DNA of 64,000 bases from positions 2,752,001-2,816,000 of the forward strand of contig OZ245015.1 of assembly GCA_965223705.1 (NCBI GenBank). The letters run 5' to 3'. The notes below the pieces were generated by a model. The model did not search any database. It had not been told where the DNA came from and saw only the letters and a list, made by a program, of their open reading frames with translations. Numbering within the stretch: the stretch's first letter is position 1; each line of letters starts with the position of its first letter. Below are positions 1 through 64,000 of the stretch, piece after piece. The translations under genes were made by a program, and so were the position numbers. Origin of the DNA: Myxococcota bacterium (GTDB lineage Bacteria > Myxococcota_A > UBA9160 > UBA6930).

Positions 1-669
1 AGCGAAACGACCTGCCTTTTGGCGCTGCAGGGTCCGCGATCTCCAGACATCCTCCGCAACGCCGGCTTCCCGGATGCTTCGGACCTGCGGCGCTTTCGCT
101 TTGCGTACGCCGAAATCGCCGGCGCGTCGTTCCTCGTCTCTCGAACGGGCTACACCGGAGCCGATGGCTACGAGATCTACGGCCCGGCGAAAGAGGCTCC
201 GCCTCTTTGGGAAGCGCTCCTCGAAGCCGGCCGTGCCTACGAGGCCTTGCCCGCCGGCCTGGGCGCTCGCGACACGCTCCGCCTCGAGGCGGCCTTCCCG
301 CTCTATGGACATGAGCTCGACGCCACCACGACGCCCATCGACGCGGGACTCGATCGATTTGTGAAGCGGGATCGCGGCGGCTTCATCGGCGCGGACGCCA
401 TCGCGGCGCGAGCCGCGTCACCCGGGCAGCGCCGGCTCACCGGGTTCACCCTGCTCGAGCGCGGCGTCGCCCGCGCCGACTGTGAAATCATAGCCGGCGG
501 AGAACGAGTCGGACGCGTCACTTCGGGCGGGCATTCTCCGACGCTTAAGCAATCGATCGGCCTCGGCTACGTTCCGCAGAACCTCGCCGCTCCGGAAAAC
601 GAAATCGAGGTGCGCGTGCGGGACCGAACACTCCGCGCACGGACTTGTGAAACTCCGTTTGTTGGTTAA
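1..669 (+). CDS. gcvT: Glycine cleavage system aminomethyltransferase T (5'-truncated by window edge)
   Basis: [25 protein letters not shown] and [10 protein letters not shown] motifs; lies directly upstream of gcvH. Confidence 0.95.
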
Positions 670-683
670 ACCAGGATAAACGT

Positions 684-1088
684 ATGAACTCAACACCCGA
701 TCTGCCCCCCGAACTTCGCTACTCGACGGAAGACGAATGGGCGCGTCGCAGCGGCAACCGCGTCGTCATCGGCATCACCGACTTCGCCCAGGATCAACTC
801 GGCGACATCGTCTACGTCGAGCTGCCCGAAGTCGGGCGGAACCTCGAGGCCGGAGAACCCTTCGGCGTGATCGAATCCGTGAAAGCCGTCTCCGATCTTT
901 TCGCTCCGGTTTCCGGGGAGGTCGTCGAGGTGAATGGAGATCTCGCGAACCAACCCGAAGTGATCAATGAAGATTGCTATGGGGAGGGGTGGATGCTGGC
1001 CATCGAGCTTTCCGACCCCGAAACCTTCGACAAGCTGCTCGACGCAGACGGGTACCGAAGCAACGTGGCTGAACGCGAGAACGCCTGA
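684..1088 (+). CDS. gcvH: Glycine cleavage system H protein
   Basis: [19 protein letters not shown] and the lipoyl-Lys motif IESVKAVSD. Confidence 0.97.
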
Positions 1089-1094
1089 AAAGCC

Positions 1095-2426
1095 GTGCGC
1101 TACATCCCTCACACGGATTCCGAGATCCGCCAGATGCTCGAGGCTATCGGTGCAGCCTCGATTTCCGAGCTGTTCGAGGGCGTCCCCGACAGCCTGCGGC
1201 TCGATCGACCGCTCGATCTCCCCGAAGCGGCGAGCGAAATCGAAATCGAGCGCGAGCTCCGCGCACTCGGTGCACTGAACGAAGCGATCGATCCCCGCAA
1301 GCGGTTTCTCGGAGCCGGCGTGTACCCGCATTTCATCCCGAGCGTCGTCGATGCGATGGCTTCTCGGTCCGAGTTCTACACGGCCTACACGCCCTACCAG
1401 CCCGAGCTCTCCCAAGGCACGCTCCAGGTCATCTTCGAGTGGCAGACGATGATCGCAGAGCTCTGCGGCAGTGACGTCGCCAATGCTTCCATGTACGACG
1501 GCGCGAGCGCAGCGGCGGAAGCAGCACTCATGGCGATGAGAATCACGCGCCGCAGTCGCGTGCTGGTGAGCGCAGAGCTTCACCCTCACTACCGTCAGGT
1601 GCTCGACACCTACCTGGAAGGCCTCGATGCATCGGTCGAAACGCTACCGAGCCGAGCTGGTCAGACAGCACTTCCGGGCGATCTCGGCGACGAACCGGCC
1701 TGCGTGTTGGTCCAGCACCCGAACTTCGTCGGCTGCGCGGAAGATCTCGCCTCCTGGGCCGACTTGGCCCACCGAGACGGCGCCCTCCTCGTCGCCGTCG
1801 TGAGCGAGGCGCTGTCACTCGCGTTCTTCCGCTCGCCGGGAGATCACGGTGCAGACATCGTCTGCGGCGAAGCGCAGAGTTTCGGGGTGCCGATGTCGTT
1901 CGGCGGACCACATCTCGGATTTCTCGCGGCGCGAGAGAAATTCGTACGGCAGCTACCGGGTCGGCTCGCCGGCGAAACCGTCGATGCGCGGGGCAACCGC
2001 GGGTATGTCCTCACCTTGGCGACGCGTGAACAGCACATCCGGCGCGAGCGGGCGACCTCGAACATCTGCACGAATCAGGGGCTGTGCCTGCTGATGGCGA
2101 CGGTCTACCTCGCGCTTCAGGGACGCGAGGGCCTGCGGGAGTTGGCCCTGCGTAACTACCGACACGCGCGCTACGCACGGGATCGCGTCGCCGAGATGCC
2201 CGGGGCGGAGCTCCTGTTCGAAGCGCCGGGTTTCAACGAGTTCGCGGTCCGCGTTCCCGGCTCCGTCGACGCCGTGCAAGCGCGCGCGCGCGACGCGGGC
2301 ATCCTTCCCGGCCTCGATTTGCGGCCCTACCGAGAAGAGCTCGGTGAAGCCCTGCTCTGCTGCTTCACCGAACTCACGGATCGCGCGGCCATCGACCGGT
2401 GGGCGACCGTGGTCGGGCAGTCATGA
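1095..2426 (+). CDS. gcvPA: Glycine dehydrogenase (decarboxylating) subunit 1
   Basis: MRYIPHT start; FYTAYTPYQPELSQG, NASMYDG and REQHIRRERATSNICTNQ motifs. Confidence 0.97.
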   Translation: MRYIPHTDSEIRQMLEAIGAASISELFEGVPDSLRLDRPLDLPEAASEIEIERELRALGALNEAIDPRKRFLGAGVYPHFIPSVVDAMASRSEFYTAYTPYQPELSQGTLQVIFEWQTMIAELCGSDVANASMYDGASAAAEAALMAMRITRRSRVLVSAELHPHYRQVLDTYLEGLDASVETLPSRAGQTALPGDLGDEPACVLVQHPNFVGCAEDLASWADLAHRDGALLVAVVSEALSLAFFRSPGDHGADIVCGEAQSFGVPMSFGGPHLGFLAAREKFVRQLPGRLAGETVDARGNRGYVLTLATREQHIRRERATSNICTNQGLCLLMATVYLALQGREGLRELALRNYRHARYARDRVAEMPGAELLFEAPGFNEFAVRVPGSVDAVQARARDAGILPGLDLRPYREELGEALLCCFTELTDRAAIDRWATVVGQS

Positions 2427-3925
2427 GTCGAGAACGCATCGATCGCGTCGGCAACGCCGCACGCGGGATCGGGTACGAGGAGCCGCTTCTCTTCGAACGC
2501 AGTCGATCCGGACGCTCGGCCGCAGCCCTGCCGCCGCTCGACGTTCCCGCTTACGCGCCGACCGATGAGTTCGGCCCCGAAGAGCTCGCGGGGGCGCTCG
2601 ACGGTCTCCCGGAGCTTTCGGAAGTGGACGTCGTGCGTCACTTTACGCGTCTCTCGACGTGGAATGCCGCAGTCGACCTCGGGCTCTACCCGCTCGGGTC
2701 GTGCACGATGAAGTACAACCCGAAGATCAACGAGAAACTCGCGCGACTCCCCGAGTTCTCGGAGGGCCACCCGCTACAACCCGAGGCGCACTCGCGCGGT
2801 TTTCTTCGGTTGTGTTGCGCGCTGGAAGAACTCCTCTGCGAAATCAGCGGCCTCGACGCGGTATCGCTCCAGCCCGCCGCAGGCGCGCAAGGCGAACTCG
2901 CCGGGATCATGATGATCCGCGCGTACCACGAAGCGCGCGGCGATTCACGCCACACGATTCTCGTTCCGGACTCGGCTCACGGAACCAACCCGGCAAGCGC
3001 TGCCTTGAACGGATACCGAGTCGTCTCCGTGCCCTCAGGTGCCGACGGGATCCTCCATCCGGACGCGGTCGCGAAAATCATGAGCCCGGACGTCGCGGGT
3101 CTGATGATCACCAACCCGAACACCCTCGGTCTGTTCGAGCGTCACATCGGCGATATCACCGAAGTCGTGCACCAGGGCGGCGGGCTCGTCTACGGTGACG
3201 GCGCGAACTTGAATGCCCTCCTCGGAATCGGCCGCCCGGGCGACATGGGCATCGACGTCATGCACTTCAACCTGCACAAGACCTTCTCGACTCCCCACGG
3301 CGGCGGCGGCCCCGGGGCGGGACCCGTCGGTGTCACCCGAGCGCTCGAACCGTTCCTGCCGACGCCGCGGATCACCCGCGGCCCCGACGGCGAACCGCGT
3401 CTCGATCGCGATCGCCCCCGAGCGATCGGTCGACTACACGGTTACTTCGGCAACGCCGGCATGTTCGTGCGCGCCTACGCCTACATCCGAACCCTGGGCC
3501 CGGACGGTCTGCGACGCTGCGCGGAAATGGCCGTCCTCAACGCGAACTACTTGCTGGCGCGTCTCGGAAAGACGTTCCACGTCCCCTACGACGGCCCGGT
3601 GATGCACGAGTGCGTTTTTTCGGACAAGTCGCTCACGCCCACCGGCGTCTCCACCTTGGACATCGCGAAACGGCTCATCGACTACGGGTACCATCCGCCG
3701 ACCATCTATTTCCCCCTCATCGTAAGCGGGGCCTTGATGATCGAACCCACCGAAAGCGAGAGCCTGGAAGGGCTCGATCGCTTCGTCGAAGCGTTGCTCG
3801 CGATCGCTGAAGAAGCCGCGGAAGATCCGGAACTTCTCCGGCAAGCGCCGCACCACACGCGGCTTGCCCGTCTCGATGAGACCCGCGCAGCTCGGCAGCC
3901 GGTACTGCGGCATCGGGCGCGCTAG
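2423..3925 (+). CDS. gcvPB: Glycine dehydrogenase (decarboxylating) subunit 2
   Basis: YPLGSCTMKYNP and PLP-lysine motif HFNLHKTFSTPHGGGGPG; ATG overlaps the gcvPA stop (ATGA). Confidence 0.97.
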   Translation: MSRERIDRVGNAARGIGYEEPLLFERSRSGRSAAALPPLDVPAYAPTDEFGPEELAGALDGLPELSEVDVVRHFTRLSTWNAAVDLGLYPLGSCTMKYNPKINEKLARLPEFSEGHPLQPEAHSRGFLRLCCALEELLCEISGLDAVSLQPAAGAQGELAGIMMIRAYHEARGDSRHTILVPDSAHGTNPASAALNGYRVVSVPSGADGILHPDAVAKIMSPDVAGLMITNPNTLGLFERHIGDITEVVHQGGGLVYGDGANLNALLGIGRPGDMGIDVMHFNLHKTFSTPHGGGGPGAGPVGVTRALEPFLPTPRITRGPDGEPRLDRDRPRAIGRLHGYFGNAGMFVRAYAYIRTLGPDGLRRCAEMAVLNANYLLARLGKTFHVPYDGPVMHECVFSDKSLTPTGVSTLDIAKRLIDYGYHPPTIYFPLIVSGALMIEPTESESLEGLDRFVEALLAIAEEAAEDPELLRQAPHHTRLARLDETRAARQPVLRHRAR

Positions 3926-4011
3926 GAAGCTTTGCGCGCGAGACCGAGGTCGGGCCTTGGCAGCGCCCAGCCCATTCGCGGCACCGCTCCGGGTTACTCT
4001 GCAGAAACTCT

Positions 4012-4884
4012 CTAGGACTCGAGGCGCTCTCTCGCGATCTCGGCCCAGTGACCGGTCGGTCGCAAGCTCAGGTAGGCGCGCCAGCGTCGGCGGGCGCTGC
4101 GCCACAGCTCGAGCTTTTCGTAGAGAAGCGCGAGATTCAAATGAGCGTCGGCAAATAGCGGGTCGATTGCCGTGGCGCGCCGGTAGTGGCGCAACGCCGC
4201 CTCGTCTCGCCCGTCTTCCTCGTACAAATTCGCGACGTTGAAATGCGCCTCGAGATGCTCGGGTTCCGCTTGGATGGCAGCGAGATAATGCTGCTTCGCC
4301 GCCTCGCGTTCCCCGGTGTTGAAAAACAGCGTACCGAGGTTGCAGTACGCGTCGGCGAACTCCGGATCGAGCTCGATCGCCCTGCGGTAGGCCCGCGCGG
4401 CGGCTTCGAGATCGCAATCGGCGCGGCAGCCCTCCTCAAAGGCCAAACGGGCGCGTTCCTCCGGACTCTCCCGCTCGATGGTTCGGCGAAGACTCGCCAC
4501 GGAGGGAGTTCCCTGTTGCCAGTCGAGGCACAGTTGCCCCGCATTGTCGATCGAGACTCCGTCGACCTGCAAAATCGCGTCGTCCGAATCCGCCCGGAGT
4601 GCCGCCGACGGATTGGGCAGGTGAGGCAACTGCCGCTTCGCCCAACGGATCCGCTCACGGATTCTCTGCAGCGGCACACCTCGGCGACGAAGCGCCACGA
4701 TCTTCCGCAAGCCGGCGAGATCCGCGAAACCGAGTCGCAGTGGAGTGATAGGTGACGTCGGCCGCGGTAGCAGATCGCGCTGGGACCAGTAGCGCAGACG
4801 GGCTGGCGAGAGACCGAGAATGCGCGCCGCCTCGCCGATACTGTACGCGCCGGCACGGGCATTCACTTCGTGATGTTCTCGCAT
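4012..4884 (-). CDS. MerR-family HTH plus tetratricopeptide-repeat protein
   Basis: N-terminal YSIGEAARILGLSPARLRYW (MerR HTH); C-terminal TPR units (AYRRAIELDPEFADAYCNLG, AHFNVANLY, AHLNLALLY); ATG at 4884 chosen as start. Confidence 0.8.
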   Translation of the reverse strand: MREHHEVNARAGAYSIGEAARILGLSPARLRYWSQRDLLPRPTSPITPLRLGFADLAGLRKIVALRRRGVPLQRIRERIRWAKRQLPHLPNPSAALRADSDDAILQVDGVSIDNAGQLCLDWQQGTPSVASLRRTIERESPEERARLAFEEGCRADCDLEAAARAYRRAIELDPEFADAYCNLGTLFFNTGEREAAKQHYLAAIQAEPEHLEAHFNVANLYEEDGRDEAALRHYRRATAIDPLFADAHLNLALLYEKLELWRSARRRWRAYLSLRPTGHWAEIARERLES

Positions 4885-5184
4885 ATCGTTTGCGCCCCCC
4901 AACGTCAAACGCGTTGCGATTGTAACCACTTCCTCACCCAATGGGACGCACAATCGATGTTTCTCGTCGACCGTTACCCGTCCGGCGCGAGAACCGTGTT
5001 GCGCGATGGTCGCCGACCATGAAAGATGTTTGTCGCGCGGATTCGCGCGCAGCAACTGAGGAAGCGCTCTTCGTGGCATTCGTACGAGTCCGAAAATCCC
5101 TTAGGATCGGCACAGTTTTGGAACTATCCCCGCAGTGGGTTCGCAAGCACCGTGAACCCCTCCGGCGCGCTCGGTAACGCGGTC

Positions 5185-6192
5185 GTGTCGAGCGACATCC
5201 GCCGCGGGTTCGTCGAGGCCGTCGGACGAACTCCGCTCATTCGACTGCGCAAGATCTCCGAGCGAACCGGTTGCGAGGTGCTCGGAAAAGCCGAGTTCCT
5301 GAACCCCGGCGGCTCCATCAAGGACCGTGCTGCGCGTCAGATCGTGCTCGACGCGGAAGCGCGCGGGGAACTCTCGCCCGGCGGAGTGATCGTCGAAGGT
5401 ACCGGTGGGAACACGGGTATCGGGCTCGCCTTGGTCGCTCGCGCACGGGGCTACCGGAGTGTCATCGTCATTCCGGAAAACCAGAGCCAGGAAAAGAAGG
5501 ACCTCTTGACCCTCTGCGGCGCCGAGCTTCACCTCGCGCCGGTCGTGCCGTACCGCGAGCCGGGAAACTACGTGCGCACCGCCGAGCGACTCGCAGAGGA
5601 GCTTCGAGCGCGTGAGCCGGGCGGCGTTCTCTACGCGAATCAGTGGGACAACCCCTCGAATCGCGAGGCGCACGAAAGGGGCACCGGACCCGAAATCTGG
5701 GAGCAATCGGGCGAGCGCGTCGACGGCTTTGTCTGCGCCATCGGAACCGGCGGAACGATTTCCGGCATCGGGGCTGCACTGCGAGCCCGCAACCCTTCCG
5801 TCGTTGTCGCGCTTTCGGATCCCGGCGGCTCGGCGATGGGCAACTACTTCGAGCATGGTGAACTCCGTGCCGAGGGCAGCTCGATCACCGAGGGCATCGG
5901 TCAGGGTCGCATGATCGGGAACGTCGAAAGTGCCGCGGTCGATCGCGTGTTCCGCATCTCCGATGCCGAAGCCCTCGAGCGGCTGTTTGAACTCCTTGCG
6001 GAAGAAGGTCTCTGCTTGGGCGGGTCGAGTGGAATCAACGTGGCCGGCGCCGAGCGGTTGGCGCGGGAGCTCGGTCCGGGGCACACCGTCGTCACGGTGC
6101 TTTGCGACCACGGGCAGCGCTATCAATCGAAGCTCTACAACCCGACGTTCCTGCGCGAAAACGGGCTACCGCGACCGAGCTGGCTCGAATGA
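5185..6192 (+). CDS. Cysteine synthase family PLP enzyme
   Basis: KAEFLNPGGSIKDR PLP-lysine motif, EGTGGNTGIG, GTGGT, TEGIG; GTG start at 5185 inferred. Confidence 0.9.
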   Translation: MSSDIRRGFVEAVGRTPLIRLRKISERTGCEVLGKAEFLNPGGSIKDRAARQIVLDAEARGELSPGGVIVEGTGGNTGIGLALVARARGYRSVIVIPENQSQEKKDLLTLCGAELHLAPVVPYREPGNYVRTAERLAEELRAREPGGVLYANQWDNPSNREAHERGTGPEIWEQSGERVDGFVCAIGTGGTISGIGAALRARNPSVVVALSDPGGSAMGNYFEHGELRAEGSSITEGIGQGRMIGNVESAAVDRVFRISDAEALERLFELLAEEGLCLGGSSGINVAGAERLARELGPGHTVVTVLCDHGQRYQSKLYNPTFLRENGLPRPSWLE

Positions 6193-7337
6193 CCCGCCGC
6201 TTCGAGACCCGCGCGATCCACGCCGGACAAGAACCCGACCCGGCGACCGGCGCGACGATCACGCCGGTCTATCAGACCACGACCTTTACCCAGACCTCGC
6301 TCGGTGAAAGCCGGGGCTACGAGTACGCTCGCGGTGCAAACCCGACACGCACCGCTCTCGAGGCAGCGCTCGCTTCGCTCGAAGGCGGGTCGTTCGCGCT
6401 CGCTTACGCCTCGGGCATGGCAGCCATCGCCGGCGTGGTGCAGACGCTTTCGGAAGGTGACGAACTCGTGGTGGCCGACGACCTCTACGGCGGGAGCTAC
6501 CGACTGTTTCGGGAAGTCCTGCCTCGTTCGGGGATCACGCCGCGTTTCGTCGACGCGCGGGTCGTCGACAACGTCGCGGAAGCGCTGTCTGATCGCACGC
6601 GGATGTTGTGGCTCGAAAGTCCTACGAACCCCATGCTGCGCGTGCTCGACATCGCCGCGTGCGCCGAACTCGCCCGGAAGCGCGGCATCCGGACGGTGGT
6701 CGACAACACCTTCGCCACACCTTTTCTCCAGCGCCCCCTCGAACTCGGCGCCGACATCGTCGTGCATTCGACGACGAAGTACATCGGCGGCCACTCGGAC
6801 GTCGTCGGCGGTGCCGTCGTCGGCAAGGACGAGGTCCTCGGCGAGCAATTCGCGCGCCTGCGCAGCACGACCGGCGGTGTGCCGGGCCCCTGGGATGCGT
6901 GGCTGACGCTGCGAGGTCTCAAGACACTCGCGGTCCGCATGCGGCAACACGAGGAGAACGCGGCCGCGGTGGCGGCTTTTGCACGGGCCCACCCGAAAGT
7001 CGCGAAGACCCACTACCCCGGCCTTTCGGACCACCCGGGCCACGAGCTCGCACGCCGTCAGATGGACGGCTTCGGCGGCATGGTGACCCTCGAGCTCGCG
7101 GGCGGCGCCAACGCCGCGCGAGCCCTCTGCGAGGGAACCCGGGTGTTCAGCTTGGCCGAGAGCTTGGGCGGCATCGAATCGCTCATCGGCTACCCGTGGC
7201 TGATGAGCCACGCGTCGTTCAGCGAAGCGATGCGCCTCGACAAGGGAATCACCGAAGCCACGGTCCGCCTCTCGATCGGCCTCGAACACCGCGACGATTT
7301 GTGCGCGGATCTCGACCAGGCCCTGGCCGGCGTCTAG
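6189..7337 (+). CDS. Cystathionine gamma-lyase/synthase family PLP enzyme
   Basis: [52 protein letters not shown]-coupled to the cysteine synthase. Confidence 0.92.
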
Positions 7338-8722
7338 GTCGGCCGCGTCATGCGGCGGGGCACGACCCAGCGATCGAAGTCTTCGGGGCTCACACTCCCG
7401 CGGGCGAGCGCCGCTTCGCGGAGGGTCGTCCCGTCGCGCTCCGCCTGCTTCGCGATGTTGGCGGCTTCGTCGTAACCGATGTGCGGTGATAGAGCGGTCA
7501 CCAGCATGAGCGACGCCTCGACCCCGGCGGCGAGGCGGTCTTTCCGCGCCTCGAGTCCGCGGACACAGTGCTCATCGAAGCTCCTGACGGCGTCGGACAG
7601 CAAGCGCAAGGATTCGAGGACAGCGTGTGCGATCACGGGCTTGCATACGTTGAGCTCGAAATTGCCCTGGCTTGCCGCAACGCTGACCGTCGTTTCGTTC
7701 CCGAGGACGCGCAACGCCACCATGATCAGCGCCTCGGCTTGCGTGGGATTCACCTTGCCCGGCATGATCGACGAGCCGGGCTCGTTTTCGGGGATCCGGA
7801 TCTCCGCCAATCCCGCCCGCGGACCGGAAGCGAGCCAGCGAACATCGTTGGCCACCTTGATCAGCGAGCCGGCGAGGACCGCCAGCGCCCCTGACAACGC
7901 TGCGCACGCTTCGTGACCGGCAAGGGCCGCGAACGTATTGTCCGCCGGCTCGAAAGGGAGTCCGGTCTCTTCGGCCAACGCGCGTACGACGTCCTCTCGA
8001 AAGCGGGGGTGGGCATTGATCCCGGTCCCGACGGCCGTGCCTCCGATGGCCAGTTGCAGAAGCATCGGCTCACAGGCTCGGACAGCGTCCCGGGCGAGGC
8101 GCAACTGGGCCGCCCAACCGCTGATTTCCTGTCCGAGCGTGAGAGGCGTTGCGTCCTGGAGGTGGGTACGCCCGATTTTCACGTCGTCCCGAAAGGCTTC
8201 GGCCTTCGCTTCGAGCGTTGCGATCAGGCCGCTGAGCGCGGGTCCCAGAGATTCGCGCCAGGCGAACATTGCGGCCAGGTGCATCGCCGTGGGAAACGTG
8301 TCGTTCGTCGACTGACCGCGATTCACGTGATCATTGGGATGGACGGGCGACCGAGCACCGCGCTCGCTCCCGGCCAACTCGTTCGCGCGGTTGGCAATCA
8401 CTTCGTTCACGTTGGTGTGGGTCTGCGTACCCGAGCCCGTCTGCCAGACCCGCAGCGGAAAATGCGCATCCAGCGCGCCGTCGCGAACTTCCGCCGAAGC
8501 GATGGCGATCGGAGAAGCGAGCGTGCCGGGGAGCTCGCCGAGCGCGGCGTTCACCTCCGCAGCGCTTTTCTTGAGCTGTCCGTAGGCTCGGAGGAACTCG
8601 CGGGGGAACCGATCCTCTCCGATCGCGAAGAAGTCGAGGCTGCGTTTCGTCCCCGCGCCCCAGTAGACGTCTTCGGGAACAGAGACCTCGCCCATGCTGT
8701 CGCGCTCGGTGCGATTCGCCAC
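7334..8722 (-). CDS. fumC: Class II fumarate hydratase
   Basis: [33 protein letters not shown] and signature [15 protein letters not shown]. Confidence 0.96.
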
Positions 8723-8795
8723 CAGGCGAGTCTAACGCCGTACCTCCGGCGGAAAATTGGCGAAACTAGAACGAAAGTCCGGATGCTCTATAAAT

Positions 8796-8814
8796 AACAA
8801 TGACTGTCATCATT
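8796..8814. promoter_or_regulatory. Putative Fur-family operator between divergent fumC and the Fur-family gene
   Basis: AACAATGACTGTCATCATT matches 12 of 19 positions of GATAATGATAATCATTATC by hand count; lies in an AT-rich patch. Confidence 0.5.
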
Positions 8815-8851
8815 TGCGAAGTGTCGGACGGGTGCGATAACCGATAGGGCG

Positions 8852-9277
8852 ATGGAGATGAACAGCGAACTGAGTGATGAACTCGCCGGGCGGGGGCTGC
8901 GGGCCACCCGTCAGCGGATGGCCGTCCTCGCGACACTGCGATCGGCGGCCAATCATCCGACCGCGGGAGAAATCCACCGGCTCCTGCTGCCCGACCAGCC
9001 GAACCTCAGTCTGAAAACCGTGTATCAGACACTCGAGTCGCTGTTGGCGGTGGGTCTCGCCGATTGCGTCACCGACGGTGGCGAGCCCTACCGCTACGAA
9101 GCGAAAAGCGCCCCGCACTACCACGGCCGCTGCCGCGTCTGCGGCACGCTGTTCGACCTCCCCGCACGCCTCGACTCCCGAATTCGAGGCGAGACGCCGA
9201 TCCCGGAAGGATTCGAAGTCGAGCGCATCCACGTGACGTTGGTCGGCCGTTGCCCGCGCTGCCGGGACGACTTCTAG
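8852..9277 (+). CDS. Fur-family transcriptional regulator (PerR/Fur-like)
   Basis: GLRATRQR, HPTAGEI, SLKTVYQTL, HYHGRCRVCG and C-terminal GRCPRC zinc site. Confidence 0.92.
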   Translation: MEMNSELSDELAGRGLRATRQRMAVLATLRSAANHPTAGEIHRLLLPDQPNLSLKTVYQTLESLLAVGLADCVTDGGEPYRYEAKSAPHYHGRCRVCGTLFDLPARLDSRIRGETPIPEGFEVERIHVTLVGRCPRCRDDF

Positions 9278-9394
9278 CGGCGCTTCGGGGTACCGGTGCG
9301 ACTTCTACAGGAATCGCGCGACCGCGGCCGCGGATGTGGCAGACTGAAGGGCCAGCGACGGTTTCGACCTTCGCAAGTGCCTGATTCCATTATT

Positions 9395-9493
9395 GGAAGT
9401 GCTTCCTAGGCTGGTGCCGGGCCCGGACTTCAAATCCGGTGGAGCCTGTGGCGACACGGGCTCGGGGGGTTCGATTCCCCTGCGCTTCCGCCA
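9395..9493 (+). tRNA. selC: tRNA-Sec (anticodon UCA)
   Basis: 8-bp acceptor GGAAGTGC/GCGCTTCC, discriminator G plus encoded CCA, anticodon arm CCGGA-CTTCAAA-TCCGG (TCA at 9430-9432), long variable arm GAGCCTGTG-GCGA-CACGGGCTC, T loop TTCGATT. Confidence 0.95.
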
Positions 9494-9519
9494 GCTCACG
9501 AAGGAGCCACGCCCCTCCG

Positions 9520-9996
9520 ATGCCCGAGACACGCTGGCGCACCGCTGCGACAAGCGCCCTGATCATCGGCGTCGTCGGCTTGCAGTTGCAGGCCTTCGTT
9601 CCGGTCCGGTTCGGTATCGCCTTGGGAACCTGGGCCTGGCCCATCATCGACTATCCGATGTATGGCGGCGCCGTCGAGCCCGGGCCCGTCGAAGCCGCGC
9701 GACAGACCATTCGGGTCCGAACCGCAAGCGGTGAGACCCACACCTTGACGAAACGCCACCGAAGGTTGGTCGGAGCCGCGGGTGGCGGCATGTTCGGCGA
9801 GCGGTTCAGCGTTCCCATGCTTCGCGGCGAGGAGCCCGCCGCTCGCGAGCTCATCCGACGGCTGAACCGCCACCGGGACAACGACCCCTACGTCTCCGCA
9901 AGCACTGTTTTCGAGCGTTACGTGTTCGACTCGAAGGGGTTGCGAAAAACCGAGACCGAAGAACATCGGTTCGAGCTGGAGGCCCGCGGCCCGTGA
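9520..9996 (+). CDS. Hypothetical membrane-anchored protein, partner of the HTTM protein
   Basis: N-terminal hydrophobic helix followed by WPIIDYPMY; stop overlaps the start of the next gene. Confidence 0.65.
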   Translation: MPETRWRTAATSALIIGVVGLQLQAFVPVRFGIALGTWAWPIIDYPMYGGAVEPGPVEAARQTIRVRTASGETHTLTKRHRRLVGAAGGGMFGERFSVPMLRGEEPAARELIRRLNRHRDNDPYVSASTVFERYVFDSKGLRKTETEEHRFELEARGP

Positions 9997-10946
9997 TGCG
10001 CGTGCGGGATCTCTTCGCAGGCTGGCAGCAGATCTGGTTCCCGGAAACGACCGCCGCCCGACTCGCTGCCTGCAGAATCTTCCTCTTCCTGTTCCAGCTG
10101 TGGATTCTCCTCTACTGGCGGGCGGGCCTGGTTCTACATCTCAATCTCGTCCGCTACGAGGATTCCTTCACCACCCCCCGGGCGCTGACGAGTCTGGCGG
10201 CGGCCCTTTTTTCCGAGGAGGCTGTGCGGACGGAAGGCGTCATGACGGCGGTGTACGTCGTGACGCTCCTCGCGGCCGCAGCGGCCGCGGTCGGGTTCTT
10301 CAGCCGATCCAGCGCGCTGATCTCGGCCTCGGGCCACGCCTTCCTCGTCTCCCACTACTACTCCTACGGCGAGCTGCACCACCCGGAAGCTGTCTTCGCG
10401 ATCTGCCTGTTCTTCTTCGCCGCGAGCGACTGCGGTCGCTGCTACTCGGTGGATTCTTGGCTCGCCCGACGTCGCGGACGACCCGACACGGAGTTCGGCC
10501 CGAACGCGAACACCCGGTTCGCCCACTGGCCGCTCCTGCTCACCCAAGTGCTCCTCGGCCTGACGTATTTGGACGCCGGCTTGTCGAAGGTCTACGGCAA
10601 CGGGCTCGCGTGGCTGAACGGCTCAACCCTTCAGCACTACATCCTGCGCGACGCCCTGTCCCATGGCGCACCGCTCGGCGTCTGGATGGGTCAACACGGA
10701 TGGCTCGTGATCCTCGCGAGCTACGGGACACTGCTGTTCGAAATCACCTTCATCCTCGCGGTGGCGACCCGCCGGCTGCTGCCGCTTTACGCGATCTCCG
10801 GCTTGGTATTCCACGCGACCATCTTCCTCACGATGCGAGCGGATTTCTTCGAAACGATGGCGCTCTACTGCGTGTTCTCCGAACACATTCGCCCGCTGTT
10901 CCGGAGGCTTGGCGCGCACTTGAGCGCTTCGCGCCAACTCGCGTAA
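9996..10946 (+). CDS. HTTM-domain integral membrane protein (VKGC/SdpB-like)
   Basis: Multiple TM helices; CYSVDSW, YLDAGLSKV, WLNGSTL, LLFEITF and FHATIFLTM motifs typical of HTTM proteins. Confidence 0.75.
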   Translation: MRVRDLFAGWQQIWFPETTAARLAACRIFLFLFQLWILLYWRAGLVLHLNLVRYEDSFTTPRALTSLAAALFSEEAVRTEGVMTAVYVVTLLAAAAAAVGFFSRSSALISASGHAFLVSHYYSYGELHHPEAVFAICLFFFAASDCGRCYSVDSWLARRRGRPDTEFGPNANTRFAHWPLLLTQVLLGLTYLDAGLSKVYGNGLAWLNGSTLQHYILRDALSHGAPLGVWMGQHGWLVILASYGTLLFEITFILAVATRRLLPLYAISGLVFHATIFLTMRADFFETMALYCVFSEHIRPLFRRLGAHLSASRQLA

Positions 10947-10947
10947 C

Positions 10948-11319
10948 ATGGCATCGATGCCGAAGGCACTGCACACGGCTCTGTGTCTGTTGCTGGCCAC
11001 CGCCTGGCTCTCCCACGGCAGTGCGATCGCGGCTCACGGGCACGCCGTCGTTTCCGTTCCGACCGGATCGGCTGCGTTCGATGTGTCGGACGGACCGCGT
11101 GTGCCGGAGCACGGCTCCGACGAGATCGCCCCGCCCTGCGCGGTCTGCGCGCAGCATGCGAGCAGTGGCGGCCCGCAAGTACGCGAAGCGAGTATCGACT
11201 TCGAGCACCCCCCGGAGCGCCTGGCCTTCGGCTCCGAACGAAGCGATCTGGCCTTCGAAACCGTCCTCGGGGACGCCCTAAGCCCGAGACCACCGCCTCT
11301 TCTCGCAGCACACGTCTAG
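10948..11319 (+). CDS. DUF2946-like exported leader protein (signal peptide, CxxC, C-terminal RPPP)
   Basis: Signal-like N-terminus, HGH, CAVC, terminal SPRPPP; immediately upstream of a TonB-dependent receptor. Confidence 0.7.
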   Translation: MASMPKALHTALCLLLATAWLSHGSAIAAHGHAVVSVPTGSAAFDVSDGPRVPEHGSDEIAPPCAVCAQHASSGGPQVREASIDFEHPPERLAFGSERSDLAFETVLGDALSPRPPPLLAAHV

Positions 11320-11377
11320 ATCCGAAGCGACTCTTTGCTGTTTCGAGGCGTCCGCGCCTCCGAGAAAGGCCTTTTCC

Positions 11378-13318
11378 ATGCGCACCCTGCCGCGATGCCT
11401 TGTAGGCATCACATTTTTGTGTTCCTCCGCCGCGCTCGGCGACGAAAATCCTCCCGCGGAGGACATCCCGATCGAAATCACGGTTCCGACGATCTGGGGC
11501 CAGGACGTGAAGCCGTTCGAGGGTGTTGCCGGTCGGAACGTCGTCACCGGCGACACCCTCGACCGCTCGGTTCGACCCACCCTCGGCGAAAGTCTCGAGC
11601 GAGAAGCGGGCGTCCACGCGACGTCCTACAGCCCGGGCTCGAGTCGTCCCGTCATTCGAGGCTATGACGGACCGCGCGTCCGCGTCCTTCAAAACGGCGT
11701 CGGAACTCTCGATGCGTCGACGACCAGCCCCGACCACGCCGTGGCCGTCGAACCGCTGCTGGCGGATCGCATCGAAGTACTGCGGGGCGGAGGCGCGCTC
11801 CGCTACGGCACCTCGGCGATCGGTGGCGTCGTCAACATCCGCGACGGTCGAATTCCTTCGGATATCCCAAACGGCGGGACCTCCTTTGCCTTCCGATCCG
11901 GCTACGGAAGCAACGCCGACGAACGAAACGTCGCCGGCGGCTTGCGACTCGGCGCCGGCCATTTCGCGGTCCACGCCGAGGGGTTCCTGCGCGAGACGCA
12001 CGACCTCCACCTCTCGGGCGACGCCATCGAGAACACGGATGTCGAGGACAACCGCGGCGGTTCTATCGGAGGCTCGTTCATCTGGGAAAACGGGCACGTC
12101 GGTGCGTCGTTCAGCGGTATCGAAAGCAACTACGGGCTCGGCGGCGACGAGGACATTCGAATCGATCTCGACCAAGAGCGCTTCGACGTGGCCGGTGAGC
12201 TGCGCGGCGATTTCGGCCTGTTTCAATCCGTGAACTTCAGCGGGGCCTTCGGCGACTATGAGCACACCGAACTCGAAGGGGCCGACGTGGGCACGGTCTT
12301 CGAGAACAGAGAATTCGAGGGCCGGGTCGAGTTGCGCCATCGCCACATCGGAAATCTCGAAGGCGTGTGGGGCGTGCAGTGGAACGAGCGAGAGTTCGAA
12401 GCGATCGGCGAAGAGGCGTTCGTTCCGAAGACCGATACGCGCCAATGGGCCCTCTTCGCAGTGGAGCAATACGCCCTCGGACGCCATTTCGCCCTCGAAG
12501 CGAGCGGGCGATTCGAATACACCGACCACGACCCGGAGAGCGAAGGAAGTCAATCTTTCTCGACCCTGAGCGCGTTGGTGGGAGCGTCTTACCGCCCGCT
12601 GCCGGGCTACGTATTCGGAATCAACCTCGGCCGCACCGAGCGTACGCCTTCCGTCGAGGAGCTGTTCTCAAACGGCCCGCATCTGGCGACCAGCGGCTTC
12701 GAGATCGGCGACGCGAGCCTCGACCCCGAAGTCGGCTGGTCGATCGACGTGTCGGCCAAGAAGGACGCCGGGCGATTGCGCGGTGCGCTCAACCTGTTCT
12801 ACACGCGCTTTGACGACTTCATCTTCCAGGAACTCACAGGGGACATCGAGGACGAGCTCCCAGTGAGGCGGTACGTCCAGCGCGACGCGAACATCTACGG
12901 CGCCGAACTCGAGCTGCTCCTTGAAGCGTTCCAGACGAGGTATGTGCTGGGCCTCCTCGACTTCCACTGGGACTACGTCCGTGCGGGCGAACGCGGCGGC
13001 GGATCGTTGCCGCGCATCGCTCCGATGCGGGTGCGGATCGGTGCGGAAGCGCGCAATCCCTGGGTCGAAGGGCGCGTCGAGTTTGTCCATGTATTCGCCC
13101 AGGACCGGACCGCAGCGCTCGAAACCCGAACCACCGACTACAGCTTGATCAATGCGAGCTTGACGTTTCGGCCTGTCCCGCACCGCCACGATCTGCGAAT
13201 CATCTTGCAGGGGCGGAATCTGAGCGATCAGCGGGCGCGCAATCACATCTCGTTCTTGAAGGACGAGATTCCCCTGCCGGGGAGGGACATTCGCGTACTG
13301 GTCGCGTTCGATTACTGA
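11378..13318 (+). CDS. TonB-dependent outer membrane receptor, ZnuD-like
   Basis: Plug motifs SRPVIRG, DASTTSPDHAV, RIEVLRG...YG.SAIGGVVN; EELFSNGPHLAT; aromatic C-terminal residue. Confidence 0.9.
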   Translation: MRTLPRCLVGITFLCSSAALGDENPPAEDIPIEITVPTIWGQDVKPFEGVAGRNVVTGDTLDRSVRPTLGESLEREAGVHATSYSPGSSRPVIRGYDGPRVRVLQNGVGTLDASTTSPDHAVAVEPLLADRIEVLRGGGALRYGTSAIGGVVNIRDGRIPSDIPNGGTSFAFRSGYGSNADERNVAGGLRLGAGHFAVHAEGFLRETHDLHLSGDAIENTDVEDNRGGSIGGSFIWENGHVGASFSGIESNYGLGGDEDIRIDLDQERFDVAGELRGDFGLFQSVNFSGAFGDYEHTELEGADVGTVFENREFEGRVELRHRHIGNLEGVWGVQWNEREFEAIGEEAFVPKTDTRQWALFAVEQYALGRHFALEASGRFEYTDHDPESEGSQSFSTLSALVGASYRPLPGYVFGINLGRTERTPSVEELFSNGPHLATSGFEIGDASLDPEVGWSIDVSAKKDAGRLRGALNLFYTRFDDFIFQELTGDIEDELPVRRYVQRDANIYGAELELLLEAFQTRYVLGLLDFHWDYVRAGERGGGSLPRIAPMRVRIGAEARNPWVEGRVEFVHVFAQDRTAALETRTTDYSLINASLTFRPVPHRHDLRIILQGRNLSDQRARNHISFLKDEIPLPGRDIRVLVAFDY

Positions 13319-13327
13319 GGCGGCGCG

Positions 13328-13510
13328 CTACCAGTCGCCCGATTCGGGCGGTTGGTAGTCCGCGACCTCATCGTGTGCTTCCTCGGTCAGCCAGGAGGCC
13401 GCGAAGCGCTTGAGGACCTGATAGGCGAGCCACAGGCGCTCGTCTACATCGGGCTCGAGAAGCGCTTCCGCCGCGGCGGTCGCTTCCTCCGACAGTGCGA
13501 GCTTACCCAT
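13328..13510 (-). CDS. Small hypothetical protein (60 aa), apparent paralogue of 13526-13759
   Basis: ATG-started ORF sharing an L..A...R..ASWL...D pattern with the upstream ORF. Confidence 0.6.
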   Translation of the reverse strand: MGKLALSEEATAAAEALLEPDVDERLWLAYQVLKRFAASWLTEEAHDEVADYQPPESGDW

Positions 13511-13525
13511 GGAGCGCGAGGGGCC

Positions 13526-13759
13526 TTACGACGCCTCGCCGATCCGATCGCAAACGTCCTGACCGCTCTTCGAGAGCCAGGACGCCTTGTGACGTCCGAT
13601 CAGAGACAGGGCCGCCAGCAGACCTTGATGGCCTAGGCCTTCGAGGATGCTCACGAAATGATCTTGGGCCGCGCGCAGCATGTGCTGAGCTTCGTCGATC
13701 TTGCGATGGGCTTCGCTCAGGAGTTGCTGGTCTTCTTGAATCTTCTCTTGGGTCGCCAT
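13526..13759 (-). CDS. Small helical hypothetical protein (77 aa)
   Basis: ATG at 13759 (MATQEKIQEDQQLL...); amphipathic helical sequence with ASWL motif. Confidence 0.65.
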   Translation of the reverse strand: MATQEKIQEDQQLLSEAHRKIDEAQHMLRAAQDHFVSILEGLGHQGLLAALSLIGRHKASWLSKSGQDVCDRIGEAS

Positions 13760-13871
13760 GACTGTCTCGTCGGCCGACTCGCACCCAAACTTTTGCACGG
13801 AGTTCAGCGCTCGACGAACCGGCAGACTTTTATCGGGGAGCGGCAATTTTCGGCCTGGGCGGGACACGCCG

Positions 13872-13970
13872 GCCTGCATCGCGGGCCCTCCGCCAGCGCG
13901 GTTCGGGTTTGCGGGTCCGGAGCCGCGCAGCTCAGGGGGTTGAGCGCCCGGGAGCCTCCGCGATGCAGGC
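13872..13970. ncRNA. Candidate structured RNA / multi-stem element
   Basis: 13-bp perfect inverted repeat GCCTGCATCGCGG (13872-13884) / CCGCGATGCAGGC (13958-13970) enclosing two internal hairpins, in intergenic DNA. Confidence 0.35.
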
Positions 13971-14056
13971 GCAGCCTGTTGCGCGGGAGTGAGCCAAACA
14001 TCGACCGGGAGGGTCAATCCTTGCCGCCCGGAACGGGAGTTCCCAATCCATCCACA

Positions 14057-14734
14057 TCAGCCGAACCCGTCGAGAGCTCCCGGAACCGCGTGGGAAGAGA
14101 AGAAGACCCAAAGCGTCTCTTTGAAAATCTCCTCCTCGGAGAGGCCTTCCTGCTGGCACCAGCGCAACCGGAAGGGATGCACCAGCGCGAAGAACGTGCG
14201 CACGATGGCGCGGGTGGAAGGCTCGGGCTTGCAATGCCCTTGTTCCTTGCAACGGTTCACGATCCAGCCGGTGAAGCGGAGCACGTCCTCGTTCCGAACG
14301 GCGTCCTGCAGGTACTCGGGAACGTCCTCCGGGAAGCAAACCTGGACGGCGAGCCGACCGTAGCGGCGGACCTGTGCGAAGCCTCGCTCCGCCCACCGCA
14401 CCATCATCTCCCGACCGTCTTCGAGCTTCTGGATCTTCTGGGCGTCTTCGTACACTTCGAGCGCCATCTGCTCGACGACTTCCCGGACGAGGGCGTCGCG
14501 CCCCGGATAGTGCCGGTAGAACGTCGAATTGCCGATGCCAGCAGCTTCGGTGAAGTCCCGTAGATCTGCGTCCCAGCCTTTGTCGGCGAGCACGTCGATC
14601 GCGCAGTCGCGGATGCGTAGTCGGGTCAGCTCCGCCCGGGTGGACCCCGGGTTCGTCTTGCGCAACGCGGCGTTTTCGCGCTCGAGTTCTTCGATCCGCT
14701 GCTCGAGTTCCCGTCGGTTGGGGCGGGTCACCAT
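14057..14734 (-). CDS. TetR/AcrR-family regulator with N-terminal coiled coil
   Basis: TRLRIRDCAIDVLADKGW...AAGIGNSTFYRHYPGRDAL TetR HTH, preceded by RRELEQRIEELERENAALRK. Confidence 0.85.
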   Translation of the reverse strand: MVTRPNRRELEQRIEELERENAALRKTNPGSTRAELTRLRIRDCAIDVLADKGWDADLRDFTEAAGIGNSTFYRHYPGRDALVREVVEQMALEVYEDAQKIQKLEDGREMMVRWAERGFAQVRRYGRLAVQVCFPEDVPEYLQDAVRNEDVLRFTGWIVNRCKEQGHCKPEPSTRAIVRTFFALVHPFRLRWCQQEGLSEEEIFKETLWVFFSSHAVPGALDGFG

Positions 14735-14806
14735 GTATTGTTGCCTCAGTCCGGGTTCCACCCGCCGATTCTGCGCGACGGGCCGCCGGAATGGAAGCCC
14801 GTCGGG

Positions 14807-15973
14807 TCAGTAGGATTTCGGGAGGCCCAGGACCCGCTCGGCCAGGTAACAAAGAATGAGCTGCGGGCTGACCGGCGCCAAGCGGTGGATCAACACTTCG
14901 CGGAGATAGCGCTCCACGTGATGCTCCTTGGCGTAGCCCATCCCCCCATGGGTCATCACGGCATTGGTGCACGTTTCAAACGCCGCTTCTGCGGCGAGGT
15001 ATTTCGCGGCGTTCGCTTCGGCGCCGCACTCCTCGCCGAGGTCGTAAAGCCCCGCCGCCTTCATCACCATCAAGTTCGCCGCTTCGAGCGCTGCCCAGTT
15101 CGCGGCCAACGGATGCTGAATGCTTTGGTTTTGCCCGATCGGGCGATCGAACACGACCCGCTCGCGGGCGTAGTTTGTCGCCCTCTTGAGGGCGACCCTC
15201 CCGAGCCCGACGAGGCCGGCCGCGATCAAGATGCGCTCGGCGTTGAGCCCGGACAAGAGGTAGCGAAAACCGCGGCCCTCCTCGCCGATGCGGTGTTCGA
15301 CGGGGATCGGCAACCCCTCGATAAACAGCTCATTGGAGTCGACTGCGTTCCGACCCATCTTCTCGATCTTCCGCACGTCGACGTACTCGCGATCGAGATC
15401 GGTATAGAAGAGCGACAGGCCGTCGATCGGTCGCTCCGTTTCTTCGATGGGTGTGGTCCGCGCGATCAGGAGAATCTTGTTCGCGACCTGGGCCGTCGAG
15501 ATCCAGACCTTCTCTCCGTGGACGATGTAGTGGTCGCCGTCGCGAACGGCGCGCGTTTTCAGGCGCGTCGTGTCGTGGCCCGTGTTCGCTTCCGTGACGC
15601 CGAAGCACGCGATGTCGTCTCGGCGGATGATGCGCGGCAGCCACGCTTTCTTTTGTTCTTCGCTCCCGTGATGGACGATCGGCGATACGCCGAAGATGCC
15701 GATGGCGACGGCGGAGACGCCACTGTTCGCCGCGCCCGATTCCGAAATCGCTTGAACCACCAGCGCCGCTTCCGTCGTACCGAGGCCGCTGCCGCCGTAA
15801 GCCTCGGGGATCGCGGTTCCAATCCAACCGCCGTCGGCGAGGGCACGGCAGAGCTCTTCTGGGAAACGCCCATCGGCATCGCGATCGAGCCAGTACTGAT
15901 CATCGAAGCGAGAGCACAATTGGAGCACGCTCTCCCGAATCTGCTGGTGTTCTTCGCTGAGCCAGAGGTTCAC
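14807..15973 (-). CDS. Acyl-CoA dehydrogenase
   Basis: FGVTEANTGHD, GEKVWIS, HRIGEEGRGF, NAERILIA, THGGMGYAKE; GTG start at 15973. Confidence 0.93.
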   Translation of the reverse strand: MNLWLSEEHQQIRESVLQLCSRFDDQYWLDRDADGRFPEELCRALADGGWIGTAIPEAYGGSGLGTTEAALVVQAISESGAANSGVSAVAIGIFGVSPIVHHGSEEQKKAWLPRIIRRDDIACFGVTEANTGHDTTRLKTRAVRDGDHYIVHGEKVWISTAQVANKILLIARTTPIEETERPIDGLSLFYTDLDREYVDVRKIEKMGRNAVDSNELFIEGLPIPVEHRIGEEGRGFRYLLSGLNAERILIAAGLVGLGRVALKRATNYARERVVFDRPIGQNQSIQHPLAANWAALEAANLMVMKAAGLYDLGEECGAEANAAKYLAAEAAFETCTNAVMTHGGMGYAKEHHVERYLREVLIHRLAPVSPQLILCYLAERVLGLPKSY

Positions 15974-16117
15974 GGGCGCTCCTTCCCTCGATGAAGCCTC
16001 GCGCGATCGCGGCGAGGGCAACCGTGAGAATCTTGGGTTCTCGCTTCGAATACAAGGCCTCTTGTGGTCCAATTGCCCAATGTCAGCCGGCGACGCGTTG
16101 TTTTTCGAGCCGATCCG

Positions 16118-17173
16118 TTGAGCTTTCAGGTCACCGTCGAGCCGCTGGGCGAGATCCTCGAGGTCGAAGAAGGCCAGACCATCCTCGACGCCGCCTTGCG
16201 GGCGGGCGTCGCCCTCCCCTACGCGTGCAACCACGGCCTCTGCGGCACATGCAAGGTCGACGTCCTCGAAGGCGAGGTCGAGCACGGCGAGGCTTCGGCT
16301 TTCGCGTTGATGGACGTCGAGCGCGACGAGGGGAAGTGCCTCACCTGTTGCGCCCGGCCCCGAAGCGACCTCGTGATCGAGGCCGATGTCGAAGAGGAGC
16401 CCGACGCGCAACGGCATCCGGTGGCGGACCACCGGGCAACCGTCGTCGAGATCAGCGATCTGACCCCGACCGTGAAACGCGTACGGCTCGAAACGGAACG
16501 CCCCTTGGCGTTCCAGGCGGGGCAGTACATCAACCTGAGGGTGCCGGGGGACGAGGTACCGCGCGCCTTCTCCCTGGCCAACGCCCCGGGCGAGGCGCAG
16601 CTCGAGCTGCAAGTGAGGCTGGTTCCCGGCGGCAAGGGCACGACCTGGATTCACGAAGAGCTCGCCGCCGATACCTCGGTCTCCTTCACGGGCCCCTTGG
16701 GCCGATTCTTCGTGCGCCGAAGCCTCCCCGGAAAGCGACTGTTTCTCGCCGGTGGGTCTGGGTTGTCGAGCCCGAAGTCGATGATTCTGGCGCTCCTGGC
16801 CGCGGGGGAGTCCGCGCCGATCGAGTTGATCCACGGGGTGAGAACGAGGGAGGAACTCTACGACGACGAGCTGTTCCACGACCTCGCCGCGGACCATGAG
16901 CACTTTACCTACACCCCCGCGATCTCCGACACGGCAGGCGACGGCTTCGCGGGTGCGCGGGGGATGGTCCACGAGGTCGCGGACGAGCGCTTCGGTGGTC
17001 GCTTTGAGGACATGGTGGCGTACCTCTGCGGTCCCCCGCCGATGATCGATGCCTGCTTGACGACCCTGATGCGGGGGCGGTTGTTCGAGGAAAGAATCTT
17101 CACCGAGTCTTTTTTCACCGCCGCCGACGCCGAGCGTCCGCCTAAGCGGAGTGCGCTCTTCAAGAAGTTCTGA
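16118..17173 (+). CDS. dmpP: Phenol hydroxylase reductase ([2Fe-2S]/FAD/NADH), DmpP-like
   Basis: YACNHGLCGTCK ferredoxin motif, RAFSLAN, AGGSGLSSPKSMI, AYLCGPPPMIDAC, C-terminal RSALFKKF; TTG start inferred. Confidence 0.92.
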   Translation: MSFQVTVEPLGEILEVEEGQTILDAALRAGVALPYACNHGLCGTCKVDVLEGEVEHGEASAFALMDVERDEGKCLTCCARPRSDLVIEADVEEEPDAQRHPVADHRATVVEISDLTPTVKRVRLETERPLAFQAGQYINLRVPGDEVPRAFSLANAPGEAQLELQVRLVPGGKGTTWIHEELAADTSVSFTGPLGRFFVRRSLPGKRLFLAGGSGLSSPKSMILALLAAGESAPIELIHGVRTREELYDDELFHDLAADHEHFTYTPAISDTAGDGFAGARGMVHEVADERFGGRFEDMVAYLCGPPPMIDACLTTLMRGRLFEERIFTESFFTAADAERPPKRSALFKKF

Positions 17174-17179
17174 CCGATA

Positions 17180-17195
17180 TTGATCATTTGAGCAC
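17180..17195. promoter_or_regulatory. Putative XylR/DmpR-type upstream activating sequence
   Basis: TTGATCATTTGAGCAC resembles the TTGATCAATTGATCAA palindrome (13/16); about 40 bp upstream of the sigma-54 site. Confidence 0.45.
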
Positions 17196-17232
17196 ATGAA
17201 ACCGACGAAACAACTGGAGCGTCGCCCGCGGT

Positions 17233-17248
17233 CGGAACGCAGCTTGCA
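17233..17248 (+). promoter_or_regulatory. Sigma-54 (-24/-12) promoter upstream of dmpK
   Basis: CGGAACGCAGCTTGCA has exact GG-N10-GC spacing with TTGCA at -12. Confidence 0.7.
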
Positions 17249-17285
17249 CAGCAGATGCTGGGTCGACCTACTCTTCGGGAGAGCG

Positions 17286-17525
17286 ATGGGGCAAACTTCG
17301 GGGGTGCCGGCTGTGTCCCAGCGGGGAAGACATTCAGAACCGACCGAACGCCGCTACGTCCGGGTGACCGGAGAGCGCCGGGGCTTCGTCGAGTTCGAAT
17401 TTTCGGTGGGAGACCCCAGCGTGGCGCTCGAGATGATCCTTCCCGCCGAAGCCTTCCGGGAGTTCTGTCGGGAAAACCGGGTGCGGTTCCTACGGGAGAG
17501 ACGAGACGATGTCGATCGAGATTAA
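17286..17525 (+). CDS. dmpK: Phenol hydroxylase assembly subunit P0, DmpK-like
   Basis: RYVRVTGERRGFVEFEFSVGDP...EMILPAEAFREFC motif; ATG at 17286 with GGGAGAG RBS. Confidence 0.88.
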   Translation: MGQTSGVPAVSQRGRHSEPTERRYVRVTGERRGFVEFEFSVGDPSVALEMILPAEAFREFCRENRVRFLRERRDDVDRD

Positions 17526-18510
17526 GACGGCGACCACGGAGCCGCTCCGCACGACCTTTGATCATTTACGGGATCGGCTCGGCGAGGGGAAGACCCCGAG
17601 CCGCTATCAGGAAGCCGTCTTCGACCTTCAGGCGACGCTCAACTTCCACTACCGCCCGACTTGGGCGCCGGATTCGGCGCTGTACGATCCGGGGCTCACC
17701 GCGATCCGGATGGATGATTGGGATCAGCTCACCGACCCGCGCCAGTACTACTACGCGACCTACGTGATGGCCCGGGGGCGTCAACAGGACTCGCAAGACA
17801 AGAACTTCAGCCTCGTCGAGGACAAGAAACTCTTGGCGGGGCTCGACGCCGACGGGCGAGAGCGCTTGACGGAACTCACCGTCCCCCTCCGACACGCCGA
17901 ATGGGGCGCCAACCAGGTGAACGTCTACATCGCAGGCTACGGCTCGGGCGCGGCGATGACATCGGCCGCCACCTTCCAGGCCTTCGATCGTTTGGGGAAC
18001 GCGCAGTACCTTTCTCGCCTGGGGCTTCTGCTGGGAGACGGAGCCCCCGACGCGCTCGGTGCCGCCAAGAGCGCTTGGCTTGCGGCCCCCCACTGGCAAC
18101 CCTTGCGTCGGCTCCTCGAGGATCTCCTCGTCGAGAAAGACTGGTTCGAGGCCCACCTCGTGCAGAACTTCCTGCTCGACGGCTTGCTGCACCCCACGAT
18201 CTTCGAAGACTTTTCGGATGCCCTGGCACCCCGGGGCGGCCTCGCCTTTCCGCTGCTCACCGAATTCACCGTGGCTTGGTTCTCCGAGTCGGTGCGTTGG
18301 ACGGACGCCGTCCTGAAGCGAGCGGCGGCGGAGAGCGAGGACAACGCTCGGCAGTTCACCAGCTGGGCTGCGAACTGGACCCCTCGGATACGCGAGGCGG
18401 TAGCCCCGTTGGCGGAGCTGGCGCTGGGAGAAGCCGGCGAGGCCTGCCTCGAGGAGAACTTGGGCGCCCTGAAGAAGCGGGCCGAGAAATGTGGGATCGA
18501 GGTTTCGTGA
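17509..18510 (+). CDS. dmpL: Phenol hydroxylase beta subunit, DmpL-like
   Basis: MSIEIKT, SRYQEA.FDLQ..NFHYRPTW, DPRQYYY, DRLGNAQYLSR, DWFE. Confidence 0.93.
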   Translation: MSIEIKTATTEPLRTTFDHLRDRLGEGKTPSRYQEAVFDLQATLNFHYRPTWAPDSALYDPGLTAIRMDDWDQLTDPRQYYYATYVMARGRQQDSQDKNFSLVEDKKLLAGLDADGRERLTELTVPLRHAEWGANQVNVYIAGYGSGAAMTSAATFQAFDRLGNAQYLSRLGLLLGDGAPDALGAAKSAWLAAPHWQPLRRLLEDLLVEKDWFEAHLVQNFLLDGLLHPTIFEDFSDALAPRGGLAFPLLTEFTVAWFSESVRWTDAVLKRAAAESEDNARQFTSWAANWTPRIREAVAPLAELALGEAGEACLEENLGALKKRAEKCGIEVS

Positions 18511-18785
18511 TGGCGGACAAGGTCTTCATTGCGCTTCAGAACACCGACGACGCGAGGCCGTTGGTCGAGGCGATCCTCGAGGACAACCCGAGTGCCGAAC
18601 TCAGCGAGCTTCCGGCGATGCTGAAGATCGACGCCCCGGGCCGCCTCGTCGTGCGACGGGACACCGTCAGCGAGAAGAGCGGACGCGATTTCGACCTGCA
18701 GGAGATTCACCTGAATTTGATCTCGCTCTCGGGAAACATCGATGAGAGCGACGACGAGTTCGTATTGGCCTGGCACACGGAGTAA
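18510..18785 (+). CDS. dmpM: Phenol hydroxylase regulatory/coupling protein, DmpM-like
   Basis: KVFIALQ, VEAILEDNP, PAMLKIDAPGRL, LISLSGNIDE. Confidence 0.93.
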   Translation: MADKVFIALQNTDDARPLVEAILEDNPSAELSELPAMLKIDAPGRLVVRRDTVSEKSGRDFDLQEIHLNLISLSGNIDESDDEFVLAWHTE

Positions 18786-18787
18786 CG

Positions 18788-20314
18788 ATGGCAACCAAGC
18801 GGCTTCCCCTTCGCGAGAAATATCAGCACCTGACCCGCGGGCTCGACTGGGAGACGACCTACCGCTCGATGGACGAGGTCTTCCCGTACGACACCTACGA
18901 GGGGATCAAGATCAAAGATTGGGATCGCTGGGAGGACCCCTTCCGTCTGACGGTGGACGCCTACTGGAAGTACCAGGCCGAGAAGGAACGCAAGCTCTAC
19001 GCCATCCTCGACGCTTTCTCACAGAACAACGGCCACCTGAACCTTTCGGACGCCCGCTACCTCTCCGCGGTGAAGCTGTGGATCCAGGGGATCACCCCCC
19101 TCGAGTACGGCGCGCATCGAGGCTTCGCCCGCATGGGGCGCGCGTTCCGCGGCGCCGGAGCGCGCGTCGCGTGTCAGATGCAGTCGATCGACGAGCTGCG
19201 CCACGCCCAAACCCAGCTCCACGCCTTCAGCCACTACAACAAGTACTTCAACGGCATGCACCAATGGGTGCACATGCGCGACCGCGCCTGGTACCTCTCG
19301 ATTCCGAAGTCTTTCTTCGAAGACGCGATGACGGCGGGACCCTTCGAGTTCGTCACCTCGATCTCGTTCGCCTTCGAGTACGTCCTGACGAACCTCCTCT
19401 TCATGCCCTTTGTGTCCGGCGCCGCCCACAACGGTGACATGGCCACCACGACCTTCGGGTTCTCGGCGCAGTCCGACGAATCCCGCCACATGACCCTCGG
19501 CCTCGAGGTCGTGAAGTTCATGCTCGAGCAGCACGAAGACAACGTGCCCATCGTCCAGGGCTACCTCGACAAGTGGTTCTGGCGCGGGTACCGCCTCCTG
19601 GTCCTCGTGGGGACCATGATGGACTACATGCTGCCGAAGAAAGTGATGTCCTGGCAGGAGGCCTGGGAGATCTACTGGGAGGAGAACGGAATCGCCCTCT
19701 TCCACGACTTGGGCCGCTACGGGATCGAGCTTCCGAAGCACCATGAGGTTGCGACGAAGGAAAAAGGCCGCGTGACCCATGAAGCGTGGGCGACGCTCTA
19801 TTCCTTCCGCAACGCCACGGGCTTCCACAGCTGGATTCCGGAGACCCATGAGCTCGACTGGATGTCCGAGAAGTACGGGAGCCTCTTCGACGAGCTCTAC
19901 CGACCGCGGCTCGAGCACTGGCGCGGGCTCGAAGAAGCTGGCACTCCCTTCTTTGGTAACGTGCTGCCCCTGGTCTGCCAGACTTGTCAGATCCCCGATT
20001 TCTTTACCGAGCCCGACGACCCGCGCAAGCCGTGCGTGCGCGAAACGCAGTACCGCGGCATGCACTTCACGTTCTGCTCCGACGGCTGCAAAGACATCTT
20101 CGAGAACGAGCCTGAGAAATACGTCCAGGCCTACATTCCGCCCCAACAGATCTACCAGGGCAACTGCGGCGGGGCGAAGGACATCGCCGAATACGCGAAG
20201 TGGCTGGCGCTCGAGATGGGTGTCGACACCGGCGGATTCGAGGGCTCGCCGGATGCCGAAAACTGGAAGCGCTGGCGCGGCGGCGAAGCTTCTGGCGAAG
20301 GCGCGGCGGCGTAG
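18788..20314 (+). CDS. dmpN: Phenol hydroxylase alpha (di-iron) subunit, DmpN-like
   Basis: WEDPFRLT, di-iron motifs PLEY, DELRH, FEY, DESRH; CQTCQIP and FCSDGC zinc site. Confidence 0.96.
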   Translation: MATKRLPLREKYQHLTRGLDWETTYRSMDEVFPYDTYEGIKIKDWDRWEDPFRLTVDAYWKYQAEKERKLYAILDAFSQNNGHLNLSDARYLSAVKLWIQGITPLEYGAHRGFARMGRAFRGAGARVACQMQSIDELRHAQTQLHAFSHYNKYFNGMHQWVHMRDRAWYLSIPKSFFEDAMTAGPFEFVTSISFAFEYVLTNLLFMPFVSGAAHNGDMATTTFGFSAQSDESRHMTLGLEVVKFMLEQHEDNVPIVQGYLDKWFWRGYRLLVLVGTMMDYMLPKKVMSWQEAWEIYWEENGIALFHDLGRYGIELPKHHEVATKEKGRVTHEAWATLYSFRNATGFHSWIPETHELDWMSEKYGSLFDELYRPRLEHWRGLEEAGTPFFGNVLPLVCQTCQIPDFFTEPDDPRKPCVRETQYRGMHFTFCSDGCKDIFENEPEKYVQAYIPPQQIYQGNCGGAKDIAEYAKWLALEMGVDTGGFEGSPDAENWKRWRGGEASGEGAAA

Positions 20315-20324
20315 GCGCGGAGCG

Positions 20325-20687
20325 ATGGCGGTCAAGCACCTCGGCGATTCGTACGATTTCCCGCCGGCGAACGCCGTCGAGAACTACGGCGGCGCCATCA
20401 ATCTCTACTTCGTCTGGGAGGACCACCTCCTCTTCACCTGCCCGATGGCGGTCCCCGTGCCTCCGGACATGCCCTTCCGCATCTTTGTGTCAGATGTCAT
20501 GAAGCTCTGTTACGCGGCGCATCCGGATTTTGAGAAGATCGACTGGGCCGCCGTAGAATGGACTCACGAAGGGCAGGACTGGAAACCGGATTTCGACGCT
20601 ACCCTTGTCGAGAACGGTTTGCACCATATGTCCTACTTTAAGTTCCGCACCCCGGGCCTCGAGGGCCTGGACGATCGAAAGATCTGA
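20325..20687 (+). CDS. dmpO: Phenol hydroxylase gamma subunit, DmpO-like
   Basis: YDFPP..ENY, WEDHLLF, PPDMPF, YAAHPDF.KIDW, FRTPGL.G. Confidence 0.9.
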   Translation: MAVKHLGDSYDFPPANAVENYGGAINLYFVWEDHLLFTCPMAVPVPPDMPFRIFVSDVMKLCYAAHPDFEKIDWAAVEWTHEGQDWKPDFDATLVENGLHHMSYFKFRTPGLEGLDDRKI

Positions 20688-20698
20688 GAGGAGAGACC

Positions 20699-21442
20699 AT
20701 GGCCGAATCACGCGCAGCGGCGATCACCCGCGACCTCATCAAGGCGTTCAACGACATTGTCGCCAAACACAACATCACCCATGCGGAGTATCGCGCGGGG
20801 ATCGATTTCATCGGCGAAGCGGTCGCCAAGGGCGAGCAATCGTTGCTCCCCGACGCGTTCCTCGAGGCCGACGTCGTCGCTCACGATGCTCTGGCACAGC
20901 AGGGAACGTTCAGCCAGGTGCTCGGGCCCTACTACCTGCCGGATGCTCCCTGGCTCGAGAACGGCCAACTTGCGAGTGCGGATGAGCCCGGCGACCGCCT
21001 GGTGTTGCACGGCATCGTGCGGGGTACCGACGGGAAGCCGCTCGAGAATGCGGTTCTCGATTTCTGGCAGTGCGACGCGAAGGGCGCCTACTCGAACTTC
21101 AACCCCGGCACGAAGGACGGCAATCTGCGCGGTCGGATGAAGAGCAACAAGGACGGCAGCTACGAACTCCATACGGTGGTTCCCGCCGCCTACACGATCC
21201 CGCATGAAGGTCCGACGGGCAGGCTCCTGAATGAGCTGGGACGGCACCCCTGGCGCCCGGCCCACATCCACCTGCTCGCCTCTCACGATGGCTTCCGGCC
21301 GCTCACGACGCAGATCTACTTCGAGGGCGATCAGTACCTCGATTCGGACGCGGTGGGAGCAGCTCGGCCGGAGCTTTCCATCGCGCTCAAAGGCGGCGGA
21401 GACAAGACGGCCGAGTTCGATATCGAGCTCGAAGCCGCGTGA
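20699..21442 (+). CDS. Intradiol (chloro)catechol 1,2-dioxygenase, short type
   Basis: GPYY, DFWQCDAKGAYS, YTIPHEGPTG, HPWRPAHIH (Tyr/Tyr/His/His Fe ligands); 247 aa with a short N-terminal dimerisation domain as in ClcA/TfdC-type enzymes. Confidence 0.88.
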   Translation: MAESRAAAITRDLIKAFNDIVAKHNITHAEYRAGIDFIGEAVAKGEQSLLPDAFLEADVVAHDALAQQGTFSQVLGPYYLPDAPWLENGQLASADEPGDRLVLHGIVRGTDGKPLENAVLDFWQCDAKGAYSNFNPGTKDGNLRGRMKSNKDGSYELHTVVPAAYTIPHEGPTGRLLNELGRHPWRPAHIHLLASHDGFRPLTTQIYFEGDQYLDSDAVGAARPELSIALKGGGDKTAEFDIELEAA

Positions 21443-21449
21443 AACCCAC

Positions 21450-21482
21450 ACACGACGGCGTCCCTGAACGGCGCCGTCGTGT
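21450..21482. terminator. Hairpin between the convergent dioxygenase and dehalogenase genes
   Basis: 11-bp perfect inverted repeat ACACGACGGCG / CGCCGTCGTGT; no U-tract. Confidence 0.55.
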
Positions 21483-21490
21483 ATCGCCCC

Positions 21491-23689
21491 CTAGCCTCGG
21501 CCCGCTCGCTCTCGGTAGGCCGCCATCCCGAGCTTCCGATCCGGAGGCGTCGGCGGATCGTCGGGCTTCGGCTGAAGCTCCGGGGGATAGCACGCGAGCT
21601 TCTGATCCGTCGGTTGTTCGCGGAAGTTGAGCTGCCGCGCGTTTACCCGCTGCGCGGGGACGAGATTGCCCTCTTCGTCGGAGTCGATATCCCACCACCA
21701 CTTCTTCACGGGGTTGATCCGGCCGTTCCCGACCTTGTCATCGAGCTTCGCGATCCACTCGCGTGTGAAGGGCAGCTTCATCGCCGACCACAAGAACGGA
21801 CGCTCCGGGAGGATGCCCTCGAGGTTAAACGGGCAGGTCTTCATGCAGCGGCCGCACATCGATCCCGAAGAGTTCGTGATCCGGTAACGCGCACACTTTT
21901 CGACATCGGGTTTCCAGATCTCATACCCGTTGAACATGATCTTGTCGCCGAAGGGAATCGCCGAGGTCGGGCATTCCCGCGCGCACTTGTTGCAGCGATT
22001 GCAGAAATCCTGCAGTCCGAAATCGATCGGCATGTCGGGCGCGAGCGGCATGTCCGTCGTAATGATCCCGGACTTGAAGCGAGGACCGACAAAGGGGTTC
22101 AGCACGAGTTCACCGATCCGGGCGAGCTCGCCCAGACCCGCGAGCAGAATGAGCGGGATGTGCAGAACGTCCTGATCGATCACGCTGTGGCCCCGAGCCG
22201 AGAAGCCCAGCCGGCGCAGTTGATCCGCGACGACGCCGCCCACGAGCTGAGCCCGCATGTAGGCGCGCATGCTTTGCGCGCCGGAGATCCAGTCGTCGCC
22301 GCTGCCGCCCTCCATCGTTTCGTAGCCCTGATCGACCAGGATGGCGATGCCATACTTGTGGTAGGGCTTGATCTCCGAACCGTCGGTGTCGTGGGAATAC
22401 CACGCGTAGTCGGGCACCTCACAAATCCCGACCATATCAGCGCCCATATAGTGGAGGGCCGCCTTCACCATCTTCGCGTTCTTCACCGGATCGTCGTAGC
22501 CGGGCGCGATCTCGTGCGCCTCTTTCCCGTACTGAAGCGGCACCATGCCGCCGAGCACCGGGATCATCGCGTGCCCAAACGGCGATTTGGTGATCATTCG
22601 AAAGTTGTCGAGCTCGTGCTTCGCCTTGTCGCCGAGATCTCCGATCGCCGCGCGCAAGAACATGTCCGCACGCTTCGGATTGCGTTTCACCTGCTCGGGC
22701 TCGATGTGCGTGGTGGGCTTCTCGACCCGGTCGACCTTCTCCATCGGGTAAAGGCCCATGTGAAACGGTCGGTCGCGGAAGAGCCGGCCTTGATAACCGG
22801 CCCGCGCGCCCCCGTAGCCGAGCCACCAACCGGGACCGTGCGCCTTCCATCGTTCCGCAACGTCGCGTCGCGCGAGGGCTCCGTCTGGCTCGAGGGCGAG
22901 GGTTGTGGTCACGGCGACGACGCCGAAACCCGCGCCGAGATACGGGCTCACCACGTCGCCAGCGTCGCCCAGCTCCCCGAGTCCGGAGGCCAGTAGGAGA
23001 GCCTCGAGATCGACCTCTGTCGCGGTGCCCGTATGCAACGTCGCGTCGTAACCGAGAAAGCGCAGGTAGTTGGAGACGACGGCCCCCACCTCGGCTGCTC
23101 GGAGCGCTGCGCGCTGCGCTTGGGTTCCGACGATCCAGGGACCGCCGGGCTCGTCCGGATCGGGACGGCGCGTGTACTCCGCGAGGATGACGAGTGACGA
23201 GACGTGCGACGAGAGATCATCGGTGGCCTGCTGCTCTCGCGCCCACGCACCCCGACCCTCACGGACACTCGCTTCGGCCATCACGTTCTCGGCAGAGCCC
23301 GCCGCATATTCCTGCGACACAGCCAGGGCGAGCGACTCGTTCACAATCGGATCGGCGAGGATGGCTCGTGACGGAAGCCCGCAGACACCGGCCATGCTGG
23401 CGTCGAGGTAGTAGCAAGCCGCCTTCAGGTGGGCAGCGCGTTCTCCTGGGTCCTCGGGAATGGGACCGGTTTTCGGCGCCACCGGGCCGCGACGCATCCG
23501 GTCCATGATGTCGATGTAGGTACGCATCGAGTTGGCGAGTGCTGCCGGGTTCTCCGGGTCCTCGATGGAGAGTGCCGGGCGCCGCTTCTCAATTCGCGAG
23601 GCGCCTCCGTCGTCCGGGAGGCGGGCCAGGCGTTCGAGCGGATACGGACCGAGATGGACCGGACGTTTTCGATGAGAGAACATGCGCAT
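21491..23689 (-). CDS. rdhA: Catabolic (non-respiratory) cobalamin-dependent reductive dehalogenase, NpRdhA/BhbA-like
   Basis: N-terminus MRMFSHRKRPVHLGPYPLERLAR with no TAT leader; duplicated cobalamin-fold halves; GDDWISGAQSMRAY, GLGELARIG, NPFVGPRFKSG; Fe-S motifs CNRCNKCARECP and CGRCMKTCP; KKWWWD. Confidence 0.93.
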   Translation of the reverse strand: MRMFSHRKRPVHLGPYPLERLARLPDDGGASRIEKRRPALSIEDPENPAALANSMRTYIDIMDRMRRGPVAPKTGPIPEDPGERAAHLKAACYYLDASMAGVCGLPSRAILADPIVNESLALAVSQEYAAGSAENVMAEASVREGRGAWAREQQATDDLSSHVSSLVILAEYTRRPDPDEPGGPWIVGTQAQRAALRAAEVGAVVSNYLRFLGYDATLHTGTATEVDLEALLLASGLGELGDAGDVVSPYLGAGFGVVAVTTTLALEPDGALARRDVAERWKAHGPGWWLGYGGARAGYQGRLFRDRPFHMGLYPMEKVDRVEKPTTHIEPEQVKRNPKRADMFLRAAIGDLGDKAKHELDNFRMITKSPFGHAMIPVLGGMVPLQYGKEAHEIAPGYDDPVKNAKMVKAALHYMGADMVGICEVPDYAWYSHDTDGSEIKPYHKYGIAILVDQGYETMEGGSGDDWISGAQSMRAYMRAQLVGGVVADQLRRLGFSARGHSVIDQDVLHIPLILLAGLGELARIGELVLNPFVGPRFKSGIITTDMPLAPDMPIDFGLQDFCNRCNKCARECPTSAIPFGDKIMFNGYEIWKPDVEKCARYRITNSSGSMCGRCMKTCPFNLEGILPERPFLWSAMKLPFTREWIAKLDDKVGNGRINPVKKWWWDIDSDEEGNLVPAQRVNARQLNFREQPTDQKLACYPPELQPKPDDPPTPPDRKLGMAAYRERAGRG

Positions 23690-23699
23690 GAGCGAAAAC

Positions 23700-26174
<2,475 letters not shown>

Positions 26175-26178
<4 letters not shown>

Positions 26179-26522
26179 CCTCGGGCTTCCTCCTGGGTGG
26201 TCGATGGGCAAGTCCGTTGGCAACGGGCAAAGGAACGGTCGCACGCCATGGTGTCGTGGCCCCTCGAACGGCAGCGCGTTCGGATTCGCGTGCACGACGC
26301 CTCGCAGGAGTCCCCCGACGCGCAGGATTCGAGGCACGCTCGGAGCTCCTCGACGCAGATCCCGCCGGAGTCGCGCGTACATCCGCGAAAAACCGTCTGG
26401 CAGCGCGGTTCGCAAGTCGATCGACCGGATGATGAACCACCGGGCGCCGGTGCGCAGCCGAGGGCGACCAGGACGCACAGGACGCCGCGACCGAAAAGAC
26501 GGTACCCGCCCCGCGCACTCAC
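26175..26522 (-). CDS. Cys-rich putative lipoprotein (two CX3CX6C-Xn-CX6CX3C repeats)
   Basis: Lipobox-like LVALGC; 12 regularly spaced Cys; GTGA overlap with the pcaF stop and ATGA overlap with the CMD start. Confidence 0.7.
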
Positions 26523-27724
26523 ACCGCTTCGAGGGCTATGGCTATGCCCTGGCCGACGCCGATGCACATCGTCGCCAGCGCGAGCTTTTCTCCCCGCTCC
26601 TTGAGCTCGAGCGCCGCGGTCCCGACGATGCGCGCGCCGGTCATTCCGAGCGGGTGTCCCAAGGCGATGGCGCCACCGTTCGGATTGACGTGCTCGGCGT
26701 CGTCCGGGAGGCCGAGCTCGCGCAACACCGCAAGGCCCTGACTCGCGAACGCCTCGTTGAGCTCGATCACGGAGAAATCCGAGGGCTTTAAAGACAGCCG
26801 CTCGCAGAGCTTTTGCGTCGCCGGCGACGGCCCGATGCCCATGACGCGCGGAGGGACACCCGCCGCCGCGCCGCCCAACACCCGCGCGATGGGCGTGAGC
26901 CCGTGCTTCGCGGCGCCGGCCTCTGACGCCACCACCAACGCCGCCGCGCCGTCGTTCACGCCCGAGGCATTTCCCGCGGTGACAGTGCCCGGTTGTCGGA
27001 AAGGCGTCGGCAGCTTCGCCAGCTGTTCGGCCGTCGTGTTCGGTCGCGGGTGCTCGTCGCTGTCCACCACACGCGGCTCTCCTTTTCTGACCGGAACCGT
27101 TACGGGGGTGATCTCCAAGGCGAGTCGGCCCGAGCCCGCGGCGCGTCCCGCCTTGTGTTGAGAACGAAGGGCGAACGCGTCTTGGTCGGCGCGGGAGACG
27201 GCAAAATCTTCGGCGACGTTTTCCCCCGTCTCGGGCATCGAGTCGACCCCGTACTGCTTTTTGAGCACCGGGTTGATAAAGCGCCAACCGATAGTGGTGT
27301 CGTAGATCTCGGGATTTCTCGCGAAGGCCGTCTCGGCCTTGGGCATCACAAAGGGAGCGCGTGACATGCTCTCGACTCCCCCGGCCACGGCGAACTCCGC
27401 TTCGCCGGCGCGAATCGCCCGCGCGGCGGTCAGCAGCGCATCCATCCCGGATCCGCACAACCGGTTGATCGTTCCGCCGGGAATATTCTCCGGTAGTCCG
27501 GCCAACAGCAGTGCCATGCGCGCGACGTTTCGATTGTCTTCCCCCGCCTGATTCGCGCAGCCGTAGAGCACGTCGTCGAGAGCTTCCCAGTCGACGCCCG
27601 GATTGCGCTCGAGCAGTGCGCGCAGCGGGATCGCGGCGAGGTCATCCGTACGCACCGAAGACAGCACACCACCAAAACGGCCAATGGGGGTGCGGATGTA
27701 GTCGCAAATGAAGGCTTCCGGCAT
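26519..27724 (-). CDS. pcaF: 3-oxoadipyl-CoA thiolase
   Basis: GCANQAGEDNRNVARM, NRLCGSG, YDTTIGWRF, NEAFASQ, GHPLGMTGAR, MCIGVGQG. Confidence 0.93.
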   Translation of the reverse strand: MPEAFICDYIRTPIGRFGGVLSSVRTDDLAAIPLRALLERNPGVDWEALDDVLYGCANQAGEDNRNVARMALLLAGLPENIPGGTINRLCGSGMDALLTAARAIRAGEAEFAVAGGVESMSRAPFVMPKAETAFARNPEIYDTTIGWRFINPVLKKQYGVDSMPETGENVAEDFAVSRADQDAFALRSQHKAGRAAGSGRLALEITPVTVPVRKGEPRVVDSDEHPRPNTTAEQLAKLPTPFRQPGTVTAGNASGVNDGAAALVVASEAGAAKHGLTPIARVLGGAAAGVPPRVMGIGPSPATQKLCERLSLKPSDFSVIELNEAFASQGLAVLRELGLPDDAEHVNPNGGAIALGHPLGMTGARIVGTAALELKERGEKLALATMCIGVGQGIAIALEAV

Positions 27725-27740
27725 GGCATTCTCCAGAGGG

Positions 27741-28502
27741 CTAGCGAGACGCTTCGCTCCGCGCGTGGAGCTCGCGAAGAACTCCGAGTTCCTCGGGGCT
27801 CGCCGGCGGCGTCTCGGCGAGATCGCTTGCGAAGCGAACGTCCCAACCGACGGTTTCGGTGACCGCCTCGCGCGTCACGCCGGGGTGAAGCGAGGTCACG
27901 CAGAATTCCTTGGTCTCCGGATCGGGCTCCCAGAGCGCCAGGTCCGTGATGAGGCGCGTCGGGCCGGCCGTGGTCAGGCCGTGTTCTCGGCGGTCTCGTC
28001 CACCGCGGCCGTGTCCCATCGACGTGACGAAGTCGATTTCGCGCACGAAGCCTCGGGTCGACTGCTTCATCGTGATGAAGATCTCATGGCAACACGAAGC
28101 GATCTCGGGAGCACCGCCGCCGCCGGGAAGACGCACGCTCGGGCTCGCATAGGGACCGACAACGGTCGTGTTGATATTGCCAAAGCGGTCGAGCTGCGCC
28201 GCCCCGAGAAAGCCCACGGTCACGTGCCCGCCCTGCAACCAGTAGCGAAACATCTCGGGGACCGAGACCGTCGTCAGAGCCGTGTCACACAGCTCCCCGT
28301 CGCCGATCGAAAGCGGCAGAACGCGGGGCTCGGTCCCGATGGTTCCGCTTTCGTAGATCAGGGTGATTCCCGGCGCGTGCGTCAACCGCGCGAGATTGCA
28401 CGCCGCTGACGGCGCGCCGATGCCGACGAAGCAGACATCGTCGGATGAAAGCGCCCGCGCGGCGGCGATGGTCATCATTTCGTTCGGCGTCGCGTCGCTC
28501 AC
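27741..28502 (-). CDS. catJ: 3-oxoadipate CoA-transferase subunit B (CatJ/GctB type)
   Basis: EMMTIAAAR, CFVGIG, LIYESG, LPLSIGDG, GFLGAAQLDRFGNINTT, RLPGGGGAPEIA. Confidence 0.88.
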   Translation of the reverse strand: MSDATPNEMMTIAAARALSSDDVCFVGIGAPSAACNLARLTHAPGITLIYESGTIGTEPRVLPLSIGDGELCDTALTTVSVPEMFRYWLQGGHVTVGFLGAAQLDRFGNINTTVVGPYASPSVRLPGGGGAPEIASCCHEIFITMKQSTRGFVREIDFVTSMGHGRGGRDRREHGLTTAGPTRLITDLALWEPDPETKEFCVTSLHPGVTREAVTETVGWDVRFASDLAETPPASPEELGVLRELHARSEASR

Positions 28503-29350
28503 GAGCGAAGTCCGCGCACGCGTTCTGCGAAGACCTCGGGCCCGACCTCCAGAACATGCTCTTCCATGTACCGGCGGAACGCGTCCCGGTCGGAAGCCAC
28601 CTTGTCCCACGCGACGTAGGCCGCGTTGTCGCGGTCGTAATAGCCCCGCGCGTAGGACGGGTGGGCACCGCCGGGTACGCAAACGATCGCGCCGACACAA
28701 AACCGGGGCAGCACGCACGCGTTCGGATGCAGTTCATCGAACTCCTCGACGATTTCCTCCACGGTCACGACGTTGCGTTTTGCCGCGAGCACCGTCTGCT
28801 TCTGCACACCGAGGATGCCTTCGAGCAACACGTCGCCGCGGCGGTTCGCTTTCTGCGCGTGGATCACGCCAACATCTGGATTGATCGCCGGGATCGCCGC
28901 AAGCGATTCCCCGGTGAACGGACAGGTCACGTCCCGAATCGTCGGCGTCACCGCGCGCAGACCCGCTCCCACGTAGCCCCGAAAGACGGCGAAGGGCAGT
29001 TTCGCCGCTCCGGCTTCGTACGCGTTGGCCATCGCCGCGTGAGAGTGCTCCTCGATTTCGAGGGCAACCGGCCACTCCTTTTCAACCGCGTCTCGCAACC
29101 GCCGCAGGAGCCCGACGCCGGGATTCCCCGCGTACGAGAAGATCAGCTTCCGGGCGCAACCCGTGCCGATCATCTGGTCGTAGATGAGGTCCGGCGTCAT
29201 GCGAACCAACGTGAGATCGCGCCGCCCTTGACGGATGGTCTCGTGCGCAGCCGCGTGAGGAATGAGGTGCGTGAAGCCCTCGAAGGCCACGCAATCTCCA
29301 TCGCGGATGTTCTCGGCAATGGCCTCGGCGAGCGACTGAAAAACCGCCAT
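28499..29350 (-). CDS. catI: 3-oxoadipate CoA-transferase subunit A (CatI/GctA type)
   Basis: AFEGFTHLIP, RMTPDLIYDQ, GNPGVG, EEHSHA, GAHPSYA.GYYDRD. Confidence 0.88.
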   Translation of the reverse strand: MAVFQSLAEAIAENIRDGDCVAFEGFTHLIPHAAAHETIRQGRRDLTLVRMTPDLIYDQMIGTGCARKLIFSYAGNPGVGLLRRLRDAVEKEWPVALEIEEHSHAAMANAYEAGAAKLPFAVFRGYVGAGLRAVTPTIRDVTCPFTGESLAAIPAINPDVGVIHAQKANRRGDVLLEGILGVQKQTVLAAKRNVVTVEEIVEEFDELHPNACVLPRFCVGAIVCVPGGAHPSYARGYYDRDNAAYVAWDKVASDRDAFRRYMEEHVLEVGPEVFAERVRGLRS

Positions 29351-29392
29351 GCGCCCGAGTATAGGCGCGCCCCCGGATCGTCAGTAGCGCGC

Positions 29393-30286
29393 TCAGCCGA
29401 GCGGCTTCAGGCCGGCGTCCTCCGCACATACGCGACCTAAGCCCGCCCAGTCGAACTCGTGATAACCGCGCGCCAAGGCTGTCAGGAACTGGTCGCGGAC
29501 CAAGCTTCCGAGCGGCATCGGCACAGTGTTGGCTTCGGCAGCGGAGAGCGCGAGCTTCACGTCCTTGAGACCGAGCGGAAGCTTGAAGCCCGCGGGCTCG
29601 TAGGTGTCTCTGGCCACCATCCCGCCGTACGTCTTGTAGACCGGTGCCGGGAAGATGGTGCTGGTCAAGATCTCGAGAAACGCTTCCGGGTCGATCCCGT
29701 AGGTTCGGGTCAACGCGAACGCCTCGCCCAAGCTCTCGCAAAGCGCGGCGAGCATGAAGTTCCCCCCGATCTTGACGATGTTCGCTGCGACCGGGTCCTC
29801 CCCTACGACGAAGTGGCGTTGACCGACCGCCGCAAACGCCGGTTCGCAGGCGGCGATCGCGGTGGGCGACCCCGCCGCGACGACGAAGAGTTGCCCCGCG
29901 GCTGCGGCGGGTGGCCTTCCGAAGACCGGAGCCGAAACATAACCCTGGCCAGCCTTCCCGTGAGCGTCCGCCAACTGGCGTCCCATATCGACACTGATCG
30001 TGGCCATGCAAGCGTGGACGGCGCCGGTCTCGAGCCCCGCCAACACTCCGCGATCGCCGAAGGTCACCGCCTCGGTCGCAGCATCGTCGGCGAGGATGCT
30101 CAAGACAGCCTCCGCTCCGCGACACGCGTCGGCGGGCGTTTCGACCGCGACGGCGCCGTCGTCGACGAGCGCCTCAGCGCGACTTCGGGTGCGGTTGTAC
30201 ACGCGCACCGCGTGACCCGCCGAGAGCAGGTTCCGCACCATGCCCTCCCCCATCGCGCCGACTCCTACGAAACCGAATTGACCCAT
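29393..30286 (-). CDS. NAD(P)-dependent oxidoreductase, beta-hydroxyacid dehydrogenase family
   Basis: GFVGVGAMG Rossmann motif, YNRT, SAPVFGRP, KIGGN, GLKDVKLAL. Confidence 0.88.
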   Translation of the reverse strand: MGQFGFVGVGAMGEGMVRNLLSAGHAVRVYNRTRSRAEALVDDGAVAVETPADACRGAEAVLSILADDAATEAVTFGDRGVLAGLETGAVHACMATISVDMGRQLADAHGKAGQGYVSAPVFGRPPAAAAGQLFVVAAGSPTAIAACEPAFAAVGQRHFVVGEDPVAANIVKIGGNFMLAALCESLGEAFALTRTYGIDPEAFLEILTSTIFPAPVYKTYGGMVARDTYEPAGFKLPLGLKDVKLALSAAEANTVPMPLGSLVRDQFLTALARGYHEFDWAGLGRVCAEDAGLKPLG

Positions 30287-30359
30287 GCGAATTGACCTCC
30301 CGGGTAGTCCGGAGCACCCTACCACGCGACTTGAGCGACGCGTTCCCCGAGTCGGTTGG

Positions 30360-30722
30360 CTAGCCCAGAACGAGATGGAGCTTGAGCGCCAGCCCGAGGT
30401 CACCCGACAAGTGAATCCGGCGTTCGAGGAGGGCTCGCGGCGCGGCCAGGCGACCGGCATTCAAGTCGCGCCAGTCACGCACCGACACCCGAACGCGGAG
30501 GTCCGGATTCGCGAGCTTGCCGTTCGTCCCCCGCGCGGCACCGTTCTCGAGAATCACCCCGAACACTCCGCCGCCTTCTCCGACCAGCGTAAATTCGATC
30601 CCCGCCGGTTTTTTCGGAAGCCGCCCGCGCCGGTCCGGATCCGCCGCGACCCGTTCGGGCACCCAGCGACAGAAGAAATCCTCGGGTTCGATGTCCTCGG
30701 GCGGTTTCGCGCGATCGTCCAC
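30360..30722 (-). CDS. SCP2 sterol/lipid-binding domain protein
   Basis: FTLVGEGGG, PDLRVRVS..DW, RRIHLSGDLGLALKL pattern; GTG start inferred. Confidence 0.7.
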   Translation of the reverse strand: MDDRAKPPEDIEPEDFFCRWVPERVAADPDRRGRLPKKPAGIEFTLVGEGGGVFGVILENGAARGTNGKLANPDLRVRVSVRDWRDLNAGRLAAPRALLERRIHLSGDLGLALKLHLVLG

Positions 30723-30726
30723 CGGA

Positions 30727-33459
30727 CTATCGAATCGCCGCCAGCGCTCGACCGGTTGCGGAGCGTTTGCTGCGGGCGATCTTCGCGGGCGCGCCCTTCG
30801 CGACGACGCGCCCGCCATCGGGACCGCCGACGGGACCCATGTCGATCACCCAATCGGCTTGGGCGATGACTTCCAAATTGTGCTCGACGACGACGACGCT
30901 CGCGCCGCCGTCGAGGAGCTCGTCGAGACAGCGAATCAGTTGCTGCACTTCGACGGCGTGCAGACCGGTCGTCGGCTCGTCGAGGACATAGAGCGCTCCG
31001 GGTTGTCCGTCGGCGAGCGCGGTCGCAAGTCGCAAGCGCTGGAGCTCCCCTCCGGAGAGCGTGGTCAGCGGCTGTGAGAGGCGGAGATACCCGAGACCGA
31101 CGCGGGAAAACGGCTCGAGCCGCGAAACGATTCTCGCGTCGGCTGCGAAGTGCTCCGCCGCTTCGTCGACGGACAGATCGAGCAAGTCGACCACGCTCTT
31201 TCCACCGAGGCGCACCAAGCCCGCCTCGGGCCCGTAGCGCGTCCCTCCGCAGTGCTCGCACGGAACGCGCACGTCCTCGAGAAACTGCATGTCGACGACG
31301 AGCTCGCCGGTCCCTTCGCAATGCTCGCAGCGGCCGCCGGGTCGATTGAACGAGAACCAACCTGGACCGAAGCCACGGACGCGCGCTTCGTGGGTCGCGG
31401 CGAGCTGCTTGCGGATCCCGTCGAAGGCCTTCGACACCGTCGCGGGGTTCGAGCGGCGTGACTTTCCGGGGGGCGTGGGCTCGACGAGAACGACGTCGTC
31501 TACTTGATCTCGCCCCTCGATCCCGCGGCAAGCGCCGCGCTCGGGATCCCGTGTGAGCTCGCCCACCAACACACTGCGGACGAGCGTCGACTTCCCCGCG
31601 CCGGACACACCGCTTACGACGACCAGCTGCCCGAGTGGGATTTCGACGTCGAGATCTTTCAAGTTGTGTTCGCTGGCTCCCAAGATCTTGAGCGAGCCGG
31701 TCGCTGCGCGACGCTTCCGTTCGCGCCACACGAGTTCACCGCGGAGCACTTGTCCGGTGGGCGAGTCCGCGAGTGCGGTGATTTCTTCGACCGGTCCCTG
31801 CCCGATCAAACGGCCACCGAGATGGCCGGCACCCGGTCCGATCTCGATGACGTGATCCGCGGCGGCGATGATCTCCGGCGCGTGCTCGACGACCACCACC
31901 GTGTTGCCCTGGTCGCGGATGTCGCACAGCACCGCGAGGAGCGCAGCGACGTCGGACGCGTGGAGTCCCACCGAGGGTTCGTCCAACACGTAGAGCGCGG
32001 AAGTCAAAGCGCCGCCGAGAGCCGTCGCGAGTTGGATGCGCTGCGCTTCGCCGCCCGACAACGTGCGGATCTGCCGATCGAGGGAGAGGTAGCCGAGGCC
32101 GACCCGAAGCGCGGTCCCGACGCGCGCTCGAAGGAGCGCGACGAGTTTGCCGCCGCGCGCACGCATCGCATCGGTCAGAGACAGCCCCGCGATCCACGCG
32201 TCGAGTTCGGCCAGTGTCATCGCAGCCAGCGAGCCGATGTCGGCACCGTCGAGTTTCACGCCCAGGGCTTCGGCGCGAAGGCGCGTGCCCCCGCAGTCGG
32301 GGCACGGATCGAAACGCCGGTAGCGCGCGATCGCGATCCGGGCCTGCACCTTGTAGCGACGCTTCTCGAGCCATGCGAAATAGCCGCGGACGCCGTACCA
32401 CTGGTCGTCTCCTTCGATGACCCACTCGCGCTGTTCCTCGGAAAGCTCCGACCAAGGCCGTGTCGTCGGAAAACGCGCGGACTTGCACGCCGCGAGAAGA
32501 TCGCGCTGACAGCTACGCGCACTCGGGGTCGAAAACGGAGCGATCGCTTGATCGCGCAGCGAACGCTCCGGGTCCGGTACGACGCGTTCGAGATCCAGAT
32601 TCGGGACGCGGCCGAAGCCCTCACAAGCGGCACACGCTCCGAGGGCGCTGTTCCAGGAAAAGAGCGCCGGCACCGGCTCGGGATACCGCGTGCCGCATGA
32701 ATTGCAGACACTTCCCTGGTGAAACGGCTCTCGCGTACCGTCGCGTGCGTGCACCGTGAGCAGGCCCTGCCCCCGTCGGAACCCTTCCGCGACAGCTTCG
32801 GCCAAGCGCGTGCGCGATTCCGTCGAGACGACGACGCGATCGATCAGTGAAAGTCCTTCGCGCAGTCGCTTGCGACGACCGCGCACCGGGAGGTCCTCGA
32901 GTTCGTGGACAGAACCGTCGGGATCGAGAACCCGTGTGTAGCCCTCTCGTAGCAGTGCCTCTGCACTTTCTTTGCGATCCGCGATGGCGACTCCGATCGC
33001 AATGCCCGCGCCGGAAAAGCGCTCTTCGATGGCGCCCGCAACGCTCTCGACGGTCCCCGCATCGACCACACGGCCGCAGCATTCCCGCTCACCGATGGTC
33101 GCCAGCAGCAGGCGCAGGTGGTCGAGAATCTCGGTCGCGCTGCCGACGGTCGCGCGCGCATTCGTCACGCTGTTGCGCTGCTCAATCGCGATCGCTGGGG
33201 GCACGTGGCCGATGTGATCGACGTCGGGTCGCGGCAAGCGGTCGAGAAACTGACGCGCGTAGGTCGAGAGGGAAGATACGTAGCGGCGCTGCCCCTCGGC
33301 GTAGAGCGTGTCGAACGCGAGGCTCGATTTCCCCGAGCCCGAAGGACCGGAGATCACCGTCAGTTGCCGAAGCGGAATGACGCAATCGACCGAACGCAGG
33401 TTGTGCGTCCGGGCGCCCTCGATCTCGATGCAGTGCTCGCGCAGAGGTTCGCGGGGCAA
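30727..33459 (-). CDS. uvrA: Excinuclease ABC subunit A (UvrA-family ATPase)
   Basis: GARTHNL, GPSGSGKSSLAFDTLYAEGQRRY, LSGGEAQRI, second Walker A GVSGAGKS, zinc fingers, LDEPTTGLH. Confidence 0.93.
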   Translation of the reverse strand: MPREPLREHCIEIEGARTHNLRSVDCVIPLRQLTVISGPSGSGKSSLAFDTLYAEGQRRYVSSLSTYARQFLDRLPRPDVDHIGHVPPAIAIEQRNSVTNARATVGSATEILDHLRLLLATIGERECCGRVVDAGTVESVAGAIEERFSGAGIAIGVAIADRKESAEALLREGYTRVLDPDGSVHELEDLPVRGRRKRLREGLSLIDRVVVSTESRTRLAEAVAEGFRRGQGLLTVHARDGTREPFHQGSVCNSCGTRYPEPVPALFSWNSALGACAACEGFGRVPNLDLERVVPDPERSLRDQAIAPFSTPSARSCQRDLLAACKSARFPTTRPWSELSEEQREWVIEGDDQWYGVRGYFAWLEKRRYKVQARIAIARYRRFDPCPDCGGTRLRAEALGVKLDGADIGSLAAMTLAELDAWIAGLSLTDAMRARGGKLVALLRARVGTALRVGLGYLSLDRQIRTLSGGEAQRIQLATALGGALTSALYVLDEPSVGLHASDVAALLAVLCDIRDQGNTVVVVEHAPEIIAAADHVIEIGPGAGHLGGRLIGQGPVEEITALADSPTGQVLRGELVWRERKRRAATGSLKILGASEHNLKDLDVEIPLGQLVVVSGVSGAGKSTLVRSVLVGELTRDPERGACRGIEGRDQVDDVVLVEPTPPGKSRRSNPATVSKAFDGIRKQLAATHEARVRGFGPGWFSFNRPGGRCEHCEGTGELVVDMQFLEDVRVPCEHCGGTRYGPEAGLVRLGGKSVVDLLDLSVDEAAEHFAADARIVSRLEPFSRVGLGYLRLSQPLTTLSGGELQRLRLATALADGQPGALYVLDEPTTGLHAVEVQQLIRCLDELLDGGASVVVVEHNLEVIAQADWVIDMGPVGGPDGGRVVAKGAPAKIARSKRSATGRALAAIR

Positions 33460-33488
33460 AATCCCTCGCCGTCGGCCGGCCGGTCCGC

Positions 33489-33659
33489 CTACTCCACCAT
33501 CGGAGTGAGCTCTTCATATAAGAGCGTCACACTCAGGTATTCGCCACTTTCGCTCTGCGTCATGTGGAGGACGTTCACGTTGTGGGTCTCGAGGAACTTG
33601 TTGATTTCCTCTTGGACCTCTTTCACCAAACCGCGACTGACGAGGCATCGAAGATTCAT
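33489..33659 (-). CDS. Small hypothetical protein (56 aa), absent from the ORF track
   Basis: MNLRCLVSRGLVKEVQEEINKFLETHNVNVLHMTQSESGEYLSVTLLYEELTPMVE; ATG overlaps the upstream stop (ATGA) and the ORF fills the gap before uvrA. Confidence 0.7.
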   Translation of the reverse strand: MNLRCLVSRGLVKEVQEEINKFLETHNVNVLHMTQSESGEYLSVTLLYEELTPMVE

Positions 33660-34003
33660 GAATCACCCGTGACCGCGACCTGGCGGCGCGCCTCGGCGGC
33701 GTAGTTCTGCTTGCCGGCGGCCTCCGCGGACTGCGCGAGCTTTTCCCACATCTCGCGCGAAGGCGCAACCTCGAGCGCTTCGTGGACCGCCCGGAACAAG
33801 AAGACGTCTCCCGCGTCGCGGGCCTCTTCCGACAGTGCGTTCAGCGCGTCCCGATCGTCGGCCTTTGCGAGGAACGCGATCGCCTCGAAGCTCCGCTTCT
33901 CGTCGAGATAGGCTCGGCCGATCGCGCTGGCGCGGGCCGGGTCCATCGGCTCAGACAGCCAGTGCCGGCGGCTCAGGGCATCGGGGATACTGGTTTTCGC
34001 CAT
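33656..34003 (-). CDS. Hypothetical helical-repeat protein
   Basis: ATG at 34003 with GGAGAGG RBS; alanine-rich helical sequence. Confidence 0.65.
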   Translation of the reverse strand: MAKTSIPDALSRRHWLSEPMDPARASAIGRAYLDEKRSFEAIAFLAKADDRDALNALSEEARDAGDVFLFRAVHEALEVAPSREMWEKLAQSAEAAGKQNYAAEARRQVAVTGDS

Positions 34004-34020
34004 CCTCTCCGTTTCCTTCG

Positions 34021-35175
34021 TCAATCATACCGAGCGACCGAGGGGTCGATCGTGAGCGACCACGCGTCGATGCCCCCAGCGAGGCTCGCGACGTCTTCGA
34101 AGCCGGCGTCGTGCAGGATCCGAACCGCACGCTCACTGCGCGGTCCCCGATGGCAATGCACCACGACCTTCCGGTCTTTCCACCAAGCGAGCTCGCTCAA
34201 GCGCGCTTCGAGTTCTGGGAGCGGCACGAGCTTAGCCCCCTCGATGCGCGCTGTTTCGAACTCGCCCGGATTCCGGACGTCGAGGAGCAGGTGGGGTGCA
34301 GCTCGATCGCGCATGTCCTTGAGATCGGTCGTCCTCACCTCGGGCACAACCCAAGTCGGTTCGCTTTGGACCCCGCAAAATCCTTCGTAATCGATCAGCG
34401 TTTTGATCGTGGGATTTTTTCCACAGATCGCGCAATCGGGATCTTTGCCGAATCGGAATTCCGCGAATCGCATGTCCAGGGCGTCGTACTGGACGAAGCG
34501 GCCGATCAACGATTCACCGATGCCGGCCAGCAACTTCACGGCTTCCGTCGCCTGCAGGAGCCCGATCACCCCCGGCAGAATGCCGAGAACCCCGCCCTCG
34601 GCGCACGACGGAACCGCCCCGGGCGGCGGGGGCTCGGGAAACAGGCAGCGGTAACACGGCCCCCGGCGCGCGTCGAAAACCGATGCCTGGCCCTCGAAGC
34701 GCAAGATGGCTCCGTAAACACAGGGCTTTCCGAGCAACACGCACGCGTCGTTCGTCAGGTAGCGCGTGGGGAAGTTGTCCGTCCCGTCGATCACCACGTC
34801 GTAGGGCTCGAGGATCTCGAGCGCGTTTTCCGAGTGGAATCGCTCCGGGTGCACCGTCACGGAGACGTCCGGGTTGAGCGCGAGGATCCGCTCCCTGGCC
34901 ACTTCGTGCTTGGGTCGTCCCACATCGGCGGTCGTGTAGAGCACCTGGCGCTGCAAGTTCGATACGTCGACGACGTCGAAATCGACGATGCCGAGGTGGC
35001 CGACGCCCGCGGCCGCGAGGTAAAGCGCAATCGGGCTTCCGAGACCGCCGGCGCCGATCATCAAGACGCGACCTGAGAGGAGTTTCTGCTGGCCTTCTGG
35101 GCCGAACTCCGGGAGGTTCAGATGGCGCTGGTAGCGGTCGAACTGGTCCGGCAAAAACGGCGCTTCGCGCGGCAT
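34021..35175 (-). CDS. moeB: MoeB/MoeZ adenylyltransferase with C-terminal rhodanese domain
   Basis: RYQRHL, GAGGLGSP, VDFDVVDVSNLQRQ, CYRCLFP, SCAEGGVLG; rhodanese LDVR...CHRGPRS...LAGGIDAW. Confidence 0.92.
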   Translation of the reverse strand: MPREAPFLPDQFDRYQRHLNLPEFGPEGQQKLLSGRVLMIGAGGLGSPIALYLAAAGVGHLGIVDFDVVDVSNLQRQVLYTTADVGRPKHEVARERILALNPDVSVTVHPERFHSENALEILEPYDVVIDGTDNFPTRYLTNDACVLLGKPCVYGAILRFEGQASVFDARRGPCYRCLFPEPPPPGAVPSCAEGGVLGILPGVIGLLQATEAVKLLAGIGESLIGRFVQYDALDMRFAEFRFGKDPDCAICGKNPTIKTLIDYEGFCGVQSEPTWVVPEVRTTDLKDMRDRAAPHLLLDVRNPGEFETARIEGAKLVPLPELEARLSELAWWKDRKVVVHCHRGPRSERAVRILHDAGFEDVASLAGGIDAWSLTIDPSVARYD

Positions 35176-35180
35176 CGCCG

Positions 35181-35498
35181 TCACCGCACCCGGACCCGGT
35201 GGGCCGTCCGCGGCTGATCTTCGAGCTTCCAAGAGACGGTGACGGCGTCTCCGACAGCGAGGGCCCCCCACTGGCTCTTCGATCCGCCCACCGCGACATT
35301 CGCCGCCTTCTGGAACGCGAGGGCATCACCTTGACGGTTCTCGACCTGAATAGAGGAACCGCTTACGGCGGTCACCCTTCCGGAAAACTCCCGCAGCCCT
35401 TGCGCGACCACCGGCGCAGCGAGCAAGGCCGTCGCGAGCACGAAGGCGCCGACGGTCCGCGCCCAGTAACCGGGTTTCTTGAAGCTTCTCCTCATCAT
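35181..35498 (-). CDS. Small secreted beta-rich protein (OB-fold/DUF5666-like)
   Basis: Signal peptide, then FSGRVTAVSGSSIQV...LAVGDAVTVSW. Confidence 0.55.
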   Translation of the reverse strand: MMRRSFKKPGYWARTVGAFVLATALLAAPVVAQGLREFSGRVTAVSGSSIQVENRQGDALAFQKAANVAVGGSKSQWGALAVGDAVTVSWKLEDQPRTAHRVRVR

Positions 35499-35562
35499 GC
35501 CCCCTGACGGGTAAGACCACTCAAAAACGCCGTTATTCACACGTTCGCGGCGGGCCCCGCGG

Positions 35563-35648
35563 TGCCGGAGGCGGGAGTCGAACCCGCACGAGGGGTGAAC
35601 CTCGGGGGATTTTGAGTCCCCTGCGTCTACCAGTTCCGCCACTCCGGC
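35563..35648 (-). tRNA. tRNA-Leu (anticodon CAA)
   Basis: Reverse strand GCCGGAGTGGCGGAACTGGTAGACGCAGGGGA-CTCAAAA-TCCCC, long variable arm, GGTTCGACTCC, CTCCGGCA. Confidence 0.95.
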
Positions 35649-35763
35649 TTTGGGTTCGGCGAGGCTAACGCGACCGGGCGTGGATCGCCGGCCGCTCCTT
35701 GGGTCGAGGTTGTGTTCTGTGGTACCCCAGGGGCTCACACTGTCCAGTGGAGGACCGGTTTCC

Positions 35764-36258
35764 GTGAGCGACCCCGACTTCTCGACCTTCCGCCTCGTTG
35801 AGAAGGGAAACAAGTTCGAGGACTTCCAGGAGGGCCAGTCTCTACCCCACCACTGGGGGCGAACCTTCACCACCGCCGAGAACACGCTGTTCGCGAGTTC
35901 GATCCTGGCCTACACCCCGCTCTACACGAACGTCGAGTTCGCGAAAGCGCACGGCCACCCCGACCTCGTGGTCCATCCCCTGCTCGTGTTGTGCACCGTG
36001 GTCGGACTTTCGGTCGAGGATCTCTCCGAAGCCGGCGGCCCATTCTTGGGCGTGAACGACGTGACCTTCCACCGGCCGGTCTACCCGGGAGACACCCTCA
36101 CCGCGGAGAGCACGGTGGTCTCGGCTCGTGAATCCGGGAGCCGACCGACCCACGGCATTGTGACCTGGCGAACCGAAGCCAGGAACCAGAACGACGAGCT
36201 CGTCATCGACTATCAGCGCACCAACCTCGTGGCGCGCCGCGGCACCCAAGCGCTTTAG
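35764..36258 (+). CDS. MaoC-family (hot-dog fold) dehydratase
   Basis: FEDFQEGQ..HHWGRT, PLYTN, FHRPVYPGDTL. Confidence 0.85.
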   Translation: MSDPDFSTFRLVEKGNKFEDFQEGQSLPHHWGRTFTTAENTLFASSILAYTPLYTNVEFAKAHGHPDLVVHPLLVLCTVVGLSVEDLSEAGGPFLGVNDVTFHRPVYPGDTLTAESTVVSARESGSRPTHGIVTWRTEARNQNDELVIDYQRTNLVARRGTQAL

Positions 36259-36277
36259 CCCTGCGACGGAGGAGCGA

Positions 36278-37501
36278 ATGGCTCAGATACAAGAACTCAA
36301 CACGGAAATTCCCGCCGCTTACAGAACCGACGAGCGCGTGGCCATCCAGGAGATGGCGCGGGACTTCGCGATGAACGAAGTGCTCCCGATCGCGAACGAA
36401 CTCGATCCGATTCAGGGCACGATTCCCGACGACCTCCGTAAAAAAATGGGAGAGCTCGGCTTCTTCGGCATCATGATCCCCGAAGAATACGGCGGCCTCG
36501 GTCTCGGCGTGTTCGAGTACGTGCTGGTCACCGAGGAGTTGTCGCGCGCCTGGATGAGCGTCGCGAGCATCATCGCTCGAGCGATGCTGGTCAACGTCAA
36601 CGACCTACCGCTGCCCGACGCCGACGATCGGATTCGCCAAGTCGCGCGTGGCGAGTTCTTGGGTTCGTTCGCCATGTCGGAGCCCGGCGCCGGCTCGGAC
36701 ATCGCCTCCGTGCGGTGCCGCGCCGAGCTCGACGGCGACGAGTGGGTGATCAACGGTCAGAAGATGTGGGTGACGTTCGCCGACGGTTCGGACTTCATCA
36801 TCCTCGTCGCCCGCACCGAGCCGTACAACCCGGACAAGCGCCACGCGGGCATCAAGCAGTTCTACATCCCGAAAGAGAAAGGGAGCTTCCCGGACGGTAT
36901 TTCCGGTACGCCGATGCGAAAGATCGGCTACCACGGCTGGAAGACCTGGGAGCTCTCCTTCGACAACTTTCGAATTCCGAAGGACCACGTCATCGGGCGG
37001 AGCAAGAGCGGTGCCGACGACGAAGAGGGTTTCAAGAAAGCGGCTCGCCTGATGGCCGTGCCCCGGGTGCACACGGCCGCGCGCGCGATCGGCCTGGCGC
37101 GCGGTGCCGTGGAAGATTGCATTCAGTACTCCCAGGAGCGCGTGCAGTTCGATCAACCGATTTCCGATTTCCAGGCGATCCGCTTCAAGATCGCGACGAT
37201 GGCCACCGAGGTGGAAGCCGCTCGTGCGCTCATGTATTCGGTGGCGAACGATGCCGATCAGGGACTGATGCGCGCGCGCGAAGCGGCGATGATCAAGCTC
37301 TTCGCAAGCGAAATGGCCGAGCGCGTGACGAGTGAGGGGCTGCAGATCTACGGCGGCGCGGGCTACACCACGGAGTATCCGATCGAACGTTACTGGCGCG
37401 ACGCGCGGCTCACGAAGATCTTCGAGGGCACATCGGAAATCCAACAGCGCATCATTTCCGACTCACTCCTACCGAAGCCCCCGAAACCGCAGCGGCGCTG
37501 A
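36278..37501 (+). CDS. Acyl-CoA dehydrogenase
   Basis: FAMSEPGAGSD, NGQKMWVT, FQAIRFKIA, QIYGGAGY, KIFEGTSEIQ. Confidence 0.93.
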   Translation: MAQIQELNTEIPAAYRTDERVAIQEMARDFAMNEVLPIANELDPIQGTIPDDLRKKMGELGFFGIMIPEEYGGLGLGVFEYVLVTEELSRAWMSVASIIARAMLVNVNDLPLPDADDRIRQVARGEFLGSFAMSEPGAGSDIASVRCRAELDGDEWVINGQKMWVTFADGSDFIILVARTEPYNPDKRHAGIKQFYIPKEKGSFPDGISGTPMRKIGYHGWKTWELSFDNFRIPKDHVIGRSKSGADDEEGFKKAARLMAVPRVHTAARAIGLARGAVEDCIQYSQERVQFDQPISDFQAIRFKIATMATEVEAARALMYSVANDADQGLMRAREAAMIKLFASEMAERVTSEGLQIYGGAGYTTEYPIERYWRDARLTKIFEGTSEIQQRIISDSLLPKPPKPQRR

Positions 37502-37511
37502 GGGAGACCCC

Positions 37512-37997
37512 ATGGCACGCAGCCTCACCTCTCTGACCGGAAACACGAACTACTTCGAAGATTTCGTTGTCGGCGACAAGATCAAGCACGCGCGCGGCAC
37601 GACGGTCGGTGAATTCGAGAACCAGATCATCACGAAGATGGTGATGAATACGGCCGACGGTCACTACAACGAACATCGGATGCAGAAAACCGCGTACGGC
37701 AAGCGCCTGGTGTTCGGGCTCGTGACGGGCTCGATCGTCATCGGGCTCGCCACCCAAGACATCGCGGAGAACGCCCTCGAGGAGCTCTCTCTCGACAAGC
37801 TCCGTTTCCGCGCGCCGGTGTTCCACGACGATTCGCTGACCGCCTATACGGAAGTCCTCGAAGTCGGCGACGCCGATCGCGAAGACGCGGGCGTGGTGCA
37901 CTTCAAGCACTGGGGCGTCAAGCAGGACGGCACCATCGTCTTCGAAGGGGAGCGCCGCGTCTTGATCAAGCGGCGCAGTCACTGGGAAGCGCGATGA
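37512..37997 (+). CDS. MaoC-family dehydratase
   Basis: YFEDFVVGD..HARG, MNTADGHYN, FRAPVFHDDSL. Confidence 0.85.
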   Translation: MARSLTSLTGNTNYFEDFVVGDKIKHARGTTVGEFENQIITKMVMNTADGHYNEHRMQKTAYGKRLVFGLVTGSIVIGLATQDIAENALEELSLDKLRFRAPVFHDDSLTAYTEVLEVGDADREDAGVVHFKHWGVKQDGTIVFEGERRVLIKRRSHWEAR

Positions 37998-39187
37998 GCG
38001 GGCGCAGCGGACCGCTCCGTGACGTTCGCGTCGTCGACCTGACGCGCGCGCTCGCCGGCCCCTACTGCACCATGATGCTCGGCGACCTCGGTGCCGACAT
38101 CATCAAGGTCGAACCGCCGGGTGGCGACATGACGCGCACCTTGGGCCCCCACCCGCCCGATCGCAGCGAGACGGATTACGGCGCGTATTTCGCGAGCATC
38201 AATCGCAACAAGCGGAGCATCGTCCTTGACCTGAAGTCCGAGAGCGACAAGGAAACGTTGCTTTCTCTCGTGGATCACGCAGACGCCTTGGTCGAGAACT
38301 TTCGACCCGGCGTCATGGACCGGCTGGGCCTCTCCTACGAGACCCTGCGCGCGCGAAAGAAGAGCTTGGTGTACGGCGCTGTCCGCGGTTTCGGGGACCC
38401 CCGCACCGGAGAGAGCCCGTACGCGAATTGGCCGGCGTTCGACATCATCGCGCAGTCGATGGGAGGCGTCGTCTCGAGCACGGGCGAGCCGGGCACGACC
38501 GGCGTGCGAGCAGGCCCTGCGGTCGGGGACATCTTCCCCGGAACCCTCGCCGCACTCGGTGTCGTCTCGGCGATCCTCCACGCGCGCAGCACCGGCGAAG
38601 GACAGTTTCTCGACGTCGCCATGTACGATGCGATGCTGAACTTGTGCGAATCGCTGATCTACAACTACGATATCTCCCGCGAAGTCCATCCGCCGTCGGG
38701 GAACGCGCACCCTTCCCTCGTGCCTTTCGACGTGTACGCGACGGCGAGCGGCGCCGTCGCGCTCGCGGCCCCGACCGACAAGCACTGGCGCATCCTTTGT
38801 GACATCGTCGGCCGGCCGGAGCTCGGTCGCGACCCGCGCTTCAAGGAAACCGCGGGCCGCGTCGCTCACCGAGCCGAGGTCCGGGAGCTTCTCGAGAGCT
38901 TTACCGGGACGCGGACCACGGCCGAAGTGATGGATGCCCTCTCGGGCAAAGTTCCCGTGGGTCCGGTCAATACGCCCGCGGACATCTTCGGCGACCCCCA
39001 CATCGCCGCCCGACAGATGCTGGCGCAGCTCGACTACCCGGGTTCCGGCGGAAACATCACCGTCGCGAACAACGCGATCAAGCTCAGCGAAACGCCGGCA
39101 GGAGCGTTTCGCCGCGCCCCCCACCTGGGCGAACACGCGCGCGAGATCCTCTCCGATCTCGGCATCGACAAAACTTCGAAGGAGTAG
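37994..39187 (+). CDS. CoA-transferase family III (CaiB/BaiF)
   Basis: VVDLTRALAGPY, GADIIKVEPP, NRNKRS, ENFRPG, catalytic VGD. Confidence 0.92.
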   Translation: MSGRSGPLRDVRVVDLTRALAGPYCTMMLGDLGADIIKVEPPGGDMTRTLGPHPPDRSETDYGAYFASINRNKRSIVLDLKSESDKETLLSLVDHADALVENFRPGVMDRLGLSYETLRARKKSLVYGAVRGFGDPRTGESPYANWPAFDIIAQSMGGVVSSTGEPGTTGVRAGPAVGDIFPGTLAALGVVSAILHARSTGEGQFLDVAMYDAMLNLCESLIYNYDISREVHPPSGNAHPSLVPFDVYATASGAVALAAPTDKHWRILCDIVGRPELGRDPRFKETAGRVAHRAEVRELLESFTGTRTTAEVMDALSGKVPVGPVNTPADIFGDPHIAARQMLAQLDYPGSGGNITVANNAIKLSETPAGAFRRAPHLGEHAREILSDLGIDKTSKE

Positions 39188-39192
39188 GACCC

Positions 39193-40116
39193 ATGACCGA
39201 CCGACCCAACCGACTGCGACGCTCCGAACTTTCGACTCCGGCCTCGAATGAACGCATGATCCAGAAAGCCGCCGAGAGCGAGGCGGATCTCGTGTTCCTC
39301 GATCTCGAAGACGCCGTCGCCCCACCGCTCAAGGTGCCTTCGCGCGACAACATCGTCCGCGCGCTGAAGGAGCTCGACTGGGGCAACAAGGTCCGAGCGG
39401 TGCGCGTCAACTCGACCGACACGCAGTGGGCGTACGAAGACGTCGTCCACATCGTCGAGGCGGCGGGCGAGCACCTCGACGTGATCATCATTCCGAAGAT
39501 CAAGGCGCCGCGGGACGTCTGGTTCTTCGACACGCTTCTCGACGAGCTCGAGCAGAAACTCGGGCTCGAGAAGCGGATCGGCCTCGAGGCCCTCGTCGAG
39601 GAGACCGAAGCCCTTGCCCGCGTCGAGGAAATCGCGGGTTGCTGTCCACGTCTCGAGGCGCTGATCCTCGGCTTCGGGGATTTCTCCGCCAGCCAAGGGA
39701 TCCGCCTGGGCCCGGTTGGCGATCCCGCACTGCGCTACCCGGGCGACTTGTGGTCCTACCATCGCAACCGCTTGATCGGCGCCTGCAAGGCCGCGGGCAT
39801 CGAAGCCGTCGATGGCCCGTTTGCGGACTTCAAAGATCCCGAGGGTTATCGCCGCGAAGCGAGCTGGTCGTATCAGCTCGGTGCGGCGGGCAAGTGGGCC
39901 ATCCATCCCAGCCAGATCGCGCTGGCCAACGAGGTCTTCGCGCCGACGGAAGAAGAGATCGCCCACGCTCGCACGATGGTCGAAGCGTACGAAAAGTCCG
40001 CGGCCGGTGGCGAAGGTGCGGGGGCAGCGGGCGGCGTGCTCGTCGACGCTGCGACGGTCCGCATCTTCCAGCAGGTGATCGATCGCGCCAAACAGATCGG
40101 GCTGGTCGACGGCTAA
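39193..40116 (+). CDS. CoA-ester lyase (malyl-/beta-methylmalyl-/citramalyl-CoA lyase, CitE family)
   Basis: RRSELSTP, FLDLEDAVAP, VRVN, GFGDFSAS, VDGPF, GKWAIHPSQ. Confidence 0.88.
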   Translation: MTDRPNRLRRSELSTPASNERMIQKAAESEADLVFLDLEDAVAPPLKVPSRDNIVRALKELDWGNKVRAVRVNSTDTQWAYEDVVHIVEAAGEHLDVIIIPKIKAPRDVWFFDTLLDELEQKLGLEKRIGLEALVEETEALARVEEIAGCCPRLEALILGFGDFSASQGIRLGPVGDPALRYPGDLWSYHRNRLIGACKAAGIEAVDGPFADFKDPEGYRREASWSYQLGAAGKWAIHPSQIALANEVFAPTEEEIAHARTMVEAYEKSAAGGEGAGAAGGVLVDAATVRIFQQVIDRAKQIGLVDG

Positions 40117-40150
40117 GGCGTCGAGCGGATCGGGCTGGTCGACAGCTAAG
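40095..40150. repeat. 23-bp tandem direct repeat (1 mismatch) of the lyase 3' end
   Basis: GATCGGGCTGGTCGACGGCTAAG (40095-40117) and GATCGGGCTGGTCGACAGCTAAG (40128-40150). Confidence 0.85.
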
Positions 40151-40820
40151 CTCGCACGCCCACCCAGCACGCGTACAAGTCCGGACCGCCGGGAGGTCCG
40201 AATCCGCGTCGTGCGACGTACGCGATGCCGGCTTCCTCAAAGTGTGCCGCGTAGTCGTAGAGCGGATGCGCTTCGGCCAAGCCGAGCGCGCACCCCGCAG
40301 CCGCAATCGCCCTGTAGTGTGCGCGCCGAATGAAGCGCCCCGCGCCCTCTCCGGGTTCGGCGAAATCCGCGACGAAGAACCGCCCACCCGGCTTCAGCCG
40401 AACGGCAAGTGCGCCGAGGGCGTCGCGCATGGCGCGCTCGGCATAGAGGTTGAGGAAGAAGTGCGCGGCGACCGCATCAAACGGTTCGCCGTCCTGGAAG
40501 TCTTCGATGTTTGTCACCAGGAGCCGCGCCTCGACTCCGGCGGCGGCGCAGCGTCGCCGCGCCCGTTCGATGGAAGAAGCGACCGGGTCGACGCCTACAA
40601 CCGACGCGCCTCTCCCCGCTGCCGCCGCCAGCTCTTCCCCCGCCCCAACGCCGGGATACAAGACCCGGTGGCCCGGCTCGAGAAAACGGGTGTGAAAGGC
40701 CTTGGTGCGCCCGACGAGTCCCGCCGAAGCGGTTCGGGCCGCGAGCTCGTAGGCGCCGCCGAGCCTTCGGTATGCCCGCGCAAACTCCGGCGAGCGCAAC
40801 GCTTTTCGCTTTTGACACAC
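40146..40820 (-). CDS. Class I SAM-dependent methyltransferase
   Basis: VLYPGVGAG motif I, VVGVD, FDAVAAHFFL, LKPGGRF; start uncertain. Confidence 0.75.
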   Translation of the reverse strand: MCQKRKALRSPEFARAYRRLGGAYELAARTASAGLVGRTKAFHTRFLEPGHRVLYPGVGAGEELAAAAGRGASVVGVDPVASSIERARRRCAAAGVEARLLVTNIEDFQDGEPFDAVAAHFFLNLYAERAMRDALGALAVRLKPGGRFFVADFAEPGEGAGRFIRRAHYRAIAAAGCALGLAEAHPLYDYAAHFEEAGIAYVARRGFGPPGGPDLYACWVGVRA

Positions 40821-40852
40821 AGCCGGGCTGACGATAGCTTTGGCACCACCGT

Positions 40853-40928
40853 GGGGCCGTAGCTCAGCTGGGAGAGCATCAGGCTGGCAGTCTGAGGGTC
40901 GTCGGTTCGATCCCGACCGGCTCCACCA
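40853..40928 (+). tRNA. tRNA-Ala (anticodon GGC)
   Basis: GGGGCCGTAGCTCAGCTGGGAGAGCATCAGG-CTGGCAG-TCTGA...GGTTCGATCC...CGGCTCCACCA, with G3:U70. Confidence 0.96.
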
Positions 40929-42110
40929 CTACCCCCAAAGCGTCTCGCTCGCGAGCTCCGCGCCGTCCGCCAGCGCCTTGAGCTTTGCCCACGCGACGTC
41001 CTCCGCGACCATCACATAGCCAGCGAAGGTCGAGAAGCCGCAGTCAGTGCTCGCGACGACGCGCTCCCGGTCGCCGATGATGTCGACGAATTCGAGGATC
41101 CGCTTCGCGACGGTGCCGGGATGCTCGAGGTAGTTGTACGTCACGTCGATGCAGCCCGGATAGAGCACCCAATCTTGGGGCGGCGGCATCTTGCGAAACA
41201 GATCGATTTCGTGCGCGTGGCGCGGGTTCGCACAAGCCAGCGAAAAACCGCCGACCTTCGCCTTGTAAAGCGACGGCAGCAGGGGCTCGAGGTCGATGTC
41301 GTCGCAGTGCGGCCCTTCCCAATTGCCCCAACACAAGTGGAGCCGCGTTTTCTCGGGCGGGATATCGGCGATCGCCCGGTTCATCGCCTCGATGTGGAGG
41401 TCGACGCGCTCGAGGAACTCCTTCTCACTGCGGTCCCGATACATGATCTGCCATTCGAGACCGAGATCCGGCGCATCGAGTTGGAGCATGTGTCCGCGCG
41501 AAACGATGAGCTCGTATTCCTTCTTGAGCTCGTCCGCGAGCGCCATGACGTAGTCCGCGTCTGTCTTGTAGTGCGCGTGATCCGGATGGCGAAAAAGCGT
41601 CGTCGACACGATGCCCGGCGTCGCCGCGGTGACAAACGTCTCTTCCGGCTTCGCCCCGGTGGCGCGCAGCGCACGATCGAAGAGATCGAGCTCCTCGCGT
41701 GCCTGGGTGTCGTCGTAAACGACGGCATCGATGCACTGCGGCATCTTCCACGTCGTAGCGGACTCCGTGATCGTGTCGATGCCCGCGCGCTTCGCCATAA
41801 ATGCGGCGAACTTCGGGAACTTCTCGAAATCCGTCACCGTGCCCCGGTCGGAAAACCCGCCGTAGCCGCTCAAACGATCCTTCGCGTAAATCGAAAAACC
41901 GAGCCGCGGCATCTCCCCGTCCCCGATGCTGTCGACGCGACACGCCATCTGCTGGGAAATCGCCGCTTCGATCTCAGCCTGCACTTTCGCTTGAAACGTT
42001 TCGCGGTCCACGTCTTCGCCCTTTTCGAGCGCGGTAATCATGGCCAGCAAGTCGTCGGAGCGCGGCAGGCTCCCGACGTGGGTGGTCTTGATGCGTTCGA
42101 GACTGCGCAT
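40929..42110 (-). CDS. Cobalamin-independent methionine synthase II-like (MetE C-terminal domain) protein
   Basis: TTHVGSLPR, GDGE, LQLDAPDL, HLCWGN, NPRH, TDCGF, WAKL. Confidence 0.85.
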   Translation of the reverse strand: MRSLERIKTTHVGSLPRSDDLLAMITALEKGEDVDRETFQAKVQAEIEAAISQQMACRVDSIGDGEMPRLGFSIYAKDRLSGYGGFSDRGTVTDFEKFPKFAAFMAKRAGIDTITESATTWKMPQCIDAVVYDDTQAREELDLFDRALRATGAKPEETFVTAATPGIVSTTLFRHPDHAHYKTDADYVMALADELKKEYELIVSRGHMLQLDAPDLGLEWQIMYRDRSEKEFLERVDLHIEAMNRAIADIPPEKTRLHLCWGNWEGPHCDDIDLEPLLPSLYKAKVGGFSLACANPRHAHEIDLFRKMPPPQDWVLYPGCIDVTYNYLEHPGTVAKRILEFVDIIGDRERVVASTDCGFSTFAGYVMVAEDVAWAKLKALADGAELASETLWG

Positions 42111-42186
42111 GGATACACTCCTGTTCCGACGGACGACCGCCGCGGAGCATACCAGTCGGCAGCGCCGTGAATCAAAGGAGACAGCC

Positions 42187-42762
42187 GTGAAGACGATCCA
42201 TGTTTCCCAAGATGAGATGGCGACTCGCATCTCGCGATTCGACGCGTTGAAGCCGCTTCCCAGTGCCGAAGGACTCGACCTCCCGCTCGCGGCAAAGGAT
42301 GTTATCTACTCTCGCAAACTGATGTCGGTCATCGGCCTCGGCGAAGCCGGCAACACGCCGATCAATCAGGGCGCTCCGATCCAAGGCGCCGCGGGCATGA
42401 CGATGACCTTCGCGGAATGCCCGCCCGGCACCGGCCCTTCCCTGCACGCGCACTTATCGACCTACGAAACGTTTACCGTGTTGCGGAGTCGGTTCGAGTT
42501 CCGCTGGAACGACGACGGCGCCGAATCCGCGGTGCTTGCGCCGCTCGATACGATCTCGATTCCGCCGGGCGTCTGCCGAGCATTCCGCAACGTCGGCGAC
42601 GAAACAGGCCTCGTACAAGTATTGGTGACGGGCGGCGTGCACGACATGAACGACATCGACTTCCCCGAGGCGACCGCGAGCGAGCTCGCCGCCTTTGGGC
42701 CCGGCGCCGTCGACGCATTCAAGGAAATGGGATTCACGTTTACGGCGGGTCGCGACGAATGA
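42187..42762 (+). CDS. Cupin domain protein
   Basis: PPGTGPSLHAH..YETF and ISIPPGVCRAFRN cupin motifs; AAGGAG RBS. Confidence 0.8.
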   Translation: MKTIHVSQDEMATRISRFDALKPLPSAEGLDLPLAAKDVIYSRKLMSVIGLGEAGNTPINQGAPIQGAAGMTMTFAECPPGTGPSLHAHLSTYETFTVLRSRFEFRWNDDGAESAVLAPLDTISIPPGVCRAFRNVGDETGLVQVLVTGGVHDMNDIDFPEATASELAAFGPGAVDAFKEMGFTFTAGRDE

Positions 42763-43502
42763 CGAGAGGTCACGTGCTGCTCACCGGCGCCCTCGGCGGG
42801 CTGGGAACCGCAATCGCGACAGGCCTCATCGCGCACGACCACCGGATCGTGGCGTGCGATCGTCGCAGCGGCGATTTCGAGCCGTGGCTCGAGCAGTTTT
42901 CGAAGGAAGAGCGAAAAGCCATCTCGTTCCATGCCCTCGACGTGCGCGATCTCGCGCAGGCGGATGCGCTGCGCGATCAACTTGAAGCCGACGGCACGCA
43001 CGTCGCGTACCTGGTGAACAACGCCGGGATCGCTGCGGTGGGAAAGCCCTGGGAAATGGAGCCCAAGGTGTTCGACCGTGTCGTCCAGGTGAACCTCTAC
43101 GGCACCTACAACCTGACGCGCACGTTTTGCGGTGCGATGCGCGACAAGGGTTTCGGACGCATCGTAAACTTCGCATCGCTAGCGGCCGTCGCGAGCGCTT
43201 CGGGGATGGCCTCGTACTCCGCCGCGAAAGCCGGGATCATCGGCTACACCCACTCCATTGCGCTCGATCTAGCGCCTCACGGAGTCACCGCGAACACCAT
43301 TGCGCCGGGCATTATTTGGCACGAGCGCCTCGAGCCGACGTTTACCGAAGAAGAGCGGCGCGCCATGCGTCGAGGGAACCCGATGCAACGCGAAGGCGAG
43401 CCCCGAGAGATCGCCGAGACCGTCGCGTTCCTCCTGTCCGAGGGCGCATCGTTCATCACGGGCCAGACGCTGCACGTGAACGGCGGCGCCTACCTCACCT
43501 AG
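42759..43502 (+). CDS. Short-chain dehydrogenase/reductase
   Basis: TGALGGLG, NNAG, YSAAK, PG, ITGQTLHVNGG. Confidence 0.9.
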   Translation: MTRGHVLLTGALGGLGTAIATGLIAHDHRIVACDRRSGDFEPWLEQFSKEERKAISFHALDVRDLAQADALRDQLEADGTHVAYLVNNAGIAAVGKPWEMEPKVFDRVVQVNLYGTYNLTRTFCGAMRDKGFGRIVNFASLAAVASASGMASYSAAKAGIIGYTHSIALDLAPHGVTANTIAPGIIWHERLEPTFTEEERRAMRRGNPMQREGEPREIAETVAFLLSEGASFITGQTLHVNGGAYLT

Positions 43503-43508
43503 CCGCCG

Positions 43509-44660
43509 CTAGGACTCGGCGCGCAGGGAATGCACGGTGCCGCCGCTCGTATCGGAAAGCGGCACCGTTTCCACGACTTCGAGATCGAAACCCTCGAGGC
43601 CGACGATACGCCGGGGGCGATTCGTGAGCAGGCGCATCTTCCGAATACCGAGATCGCCGAGGATCTGCGCGCCGATGCCGTAGTCGCGCAAGCGATCTGC
43701 GTCGCCTCGGGGCGGCAGGGGCGATTCGGTTCCGCCTTCCGCCATGCGCTTCAGCACGTCGCCGATGGTCTCCGGTTGGTTCTGACCGATACACACGATC
43801 GCGCCGCGACCGGCCTCCTCGATCATCCGCATCGGCTGAGCGAGCGCGCTCTCCCTTCCGAGATACATGTTGAGCGCCTCGACCGAAAGGTTCGCCGCTT
43901 GCATGCGAACGAGCACCGGCTCCCCATCGGCGACGTCGCCCTTCACGAGCACGTTGTGCTCCGCACTGTCGAGCTCGTTGCGGTAGATGATCCCGTGGAA
44001 ACGGCCGTAGCGGTAGTCTAGATCGATCTCGACGTGTCGCCGGACGAGGATTTCTTTCGAGCGGCGGAACGCGATGAGGTCCGCGATCGAAGCGATCTTG
44101 AGGCCGAACCGTTCCGCGATGCGGTCAAGGTCCGGGCGTCGCGCCATCGTGCCGTCGTCGTTCAAGATCTCGCAGATCACGCCCGCCGGGCGAAGACCGG
44201 CAAGCCTGGCCAGGTCGGCCGACCCCTCGGTGTGACCGGCGCGCACCATGACCCCGCCGCGACGTGCGATCAGCGGGAAGACGTGGCCCGGTCGACGCAG
44301 ATCAGCCGCGGTTTTCTCGGGATCGATCGCCGTTCGAATCGTCGTCGCCCGATCTTGCGCGCTGATGCCAGTCGTGACGCCCTCGCGCGCTTCGATCGAA
44401 ACGGTGAAGGCCGTTTGGTACTGCGTCGTGTTGTGCTCGACCATGAAGGGGAGCTTGAGCTCGCTCGCGCGTTCCTCGGTCAGCGTGAGGCAGATCAACC
44501 CCCGTCCGTGCGTCGCCATGAAGTTCACCCACTCAGGGGTGATCTTCTCGGCGGCTACGACGAGATCTCCTTCGTTTTCTCGGTCCTCGTCATCGACGAG
44601 GATGATGGCGCGGCCCCGTCGGATCTCGTCAATCGCTTCACTGATCGTCGCTAGTCCCAT
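43509..44660 (-). CDS. ribB: 3,4-dihydroxy-2-butanone-4-phosphate synthase fused to a degenerate GTP cyclohydrolase II-like domain (RibBX type)
   Basis: [29 protein letters not shown]; the C-terminal domain keeps [10 protein letters not shown] and LLTN but lacks the zinc-binding Cys motif. Confidence 0.9.
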
Positions 44661-44771
44661 GACTCTCCTCGCCTCCCGCGAGGATCGCTCAAAACGGCCC
44701 CGCACGCGAAAAAGCTTCGCGTCTCGAGTGAACGACTTCGGCACGAGCCCCCTGCGGCCGATACGCCACGC

Positions 44772-45248
44772 ATGGGTCGTCCCTCCGCGTTCCTCGTCGG
44801 TTGCCTGATCCTCACCTTGTCGGGCTGCGCAGGTTCTGCGGGCCCTGAACCAAGCTCGGGAGAGGCCCGGTTTCTCTGGCCCGTCGAGGGCCGCATCTCC
44901 TCGGTTTTCGGAGCGCGCCGGGGATCCCGCAAGCACCTCGGGATCGATATTCGCGCCTCCGCCGGCACGCCGATCCGGGCGGCGGCGGCGGGGCGTGTCG
45001 TTCGAAGCGGGACGATGCGCGGCTACGGCCACGTGGTGATCCTCGAACACCCGGAAGGGTTCGAGACCCGCTACGCCCACAACCGACGAAACCGCGTTCG
45101 GGAGGGGCAGCGAGTCGAGGCCGGTGAGGTCGTCGCCACCGTAGGACGGACGGGGAATGCGACCGCGCCGCACGTCCATTTCGAAATCCGCCGACGAGGG
45201 GTGCCACAAGATCCTATCCAGTGGCTCCCCGGTCGAGGCGCCCGGTAG
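44772..45248 (+). CDS. M23 family metallopeptidase lipoprotein
   Basis: Lipobox LSGC; HLGID, YAHN, HVHFE. Confidence 0.88.
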
Positions 45249-45289
45249 TACACTGCAGAGGTGTACGACCGAAGGACGAGCGCCCGCCG

Positions 45290-46459
45290 ATGAGCCTCCG
45301 CGGCGGTACGGCGATTGTCGGAATCGCAGATACGGACGTCGGTAAACGGCCGGACCGATCCGCGGCGCAGCTTTGCGTCGAAGCGATCCTCGCAGCGGTT
45401 TCCGATGCGGGCATCGCGGTCGACGCCGTCGATGGACTCATCACGTGCAATTCGATGGTCCAGCCCGTCCTCTATCACGCGGAGCTCATCGCCGAATCGC
45501 TCCGCATCGAGCCCCGCATGTGTCTCACCGTGAATACGGGAGGCGGGACCACCGTGGCATCCATCGCGCACGCCGCGGCAGCGATTCAAGCCGGCATGTG
45601 CGAGTGCGTCGTGATCGCAAAAGCCGAGAACATGGCGACCGGGCTCTCAAAAGACCGCGCGCTGGCGACGATGGCGAGCGCAGGTCATGCACAATTCGAA
45701 CAACCTTACGGCCCCCCCGTACCCGCGCTCTACGCGTTTCTGGCCCGAGCTCACATGGAGGCCTACGGGACGACGCCTGAGCAATTGGCCCGCGTTGCGG
45801 TCTCCGCGCGGGGGCACGCGTCTCTCCACCCGGGCGCACAAATGAGGGAACCGATCACCGTCGAGGACGTGCTCGCGTCGCGCGTGATCGCCGATCCGCT
45901 TCACTTGCTCGATTGCTCGCTCGTCTCTGACGGCGGCGCCGCCCTGGTGATGACGTCGGCCGAACGGGCGACCTCGTTCCGCCCCGAGCCCGCATACATC
46001 CTGGGCGCCGGCGAGGGGCATCGGCACGAGCACGTGAGCCAAGCGCGGTCCTTCACGGAGAGCGGCGCCGTCGAATCCGGGAAACGGGCCTTCGAGATGG
46101 CGGGCCTCCGTCCGGGAGACGTCGATGTCGCGGGTCTCTACGATTGCTTCACGCCGGTGGTCCTCATCGAACTCGAAGACCTCGGGTTTTGCGCGAAAGG
46201 AGAAGCCGGCGCCTTCGTCGAAGCGGGCGAAATCGATCTCGGCGGGAGCTTGCCGGTGAACACCCACGGCGGACTCCTCTCGCATGCGCACCCCGGCAAC
46301 CCGGGTTCGATGTTTCACGTGACCGAGGTCGTGAAACAGCTGCGGCGCGAAGCGGGAGAACGTCAAGTTCAGGACGCAACGATCGGCCTGGCCCATCTGC
46401 AAGGCGGGATCCTCTCGAGCCACGGCACGCTGCTTCTCGGTCGAGAGGAGTCGCTGTGA
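45290..46459 (+). CDS. SCP-x/Ltp2-type thiolase-fold protein
   Basis: AIVGI, HASLHP, LDCSLVSDGGAA, YDCFT, VNTHGGLLSHAHPG; GGG in place of the usual nucleophilic Cys. Confidence 0.85.
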   Translation: MSLRGGTAIVGIADTDVGKRPDRSAAQLCVEAILAAVSDAGIAVDAVDGLITCNSMVQPVLYHAELIAESLRIEPRMCLTVNTGGGTTVASIAHAAAAIQAGMCECVVIAKAENMATGLSKDRALATMASAGHAQFEQPYGPPVPALYAFLARAHMEAYGTTPEQLARVAVSARGHASLHPGAQMREPITVEDVLASRVIADPLHLLDCSLVSDGGAALVMTSAERATSFRPEPAYILGAGEGHRHEHVSQARSFTESGAVESGKRAFEMAGLRPGDVDVAGLYDCFTPVVLIELEDLGFCAKGEAGAFVEAGEIDLGGSLPVNTHGGLLSHAHPGNPGSMFHVTEVVKQLRREAGERQVQDATIGLAHLQGGILSSHGTLLLGREESL

Positions 46460-46860
46460 GCGAAACGCTGCCGAAGCCGATTCCGGAACCGACGCCCGAG
46501 ACCGCCCCGTTCTGGGAGGGATGCGCGGCGAACGAGCTGCGTCTTCCCATGTGTGATGACTGCGGCGCCGCGACGTTTTTTCCGAGCCTCGCTTGCCAGC
46601 GCTGCCATGGGACCGCGCTCACCTGGAAGCCCGCCTCGGGCCGCGGCGAGGTCCTCACCTACACGGTCGTCGAGCGCGCCATGGGAGCGTTCGCGGCCGA
46701 CGCGCCGTTTACCCTCGCGATCGTTCGACTCGAAGAAGGCCCGCAGCTGATGAGCCGCCTCATCGACGCGGATCGTTCGTCTCTGCGTGTCGGGATGCGC
46801 GTCAGCGTCGCGTTCGAGCCTCGGGGCGATCAGTCTCTCCCCGTGTTCCGCCCGGCGTAA
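46456..46860 (+). CDS. Zn-ribbon/OB-fold DUF35 protein
   Basis: TAPFWEG, CDDC...CQRC, SGRGEVLTYTVV, LEEGP; GTGA-coupled to the thiolase. Confidence 0.88.
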   Translation: MSETLPKPIPEPTPETAPFWEGCAANELRLPMCDDCGAATFFPSLACQRCHGTALTWKPASGRGEVLTYTVVERAMGAFAADAPFTLAIVRLEEGPQLMSRLIDADRSSLRVGMRVSVAFEPRGDQSLPVFRPA

Positions 46861-46892
46861 ACCGGGAGGCGCTGCCAGCCGATACGAGCGGC

Positions 46893-47138
46893 ATGACTCG
46901 AGTTGCCCGTCTTCTGGTCACCTGCCTTGCCGCAGCGATGTTCACCGGCTGTCTCCTGCCCAAGGGGCCCAAAGTGATCGTGGACCGACGCGGGGGCGAG
47001 TCCTGGTCCGGCGATGGCATTCTGGTCGATCGATCCGCTGACGGGAGTCAGTGTCGCGTCGCCATTCGGAGCGAGGCGCTCTTCGTCGAGCGGCGCTGGA
47101 TCCCCTGCAAGTACGTCCACGAATCGTTCACGCCCTAG
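46893..47138 (+). CDS. Small putative lipoprotein
   Basis: Signal peptide with FTGC lipobox; beta-rich mature region with two Cys. Confidence 0.55.
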   Translation: MTRVARLLVTCLAAAMFTGCLLPKGPKVIVDRRGGESWSGDGILVDRSADGSQCRVAIRSEALFVERRWIPCKYVHESFTP

Positions 47139-48232
47139 CGATCGCGCGGTGAAGCCACCTCGAGCGTAAGCCGCGGTGCGAGAGCGCGCGCCGCGAGTTC
47201 GACCGCGCGCGGCCCCCAGTGCGTGTCGTCACGCTGGTAGAGATACGGCTCCCGCGATGCGCGGAAGACCGGTCGCAGATCCATCACGGGGACACCGGCG
47301 CTCTGTGCGCCTTCGAGAAGTACGTCGAGAAAGCTCGGGTCCGCGAGAAACGCGCGCTCGCGCGGGTCGTAGAGCTCCGGGTAGATCGAACCGACTTCTG
47401 GGATCGGCGCGAAGACGAAACGCACCCCGGCTCCGGCCAGCACCGCGTGGAGCTGTGTCAGCATCGCGACGCACGCAGCGACACCCCGGACATGCGGTGG
47501 AACGAGGAGCCCCTGCTCCGCCAGGCTCAACGCCAATACCGTCTCACCGCCGGGCAGCGTGCGCGCGTAACGATGACCGCGACGCCGGAACTGGATGCCC
47601 TGCTGCACAAAGCGGAGCTCGCGCCGTAGCCGATTGCCTTCTTCAACCCGGCGAACAAGCGCCGCGAAGTCGTCACCGATCCCGGCAAGCCCGTTGGGTC
47701 GCCGCTGCTCGAGCCCCTTCACGAAGAGCGGTCGCGGGCGGATCGCCCTCGCAACCGGTGACCACACCACCACTTCCGGGGGTGACTCCGCAAAGCGCGC
47801 TTCTCGGAAGAACAATGCGGGCCCGTTCAGATACTGCGTCGCAAAGTTGTAGACCGGCTCACCGACCTCTTGCGACAGCCTCGCAGCGAGGGTTTCGTCG
47901 TCGGAGAGCCCCGCCCCCGCCGCGTAGGAATCGCCTATGACGACGTATCGCGGCGGCGCCGTCCGGTCGGGATTGCGGAAACCAAAGCGATCGACGGAAA
48001 ACGTCGTGGGCCGCGGATCCTGGAGTTCGCGCACCCATGACTTCCAGCCGAGATCGCCGACGACCTCCATCGCGACTCGCTGGTTCGGCTCAAACCGCCG
48101 GGTGTCCGGGTCGTACAGGTGCTCCCAAGCCCGAAACTCGGGGGCCTGCCACGGAAGCGAAACCGCGAACAACGCGAGCCACGCGGCCCCCCAAACCGCG
48201 AGAAAGCGCTTACTGTGCGAGTCGCCTTGCAC
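47135..48232 (-). CDS. AlgX/AlgJ-like SGNH O-acetyltransferase
   Basis: N-terminal TM, GFRN, VIGDSY, DTHW (DxH); downstream of an MBOAT gene; start inferred. Confidence 0.75.
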   Translation of the reverse strand: MQGDSHSKRFLAVWGAAWLALFAVSLPWQAPEFRAWEHLYDPDTRRFEPNQRVAMEVVGDLGWKSWVRELQDPRPTTFSVDRFGFRNPDRTAPPRYVVIGDSYAAGAGLSDDETLAARLSQEVGEPVYNFATQYLNGPALFFREARFAESPPEVVVWSPVARAIRPRPLFVKGLEQRRPNGLAGIGDDFAALVRRVEEGNRLRRELRFVQQGIQFRRRGHRYARTLPGGETVLALSLAEQGLLVPPHVRGVAACVAMLTQLHAVLAGAGVRFVFAPIPEVGSIYPELYDPRERAFLADPSFLDVLLEGAQSAGVPVMDLRPVFRASREPYLYQRDDTHWGPRAVELAARALAPRLTLEVASPRDR

Positions 48233-48234
48233 GG

Positions 48235-49599
48235 CTAGAACCTGAAGTACAGGAAGGGAGAGGGATCGATACGGCCGTAGCCCACCGCGATCGACACGAT
48301 GAGCAAACTCGCAGCGAGCGCGGCCTCGCGGAGCCTGGGCGCGTGCTGCGCGGTCCACTTCGGCGTGGGCGCCCAGACGAGTCCGAGAAACACCAGCACG
48401 CCGATCGCCGCGGGGAGCGAGAACGAGCCCGCGCCGGACAGCCCGATCATCGCGCGGAACCAAACGCCGGTGCCGGTGAACGTCTCGAGCTTGAACGGCG
48501 TCCACGCGACCACCACAGCAACAAAGACGAGAAGACGACGGATCACCAGCGGAGGCGTCGGAGCACCGAGGCGCCCGAGTGCGCGCTCGAGCACGAGAAA
48601 GACGCCGTGCAGTGCGCCCCACAGCACGAAGTTCCAGCTCGCGCCGTGCCACAGGCCACCGAGCAGCATGGTCGCCATCAAATTGATCTGTGTCCGGATC
48701 GGGCCTTTGCGGTTGCCACCGAGGGGGATGTAGAGGTAGTCGCGCAACCACTGCGACAAGGTGATGTGCCACCGGCGCCAGAAATCCGAGAACGATGTCG
48801 CGCGATACGGCGCGTTGAAGTTCTCGGGCAGTTCAAAACCGAACAGGCGCCCGAGGCCGATCGCCATGTCGGAATAGCCCGAAAAATCGAAGTAGATTTG
48901 CCCGGCGAAGAGGAGCATCGCGGCCCACGCATCGAACATCCCCGGGGTCGCGCTTGCGAAGAGGGGCGCCGCGAGTGCCGCCAGCGTGTCGGCGACAAGG
49001 AGCTTCTTCGCGAGCCCCACCGAAAAGGTGAAGAGCCCCCGCGCGAATCGCGACGCTTCGTGTTTCCTTTCTCTCAGCTGACCCTCGAGATGCGAGAAGC
49101 GAACGATCGGCCCTGCGATCAGCTGGGGGAACAGCGCGACGTAAGCGCCGAAATCGGTGATGCGGCGCACCGCGGAGACGTTGCCTCGGTAGAGATCGAT
49201 CGTGTAGCTCATCGATTGAAAGGTGTAGAACGAGATGCCGATCGGGAGCGCGATGTCGATCGCGGGAATTGGAGACCCCGAAAAAAGCGCGTTCGCGTTG
49301 GCTGTGAGAAAACCGCCGTACTTGAAGAACGCCAACAGTCCTAAATTGCAGACGATGGAAACCGTGAGCCAAAGCCGACGCACGCGCGGCTCGGTACACA
49401 CGGCGAGGCGGCGGCCGACCGCGTAGTCGACTCCGATCGACGCGAGCAAGAGCGGAAGGAACGACCAGCTCGAGGTCGCGTAGAACAGCAAGCTCGCGAG
49501 TAGGAGCCACGCGTTGCGCAGTCGTCCCGGCGCGAGGTAGTAGACCGCGAGCACGCAAGGAAGGAAGACAAATAGGAAGCTGTAATCGAAAAACAGCAC
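48235..49599 (-). CDS. MBOAT O-acyltransferase, AlgI-like
   Basis: LPIGISFYTFQ, FPQLIAGPI, DFSGYSDMA, ENFNAPY, FWRRWHITLS, GLWHGA. Confidence 0.93.
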   Translation of the reverse strand: MLFFDYSFLFVFLPCVLAVYYLAPGRLRNAWLLLASLLFYATSSWSFLPLLLASIGVDYAVGRRLAVCTEPRVRRLWLTVSIVCNLGLLAFFKYGGFLTANANALFSGSPIPAIDIALPIGISFYTFQSMSYTIDLYRGNVSAVRRITDFGAYVALFPQLIAGPIVRFSHLEGQLRERKHEASRFARGLFTFSVGLAKKLLVADTLAALAAPLFASATPGMFDAWAAMLLFAGQIYFDFSGYSDMAIGLGRLFGFELPENFNAPYRATSFSDFWRRWHITLSQWLRDYLYIPLGGNRKGPIRTQINLMATMLLGGLWHGASWNFVLWGALHGVFLVLERALGRLGAPTPPLVIRRLLVFVAVVVAWTPFKLETFTGTGVWFRAMIGLSGAGSFSLPAAIGVLVFLGLVWAPTPKWTAQHAPRLREAALAASLLIVSIAVGYGRIDPSPFLYFRF

Positions 49600-49669
49600 T
49601 GTCTGGGCAATCGGTCGCTGCCGTTGGACGCTTGACCACCGATGGCTCACGGCGGGTTACACTGATGCG

Positions 49670-51337
49670 ATGAGGGCCGGTGCACCCACTCCCCGGACCG
49701 TTCCGGTGCTGATCGTCGGAGGGGGCCCCGTCGGCCTGTCTGCGTCGGTTCTCCTGTCCCGGCTCGGGGTCGAGAACCTCCTCGTCGAGCGCGATTTCGA
49801 TACGGCCGACCATCCCCAAGCGCGCAGCCTGAATCTTCGAACGATGGAGATCTACCGGCTGTGGGGAATCGAGTCTGAGCTCCGTTCCGTGAGCCTTCCG
49901 GCTCCGTGGGCGCGGCAGTTGGTCTACACCAAAACCCTCGCCGGCGAAGAGCTCGGGCGGACGCGCTCGAAGGCCACGGGACAGCGGCACCGGCTGACCC
50001 CGGCGCCGTATTTGCTGAGCGGGCAAGATCGCATCGAGCCGATCCTTCGCCGCCGCGCCGAGTCCTACGAAGAAGCCTCGATCGCATTTGGTGTCGCTCT
50101 CGAAGAGATCCGTTGCGACGCCGAGGGGGTTCTGGCAACGATCACCCATCGCGAACGCGGTGAGCGCGAGCAAGTCCGCGCGCGGTTTGCGATCGCCGCG
50201 GACGGAGTCGCAAGCACGGTTCGCCGCAGCTTGGGCATCCCGATGGTCGGAGAGCGCGACTTGGCGACCTCCGTCAGCACGTACTTTCGCGCCGACTTGG
50301 GGCGCTACGTCAACGACCGACCCGCCGGCCTCTACTGGGTTGCGAGTGAGGCGGCGCGCGGCGTCTTTCAACCGATCGACGGCAAGGACACATGGCTGTG
50401 TCAGATCGGATTCACCGATGATCCGGAAGGTGCCCGCGTGGCTGAGCTCTCGGCGGAGGAAGCCCGTGCCTGGATTCACGCCGCCATCGGCGACGACACG
50501 ATCCCCGTCGAAGTGCACAACACCAAGCGTTGGACGATGGGCGCGTGCTTCGCCGAGCGTTTTCGCGAAGGTCCCTTGTTTCTCGCCGGCGACGCCGCGC
50601 ACCAGCTGCCCATCACCGGCGGATTCGGGCTCAACACCGGCGTGCAGGACGTTCACAACCTGGCGTGGAAGCTCGCCTACACGCTCCGCGGAGACGCGGA
50701 CCCCGCCCTCCTCGATACCTACGAAGAAGAGCGGCGCCCGGTGGCGGAGTGGGTTTCCGCGCGCTGCCTCGAGAATTATCACGCGGCGATGCGCGTCACG
50801 CGCGCGGCGCTCACCCGGGGAACCGACCGCGAAGACCGGGCGGAAACGGTGCGGAAAACGCAGCGCTATGGGAACTGGCTGGGCATGGACCTCGGGGTCC
50901 GCTACGAGCGAGGCGCGCTCGTTCCCGACGGCACGCCCCCGCCCGCGGTCGACGACCCCGTCCAGGAGTACGTGCCCTGCGCCCGGCCCGGCCACCGCGC
51001 CCCCCACGTCCCACTCCGCCAGAACGGACAGGATGTGTCTCCGCTCGATTGGTTTGAGAAAGAGTGGGTTCTCATCGGCGGCGAGGGCGCCGACGGATGG
51101 ATTGCCGGGGGAGAAAGACTTCGCAGCCAGTCCCCGCTCCGCGTCGTGCAGTTGGGTTCGGGCGAAATCGAGGACACCGACGACTTATGGCAAGAGCACT
51201 ATGCCACGGGCGATGCGGGCGCGGTCTTGGTGCGGCCGGACGGCGTCGTGGCGTGGCGCTCGACCGAAGCGCCGCGGGATGCGGCACGCGAGCTGCGAGC
51301 CGTGTTTCAGGCGATGCGAATCGTCGTCTCTTCCTAG
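49670..51337 (+). CDS. FAD-dependent aromatic hydroxylase (PheA/TfdB/RdmE family)
   Basis: GGGPVG, AADG, GDAAH, GFGLNTGVQDVHNLAWK, PGHRAPH, LVRPDG. Confidence 0.9.
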   Translation: MRAGAPTPRTVPVLIVGGGPVGLSASVLLSRLGVENLLVERDFDTADHPQARSLNLRTMEIYRLWGIESELRSVSLPAPWARQLVYTKTLAGEELGRTRSKATGQRHRLTPAPYLLSGQDRIEPILRRRAESYEEASIAFGVALEEIRCDAEGVLATITHRERGEREQVRARFAIAADGVASTVRRSLGIPMVGERDLATSVSTYFRADLGRYVNDRPAGLYWVASEAARGVFQPIDGKDTWLCQIGFTDDPEGARVAELSAEEARAWIHAAIGDDTIPVEVHNTKRWTMGACFAERFREGPLFLAGDAAHQLPITGGFGLNTGVQDVHNLAWKLAYTLRGDADPALLDTYEEERRPVAEWVSARCLENYHAAMRVTRAALTRGTDREDRAETVRKTQRYGNWLGMDLGVRYERGALVPDGTPPPAVDDPVQEYVPCARPGHRAPHVPLRQNGQDVSPLDWFEKEWVLIGGEGADGWIAGGERLRSQSPLRVVQLGSGEIEDTDDLWQEHYATGDAGAVLVRPDGVVAWRSTEAPRDAARELRAVFQAMRIVVSS

Positions 51338-52230
51338 TCCTGGCGCTTGATTCCCCGGGCCGCCGCTTCGCGTTGCTTCGCGCGGCGGGCTTCGCCGAGC
51401 TGTCGCAGCTTCTCGGCGTTCTCGCCGTCGACGCGTGCGTAGCCGGCGCGCCAGGAATGGTCTTCGCTCCACAGAACCGGCGCCTGCACCGTCGTCCGCG
51501 GAAACCGCGCTTGCTCGAGCACGTCGAGCGCCATCCCGAACAGCGACTGCTGCATCGCGCGATCGAAGGGCTTTCCCGCGGCGTTTCCGAGCGGGAAATC
51601 CACGAACAAGAACCGCGGCACGCCGCATTCTTCGACGATGTCACGCGCCGACCCCATCACGACCGTGGGGATGCCGGCGTCTTCCAAATGCCGCGCGACC
51701 AGACCGACCGTCTGGTGACAGACCGGTCACAAGGGGACGAGGACCGCCGCGTCGGCGCCGTCTTGCCGAAGGCGCTCGAGGATTTCCGGGGCGTCGCGCG
51801 TGATGGTCCGTCGCTGACTGTAGTCGGTGGGGACACCGTGGAAGCGCGGGGCCAAGCGCGCGATGCGCCCCGCCCGCACGGCCTCATGCCCCGCCGCGAT
51901 GGGCAGGAAGCTCCCGGTATCGCGCGTGTGCGTCGCTTCCTTGTCCCAGGCGAGGTCGTCGGTGTAAAGCGCTTCGGGCGGATGCTCGCTCGACCCGGAC
52001 CACACCTGCTTGGGCGCCCGGGTCGTCTCCTCGTCGTCCTCTCGCATCGGACTCGCCGTCGTGATCAACGCGACCGTCATCTCGGACAACGGTTTCGAAA
52101 GCTCCGCAAACGGAGCGTCGTCGTGCTGAGCCCAGGCGTACGGCTTTTCGTATCCCTGGGCGCGGTAGTACTCGCGAGTGCGGTCGATGTAGCTGACGAA
52201 GCTTCGGTGGGACGGGTCGCGGTTGATCAT
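51334..52230 (-). CDS. Selenoprotein, GrdB/PrdB-like (glycine/sarcosine/betaine/proline reductase B family), Sec encoded at 51727-51729
   Basis: The two track ORFs are in the same frame and separated only by TGA, reading ...DAAVLVPL-U-PVCHQTVGLVARHLEDAGIPTV...VPR...FPLG; 298 aa with Sec168; SECIS hairpin follows. Confidence 0.88.
51698..51729 (-). promoter_or_regulatory. Bacterial SECIS element
   Basis: mRNA reads UGA-CCGGUCUGUC-ACCAGAC-GGUCG-GUCUGGU: a 7-bp perfect stem with a G-starting loop 17 nt after the UGA. Confidence 0.8.
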
Positions 52231-52324
52231 CCAGCCAGTGTAGCGGGCGACCCATGCACTTCCCCACGCCGAGCGTCGCGCGTAGAATGGGCCGCTCGAA
52301 GGACGTATTGAAGGAGCGAGACAG

Positions 52325-53404
52325 ATGGCCGGTATGGACTGGGGCTTCGTTTTCATGGGATCGATCGGCATCGCCGACGAGGTCAAACTCGCGGAGGACC
52401 GAGGCTTCTCCCACGCGTGGCTCTACGACACACAGATGCTCGGGAGCGAGGTCTACGCCGCGCTGACGACCTGTGCGCTCAAGACGGATCGCATCAAACT
52501 CGGTCCGGGGGTCACGAATCCGAAATCGCGGATCGCGCCGCTCACCGCGTGCGGCATGGCGACGATCAATCAGCTGGCCCCGGGCCGCGCCATTCTCGGC
52601 ATCGGCACCGGGAATACGACGCGCCGTACGATGGGGATGCCCGCTGCGAAACTGAGTGAGCTGCGCGAGCACGTGGAAGTTTGCCAGGGACTCTTCCGCA
52701 ACGAGGTAACGGACTATTCCGAGGGCGACCGCCACCGAAAGATCCGCTTCCTCAACCCGGACATGGGCTACTACAACATCAAGGATCCGATCCCGACGTA
52801 CATCGCCGCGAGCGGACCGAAGAGTTGCCAGCTCGCGGGCGAAATCGCCGACGGCGTAATCCTGTTCGGCGCGGTGCACCCGTCGCTCCTCAAGTTCCTG
52901 CTCGACAACGTGCGCATGGGCGCCGAACGCGCGGGGCGCAACTACGATGACATCTACGTCTTGTCGATGACGGCCTTCTACCTCACGGACCCGGGCCAGT
53001 CGATCGAATCGGATGCCGTTCGCAACGCCGTCGGGCCGATGGTCGCGTCGTCGAGCAATATTTTCGCGCTGTCTGCTCGGCTTGAGCCCGACTGCCTACC
53101 GGCGGACCTTCGCGACGGCATCATGGGCTTCAAGAGCGCGTATCACGCTCCGGACGAACCCATCGAAACGCGCCACTTGAAGCTCTACGAAGGTTACCTG
53201 CAACACTTGAAGCAGGAGCACGTTCCGCTCATGACGGAGAAGATCATTCGCGCGACGACCCTCACGGGAAGCGCCGACCAGGTGACGGAATCGATTCAGG
53301 CGATGGCCGAGGCCGGCGTACACCAGGTCGCGATCCAGCCGATCCTCGACACGGCGACGACCGTGGCCCAGGTCGCCGACGAGATCATGCCTCGCTTCGC
53401 GTAG
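52325..53404 (+). CDS. LLM-class flavin/F420-dependent oxidoreductase
   Basis: AEDRGFSHAWLYD, RIKLGPGVTNP, PGRAILGIGTG, AASGPK...AGEIADG; AAGGAG RBS. Confidence 0.88.
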   Translation: MAGMDWGFVFMGSIGIADEVKLAEDRGFSHAWLYDTQMLGSEVYAALTTCALKTDRIKLGPGVTNPKSRIAPLTACGMATINQLAPGRAILGIGTGNTTRRTMGMPAAKLSELREHVEVCQGLFRNEVTDYSEGDRHRKIRFLNPDMGYYNIKDPIPTYIAASGPKSCQLAGEIADGVILFGAVHPSLLKFLLDNVRMGAERAGRNYDDIYVLSMTAFYLTDPGQSIESDAVRNAVGPMVASSSNIFALSARLEPDCLPADLRDGIMGFKSAYHAPDEPIETRHLKLYEGYLQHLKQEHVPLMTEKIIRATTLTGSADQVTESIQAMAEAGVHQVAIQPILDTATTVAQVADEIMPRFA

Positions 53405-54281
53405 AGCGCTTCAGGGCGCGGCGAACCCACAGCGTGGCGCTGGCCAACGCGAGGCCCGCCAACAGAAAGAGCGGGTACGCACCCCCGCGGATTCCTTTCA
53501 CGGCACCCCGTACCTGATCGATGCGTTCTCGGTAGACCGTCAGGTCGGCGGCAAAGCTCGTGGCGCCGAACAGGACCGTGGATTCCGGTTGCCCTTCGTA
53601 CTGGGACGTCGCGACGAAGATCCCGGCGAGCTCGTAGCCGTCCTCGGTGTGCCGGAAGACCGGCCCACCCGAATCCCCCTCGACGGCGATCGCCTCTTCG
53701 GGCACAGCGAAGAAGTCGTCGAACTCGATGCCGAACGTCTCCGTGGTGTAGCTCCCCAATCGCAGCCGATGCGCCGATTTCGAGACGCGGTTCCGACCCC
53801 ATTGGAGCCCGATCGAGCGCGCTCGGTAGAACCCTTGCCTACCGAGCCAACTCAGTCGCCCGCCCCGGATGCCGCCAGCCCCGAAGACCAGGACCGACTC
53901 TCCCGAACGCAGGGGTTCCGTGGCGATCTCGAGCCGCCTACCCGCGGGTGTACCGTCAACGCGGAACATCACGAGGTCGGGGTTGTCGCGCGCCCCGGTC
54001 AGGAGGACGCGGGATTCGGGCCGCGGAGCGAAACTCTCGTCGGCCACGAGCACGGTGCCCACGCCGACGTGAGCGGCGGTGAGAATCCAGCCCTCCCCTA
54101 AATGGACGGCCGAAAGCCCGCCGCGCTGACAAGCGCCGAGCCACCCCGCCGAGGGCGGTGCGAGTTCCCGGTTCCTGCCTGGAGCGCCTTCTGCGAACAC
54201 CAAGGCTCCCGAAGCCGCAGCGACCGACGTAGCGGCGACGACCCCGCAAACCGCGGTCCGGATTCGCGAGCAACCGAGCAC
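53385..54281 (-). CDS. Trypsin-like serine protease with C-terminal membrane anchor
   Basis: LTAAHV (His), DLVMF (Asp), GDSGGP (Ser); C-terminal GG + hydrophobic helix + basic tail. Confidence 0.8.
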   Translation of the reverse strand: MLGCSRIRTAVCGVVAATSVAAASGALVFAEGAPGRNRELAPPSAGWLGACQRGGLSAVHLGEGWILTAAHVGVGTVLVADESFAPRPESRVLLTGARDNPDLVMFRVDGTPAGRRLEIATEPLRSGESVLVFGAGGIRGGRLSWLGRQGFYRARSIGLQWGRNRVSKSAHRLRLGSYTTETFGIEFDDFFAVPEEAIAVEGDSGGPVFRHTEDGYELAGIFVATSQYEGQPESTVLFGATSFAADLTVYRERIDQVRGAVKGIRGGAYPLFLLAGLALASATLWVRRALKRSTRSEA

Positions 54282-54541
54282 GGCGCAAACATACGCGAGC
54301 CCCCGCCCAGTGCACTCGGACTGTTCGCTTCGCTTTCGGCTTCGATTCAGGAGGCTGACAGGTTGGGTCGGTTCCGCCCCTCAGAAAGCGCGTCCGCGAG
54401 AGCAGGTTTTTGGCGCCCGAAGCTCGTTTTTTCCCCGACTGAGGCTCGTTCTACCGCGTCTTTTGCGCATTCAAATTTTTTTCGCATTGCCCCCTTGCGC
54501 GATCGACTCGATCTGCTAAATTTCCTGAATACGCAACACAA

Positions 54542-54569
54542 AGCCGGCTCAACCGCCGGCTATTTTTTT
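54542..54569 (+). terminator. Intrinsic terminator
   Basis: AGCCGGC-TCAACC-GCCGGCT followed by ATTTTTTT. Confidence 0.75.
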
Positions 54570-54615
54570 GATCTATGCTTTCGTCTTTCTTTCGCCTTCC
54601 GATCTCGGGGCCCTC

Positions 54616-54876
54616 ATGACTGGCGACGACTACGAACGGGAACTCGGTGTCGTCGAGGCGCTGACCGCCGTATCGAAACAGTGTCCCCACGCCGGTATCC
54701 GAGGGCACGCTGAGACCGCACTCGCCCGCTTGGCCGACGAAGGGCCCGACGGACTCCCCCAGCAGGCTTTTCTCGTGCTGAGCACCATCGCGGGCTGGCG
54801 CGGCGAGCGCGCCCAACAGGTCAAGCGCTCCCTGCGCGCCTACCTGGACCGCGAGACGGCCGCCCGCTCGGATTGA
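54616..54876 (+). CDS. Small helical hypothetical protein (86 aa)
   Basis: ATG at 54616; ends 3 nt before the helicase start. Confidence 0.6.
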   Translation: MTGDDYERELGVVEALTAVSKQCPHAGIRGHAETALARLADEGPDGLPQQAFLVLSTIAGWRGERAQQVKRSLRAYLDRETAARSD

Positions 54877-54879
54877 CGG

Positions 54880-57174
54880 GTGCCGTCTCGGCCCGACCTA
54901 GGGCGGCGGTACTACTCCGCGGGCGCCCTCGCCCGTGAGATGGCGGGACCACCCGTAGCATCGAGCCAGCTTTGGTCACCGGGTCTCGACCGGGGTCGGG
55001 GGAGTGCGGCGCACCGCCGCTATCAGGAACAACAGGCGGACCGAGAGGGATTCGAGGCCGAGGTCCCGGTCACCGCGAGGTTCGGTGATGTGACGGTGCG
55101 CGGCCGCGCGGACGCCATCCACTTCGACCCAGCGCGGGGGTTCATCCTCGAAGAACTGAAGACAGGCGAGGGCCCATGGCTGCGGGAACTCGCGCGGTGC
55201 CAAGCCGAAATCTATGCCGAGGCGCTCCAGGCCGCTCGGGGGCAGCGGTTCGAGGCCGACATCGCGCTCATCGACGGTGCCGGCGAAGCGATCTTCCGAG
55301 AAACCCTCGGCGCGGCGCGCCGAGCCACCAGCCGAGAGAGGATTGTCGCGGCACTGGCGCGCCTAGAGGCTGAGCGGGACCTGCGGGAACAACGCGTGGC
55401 CGGTTGGAGGAATCGGCTCCCGACCCTCGAGCCGCCGTTCGCGAGCTGGAGGCCCGCCCAGCGCGAGATGCTCCGCGAAGTGAACGAAGCGCTGGTCGGT
55501 GGCACGCAGCTCCTGATCGAGGCGCCTACCGGTTCCGGCAAGACCGCGGCGGTGGCGTACCCGGCTCTCCGGAGCGCCCTGTCCGGAGTCTGTCGAGCGT
55601 TCTTCCTGACCCCGCGAAAACCCGGGCAACACGGCGCGCTCTCACTCCTCGAGCGGATGCTCGGCCGGGGTACGCCGGCGGCGGTCCAGCGATCGGCGGC
55701 CCGTTCGCTGTGTCACCTGCGGTACGACGCGTGCGCGCCGGAGACTTGCGAGCGAGCCAATACGCCGGTTGCCGACGAACCCACGGCTCTTCTCCGCGAC
55801 GCTTCGGTGATTCGGCGGGAATCGCTCGCGCGAAGGATCGAACCGACGCCTCATTGCGCGTACTGGACCGCTCGGGCGCTGGCGAACGACCTGCCCTTTG
55901 TCGTCGCCGACGTCGATGTGTTGTTGCGCGGAGAGTTCGTACCGACGGACACGGACGAATTTCAGCCGGGGCGCGTTCTCCTGCTCGACGAAGTGCATCA
56001 ACTCCCCGATCGCGCGCGCAGCCACTGGCACCGCGAGCTCGGCATCGAGCGTTTCGACGCCTGCCTCGCTTCGCTCGAATTCAGCGATGGTCGCGCCGTT
56101 GGGGATCTTCGGGACGCGACCGCCGCACTTCGCGAGCTCTGGCTCGAGACCGTCGACTACGCGCCCGCGGATCCCACGGGCGTCACTCCAGATGCCTTCG
56201 ATCCCGGAGAGCTCGAGCCGTCCCTCGGTGCCTTCGAAGCGGCGTGCTGGAAGTTGGTCGACGATCGCTACAACGGAACGCTCCCCTCACCCGCAGAGCC
56301 CTGGGTGGTCGCCATGCGGGAGGTCGGTGCGCTGCGACAGGCATGCTCGTCGGGCGACCCGGGTTTCACGCCGGTGGCTTACCGCACAGCGGACAATCGA
56401 TCCGTACTCGGTGTGTGGTGCATCGATCCAGCGCCGCGCCTCGCGACGCTCTTCGAGCGTGCAGACACAGTGATCGGCTTCACGGCCACGCTGCCGGGCG
56501 ATCCCGTAGCGCTTCTCGGTATGGACCCCGACCGTTGCGCCATCCTCGAGCTGCCGGAACAACGCGATCCCAAGCTCCGACCGATCGCGGTCGATGCGAG
56601 GTACGGAACGCGCTTCCGCGAACGATCGCGTGAGACCACGCGAATCGCAGCGGCCATCTCGAAGTGGGTCTCTCGGGCCGAAGGACATGCCCTGGTGCTG
56701 GTCCCGAGTTTCGCGTGGCTCGCCGAGATCGCCGACGCACTCGCCCTCGACCGTCCGCTTCGAGTGCAGAAACCCGACGATTCCGACGCGGAGCGGCGCG
56801 CGCACGAAGACGCCGTCAGCCACGCGGCCGCGCCCGCCTGTCTGCTGGCGGCGGCTTCCGGCGCCCTCGCCGAGGGACTCGACTACGACGGGGGCGCTCT
56901 CGCGACCGTCATCGTGGTGGGGCCCCCGGTACCTCCCCCATCGCCCCTGCGCGATTTCCTCCGCAGACGTTTCGACGCGTGCGGCGACGACGGTTTCCTC
57001 CGCGTGTACGCAGAACCTGCGATGCGAGCGGTTCGACAGGGAGCTGGGCGCTTGTGGCGCTCTCCGGAAGACACCGGTCAGCTCGTGCTCCTCGGCCGCC
57101 GGTTCGCGCGTCCTCCCTACGCGTCTTTACTTCCGGAGCCTTGGCGGATGGGTGAATTCATCGGCGACGACTAG
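54880..57174 (+). CDS. PD-(D/E)XK nuclease fused to a DinG/XPD-family Fe-S helicase
   Basis: RGRADAI...EELKT nuclease motif; WRPAQ Q-motif, APTGSGKT, Cys cluster, LDEVH, TATL, QGAGRL.R. Confidence 0.8.
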   Translation: MPSRPDLGRRYYSAGALAREMAGPPVASSQLWSPGLDRGRGSAAHRRYQEQQADREGFEAEVPVTARFGDVTVRGRADAIHFDPARGFILEELKTGEGPWLRELARCQAEIYAEALQAARGQRFEADIALIDGAGEAIFRETLGAARRATSRERIVAALARLEAERDLREQRVAGWRNRLPTLEPPFASWRPAQREMLREVNEALVGGTQLLIEAPTGSGKTAAVAYPALRSALSGVCRAFFLTPRKPGQHGALSLLERMLGRGTPAAVQRSAARSLCHLRYDACAPETCERANTPVADEPTALLRDASVIRRESLARRIEPTPHCAYWTARALANDLPFVVADVDVLLRGEFVPTDTDEFQPGRVLLLDEVHQLPDRARSHWHRELGIERFDACLASLEFSDGRAVGDLRDATAALRELWLETVDYAPADPTGVTPDAFDPGELEPSLGAFEAACWKLVDDRYNGTLPSPAEPWVVAMREVGALRQACSSGDPGFTPVAYRTADNRSVLGVWCIDPAPRLATLFERADTVIGFTATLPGDPVALLGMDPDRCAILELPEQRDPKLRPIAVDARYGTRFRERSRETTRIAAAISKWVSRAEGHALVLVPSFAWLAEIADALALDRPLRVQKPDDSDAERRAHEDAVSHAAAPACLLAAASGALAEGLDYDGGALATVIVVGPPVPPPSPLRDFLRRRFDACGDDGFLRVYAEPAMRAVRQGAGRLWRSPEDTGQLVLLGRRFARPPYASLLPEPWRMGEFIGDD

Positions 57175-58361
57175 CGCCCCCGGATCCCACAGACCTCGCG
57201 AATCACGTCGACGATCATCTCGGGCCCGCGGGCCAGAGCCCGCGCATCGATGCTCTCGTCGGGCTGGTGGGCCTGCGCGAGCTCGCCTGGGCCGCAGATC
57301 AACGAATCGATCCCCGCACGTGCGAATGCGCCACCGTCCGTACAGAACGGCGCACCGGTGCGCCGCTCCCCTGCTCCGCCGAGTGCGTGTTCGAGTCGCG
57401 AGCCGGCGGGGGAATCGAGGCCCGCCACGACGATGGGCTCACCGAGTGAAATCTTCGCGCGACCCTCGCCGCCGGAGTCGTCGCGCTCTTCGAGCGCGGC
57501 CAGCCGTTCGCCCAACTCGCGATACGCGGACAGGGGATCTTCGTCTGGTAGCGGTCGGTAGCTCAACCGGATGCGGCAGGACTCCGCGATCATGTTGGAA
57601 GCGCTGCCGCCTTGAATGACGCCCACGTTCCAGGTGTTGTACGGGGCGTCGGGGAAGAGTTGCTCTCCGGTCGCCGAGCGTCGTGCGCGATGTTCGGTCT
57701 GCAGCGTCCCGATCTCGGCCAACACTTTCCCCGCCACGGCGATGGCGTTGCAACCGAGCGCCGGAAGACTGCTGTGTCCCCCCTGCCCCTCGACGTGGAT
57801 CGCAAAATCGACGACGCCTTTGTGCGCGTGGAAGACGCGGTACGAAGTCGGTTCTCCGATCCATGCGAGGCGCGGCAGCGGGAGGTCTTGCAGGAGCTCG
57901 GGGAGAGCGGCGGTAAGCTTCTCGGCTCCGAAACACCCGACCTCTTCCTCGCACGTGAACAGGAACACGATCGGCCGTTCCAGCTGCTCGAGCGGTACCT
58001 GTTGAACGGCCGCCAGGCACTGCGCGATAAAGCCCTTCATGTCCGTCGTGCCTCGGCCCACCAGACGACCGTCTCGCTCGGTGAGCGCCAGGGGTTCGAG
58101 GGTCCAGCCAGGCTGCGCGTCGAACGGCACCGTGTCGATGTGGCCCGACAGGATCAAGCCGTCGGGTTCGTCGGGACCCGCCCAAGCGACCACGTTGGTC
58201 TGCCGATCCGACGTGTCAGCGGCGGTCTCCTGCAGACGGACGCGAAGGCCGGTGCCCTCGAGATGGTCGGCCAAAAGGTCCGCCGCCCGCCCGTTCCCGT
58301 TCTGGCTGACGGTGTCGATCGACACCAGCTCGCCCAAGAGCTCTGACAGGTATTTATCCAT
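57171..58361 (-). CDS. argE: Acetylornithine deacetylase (M20 family)
   Basis: LSGHIDTVP, GRGTTDMKG, EEVGC, GEPT, GHSS, AHQPDE. Confidence 0.85.
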   Translation of the reverse strand: MDKYLSELLGELVSIDTVSQNGNGRAADLLADHLEGTGLRVRLQETAADTSDRQTNVVAWAGPDEPDGLILSGHIDTVPFDAQPGWTLEPLALTERDGRLVGRGTTDMKGFIAQCLAAVQQVPLEQLERPIVFLFTCEEEVGCFGAEKLTAALPELLQDLPLPRLAWIGEPTSYRVFHAHKGVVDFAIHVEGQGGHSSLPALGCNAIAVAGKVLAEIGTLQTEHRARRSATGEQLFPDAPYNTWNVGVIQGGSASNMIAESCRIRLSYRPLPDEDPLSAYRELGERLAALEERDDSGGEGRAKISLGEPIVVAGLDSPAGSRLEHALGGAGERRTGAPFCTDGGAFARAGIDSLICGPGELAQAHQPDESIDARALARGPEMIVDVIREVCGIRGR

Positions 58362-58515
58362 CAATTAACCCCCTGGGGAAAAGCGCCTTGGTGTCGCTTT
58401 CCCCATGAAACGGCAACTTTCATGGTACGCGTTACCGAGTTGGGAGACACTTACGGCTCGAAGGGTCGTTTTCCGATAAGATGACACAACGCCCCGCCTA
58501 AGAGGTCCCCCGAAC

Positions 58516-60231
58516 ATGAGTGGAAAAGTCCCGAACGGTGCCGAGCGACTGGTGCAGTGCCTCGAGAGAGAAGGTGTCGAGTACATCTTCGGCCTCTCGG
58601 GTGGCGCAGCGATCCCGATCTTTGACGCGCTCGTCGATTCCGACATCGAACTCGTCCTGGTGCGACACGAACAGGGCGGAACGCACATGGCCGACGGCTA
58701 CGCGCGCGCATCGGGTCGTCCCGGCGTGGTTCTCGTCACGTCGGGACCGGGCGCGACGAACACGGTCACCGGTTTGTTGACGGCGCATATGGACTCGGCG
58801 CCGATCATCGTGATCACCGGCCAGACCATCAGTCCGATGCTCGGGAAGGACGCATTCCAGGAAGCGGACGTCACCGGCATCACCTATCCCGTTGTCAAAC
58901 ACAGTTATCTGGTGAAGGACGCGGCCGACGTTCCGCGAGTCATGCGCGAAGCGTTCCATATCGCGACGACAGGGCGCCCGGGACCGGTGCTGATCGACAT
59001 GCCGAAAGACGTGAGCTCGGCGCCCTGCGAAGCCGCGTTTGTCGACGATGTGGATCTGCCCGGGTACGAGATCCCCGGCCGAGCCGCGGCAACGGACCTC
59101 ACTGCCGCTGCTGAGTTTCTCAAGGCCGCCAAACGCCCCCTGCTCTACGTCGGCCATGGCGCCGTCATTTCCGGCGCGGGCAAGGCGATCGTGAGTCTCG
59201 CTGAGAAACTCCGCGCGCCGATCACGAACACGTTGCTCGGCAAGGGCGCGTGTGATGAATCGCATCCTCTCCACCTCGGCATGCTCGGCATGCACGGGAC
59301 AGCGTACGCCAACAAGGCCGTGGCCGGTTGCGATCTCATCATGGCCATCGGCGCCCGCTGGGACGACCGGATCACCGGCAAGGTCGACGAGTTCTGTCGC
59401 GACGCGGTGAAGATCCACGTCGATATCGATCCGGCGGAGTTCAACAAGATCATCGTTCCCGACGTGTCGCTCCTCGGAGACGCTCGCCTCGTCATCGAGG
59501 ACCTGCTGCCACTCGTCGAAGCGGCGGACACCGACGCCTGGCTGCGTCAGTGCGCAGCGTGGCGACGCAGCTATCCGCTCAAGTACCCCAAGAAAGGCGG
59601 CTTGCGAGCGCAGCACGTCCTCGATCGGCTGCACCACGTCACCGGTGGCAACGCGCTCATCACGACCGACGTCGGGCAGCACCAGATGTGGGCGGCGCAA
59701 TTTTGCCTCACGCGCGAGAACCGCCACTGGCTCTCCTCCGGTGGTGCGGGGACGATGGGCTACGGCTTTCCGGCGGCCATCGGTGCCCAGCTCGCTCGCC
59801 CGGACGCCGACGTATGGGCGGTCGTCGGCGACGGCGGCTTTCAGATGACCATGCCCGAGCTTGCGACGGCGGCCATTCAGAAGCTTCCCCTGACCTGCCT
59901 CATCATCAACAACAACTACCTCGGGATGGTCCGACAGTGGCAGGAGCTGTTCTTTGAAAATCGCTTGTCGGGCGTCGACCTCGAAGGCAATCCCGATTTC
60001 GTCAAGCTCGCCGAGGCCTACGGCGTGAAGGCGCTGCGCATCAAGCGACCTGCCGACATCGACCGCCGCTTGCAGGAAGCCCACGAATACCGCGACGGAC
60101 CGTGCGTCGTCGTCGCCGAAGTCGTGAAAGAAGACAACGTCTTCCCGATGATTCCCGCGGGCGCGCCGGTGGCCAACATGATCATCGAACCTCCGAAAGA
60201 GAAGTTGGAGAAGCCCAGTGGCAGCACCTAA
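58516..60231 (+). CDS. ilvB: Acetolactate synthase large subunit
   Basis: RHEQ, TSGPGATN, DAFQE, GMLGMHG, DVGQHQMWAAQ, GDGGFQM. Confidence 0.96.
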   Translation: MSGKVPNGAERLVQCLEREGVEYIFGLSGGAAIPIFDALVDSDIELVLVRHEQGGTHMADGYARASGRPGVVLVTSGPGATNTVTGLLTAHMDSAPIIVITGQTISPMLGKDAFQEADVTGITYPVVKHSYLVKDAADVPRVMREAFHIATTGRPGPVLIDMPKDVSSAPCEAAFVDDVDLPGYEIPGRAAATDLTAAAEFLKAAKRPLLYVGHGAVISGAGKAIVSLAEKLRAPITNTLLGKGACDESHPLHLGMLGMHGTAYANKAVAGCDLIMAIGARWDDRITGKVDEFCRDAVKIHVDIDPAEFNKIIVPDVSLLGDARLVIEDLLPLVEAADTDAWLRQCAAWRRSYPLKYPKKGGLRAQHVLDRLHHVTGGNALITTDVGQHQMWAAQFCLTRENRHWLSSGGAGTMGYGFPAAIGAQLARPDADVWAVVGDGGFQMTMPELATAAIQKLPLTCLIINNNYLGMVRQWQELFFENRLSGVDLEGNPDFVKLAEAYGVKALRIKRPADIDRRLQEAHEYRDGPCVVVAEVVKEDNVFPMIPAGAPVANMIIEPPKEKLEKPSGST

Positions 60232-60748
60232 TCCGGTGGCGACCGCAGCTTCCGAAAAAGCGAACTCGCACACGATCTCGGTCTTCGTGAACAACAAACC
60301 GGGGGTCTTGGTGCGCGTGGCCTTGGTGTTCTCACGGCGGGGCTACAACATCGAAAGCCTCGTGGTGAGTCCCGCGGCCCGCGGCGAGTTCTCTCGGATG
60401 ACGATCGTGTGCACGGGAGACAGCGAAACCCTCGAGCAGATCATCAAGCAGCTGTCGAAGCTGATCGACGTGGTCCACGCGATCGACCATACAGCAGACG
60501 GCTCGGTCGAAACCGAGATCGCGCTGATCAAAGTCGAATCCGAGCTGACCGAGCGGACTCAGGTCTTGCAAATCGCCGAGCACTACAACGCCAAGGTCGT
60601 CGACTACGCGGCCGATTCGCTGATGCTCCGCGTCTACGGTTCGAGCGAGAAGCTCGACGCCGTGATCGAGTTGCTTCGCCCCTACGGCCTTCGCGAACTC
60701 GTACGCTCGGGCAAGATCCTCATGACGCGAGGTGTCCGTCCGACCTAG
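60218..60748 (+). CDS. ilvN: Acetolactate synthase small subunit
   Basis: NKPGVLVRVALVFSRRGYNIESL, EQIIKQLSKLIDV, ELVRSG. Confidence 0.95.
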   Translation: MAAPNPVATAASEKANSHTISVFVNNKPGVLVRVALVFSRRGYNIESLVVSPAARGEFSRMTIVCTGDSETLEQIIKQLSKLIDVVHAIDHTADGSVETEIALIKVESELTERTQVLQIAEHYNAKVVDYAADSLMLRVYGSSEKLDAVIELLRPYGLRELVRSGKILMTRGVRPT

Positions 60749-60751
60749 CGA

Positions 60752-62434
<1,683 letters not shown>

Positions 62435-62488
62435 GCTTCTCCTCCGATGGCCCCAGAGGAGCCGCTCTGGAGGTTACCCTAGAGCGCC

Positions 62489-63487
62489 GTGGGTCAACTT
62501 CGCGACGCCCGAGCCCTGATCGCCGCGAGCGGCGTGATCGACCTGCACGTCGACAGCTTCATTTGGACGCGCGTGATGGGCTACAACCTCGCGCGCGCTC
62601 ACCGCCCTCACTTTTCGTGGTTTGGCGGCCACGCCGACCTCCCCAGGTTGCGCGACGCCGGATTCAGCGGCGCGTTCTTTGCCGTAACGACCCAGCCGTT
62701 CCGGCGCGCAGCATCCCGGGATCGGGTGTGGAGGTGCAACCTCTCGCGCCTTACTCGAGAGTTCTCCGCGGAGGACAGCACCTTCGTCGAGTCCGCAGCG
62801 GAGTACCGGAGCGTGCGCGGCGAGGGACGGTTCGCACTCTTCCTCGCCATCCAAGGTGGCAACTGCTTCGATGCGACGTCGCTCTCCGAACCCCTCCCGC
62901 GAGAGCTCCTCCGCGTCACCCTCATCCACCTGACGAACTCGCGACTCGGCGGAACCAGCGCGCCGGCGGGCGGCAACGCACCACTCACGCCTTTGGGGCG
63001 TTCCTGGGTCGAGCGCCTCGACTCGGAGCGCATCCTGGTCGACTTGGCTCACGCGAGCGAGCGCACTTTCTGGGACGTCCTGCGAACGACTCCGCCCGGC
63101 GTTCCGCGCATCGCATCGCACACGGGCGTTTCCGCCGTGCGACCCCACTGGCGAAACCTGGGCGACGCTCAGTTGCGGGCGCTCGCGGATAGTGGCGGCT
63201 GCGCGGGGATCATCTTTCACGGGCCCTACTTGCGCGGCGGGTTGCGCCGCGCCGAGGTCGACGACGCCGCGGACCACATCGCGCACGTCATCGACGTCGC
63301 GGGCGAGGACCTCCCCGCGATCGGCAGCGACTGGGACGGCGCGATTCGTCCCGCTCGAGGGCTCGAAAATCCGGGGGGCATCGCCGCCCTCGTCGCGGCC
63401 ATGAGACGCCGCGGGATCCCACCTCGACAGGTCGAGAAAGTTCTCGCCGGGAATGCCCTGCGCGTACTAGCGACGCTTCGCGGCTGA
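62489..63487 (+). CDS. Membrane dipeptidase (M19) family protein
   Basis: IDLHVD, VDLAH, ASHT, RNL.D, IGSDWDG, GNALRV. Confidence 0.82.
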   Translation: MGQLRDARALIAASGVIDLHVDSFIWTRVMGYNLARAHRPHFSWFGGHADLPRLRDAGFSGAFFAVTTQPFRRAASRDRVWRCNLSRLTREFSAEDSTFVESAAEYRSVRGEGRFALFLAIQGGNCFDATSLSEPLPRELLRVTLIHLTNSRLGGTSAPAGGNAPLTPLGRSWVERLDSERILVDLAHASERTFWDVLRTTPPGVPRIASHTGVSAVRPHWRNLGDAQLRALADSGGCAGIIFHGPYLRGGLRRAEVDDAADHIAHVIDVAGEDLPAIGSDWDGAIRPARGLENPGGIAALVAAMRRRGIPPRQVEKVLAGNALRVLATLRG

Positions 63488-63497
63488 GTCCGCCCGC

Positions 63498-64000
63498 TCA
63501 GTCGCTGTAGTCGAACGGCGTCGAGAAGTGACGTTCGATGACATGATCGCGGTGCGCGAGCAAGGCGGAGGACAGCGCCGCGGCGACCTGTGGATCCGCC
63601 AAGGCGATCTCGAACATGGGGCGCGCGCCGGGCAGAAGCGGCATGGTCGCCTCCGGCAGCGGCGAGAGGAGGAGAGACATCGCGGCCCAGTGCAGATCGA
63701 GCGCGGTGACCTGAGCTCCCACCATGTAGGGACTTCCGCTCGACGCATTCGCGTCGAGCTGCGCATCGAGAAGCTTCAACCGCGAAGCGACTTCGATCGC
63801 TGCACGAGAAGCGTTTTCCGACGAGAACCCCCATTTTGCCGCCATGCTCTGGATGGCTCCCGGAGCGTCCGGAGCGGCCATCGCGGGCGCGAACATCATG
63901 TGACGCGTCCACCAGCCGATCCCGAGATCGCCGGACACTTCGTGGGTCAACCCGACGACCCGCACGCGATCCTCGCCTTCCTCGGGAAGGAGCGAGGGCT
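63498..64000 (-). CDS. Glutathione S-transferase-like protein (5' part outside window)
   Basis: GST C-terminal pattern YMVGAQVTALDLHWA; the frame is open to the window edge. Confidence 0.6.
   Translation of the reverse strand, partial: PSLLPEEGEDRVRVVGLTHEVSGDLGIGWWTRHMMFAPAMAAPDAPGAIQSMAAKWGFSSENASRAAIEVASRLKLLDAQLDANASSGSPYMVGAQVTALDLHWAAMSLLLSPLPEATMPLLPGARPMFEIALADPQVAAALSSALLAHRDHVIERHFSTPFDYSD

Follow-up and report, generated by a model that had tools for sequence, protein, structure and literature searches.

A Myxococcota locus joining a stand-alone reductive dehalogenase gene to genes for phenol hydroxylase and 2-aminophenol dioxygenase

Reductive dehalogenation of aromatic compounds followed by oxidative degradation is already known from the bromoxynil pathway. 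It is carried by plasmid pBHB (NC_021077) of Comamonas sp. 7D-2 and, according to excerpts of two reports, employs the dehalogenase BhbA, a PobA-type monooxygenase and a protocatechuate 4,5-dioxygenase (PMC10463259, PMC5316534). A related enzyme is NpRdhA, for which the roles of residues S422, Y426, K488 and R552 have been described, and in which one pose of the product has its benzoate group salt-bridged to K307 (PMC7565698). The window analysed here, a stretch of 64,000 nt from an uncultured Myxococcota bacterium (contig OZ245015.1), carries a dehalogenase gene of this type among several genes for aromatic degradation. In our preferred reading, to which sequence comparison and modelling lend about an even chance, the locus would encode the upper part of an aerobic pathway by which simple phenols bearing halogen (most likely bromine), and 2-aminophenols, are degraded.

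An earlier note on this DNA had described two gene runs converging on a hairpin, and its gene list and order agree with the coordinates, the Pfam matches and the computed hairpin; all the genes it named are present and intact at nt 16118–29350. The plus-strand run begins with a DmpP-type reductase (nt 16118–17173; 2Fe-2S, FAD and NAD domains, Pfam Fer2, FAD_binding_6 and NAD_binding_1), a P-first order that is also seen in genome G216. It continues with the assembly subunit DmpK (nt 17196–17525, PF06099; the start codon is uncertain, 17196 or about 17289), the hydroxylase beta subunit DmpL (nt 17509–18510, PF02332), the effector DmpM (nt 18510–18785, PF02406), the di-iron alpha subunit DmpN (nt 18788–20314, PF02332 and YHS, both DExRH motifs kept), the gamma subunit DmpO (nt 20325–20687, PF04663) and a short intradiol dioxygenase of 247 aa (nt 20699–21442), with successive spacings of +22, −17, −1, +2, +10 and +11 nt. 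DmpN scores 758 bits against the phenol hydroxylase PhN and 130 against ToMO. No DmpR-type activator was found beside the dmp genes. On the minus strand, an acyl-CoA dehydrogenase gene (nt 14807–15973), one of numerous paralogues in the genome, is divergent from dmpP and a putative member of the locus, and a TetR-family regulator gene (nt 14057–14761, PF00440) lies beyond it.

The minus-strand run, from catI to rdhA, has spacings of −4, +16, −4, −4, +23, −19 and +10 nt. CatI/PcaI (nt 28499–29350) and CatJ/PcaJ (nt 27741–28502, frame checked) are the A and B subunits of a CoA-transferase of the glutaconate-CoA-transferase type (both PF01144); the best solved relative of CatI is glutaconate CoA-transferase, and CatI is 65–73% identical to CoA-transferases of alphaproteobacterial plasmids. 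PcaF, a 3-oxoadipyl-CoA thiolase (nt 26519–27724), exceeds its TIGR02430 cut-off (676 against 597). The next ORF (nt 26175–26522, 115 aa, 14 Cys) overlaps each neighbour by 4 nt and has atypical codon use (2nd percentile). It had been called a lipoprotein; the ORF is present, but the label has only the lipobox-like ALGC motif behind it, as there was no Pfam match and all Atlas matches were under 0.9. A tandem two-domain protein of the carboxymuconolactone-decarboxylase (CMD) family follows (nt 25423–26178, PF02627 twice), which scores 107 against a PcaC cut-off of 156. The catalytic beta subunit of 2-aminophenol 1,6-dioxygenase, AmnB (nt 24515–25399), is 79% identical to CnbCb and shares H14, H63, Y130, H196 and E252 with it, residues whose roles are presumed here; the alpha subunit AmnA (nt 23700–24533, 52% to CnbCa) is non-catalytic, its metal-site residues being replaced. 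A beta-hydroxyacid dehydrogenase family gene (nt 29393–30286, minus strand), 42 nt upstream of catI, is another putative member. Between the runs, the hairpin (nt 21450–21482) has a 13-pair stem, a 7-nt loop and a folding energy of −24.4 kcal/mol, equalled by 0 of 200 shuffles (z-scores −4.87 on the plus and −6.05 on the minus strand). It has no U-tract and was not listed by the terminator scan, and is probably a shared terminator or 3' stabiliser of both runs. Independent short-read contigs (nt 13500–23554, 19621–25298 and 21432–29282; four runs and two samples of one study, possibly from the same source sample) bridge the junctions, so misassembly is excluded. Codon use across the locus is host-like, with dmpN in the top percentile.

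The last gene of the minus-strand run, rdhA (nt 21491–23689), specifies a stand-alone catabolic reductive dehalogenase of 732 aa with neither a reductase domain nor a Tat-type leader. RdhA scores 609 bits to NpRdhA and 210 with TIGR02486 (cut-off 160), and its structure model matches NpRdhA with TM-scores of 0.84/0.88. S422, M423, Y426, K488, K542 and R552 of NpRdhA correspond to S473, M474, Y477, K539, K593 and R603, and eight C-terminal cluster cysteines are present. The kept catalytic Tyr, Lys and Arg, the NpRdhA fold and the TIGR02486 score identify RdhA as a cytoplasmic enzyme of the NpRdhA/BhbA type with a predicted intact active site, as had been proposed. A phylogeny placed RdhA in an uncharacterised clade (28 rows in the tree, SH-aLRT 98), apart from NpRdhA and BhbA, in which the lysine that contacts the carboxylate in NpRdhA is missing and a common pocket signature, M-F-L-M-I-G...V, is found. 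Sequence comparison with NpRdhA gave six changed pocket positions and a 48-residue insertion. The replacement of K307 by L360, together with the clade signature, fits non-carboxylated phenols as substrates, the former argument drawing on a single residue, seen in a pose that is not productive; RdhA probably strips bromine from simple phenols. Five B12-binding domains in the genome mark the host as a B12 user; CobS was not found in the genome, nor a dedicated electron donor beside rdhA.

In the proposed route, cytoplasmic RdhA, carrying two [4Fe-4S] clusters and a cobamide obtained by scavenging, would remove the halogen ortho to the phenolic hydroxyl of its presumed substrate, using electrons from NAD(P)H that may arrive by a separate carrier, a host ferredoxin or possibly DmpP. 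DmpKLMNOP would turn phenol, or a remaining 4-halophenol, into a catechol, and the intradiol dioxygenase would open the ring of its putative substrate to a muconate. On a side branch, AmnBA, encoded in the same run as rdhA, would open 2-aminophenols, and in the last steps CatIJ and PcaF would convert 3-oxoadipate to succinyl-CoA and acetyl-CoA; for all these oxidative and terminal steps the enzyme family is shown by sequence. As AmnC is not encoded nearby, part of the semialdehyde would be expected to cyclise to a picolinate, a spontaneous reaction of 2-aminomuconic semialdehyde according to excerpts of PMC3790839 and PMC10470539. If correct, this bromophenol/bromo-aminophenol upper pathway would be the known bromoxynil logic built from different parts.

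Recognisable genes for the steps from muconate to 3-oxoadipate were not found in the genome. Searches of this 95.2%-complete genome found no muconate/chloromuconate cycloisomerase (CatB/ClcB), no PcaB above cut-off, no canonical maleylacetate reductase, and no recognisable lower meta pathway (neither an AmnC-level dehydrogenase nor DmpF nor a 4-oxalocrotonate tautomerase). Two muconolactone-isomerase-family genes, a dienelactone-hydrolase (DLH)-like gene (30%), an Fe-dependent alcohol dehydrogenase gene (29% to ClcE) and alpha/beta-hydrolase genes lie elsewhere. The meta-type product of AmnBA stays outside the beta-ketoadipate route. Without recognisable linking enzymes, no unbroken route down to beta-ketoadipate can be traced. 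The integrated reductive-then-oxidative funnel of the earlier note thus stands for the dehalogenase type and its link to phenol hydroxylase and AmnBA, but not for completion through beta-ketoadipate; the lower half may depend on unrecognised enzymes, missing sequence or other community members. The label 'chlorocatechol-type' likewise fails for the dioxygenase, which keeps Y131, Y165, R186, H189 and H191, scores 235 bits with TIGR02465 (cut-off 359) and belongs to a separate, uncharacterised short clade. At position 75, 61 of the 62 members of the clade have Leu; hydroxyquinol dioxygenases have Leu or Phe there, and CatA and ClcA have Glu or Gln. CatB was also not found in the other four genomes with this clade, which are 75–91% complete: the best enolase-superfamily matches reach 96–98 bits in three (TIGR02534 cut-off 335), and the fourth has only a PF13378 match, below cut-off.

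The grouping of rdhA with amnAB and dmp genes, for which conservation had been anticipated, does recur in other genomes, in differing orders; in the gammaproteobacterial genomes the genes are usually unlinked. In a Myxococcales MAG, AmnA (NNL85167.1) and RdhA (NNL85168.1) have consecutive accessions on a 6,280-bp contig. A sister RdhA, a short dioxygenase and an AmnA (P0003, P0219, P0314) are each on a contig of 2,879,704 bp, presumably the same one. Two clusters besides the window join rdhA, phenol hydroxylase and amnBA: in L175, amnBA-ridA converges on dmpMNOP-ferredoxin-C23O-...-rdhA, and in G080, rdhA adjoins dmpL with amnBA 25 kb off in the same cluster. In G043, rdhA is the last gene of a dmp/meta operon. 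Within one gammaproteobacterial order (126 genomes), carriers of the RdhA clade, probably close kin and so not independent, have amnB in 21/21 and dmpN in 20/21 cases, against 3/84 and 5/84 in genomes without any RdhA; rdhA is within 25 kb of dmpN in 2/21 carriers and of amnB in 1/21. Among the matches listed from the genome collection, 0/80 RdhA loci, just 4 of them above 51% identity, had amnAB or dmpN in the flank. Of 80 AmnB loci (41 of at least 10 kb), 1 held this RdhA type. In the window's class (225 genomes), amnB, catI and this RdhA type occur in this genome only, and dmpN here and in G216. The gammaproteobacterial versions use meta cleavage, and the ortho version with CatIJ-PcaF is found in 1/225 class genomes. 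Overall, three blocks appear to be combined here in a mosaic that is old and adapted to its host: dmp/dioxygenase/CMD, common to order-level relatives; amnBA-rdhA, related to marine gammaproteobacterial genes; and catIJ-pcaF, of alphaproteobacterial type.

Separately acquired aromatic modules could also simply lie side by side, serving different substrates or detoxification only, with muconates and picolinates released for other organisms. The blocks differ in nearest relatives and in class distribution (dioxygenase clade 5/225, dmpN 2, CMD 2, amnB 1, catI 1), the dioxygenase of both congeners sits in an unrelated context without dmp genes, the linking enzymes were not found, and one run holds meta-type AmnBA and ortho-type CatIJ/PcaF with unconnected chemistry, the spontaneous formation of picolinate fitting such release. 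We nevertheless regard this as unlikely: the rdhA–amnA adjacency recurs, as does the RdhA/Dmp/AmnBA trio in varied orders, and the genes are all intact, tightly packed and codon-adapted. A quite different role for RdhA is highly improbable. Its clade, in which every member compared here has a function assigned by prediction, might have moved past halophenols to another cobamide-dependent redox reaction of phenol metabolism, as the altered pocket and the insertion would allow, but the phenolic-hydroxyl-binding and proton-donor residues are all kept across the clade, and BhbA and NpRdhA differ at the same pocket positions, yet both debrominate.

The remaining alternatives concern the lower half. 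Somewhat less probable than side-by-side modules is a complete route in which 3-oxoadipate is formed from the product of the short dioxygenase with no need of CatB: the tandem CMD might lactonise or otherwise handle muconate; a muconyl-CoA route might be run by the CoA-transferase together with the divergent acyl-CoA dehydrogenase; or cleavage of hydroxyquinol or a 4-halocatechol by the dioxygenase might give maleylacetate, reduced by a distant Fe-dependent dehydrogenase. The CatB-free relatives, the isomerase-family, DLH-like and dehydrogenase genes elsewhere, and Leu75 are consistent with this, as is the tandem CMD, whose orthologue, outside the window, occurs only in G215, adjoining a same-clade dioxygenase with a DLH-like gene directly upstream, and thus each time in a dioxygenase locus. 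Those relatives are incomplete, however, the CMD orthologue is absent from G001, G002 and G216, and catI from all four; Leu75 is a single position, and the groups are not told apart by the neighbouring position 219; the dioxygenase scaffold is nearer CatA/ClcA (179 bits) than hydroxyquinol enzymes (108–149); and the acyl-CoA dehydrogenase is one among many paralogues. We consider it very unlikely that a complete, classical ortho or modified-ortho funnel exists and that this assembly just happens to lack catB/clcB and the remaining linking genes. The genome is short of complete and has isomerase-family, DLH-like and alpha/beta-hydrolase genes, but the assembly has two contigs (one of 4.54 Mb), the locus lies in a contig interior that other assemblies also span, the simultaneous loss of several genes would be required, and relatives with the same dioxygenase also lack a detected CatB.

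An upper pathway headed by RdhA, the reading we prefer, can be set beside several known systems. NpRdhA of Nitratireductor pacificus pht-3B (PDB 4RAS, 6ZXU; PMC7565698) has the same stand-alone two-domain fold, no Tat leader, and the catalytic and hydroxyl-binding residues kept in RdhA, but structural identity is 42–43%, the branch is separate, and F290M, K307L, F310M, P311I, A419G and N452V distinguish the window enzyme. The NpRdhA gene adjoins genes for a ferredoxin reductase and two ferredoxins, according to an excerpt of PMC10463259, whereas the window rdhA does not. DmpKLMNOP phenol hydroxylases (PhN structures 3U52, 2INN) with ortho/beta-ketoadipate systems are alike in the six subunits, an intradiol dioxygenase, CatIJ and PcaF; here, the reductase gene comes first (P-K-L-M-N-O), DmpR is not adjacent, the dioxygenase is from a separate short clade, the locus has no catB, catC or catD, and no catB was detected in the genome. 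Chlorocatechol 1,2-dioxygenases (ClcA; PDB 1S9A, 2BOY, 3TH1) are of similar length, with 42% identity to Rhodococcus opacus ClcA and D52-A53 as in 1S9A, but the window enzyme has Leu75 rather than Gln and Ala-Val rather than Ser/Cys-Cys at 218–219, matches actinobacterial CatA equally well by score, and lacks the ClcB and ClcE partners of the modified ortho pathway (ClcA/B/D/E). The beta–alpha gene order of amnBA is that of the cnb (Comamonas testosteroni CNB-1) and amn (Pseudomonas, Paraburkholderia xenovorans LB400) clusters; those carry semialdehyde dehydrogenase, deaminase, hydratase, decarboxylase and aldolase genes, of which the window locus has none, and in the window a dehalogenase gene follows amnA instead. 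The bromoxynil pathway is similar in placing a catabolic B12 reductive dehalogenase before the aerobic steps of hydroxylation and ring cleavage. BhbA, to whose dehalogenase part RdhA is 46% identical, is fused to its own NAD(P)H reductase and acts on hydroxybenzoates, with a flavin monooxygenase and extradiol ring cleavage as the next steps, whereas RdhA is a stand-alone protein of another clade, encoded together with a di-iron phenol hydroxylase, AmnBA and an intradiol dioxygenase.

The locus consists of two gene runs, one carrying dmpP-K-L-M-N-O and an intradiol dioxygenase gene (16118-21442, + strand) and the other catI-catJ-pcaF, a Cys-rich ORF, a tandem carboxymuconolactone-decarboxylase family (CMD) gene, amnB, amnA and rdhA (29350-21491, − strand), with spacings of −19 to +23 nt inside both. 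As the earlier note had described, the runs converge on a hairpin, which has 13 pairs, lies in the 48-nt gap separating them and was equalled by none of 200 shuffles on either strand; promoter and inverted-repeat scans of the window returned this hairpin and otherwise nothing above chance. A TATACT hexamer precedes the catI start by 7 nt (29350-29363, − strand), without a Shine-Dalgarno sequence, and as a consensus match would fit a leaderless transcript. The Cys-rich ORF (26175-26522, − strand) specifies 115 aa, 14 of them cysteines, and a lipobox-like motif, overlaps pcaF and the CMD gene by 4 nt each, and gave no family match and no clear paralogue. The window also holds tRNA-Sec and two other tRNA genes (9395-9489, +; 35563-35648, −; 40853-40925, +). 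Misassembly is ruled out by three overlapping short-read contigs (from one study, possibly the source) that cover the whole locus. One contig of run X3, the depth of which is very uneven, joins positions 19363 and 21541 on opposite strands; a chimera formed during amplification or an inversion at strain level may account for it. GC content is flat across the window (0.62-0.68) and, the Cys-rich ORF excepted, the locus genes rank between the 27th and 100th percentiles of 1,762 long ORFs in codon use; the locus is therefore not a recent mobile island.

By family, residues and predicted fold, RdhA is a stand-alone catabolic reductive dehalogenase of the NpRdhA/BhbA type. Its RDH domain exceeds the family cut-off (TIGR02486, 210.1 versus 160.35), and the protein scores 609 bits against NpRdhA and less than 90 against the respiratory PceA. 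The structural model (pLDDT 84, pTM 0.91) gave TM-scores of 0.84 and 0.88 to 6ZXU and 4RAS and about 0.3 to PceA, and is predicted to have the duplicated N-terminal domain and NpRdhA fold expected of such proteins of ~700 aa. Two [4Fe-4S] cysteine sets are present (C563, C566, C569, C573, C599, C612, C615 and C619), and S473, Y477, K539 and R603 retain all of NpRdhA Ser422, Tyr426, Lys488 and Arg552, which serve in hydroxyl binding and proton donation according to PMC7565698. No Tat leader was seen by inspection, the N-terminus aligning with NpRdhA from residue 1, and no RdhB anchor gene lies beside rdhA, its neighbours being amnA and the dioxygenase gene. The self-sufficient subtype (BhbA/JtRdhA) carries a fused C-terminal NAD(P)H reductase, whereas the window RdhA (732 aa) stops where the BhbA reductase starts.

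The type proposed in the earlier note is borne out by the RDH model, fold and residues. In the phylogeny, RdhA falls in a 28-row clade (SH-aLRT 98) that excludes both NpRdhA and BhbA (73-row tree, made after removal of 8 of the 81 aligned rows for uncertain starts or ends). Its sister is a Myxococcales protein of 85% identity, and the nearest AmnA is labelled Myxococcales too. The clade is a large one and comprises many stand-alone proteins of ~740 aa and 60-72% identity, the named ones mostly from Gammaproteobacteria. The neighbouring sister branch (P0039, P0082 and P0049) holds reductase-fused (about 1,090-1,100 aa) as well as stand-alone forms, and includes a protein from Pseudomaricurvus alkylphenolicus, which might serve for tests in culture. 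Six pocket positions differ from NpRdhA and together make up a signature common to the clade. The position of NpRdhA K307, a residue that in one product pose contacts the benzoate moiety (PMC7565698), is Leu in the clade and Arg in paralogues of the same gammaproteobacterial genomes. We infer that the clade would prefer simple halophenols.

The genome encodes five B12-binding proteins. CobS was not found in it, which rules out de novo B12 synthesis, and the organism must therefore scavenge cobamide. No cobalamin riboswitch was detected in the window, and a TonB receptor gene (11378-13318, + strand) was rejected as btuB (48 versus 600 bits), its best match being ZnuD-like. There is no ferredoxin gene beside rdhA; by analogy with NpRdhA, which takes electrons from non-cognate ferredoxin systems (PMC10463259), a host ferredoxin or DmpP could supply electrons to RdhA.

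All six phenol hydroxylase subunits (K, L, M, N, O and P) are encoded, with both DExRH motifs in DmpN. Three more soluble di-iron monooxygenase clusters occur elsewhere in the genome (G000:C1:1844024-1849839, 3283795-3287695 and 3299973-3302903; 28-30% to DmpN), one of them followed by a GroEL-like gene. AmnB and AmnA are 79% and 52% identical to CnbCb and CnbCa, and form a beta-alpha LigB-type pair in which the residues that we take to be the iron site are on the beta subunit only. A 2-aminophenol meta pathway was not recovered from the genome: the best aminomuconic semialdehyde dehydrogenase match (43%) lies below AmnC level (TIGR03216, 485 versus 693) in a separate cluster resembling 4-hydroxyphenylacetate catabolism, DmpF and the tautomerase were not found, and a single AmnD-like RidA (50% identity) is encoded far from the locus. 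Two studies indicate that a lower meta pathway can also serve AmnBA (PMC10470539) and that 2-aminomuconic semialdehyde cyclises to picolinate (PMC3790839, PMC10470539). Genes for homotrimeric Rieske ring-hydroxylases, relatives of a PF11723 protein, are present at G000:C1:3396359-3397558 and 3729873-3735412, and similar genes lie directly upstream of ridA-amnBA in two other genomes (G092 and G098), where they might yield aminophenols from N-heterocycles.

The label 'chlorocatechol-type' given earlier to the intradiol dioxygenase had to be withdrawn. The protein scores 235.2 against the chlorocatechol family (TIGR02465, cut-off 359.25), scores equally against Rhodococcus CatA and ClcA, and belongs to a separate clade (17 of 38 rows, SH-like 99, FastTree) that does not group with ClcA; by family criteria it is not a chlorocatechol 1,2-dioxygenase. 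The branch has about 60 relatives of 247-250 aa, and the residues expected of an intradiol dioxygenase, two Tyr and two His iron ligands and an Arg (Y131, Y165, H189, H191 and R186), are invariant in 62/62 clade members; no paper on the residues that set hydroxyquinol or chlorocatechol dioxygenase specificity was found in the searchable literature. The clade occurs in both congeners (G001 and G002) and in two order-level relatives, G215 and G216. In G216 the dioxygenase gene adjoins a dmp cluster with the same reductase-first order (DmpN 89% identical), and in G215 it lies between a dienelactone-hydrolase-like gene and a tandem CMD gene (57% identical product). The congeners' fetched regions (L253, L254) are 46% GC, from assemblies of 2.1-2.3 Mb, compared with 65% and 4.56 Mb here. 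In G002 the dioxygenase gene follows an amidohydrolase/ketopantoate-reductase-like/hydratase trio, which also occurs, lacking the dioxygenase, at G000:C1:4487310-4490138. The CMD protein was rejected as PcaC (TIGR02425, 106.9 versus 155.7; no PcaB over cut-off).

Of the beta-ketoadipate genes claimed for the locus, pcaF (over its family cut-off) and catIJ (by family, position and homology, not by equivalog) are present, but not every enzyme that would link them to the dioxygenase could be recognised. Four CatB/ClcB tblastn queries had no match in the genome, the sole PF13378 match is an enolase below cut-off, PcaB is likewise below cut-off, CatA-type queries match only the window's dioxygenase, and the best PcaD match is 26%. 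For maleylacetate reductase, judged from a ClcE query and a sequence motif, identity reaches 29% at best. PF02426 has two matches elsewhere (48 and 45 bits), with no CatC tblastn match; these muconolactone-isomerase-family genes (G000:C1:2829206-2829580 and 3486546-3486857) have unrelated gene surroundings, CatB not being found in this genome, and, like a DLH-like gene and the RidA gene, are unlinked to the locus. With CatB, PcaB, a canonical maleylacetate reductase, AmnC, DmpF and the tautomerase all not found, no onward route can be recognised from the sequence for either muconate or aminomuconic semialdehyde, and the complete funnel to beta-ketoadipate envisaged earlier is not sustained in this 95.2%-complete genome.

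The most likely reading, of middling confidence, is that the locus encodes the upper half of a route for halophenols and halo-aminophenols, the lower half being unexplained. A less probable account is accretion of modules, with detoxification or cross-feeding as the outcome; the blocks do appear to differ in affinity, catI being 65-73% identical to alphaproteobacterial proteins, the RdhA clade mainly gammaproteobacterial and the dmp/dioxygenase/CMD block common to order-level relatives, and this is to be set beside their close packing and host-like codon use. Should the gap prove genuine and stay unfilled, the locus would exemplify degradation shared among members of a community. A lower route independent of CatB is rated slightly lower still: CatB was also not found in four relatives with the dioxygenase clade (75-91% complete), and one of these pairs the dioxygenase with the tandem CMD, a protein that falls short of PcaC. 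That the route is classical and its linking genes are hidden by missing sequence is improbable; the genome is not fully complete, yet it amounts to 4.56 Mb in two contigs. Least credible, and very much so, is an RdhA that does not dehalogenate, since for all its altered pocket the protein keeps the NpRdhA residues for hydroxyl binding and proton donation. The missing muconate step is a well-delimited gap, for which the tandem CMD gene, catIJ, the adjacent acyl-CoA dehydrogenase gene, the two muconolactone-isomerase-family genes and an Fe-ADH gene (C1:4457874) are candidates.

The combination of RdhA, Dmp and AmnBA recurs in part. An AmnA and an RdhA (NNL85167.1 and NNL85168.1) have consecutive accessions on one 6,280-bp contig, and rdhA and amnA are therefore adjacent in a second Myxococcales genome. 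One sister protein of RdhA, one short dioxygenase and one AmnA (P0003, P0219 and P0314) are each reported from a 2,879,704-bp contig and so appear to belong to one genome; the same matching by length correctly recovered contigs G215:C347 and G216:C115. Among 80 AmnB loci from metagenomes, of which 41 span at least 10 kb, a single one (L175) unites amnBA-ridA with a clade RdhA and with dmp genes; in four others dmpK stands next to amnBA across a DmpR gene. Within one gammaproteobacterial order, the members of which are probably close kin in this tally, 21/126 genomes have a full-length clade RdhA (seven in the tree, the others assigned by 63-67% identity), and these carry amnB in 21/21 and dmpN in 20/21 cases. 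The figures are 11 and 4 for the 21 genomes with other RdhA copies only, and 3 and 5 for the 84 without RdhA; G115, placed elsewhere by the tree, was kept out of the clade count and G082, with a partial copy, was tallied as 'other'.

Close linkage is rare in this order: within 25 kb of rdhA, dmpN occurs in 2/21 and amnB in 1/21 of the clade genomes. In 20/21, rdhA follows a DsbA-like gene, at the end of a lower meta-cleavage operon in the three genomes read at length. In G043, hydroxyquinol 1,2-dioxygenase and maleylacetate reductase genes (L205:12386-17041) lie directly upstream of a dmpR-dmp-meta-rdhA cluster, and in G080 (L233, G080:C1:1012001-1032000) amnBA is followed by genes judged from their translations to be prpB/C/D-like (methylcitrate-cycle), AhpD-like, DsbA-like and GST genes. 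Among the matches listed, 0/80 RdhA loci of the genome collection had amnAB or dmpN, 76 of these loci being from other clades, mainly of the fused BhbA type (the screen covered catI as well). Across the 225 genomes of the window's class, only the window's own genome yielded amnB and catI, dmpN was found in it and G216, and the only other RdhA, in G185, has a different pocket. A DmpN query had no match in the 40 relatives first searched, a set without G215 and G216, both of which came from the class search. No description of RdhA with phenol hydroxylase or AmnBA was found in the literature, most subscription papers being beyond the search.

Few catabolic dehalogenases have been characterised, and these were mostly assayed on hydroxybenzoates or are tied to a herbicide pathway. 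In two phyla the clade occurs in the company of phenol hydroxylase and 2-aminophenol dioxygenase, which suggests natural substrates, and bromophenols are abundant marine natural products (PMC13101508). It is conceivable, if doubtful, that this widespread stand-alone B12 dehalogenase clade is the entry enzyme of aerobic marine bacteria for natural bromophenols and bromo-aminophenols, and that this Myxococcota lineage has a CatB-free route to 3-oxoadipate via the short intradiol dioxygenase and tandem CMD. The association may also help to explain the frequency of AmnBA away from sites polluted with nitrobenzene; for the ARO system, the upstream source of 2-aminophenol is given as unknown (PMC10470539). 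The reductive-then-oxidative logic is already known from the bromoxynil pathway (PMC10463259 and PMC5316534). The gammaproteobacterial clusters rely on catechol 2,3-dioxygenase with the complete meta pathway, whereas the window has the intradiol enzyme with CatIJ and PcaF; what is new here is the Myxococcota host, the direct coupling of amnA to rdhA, and an ortho branch without CatB.
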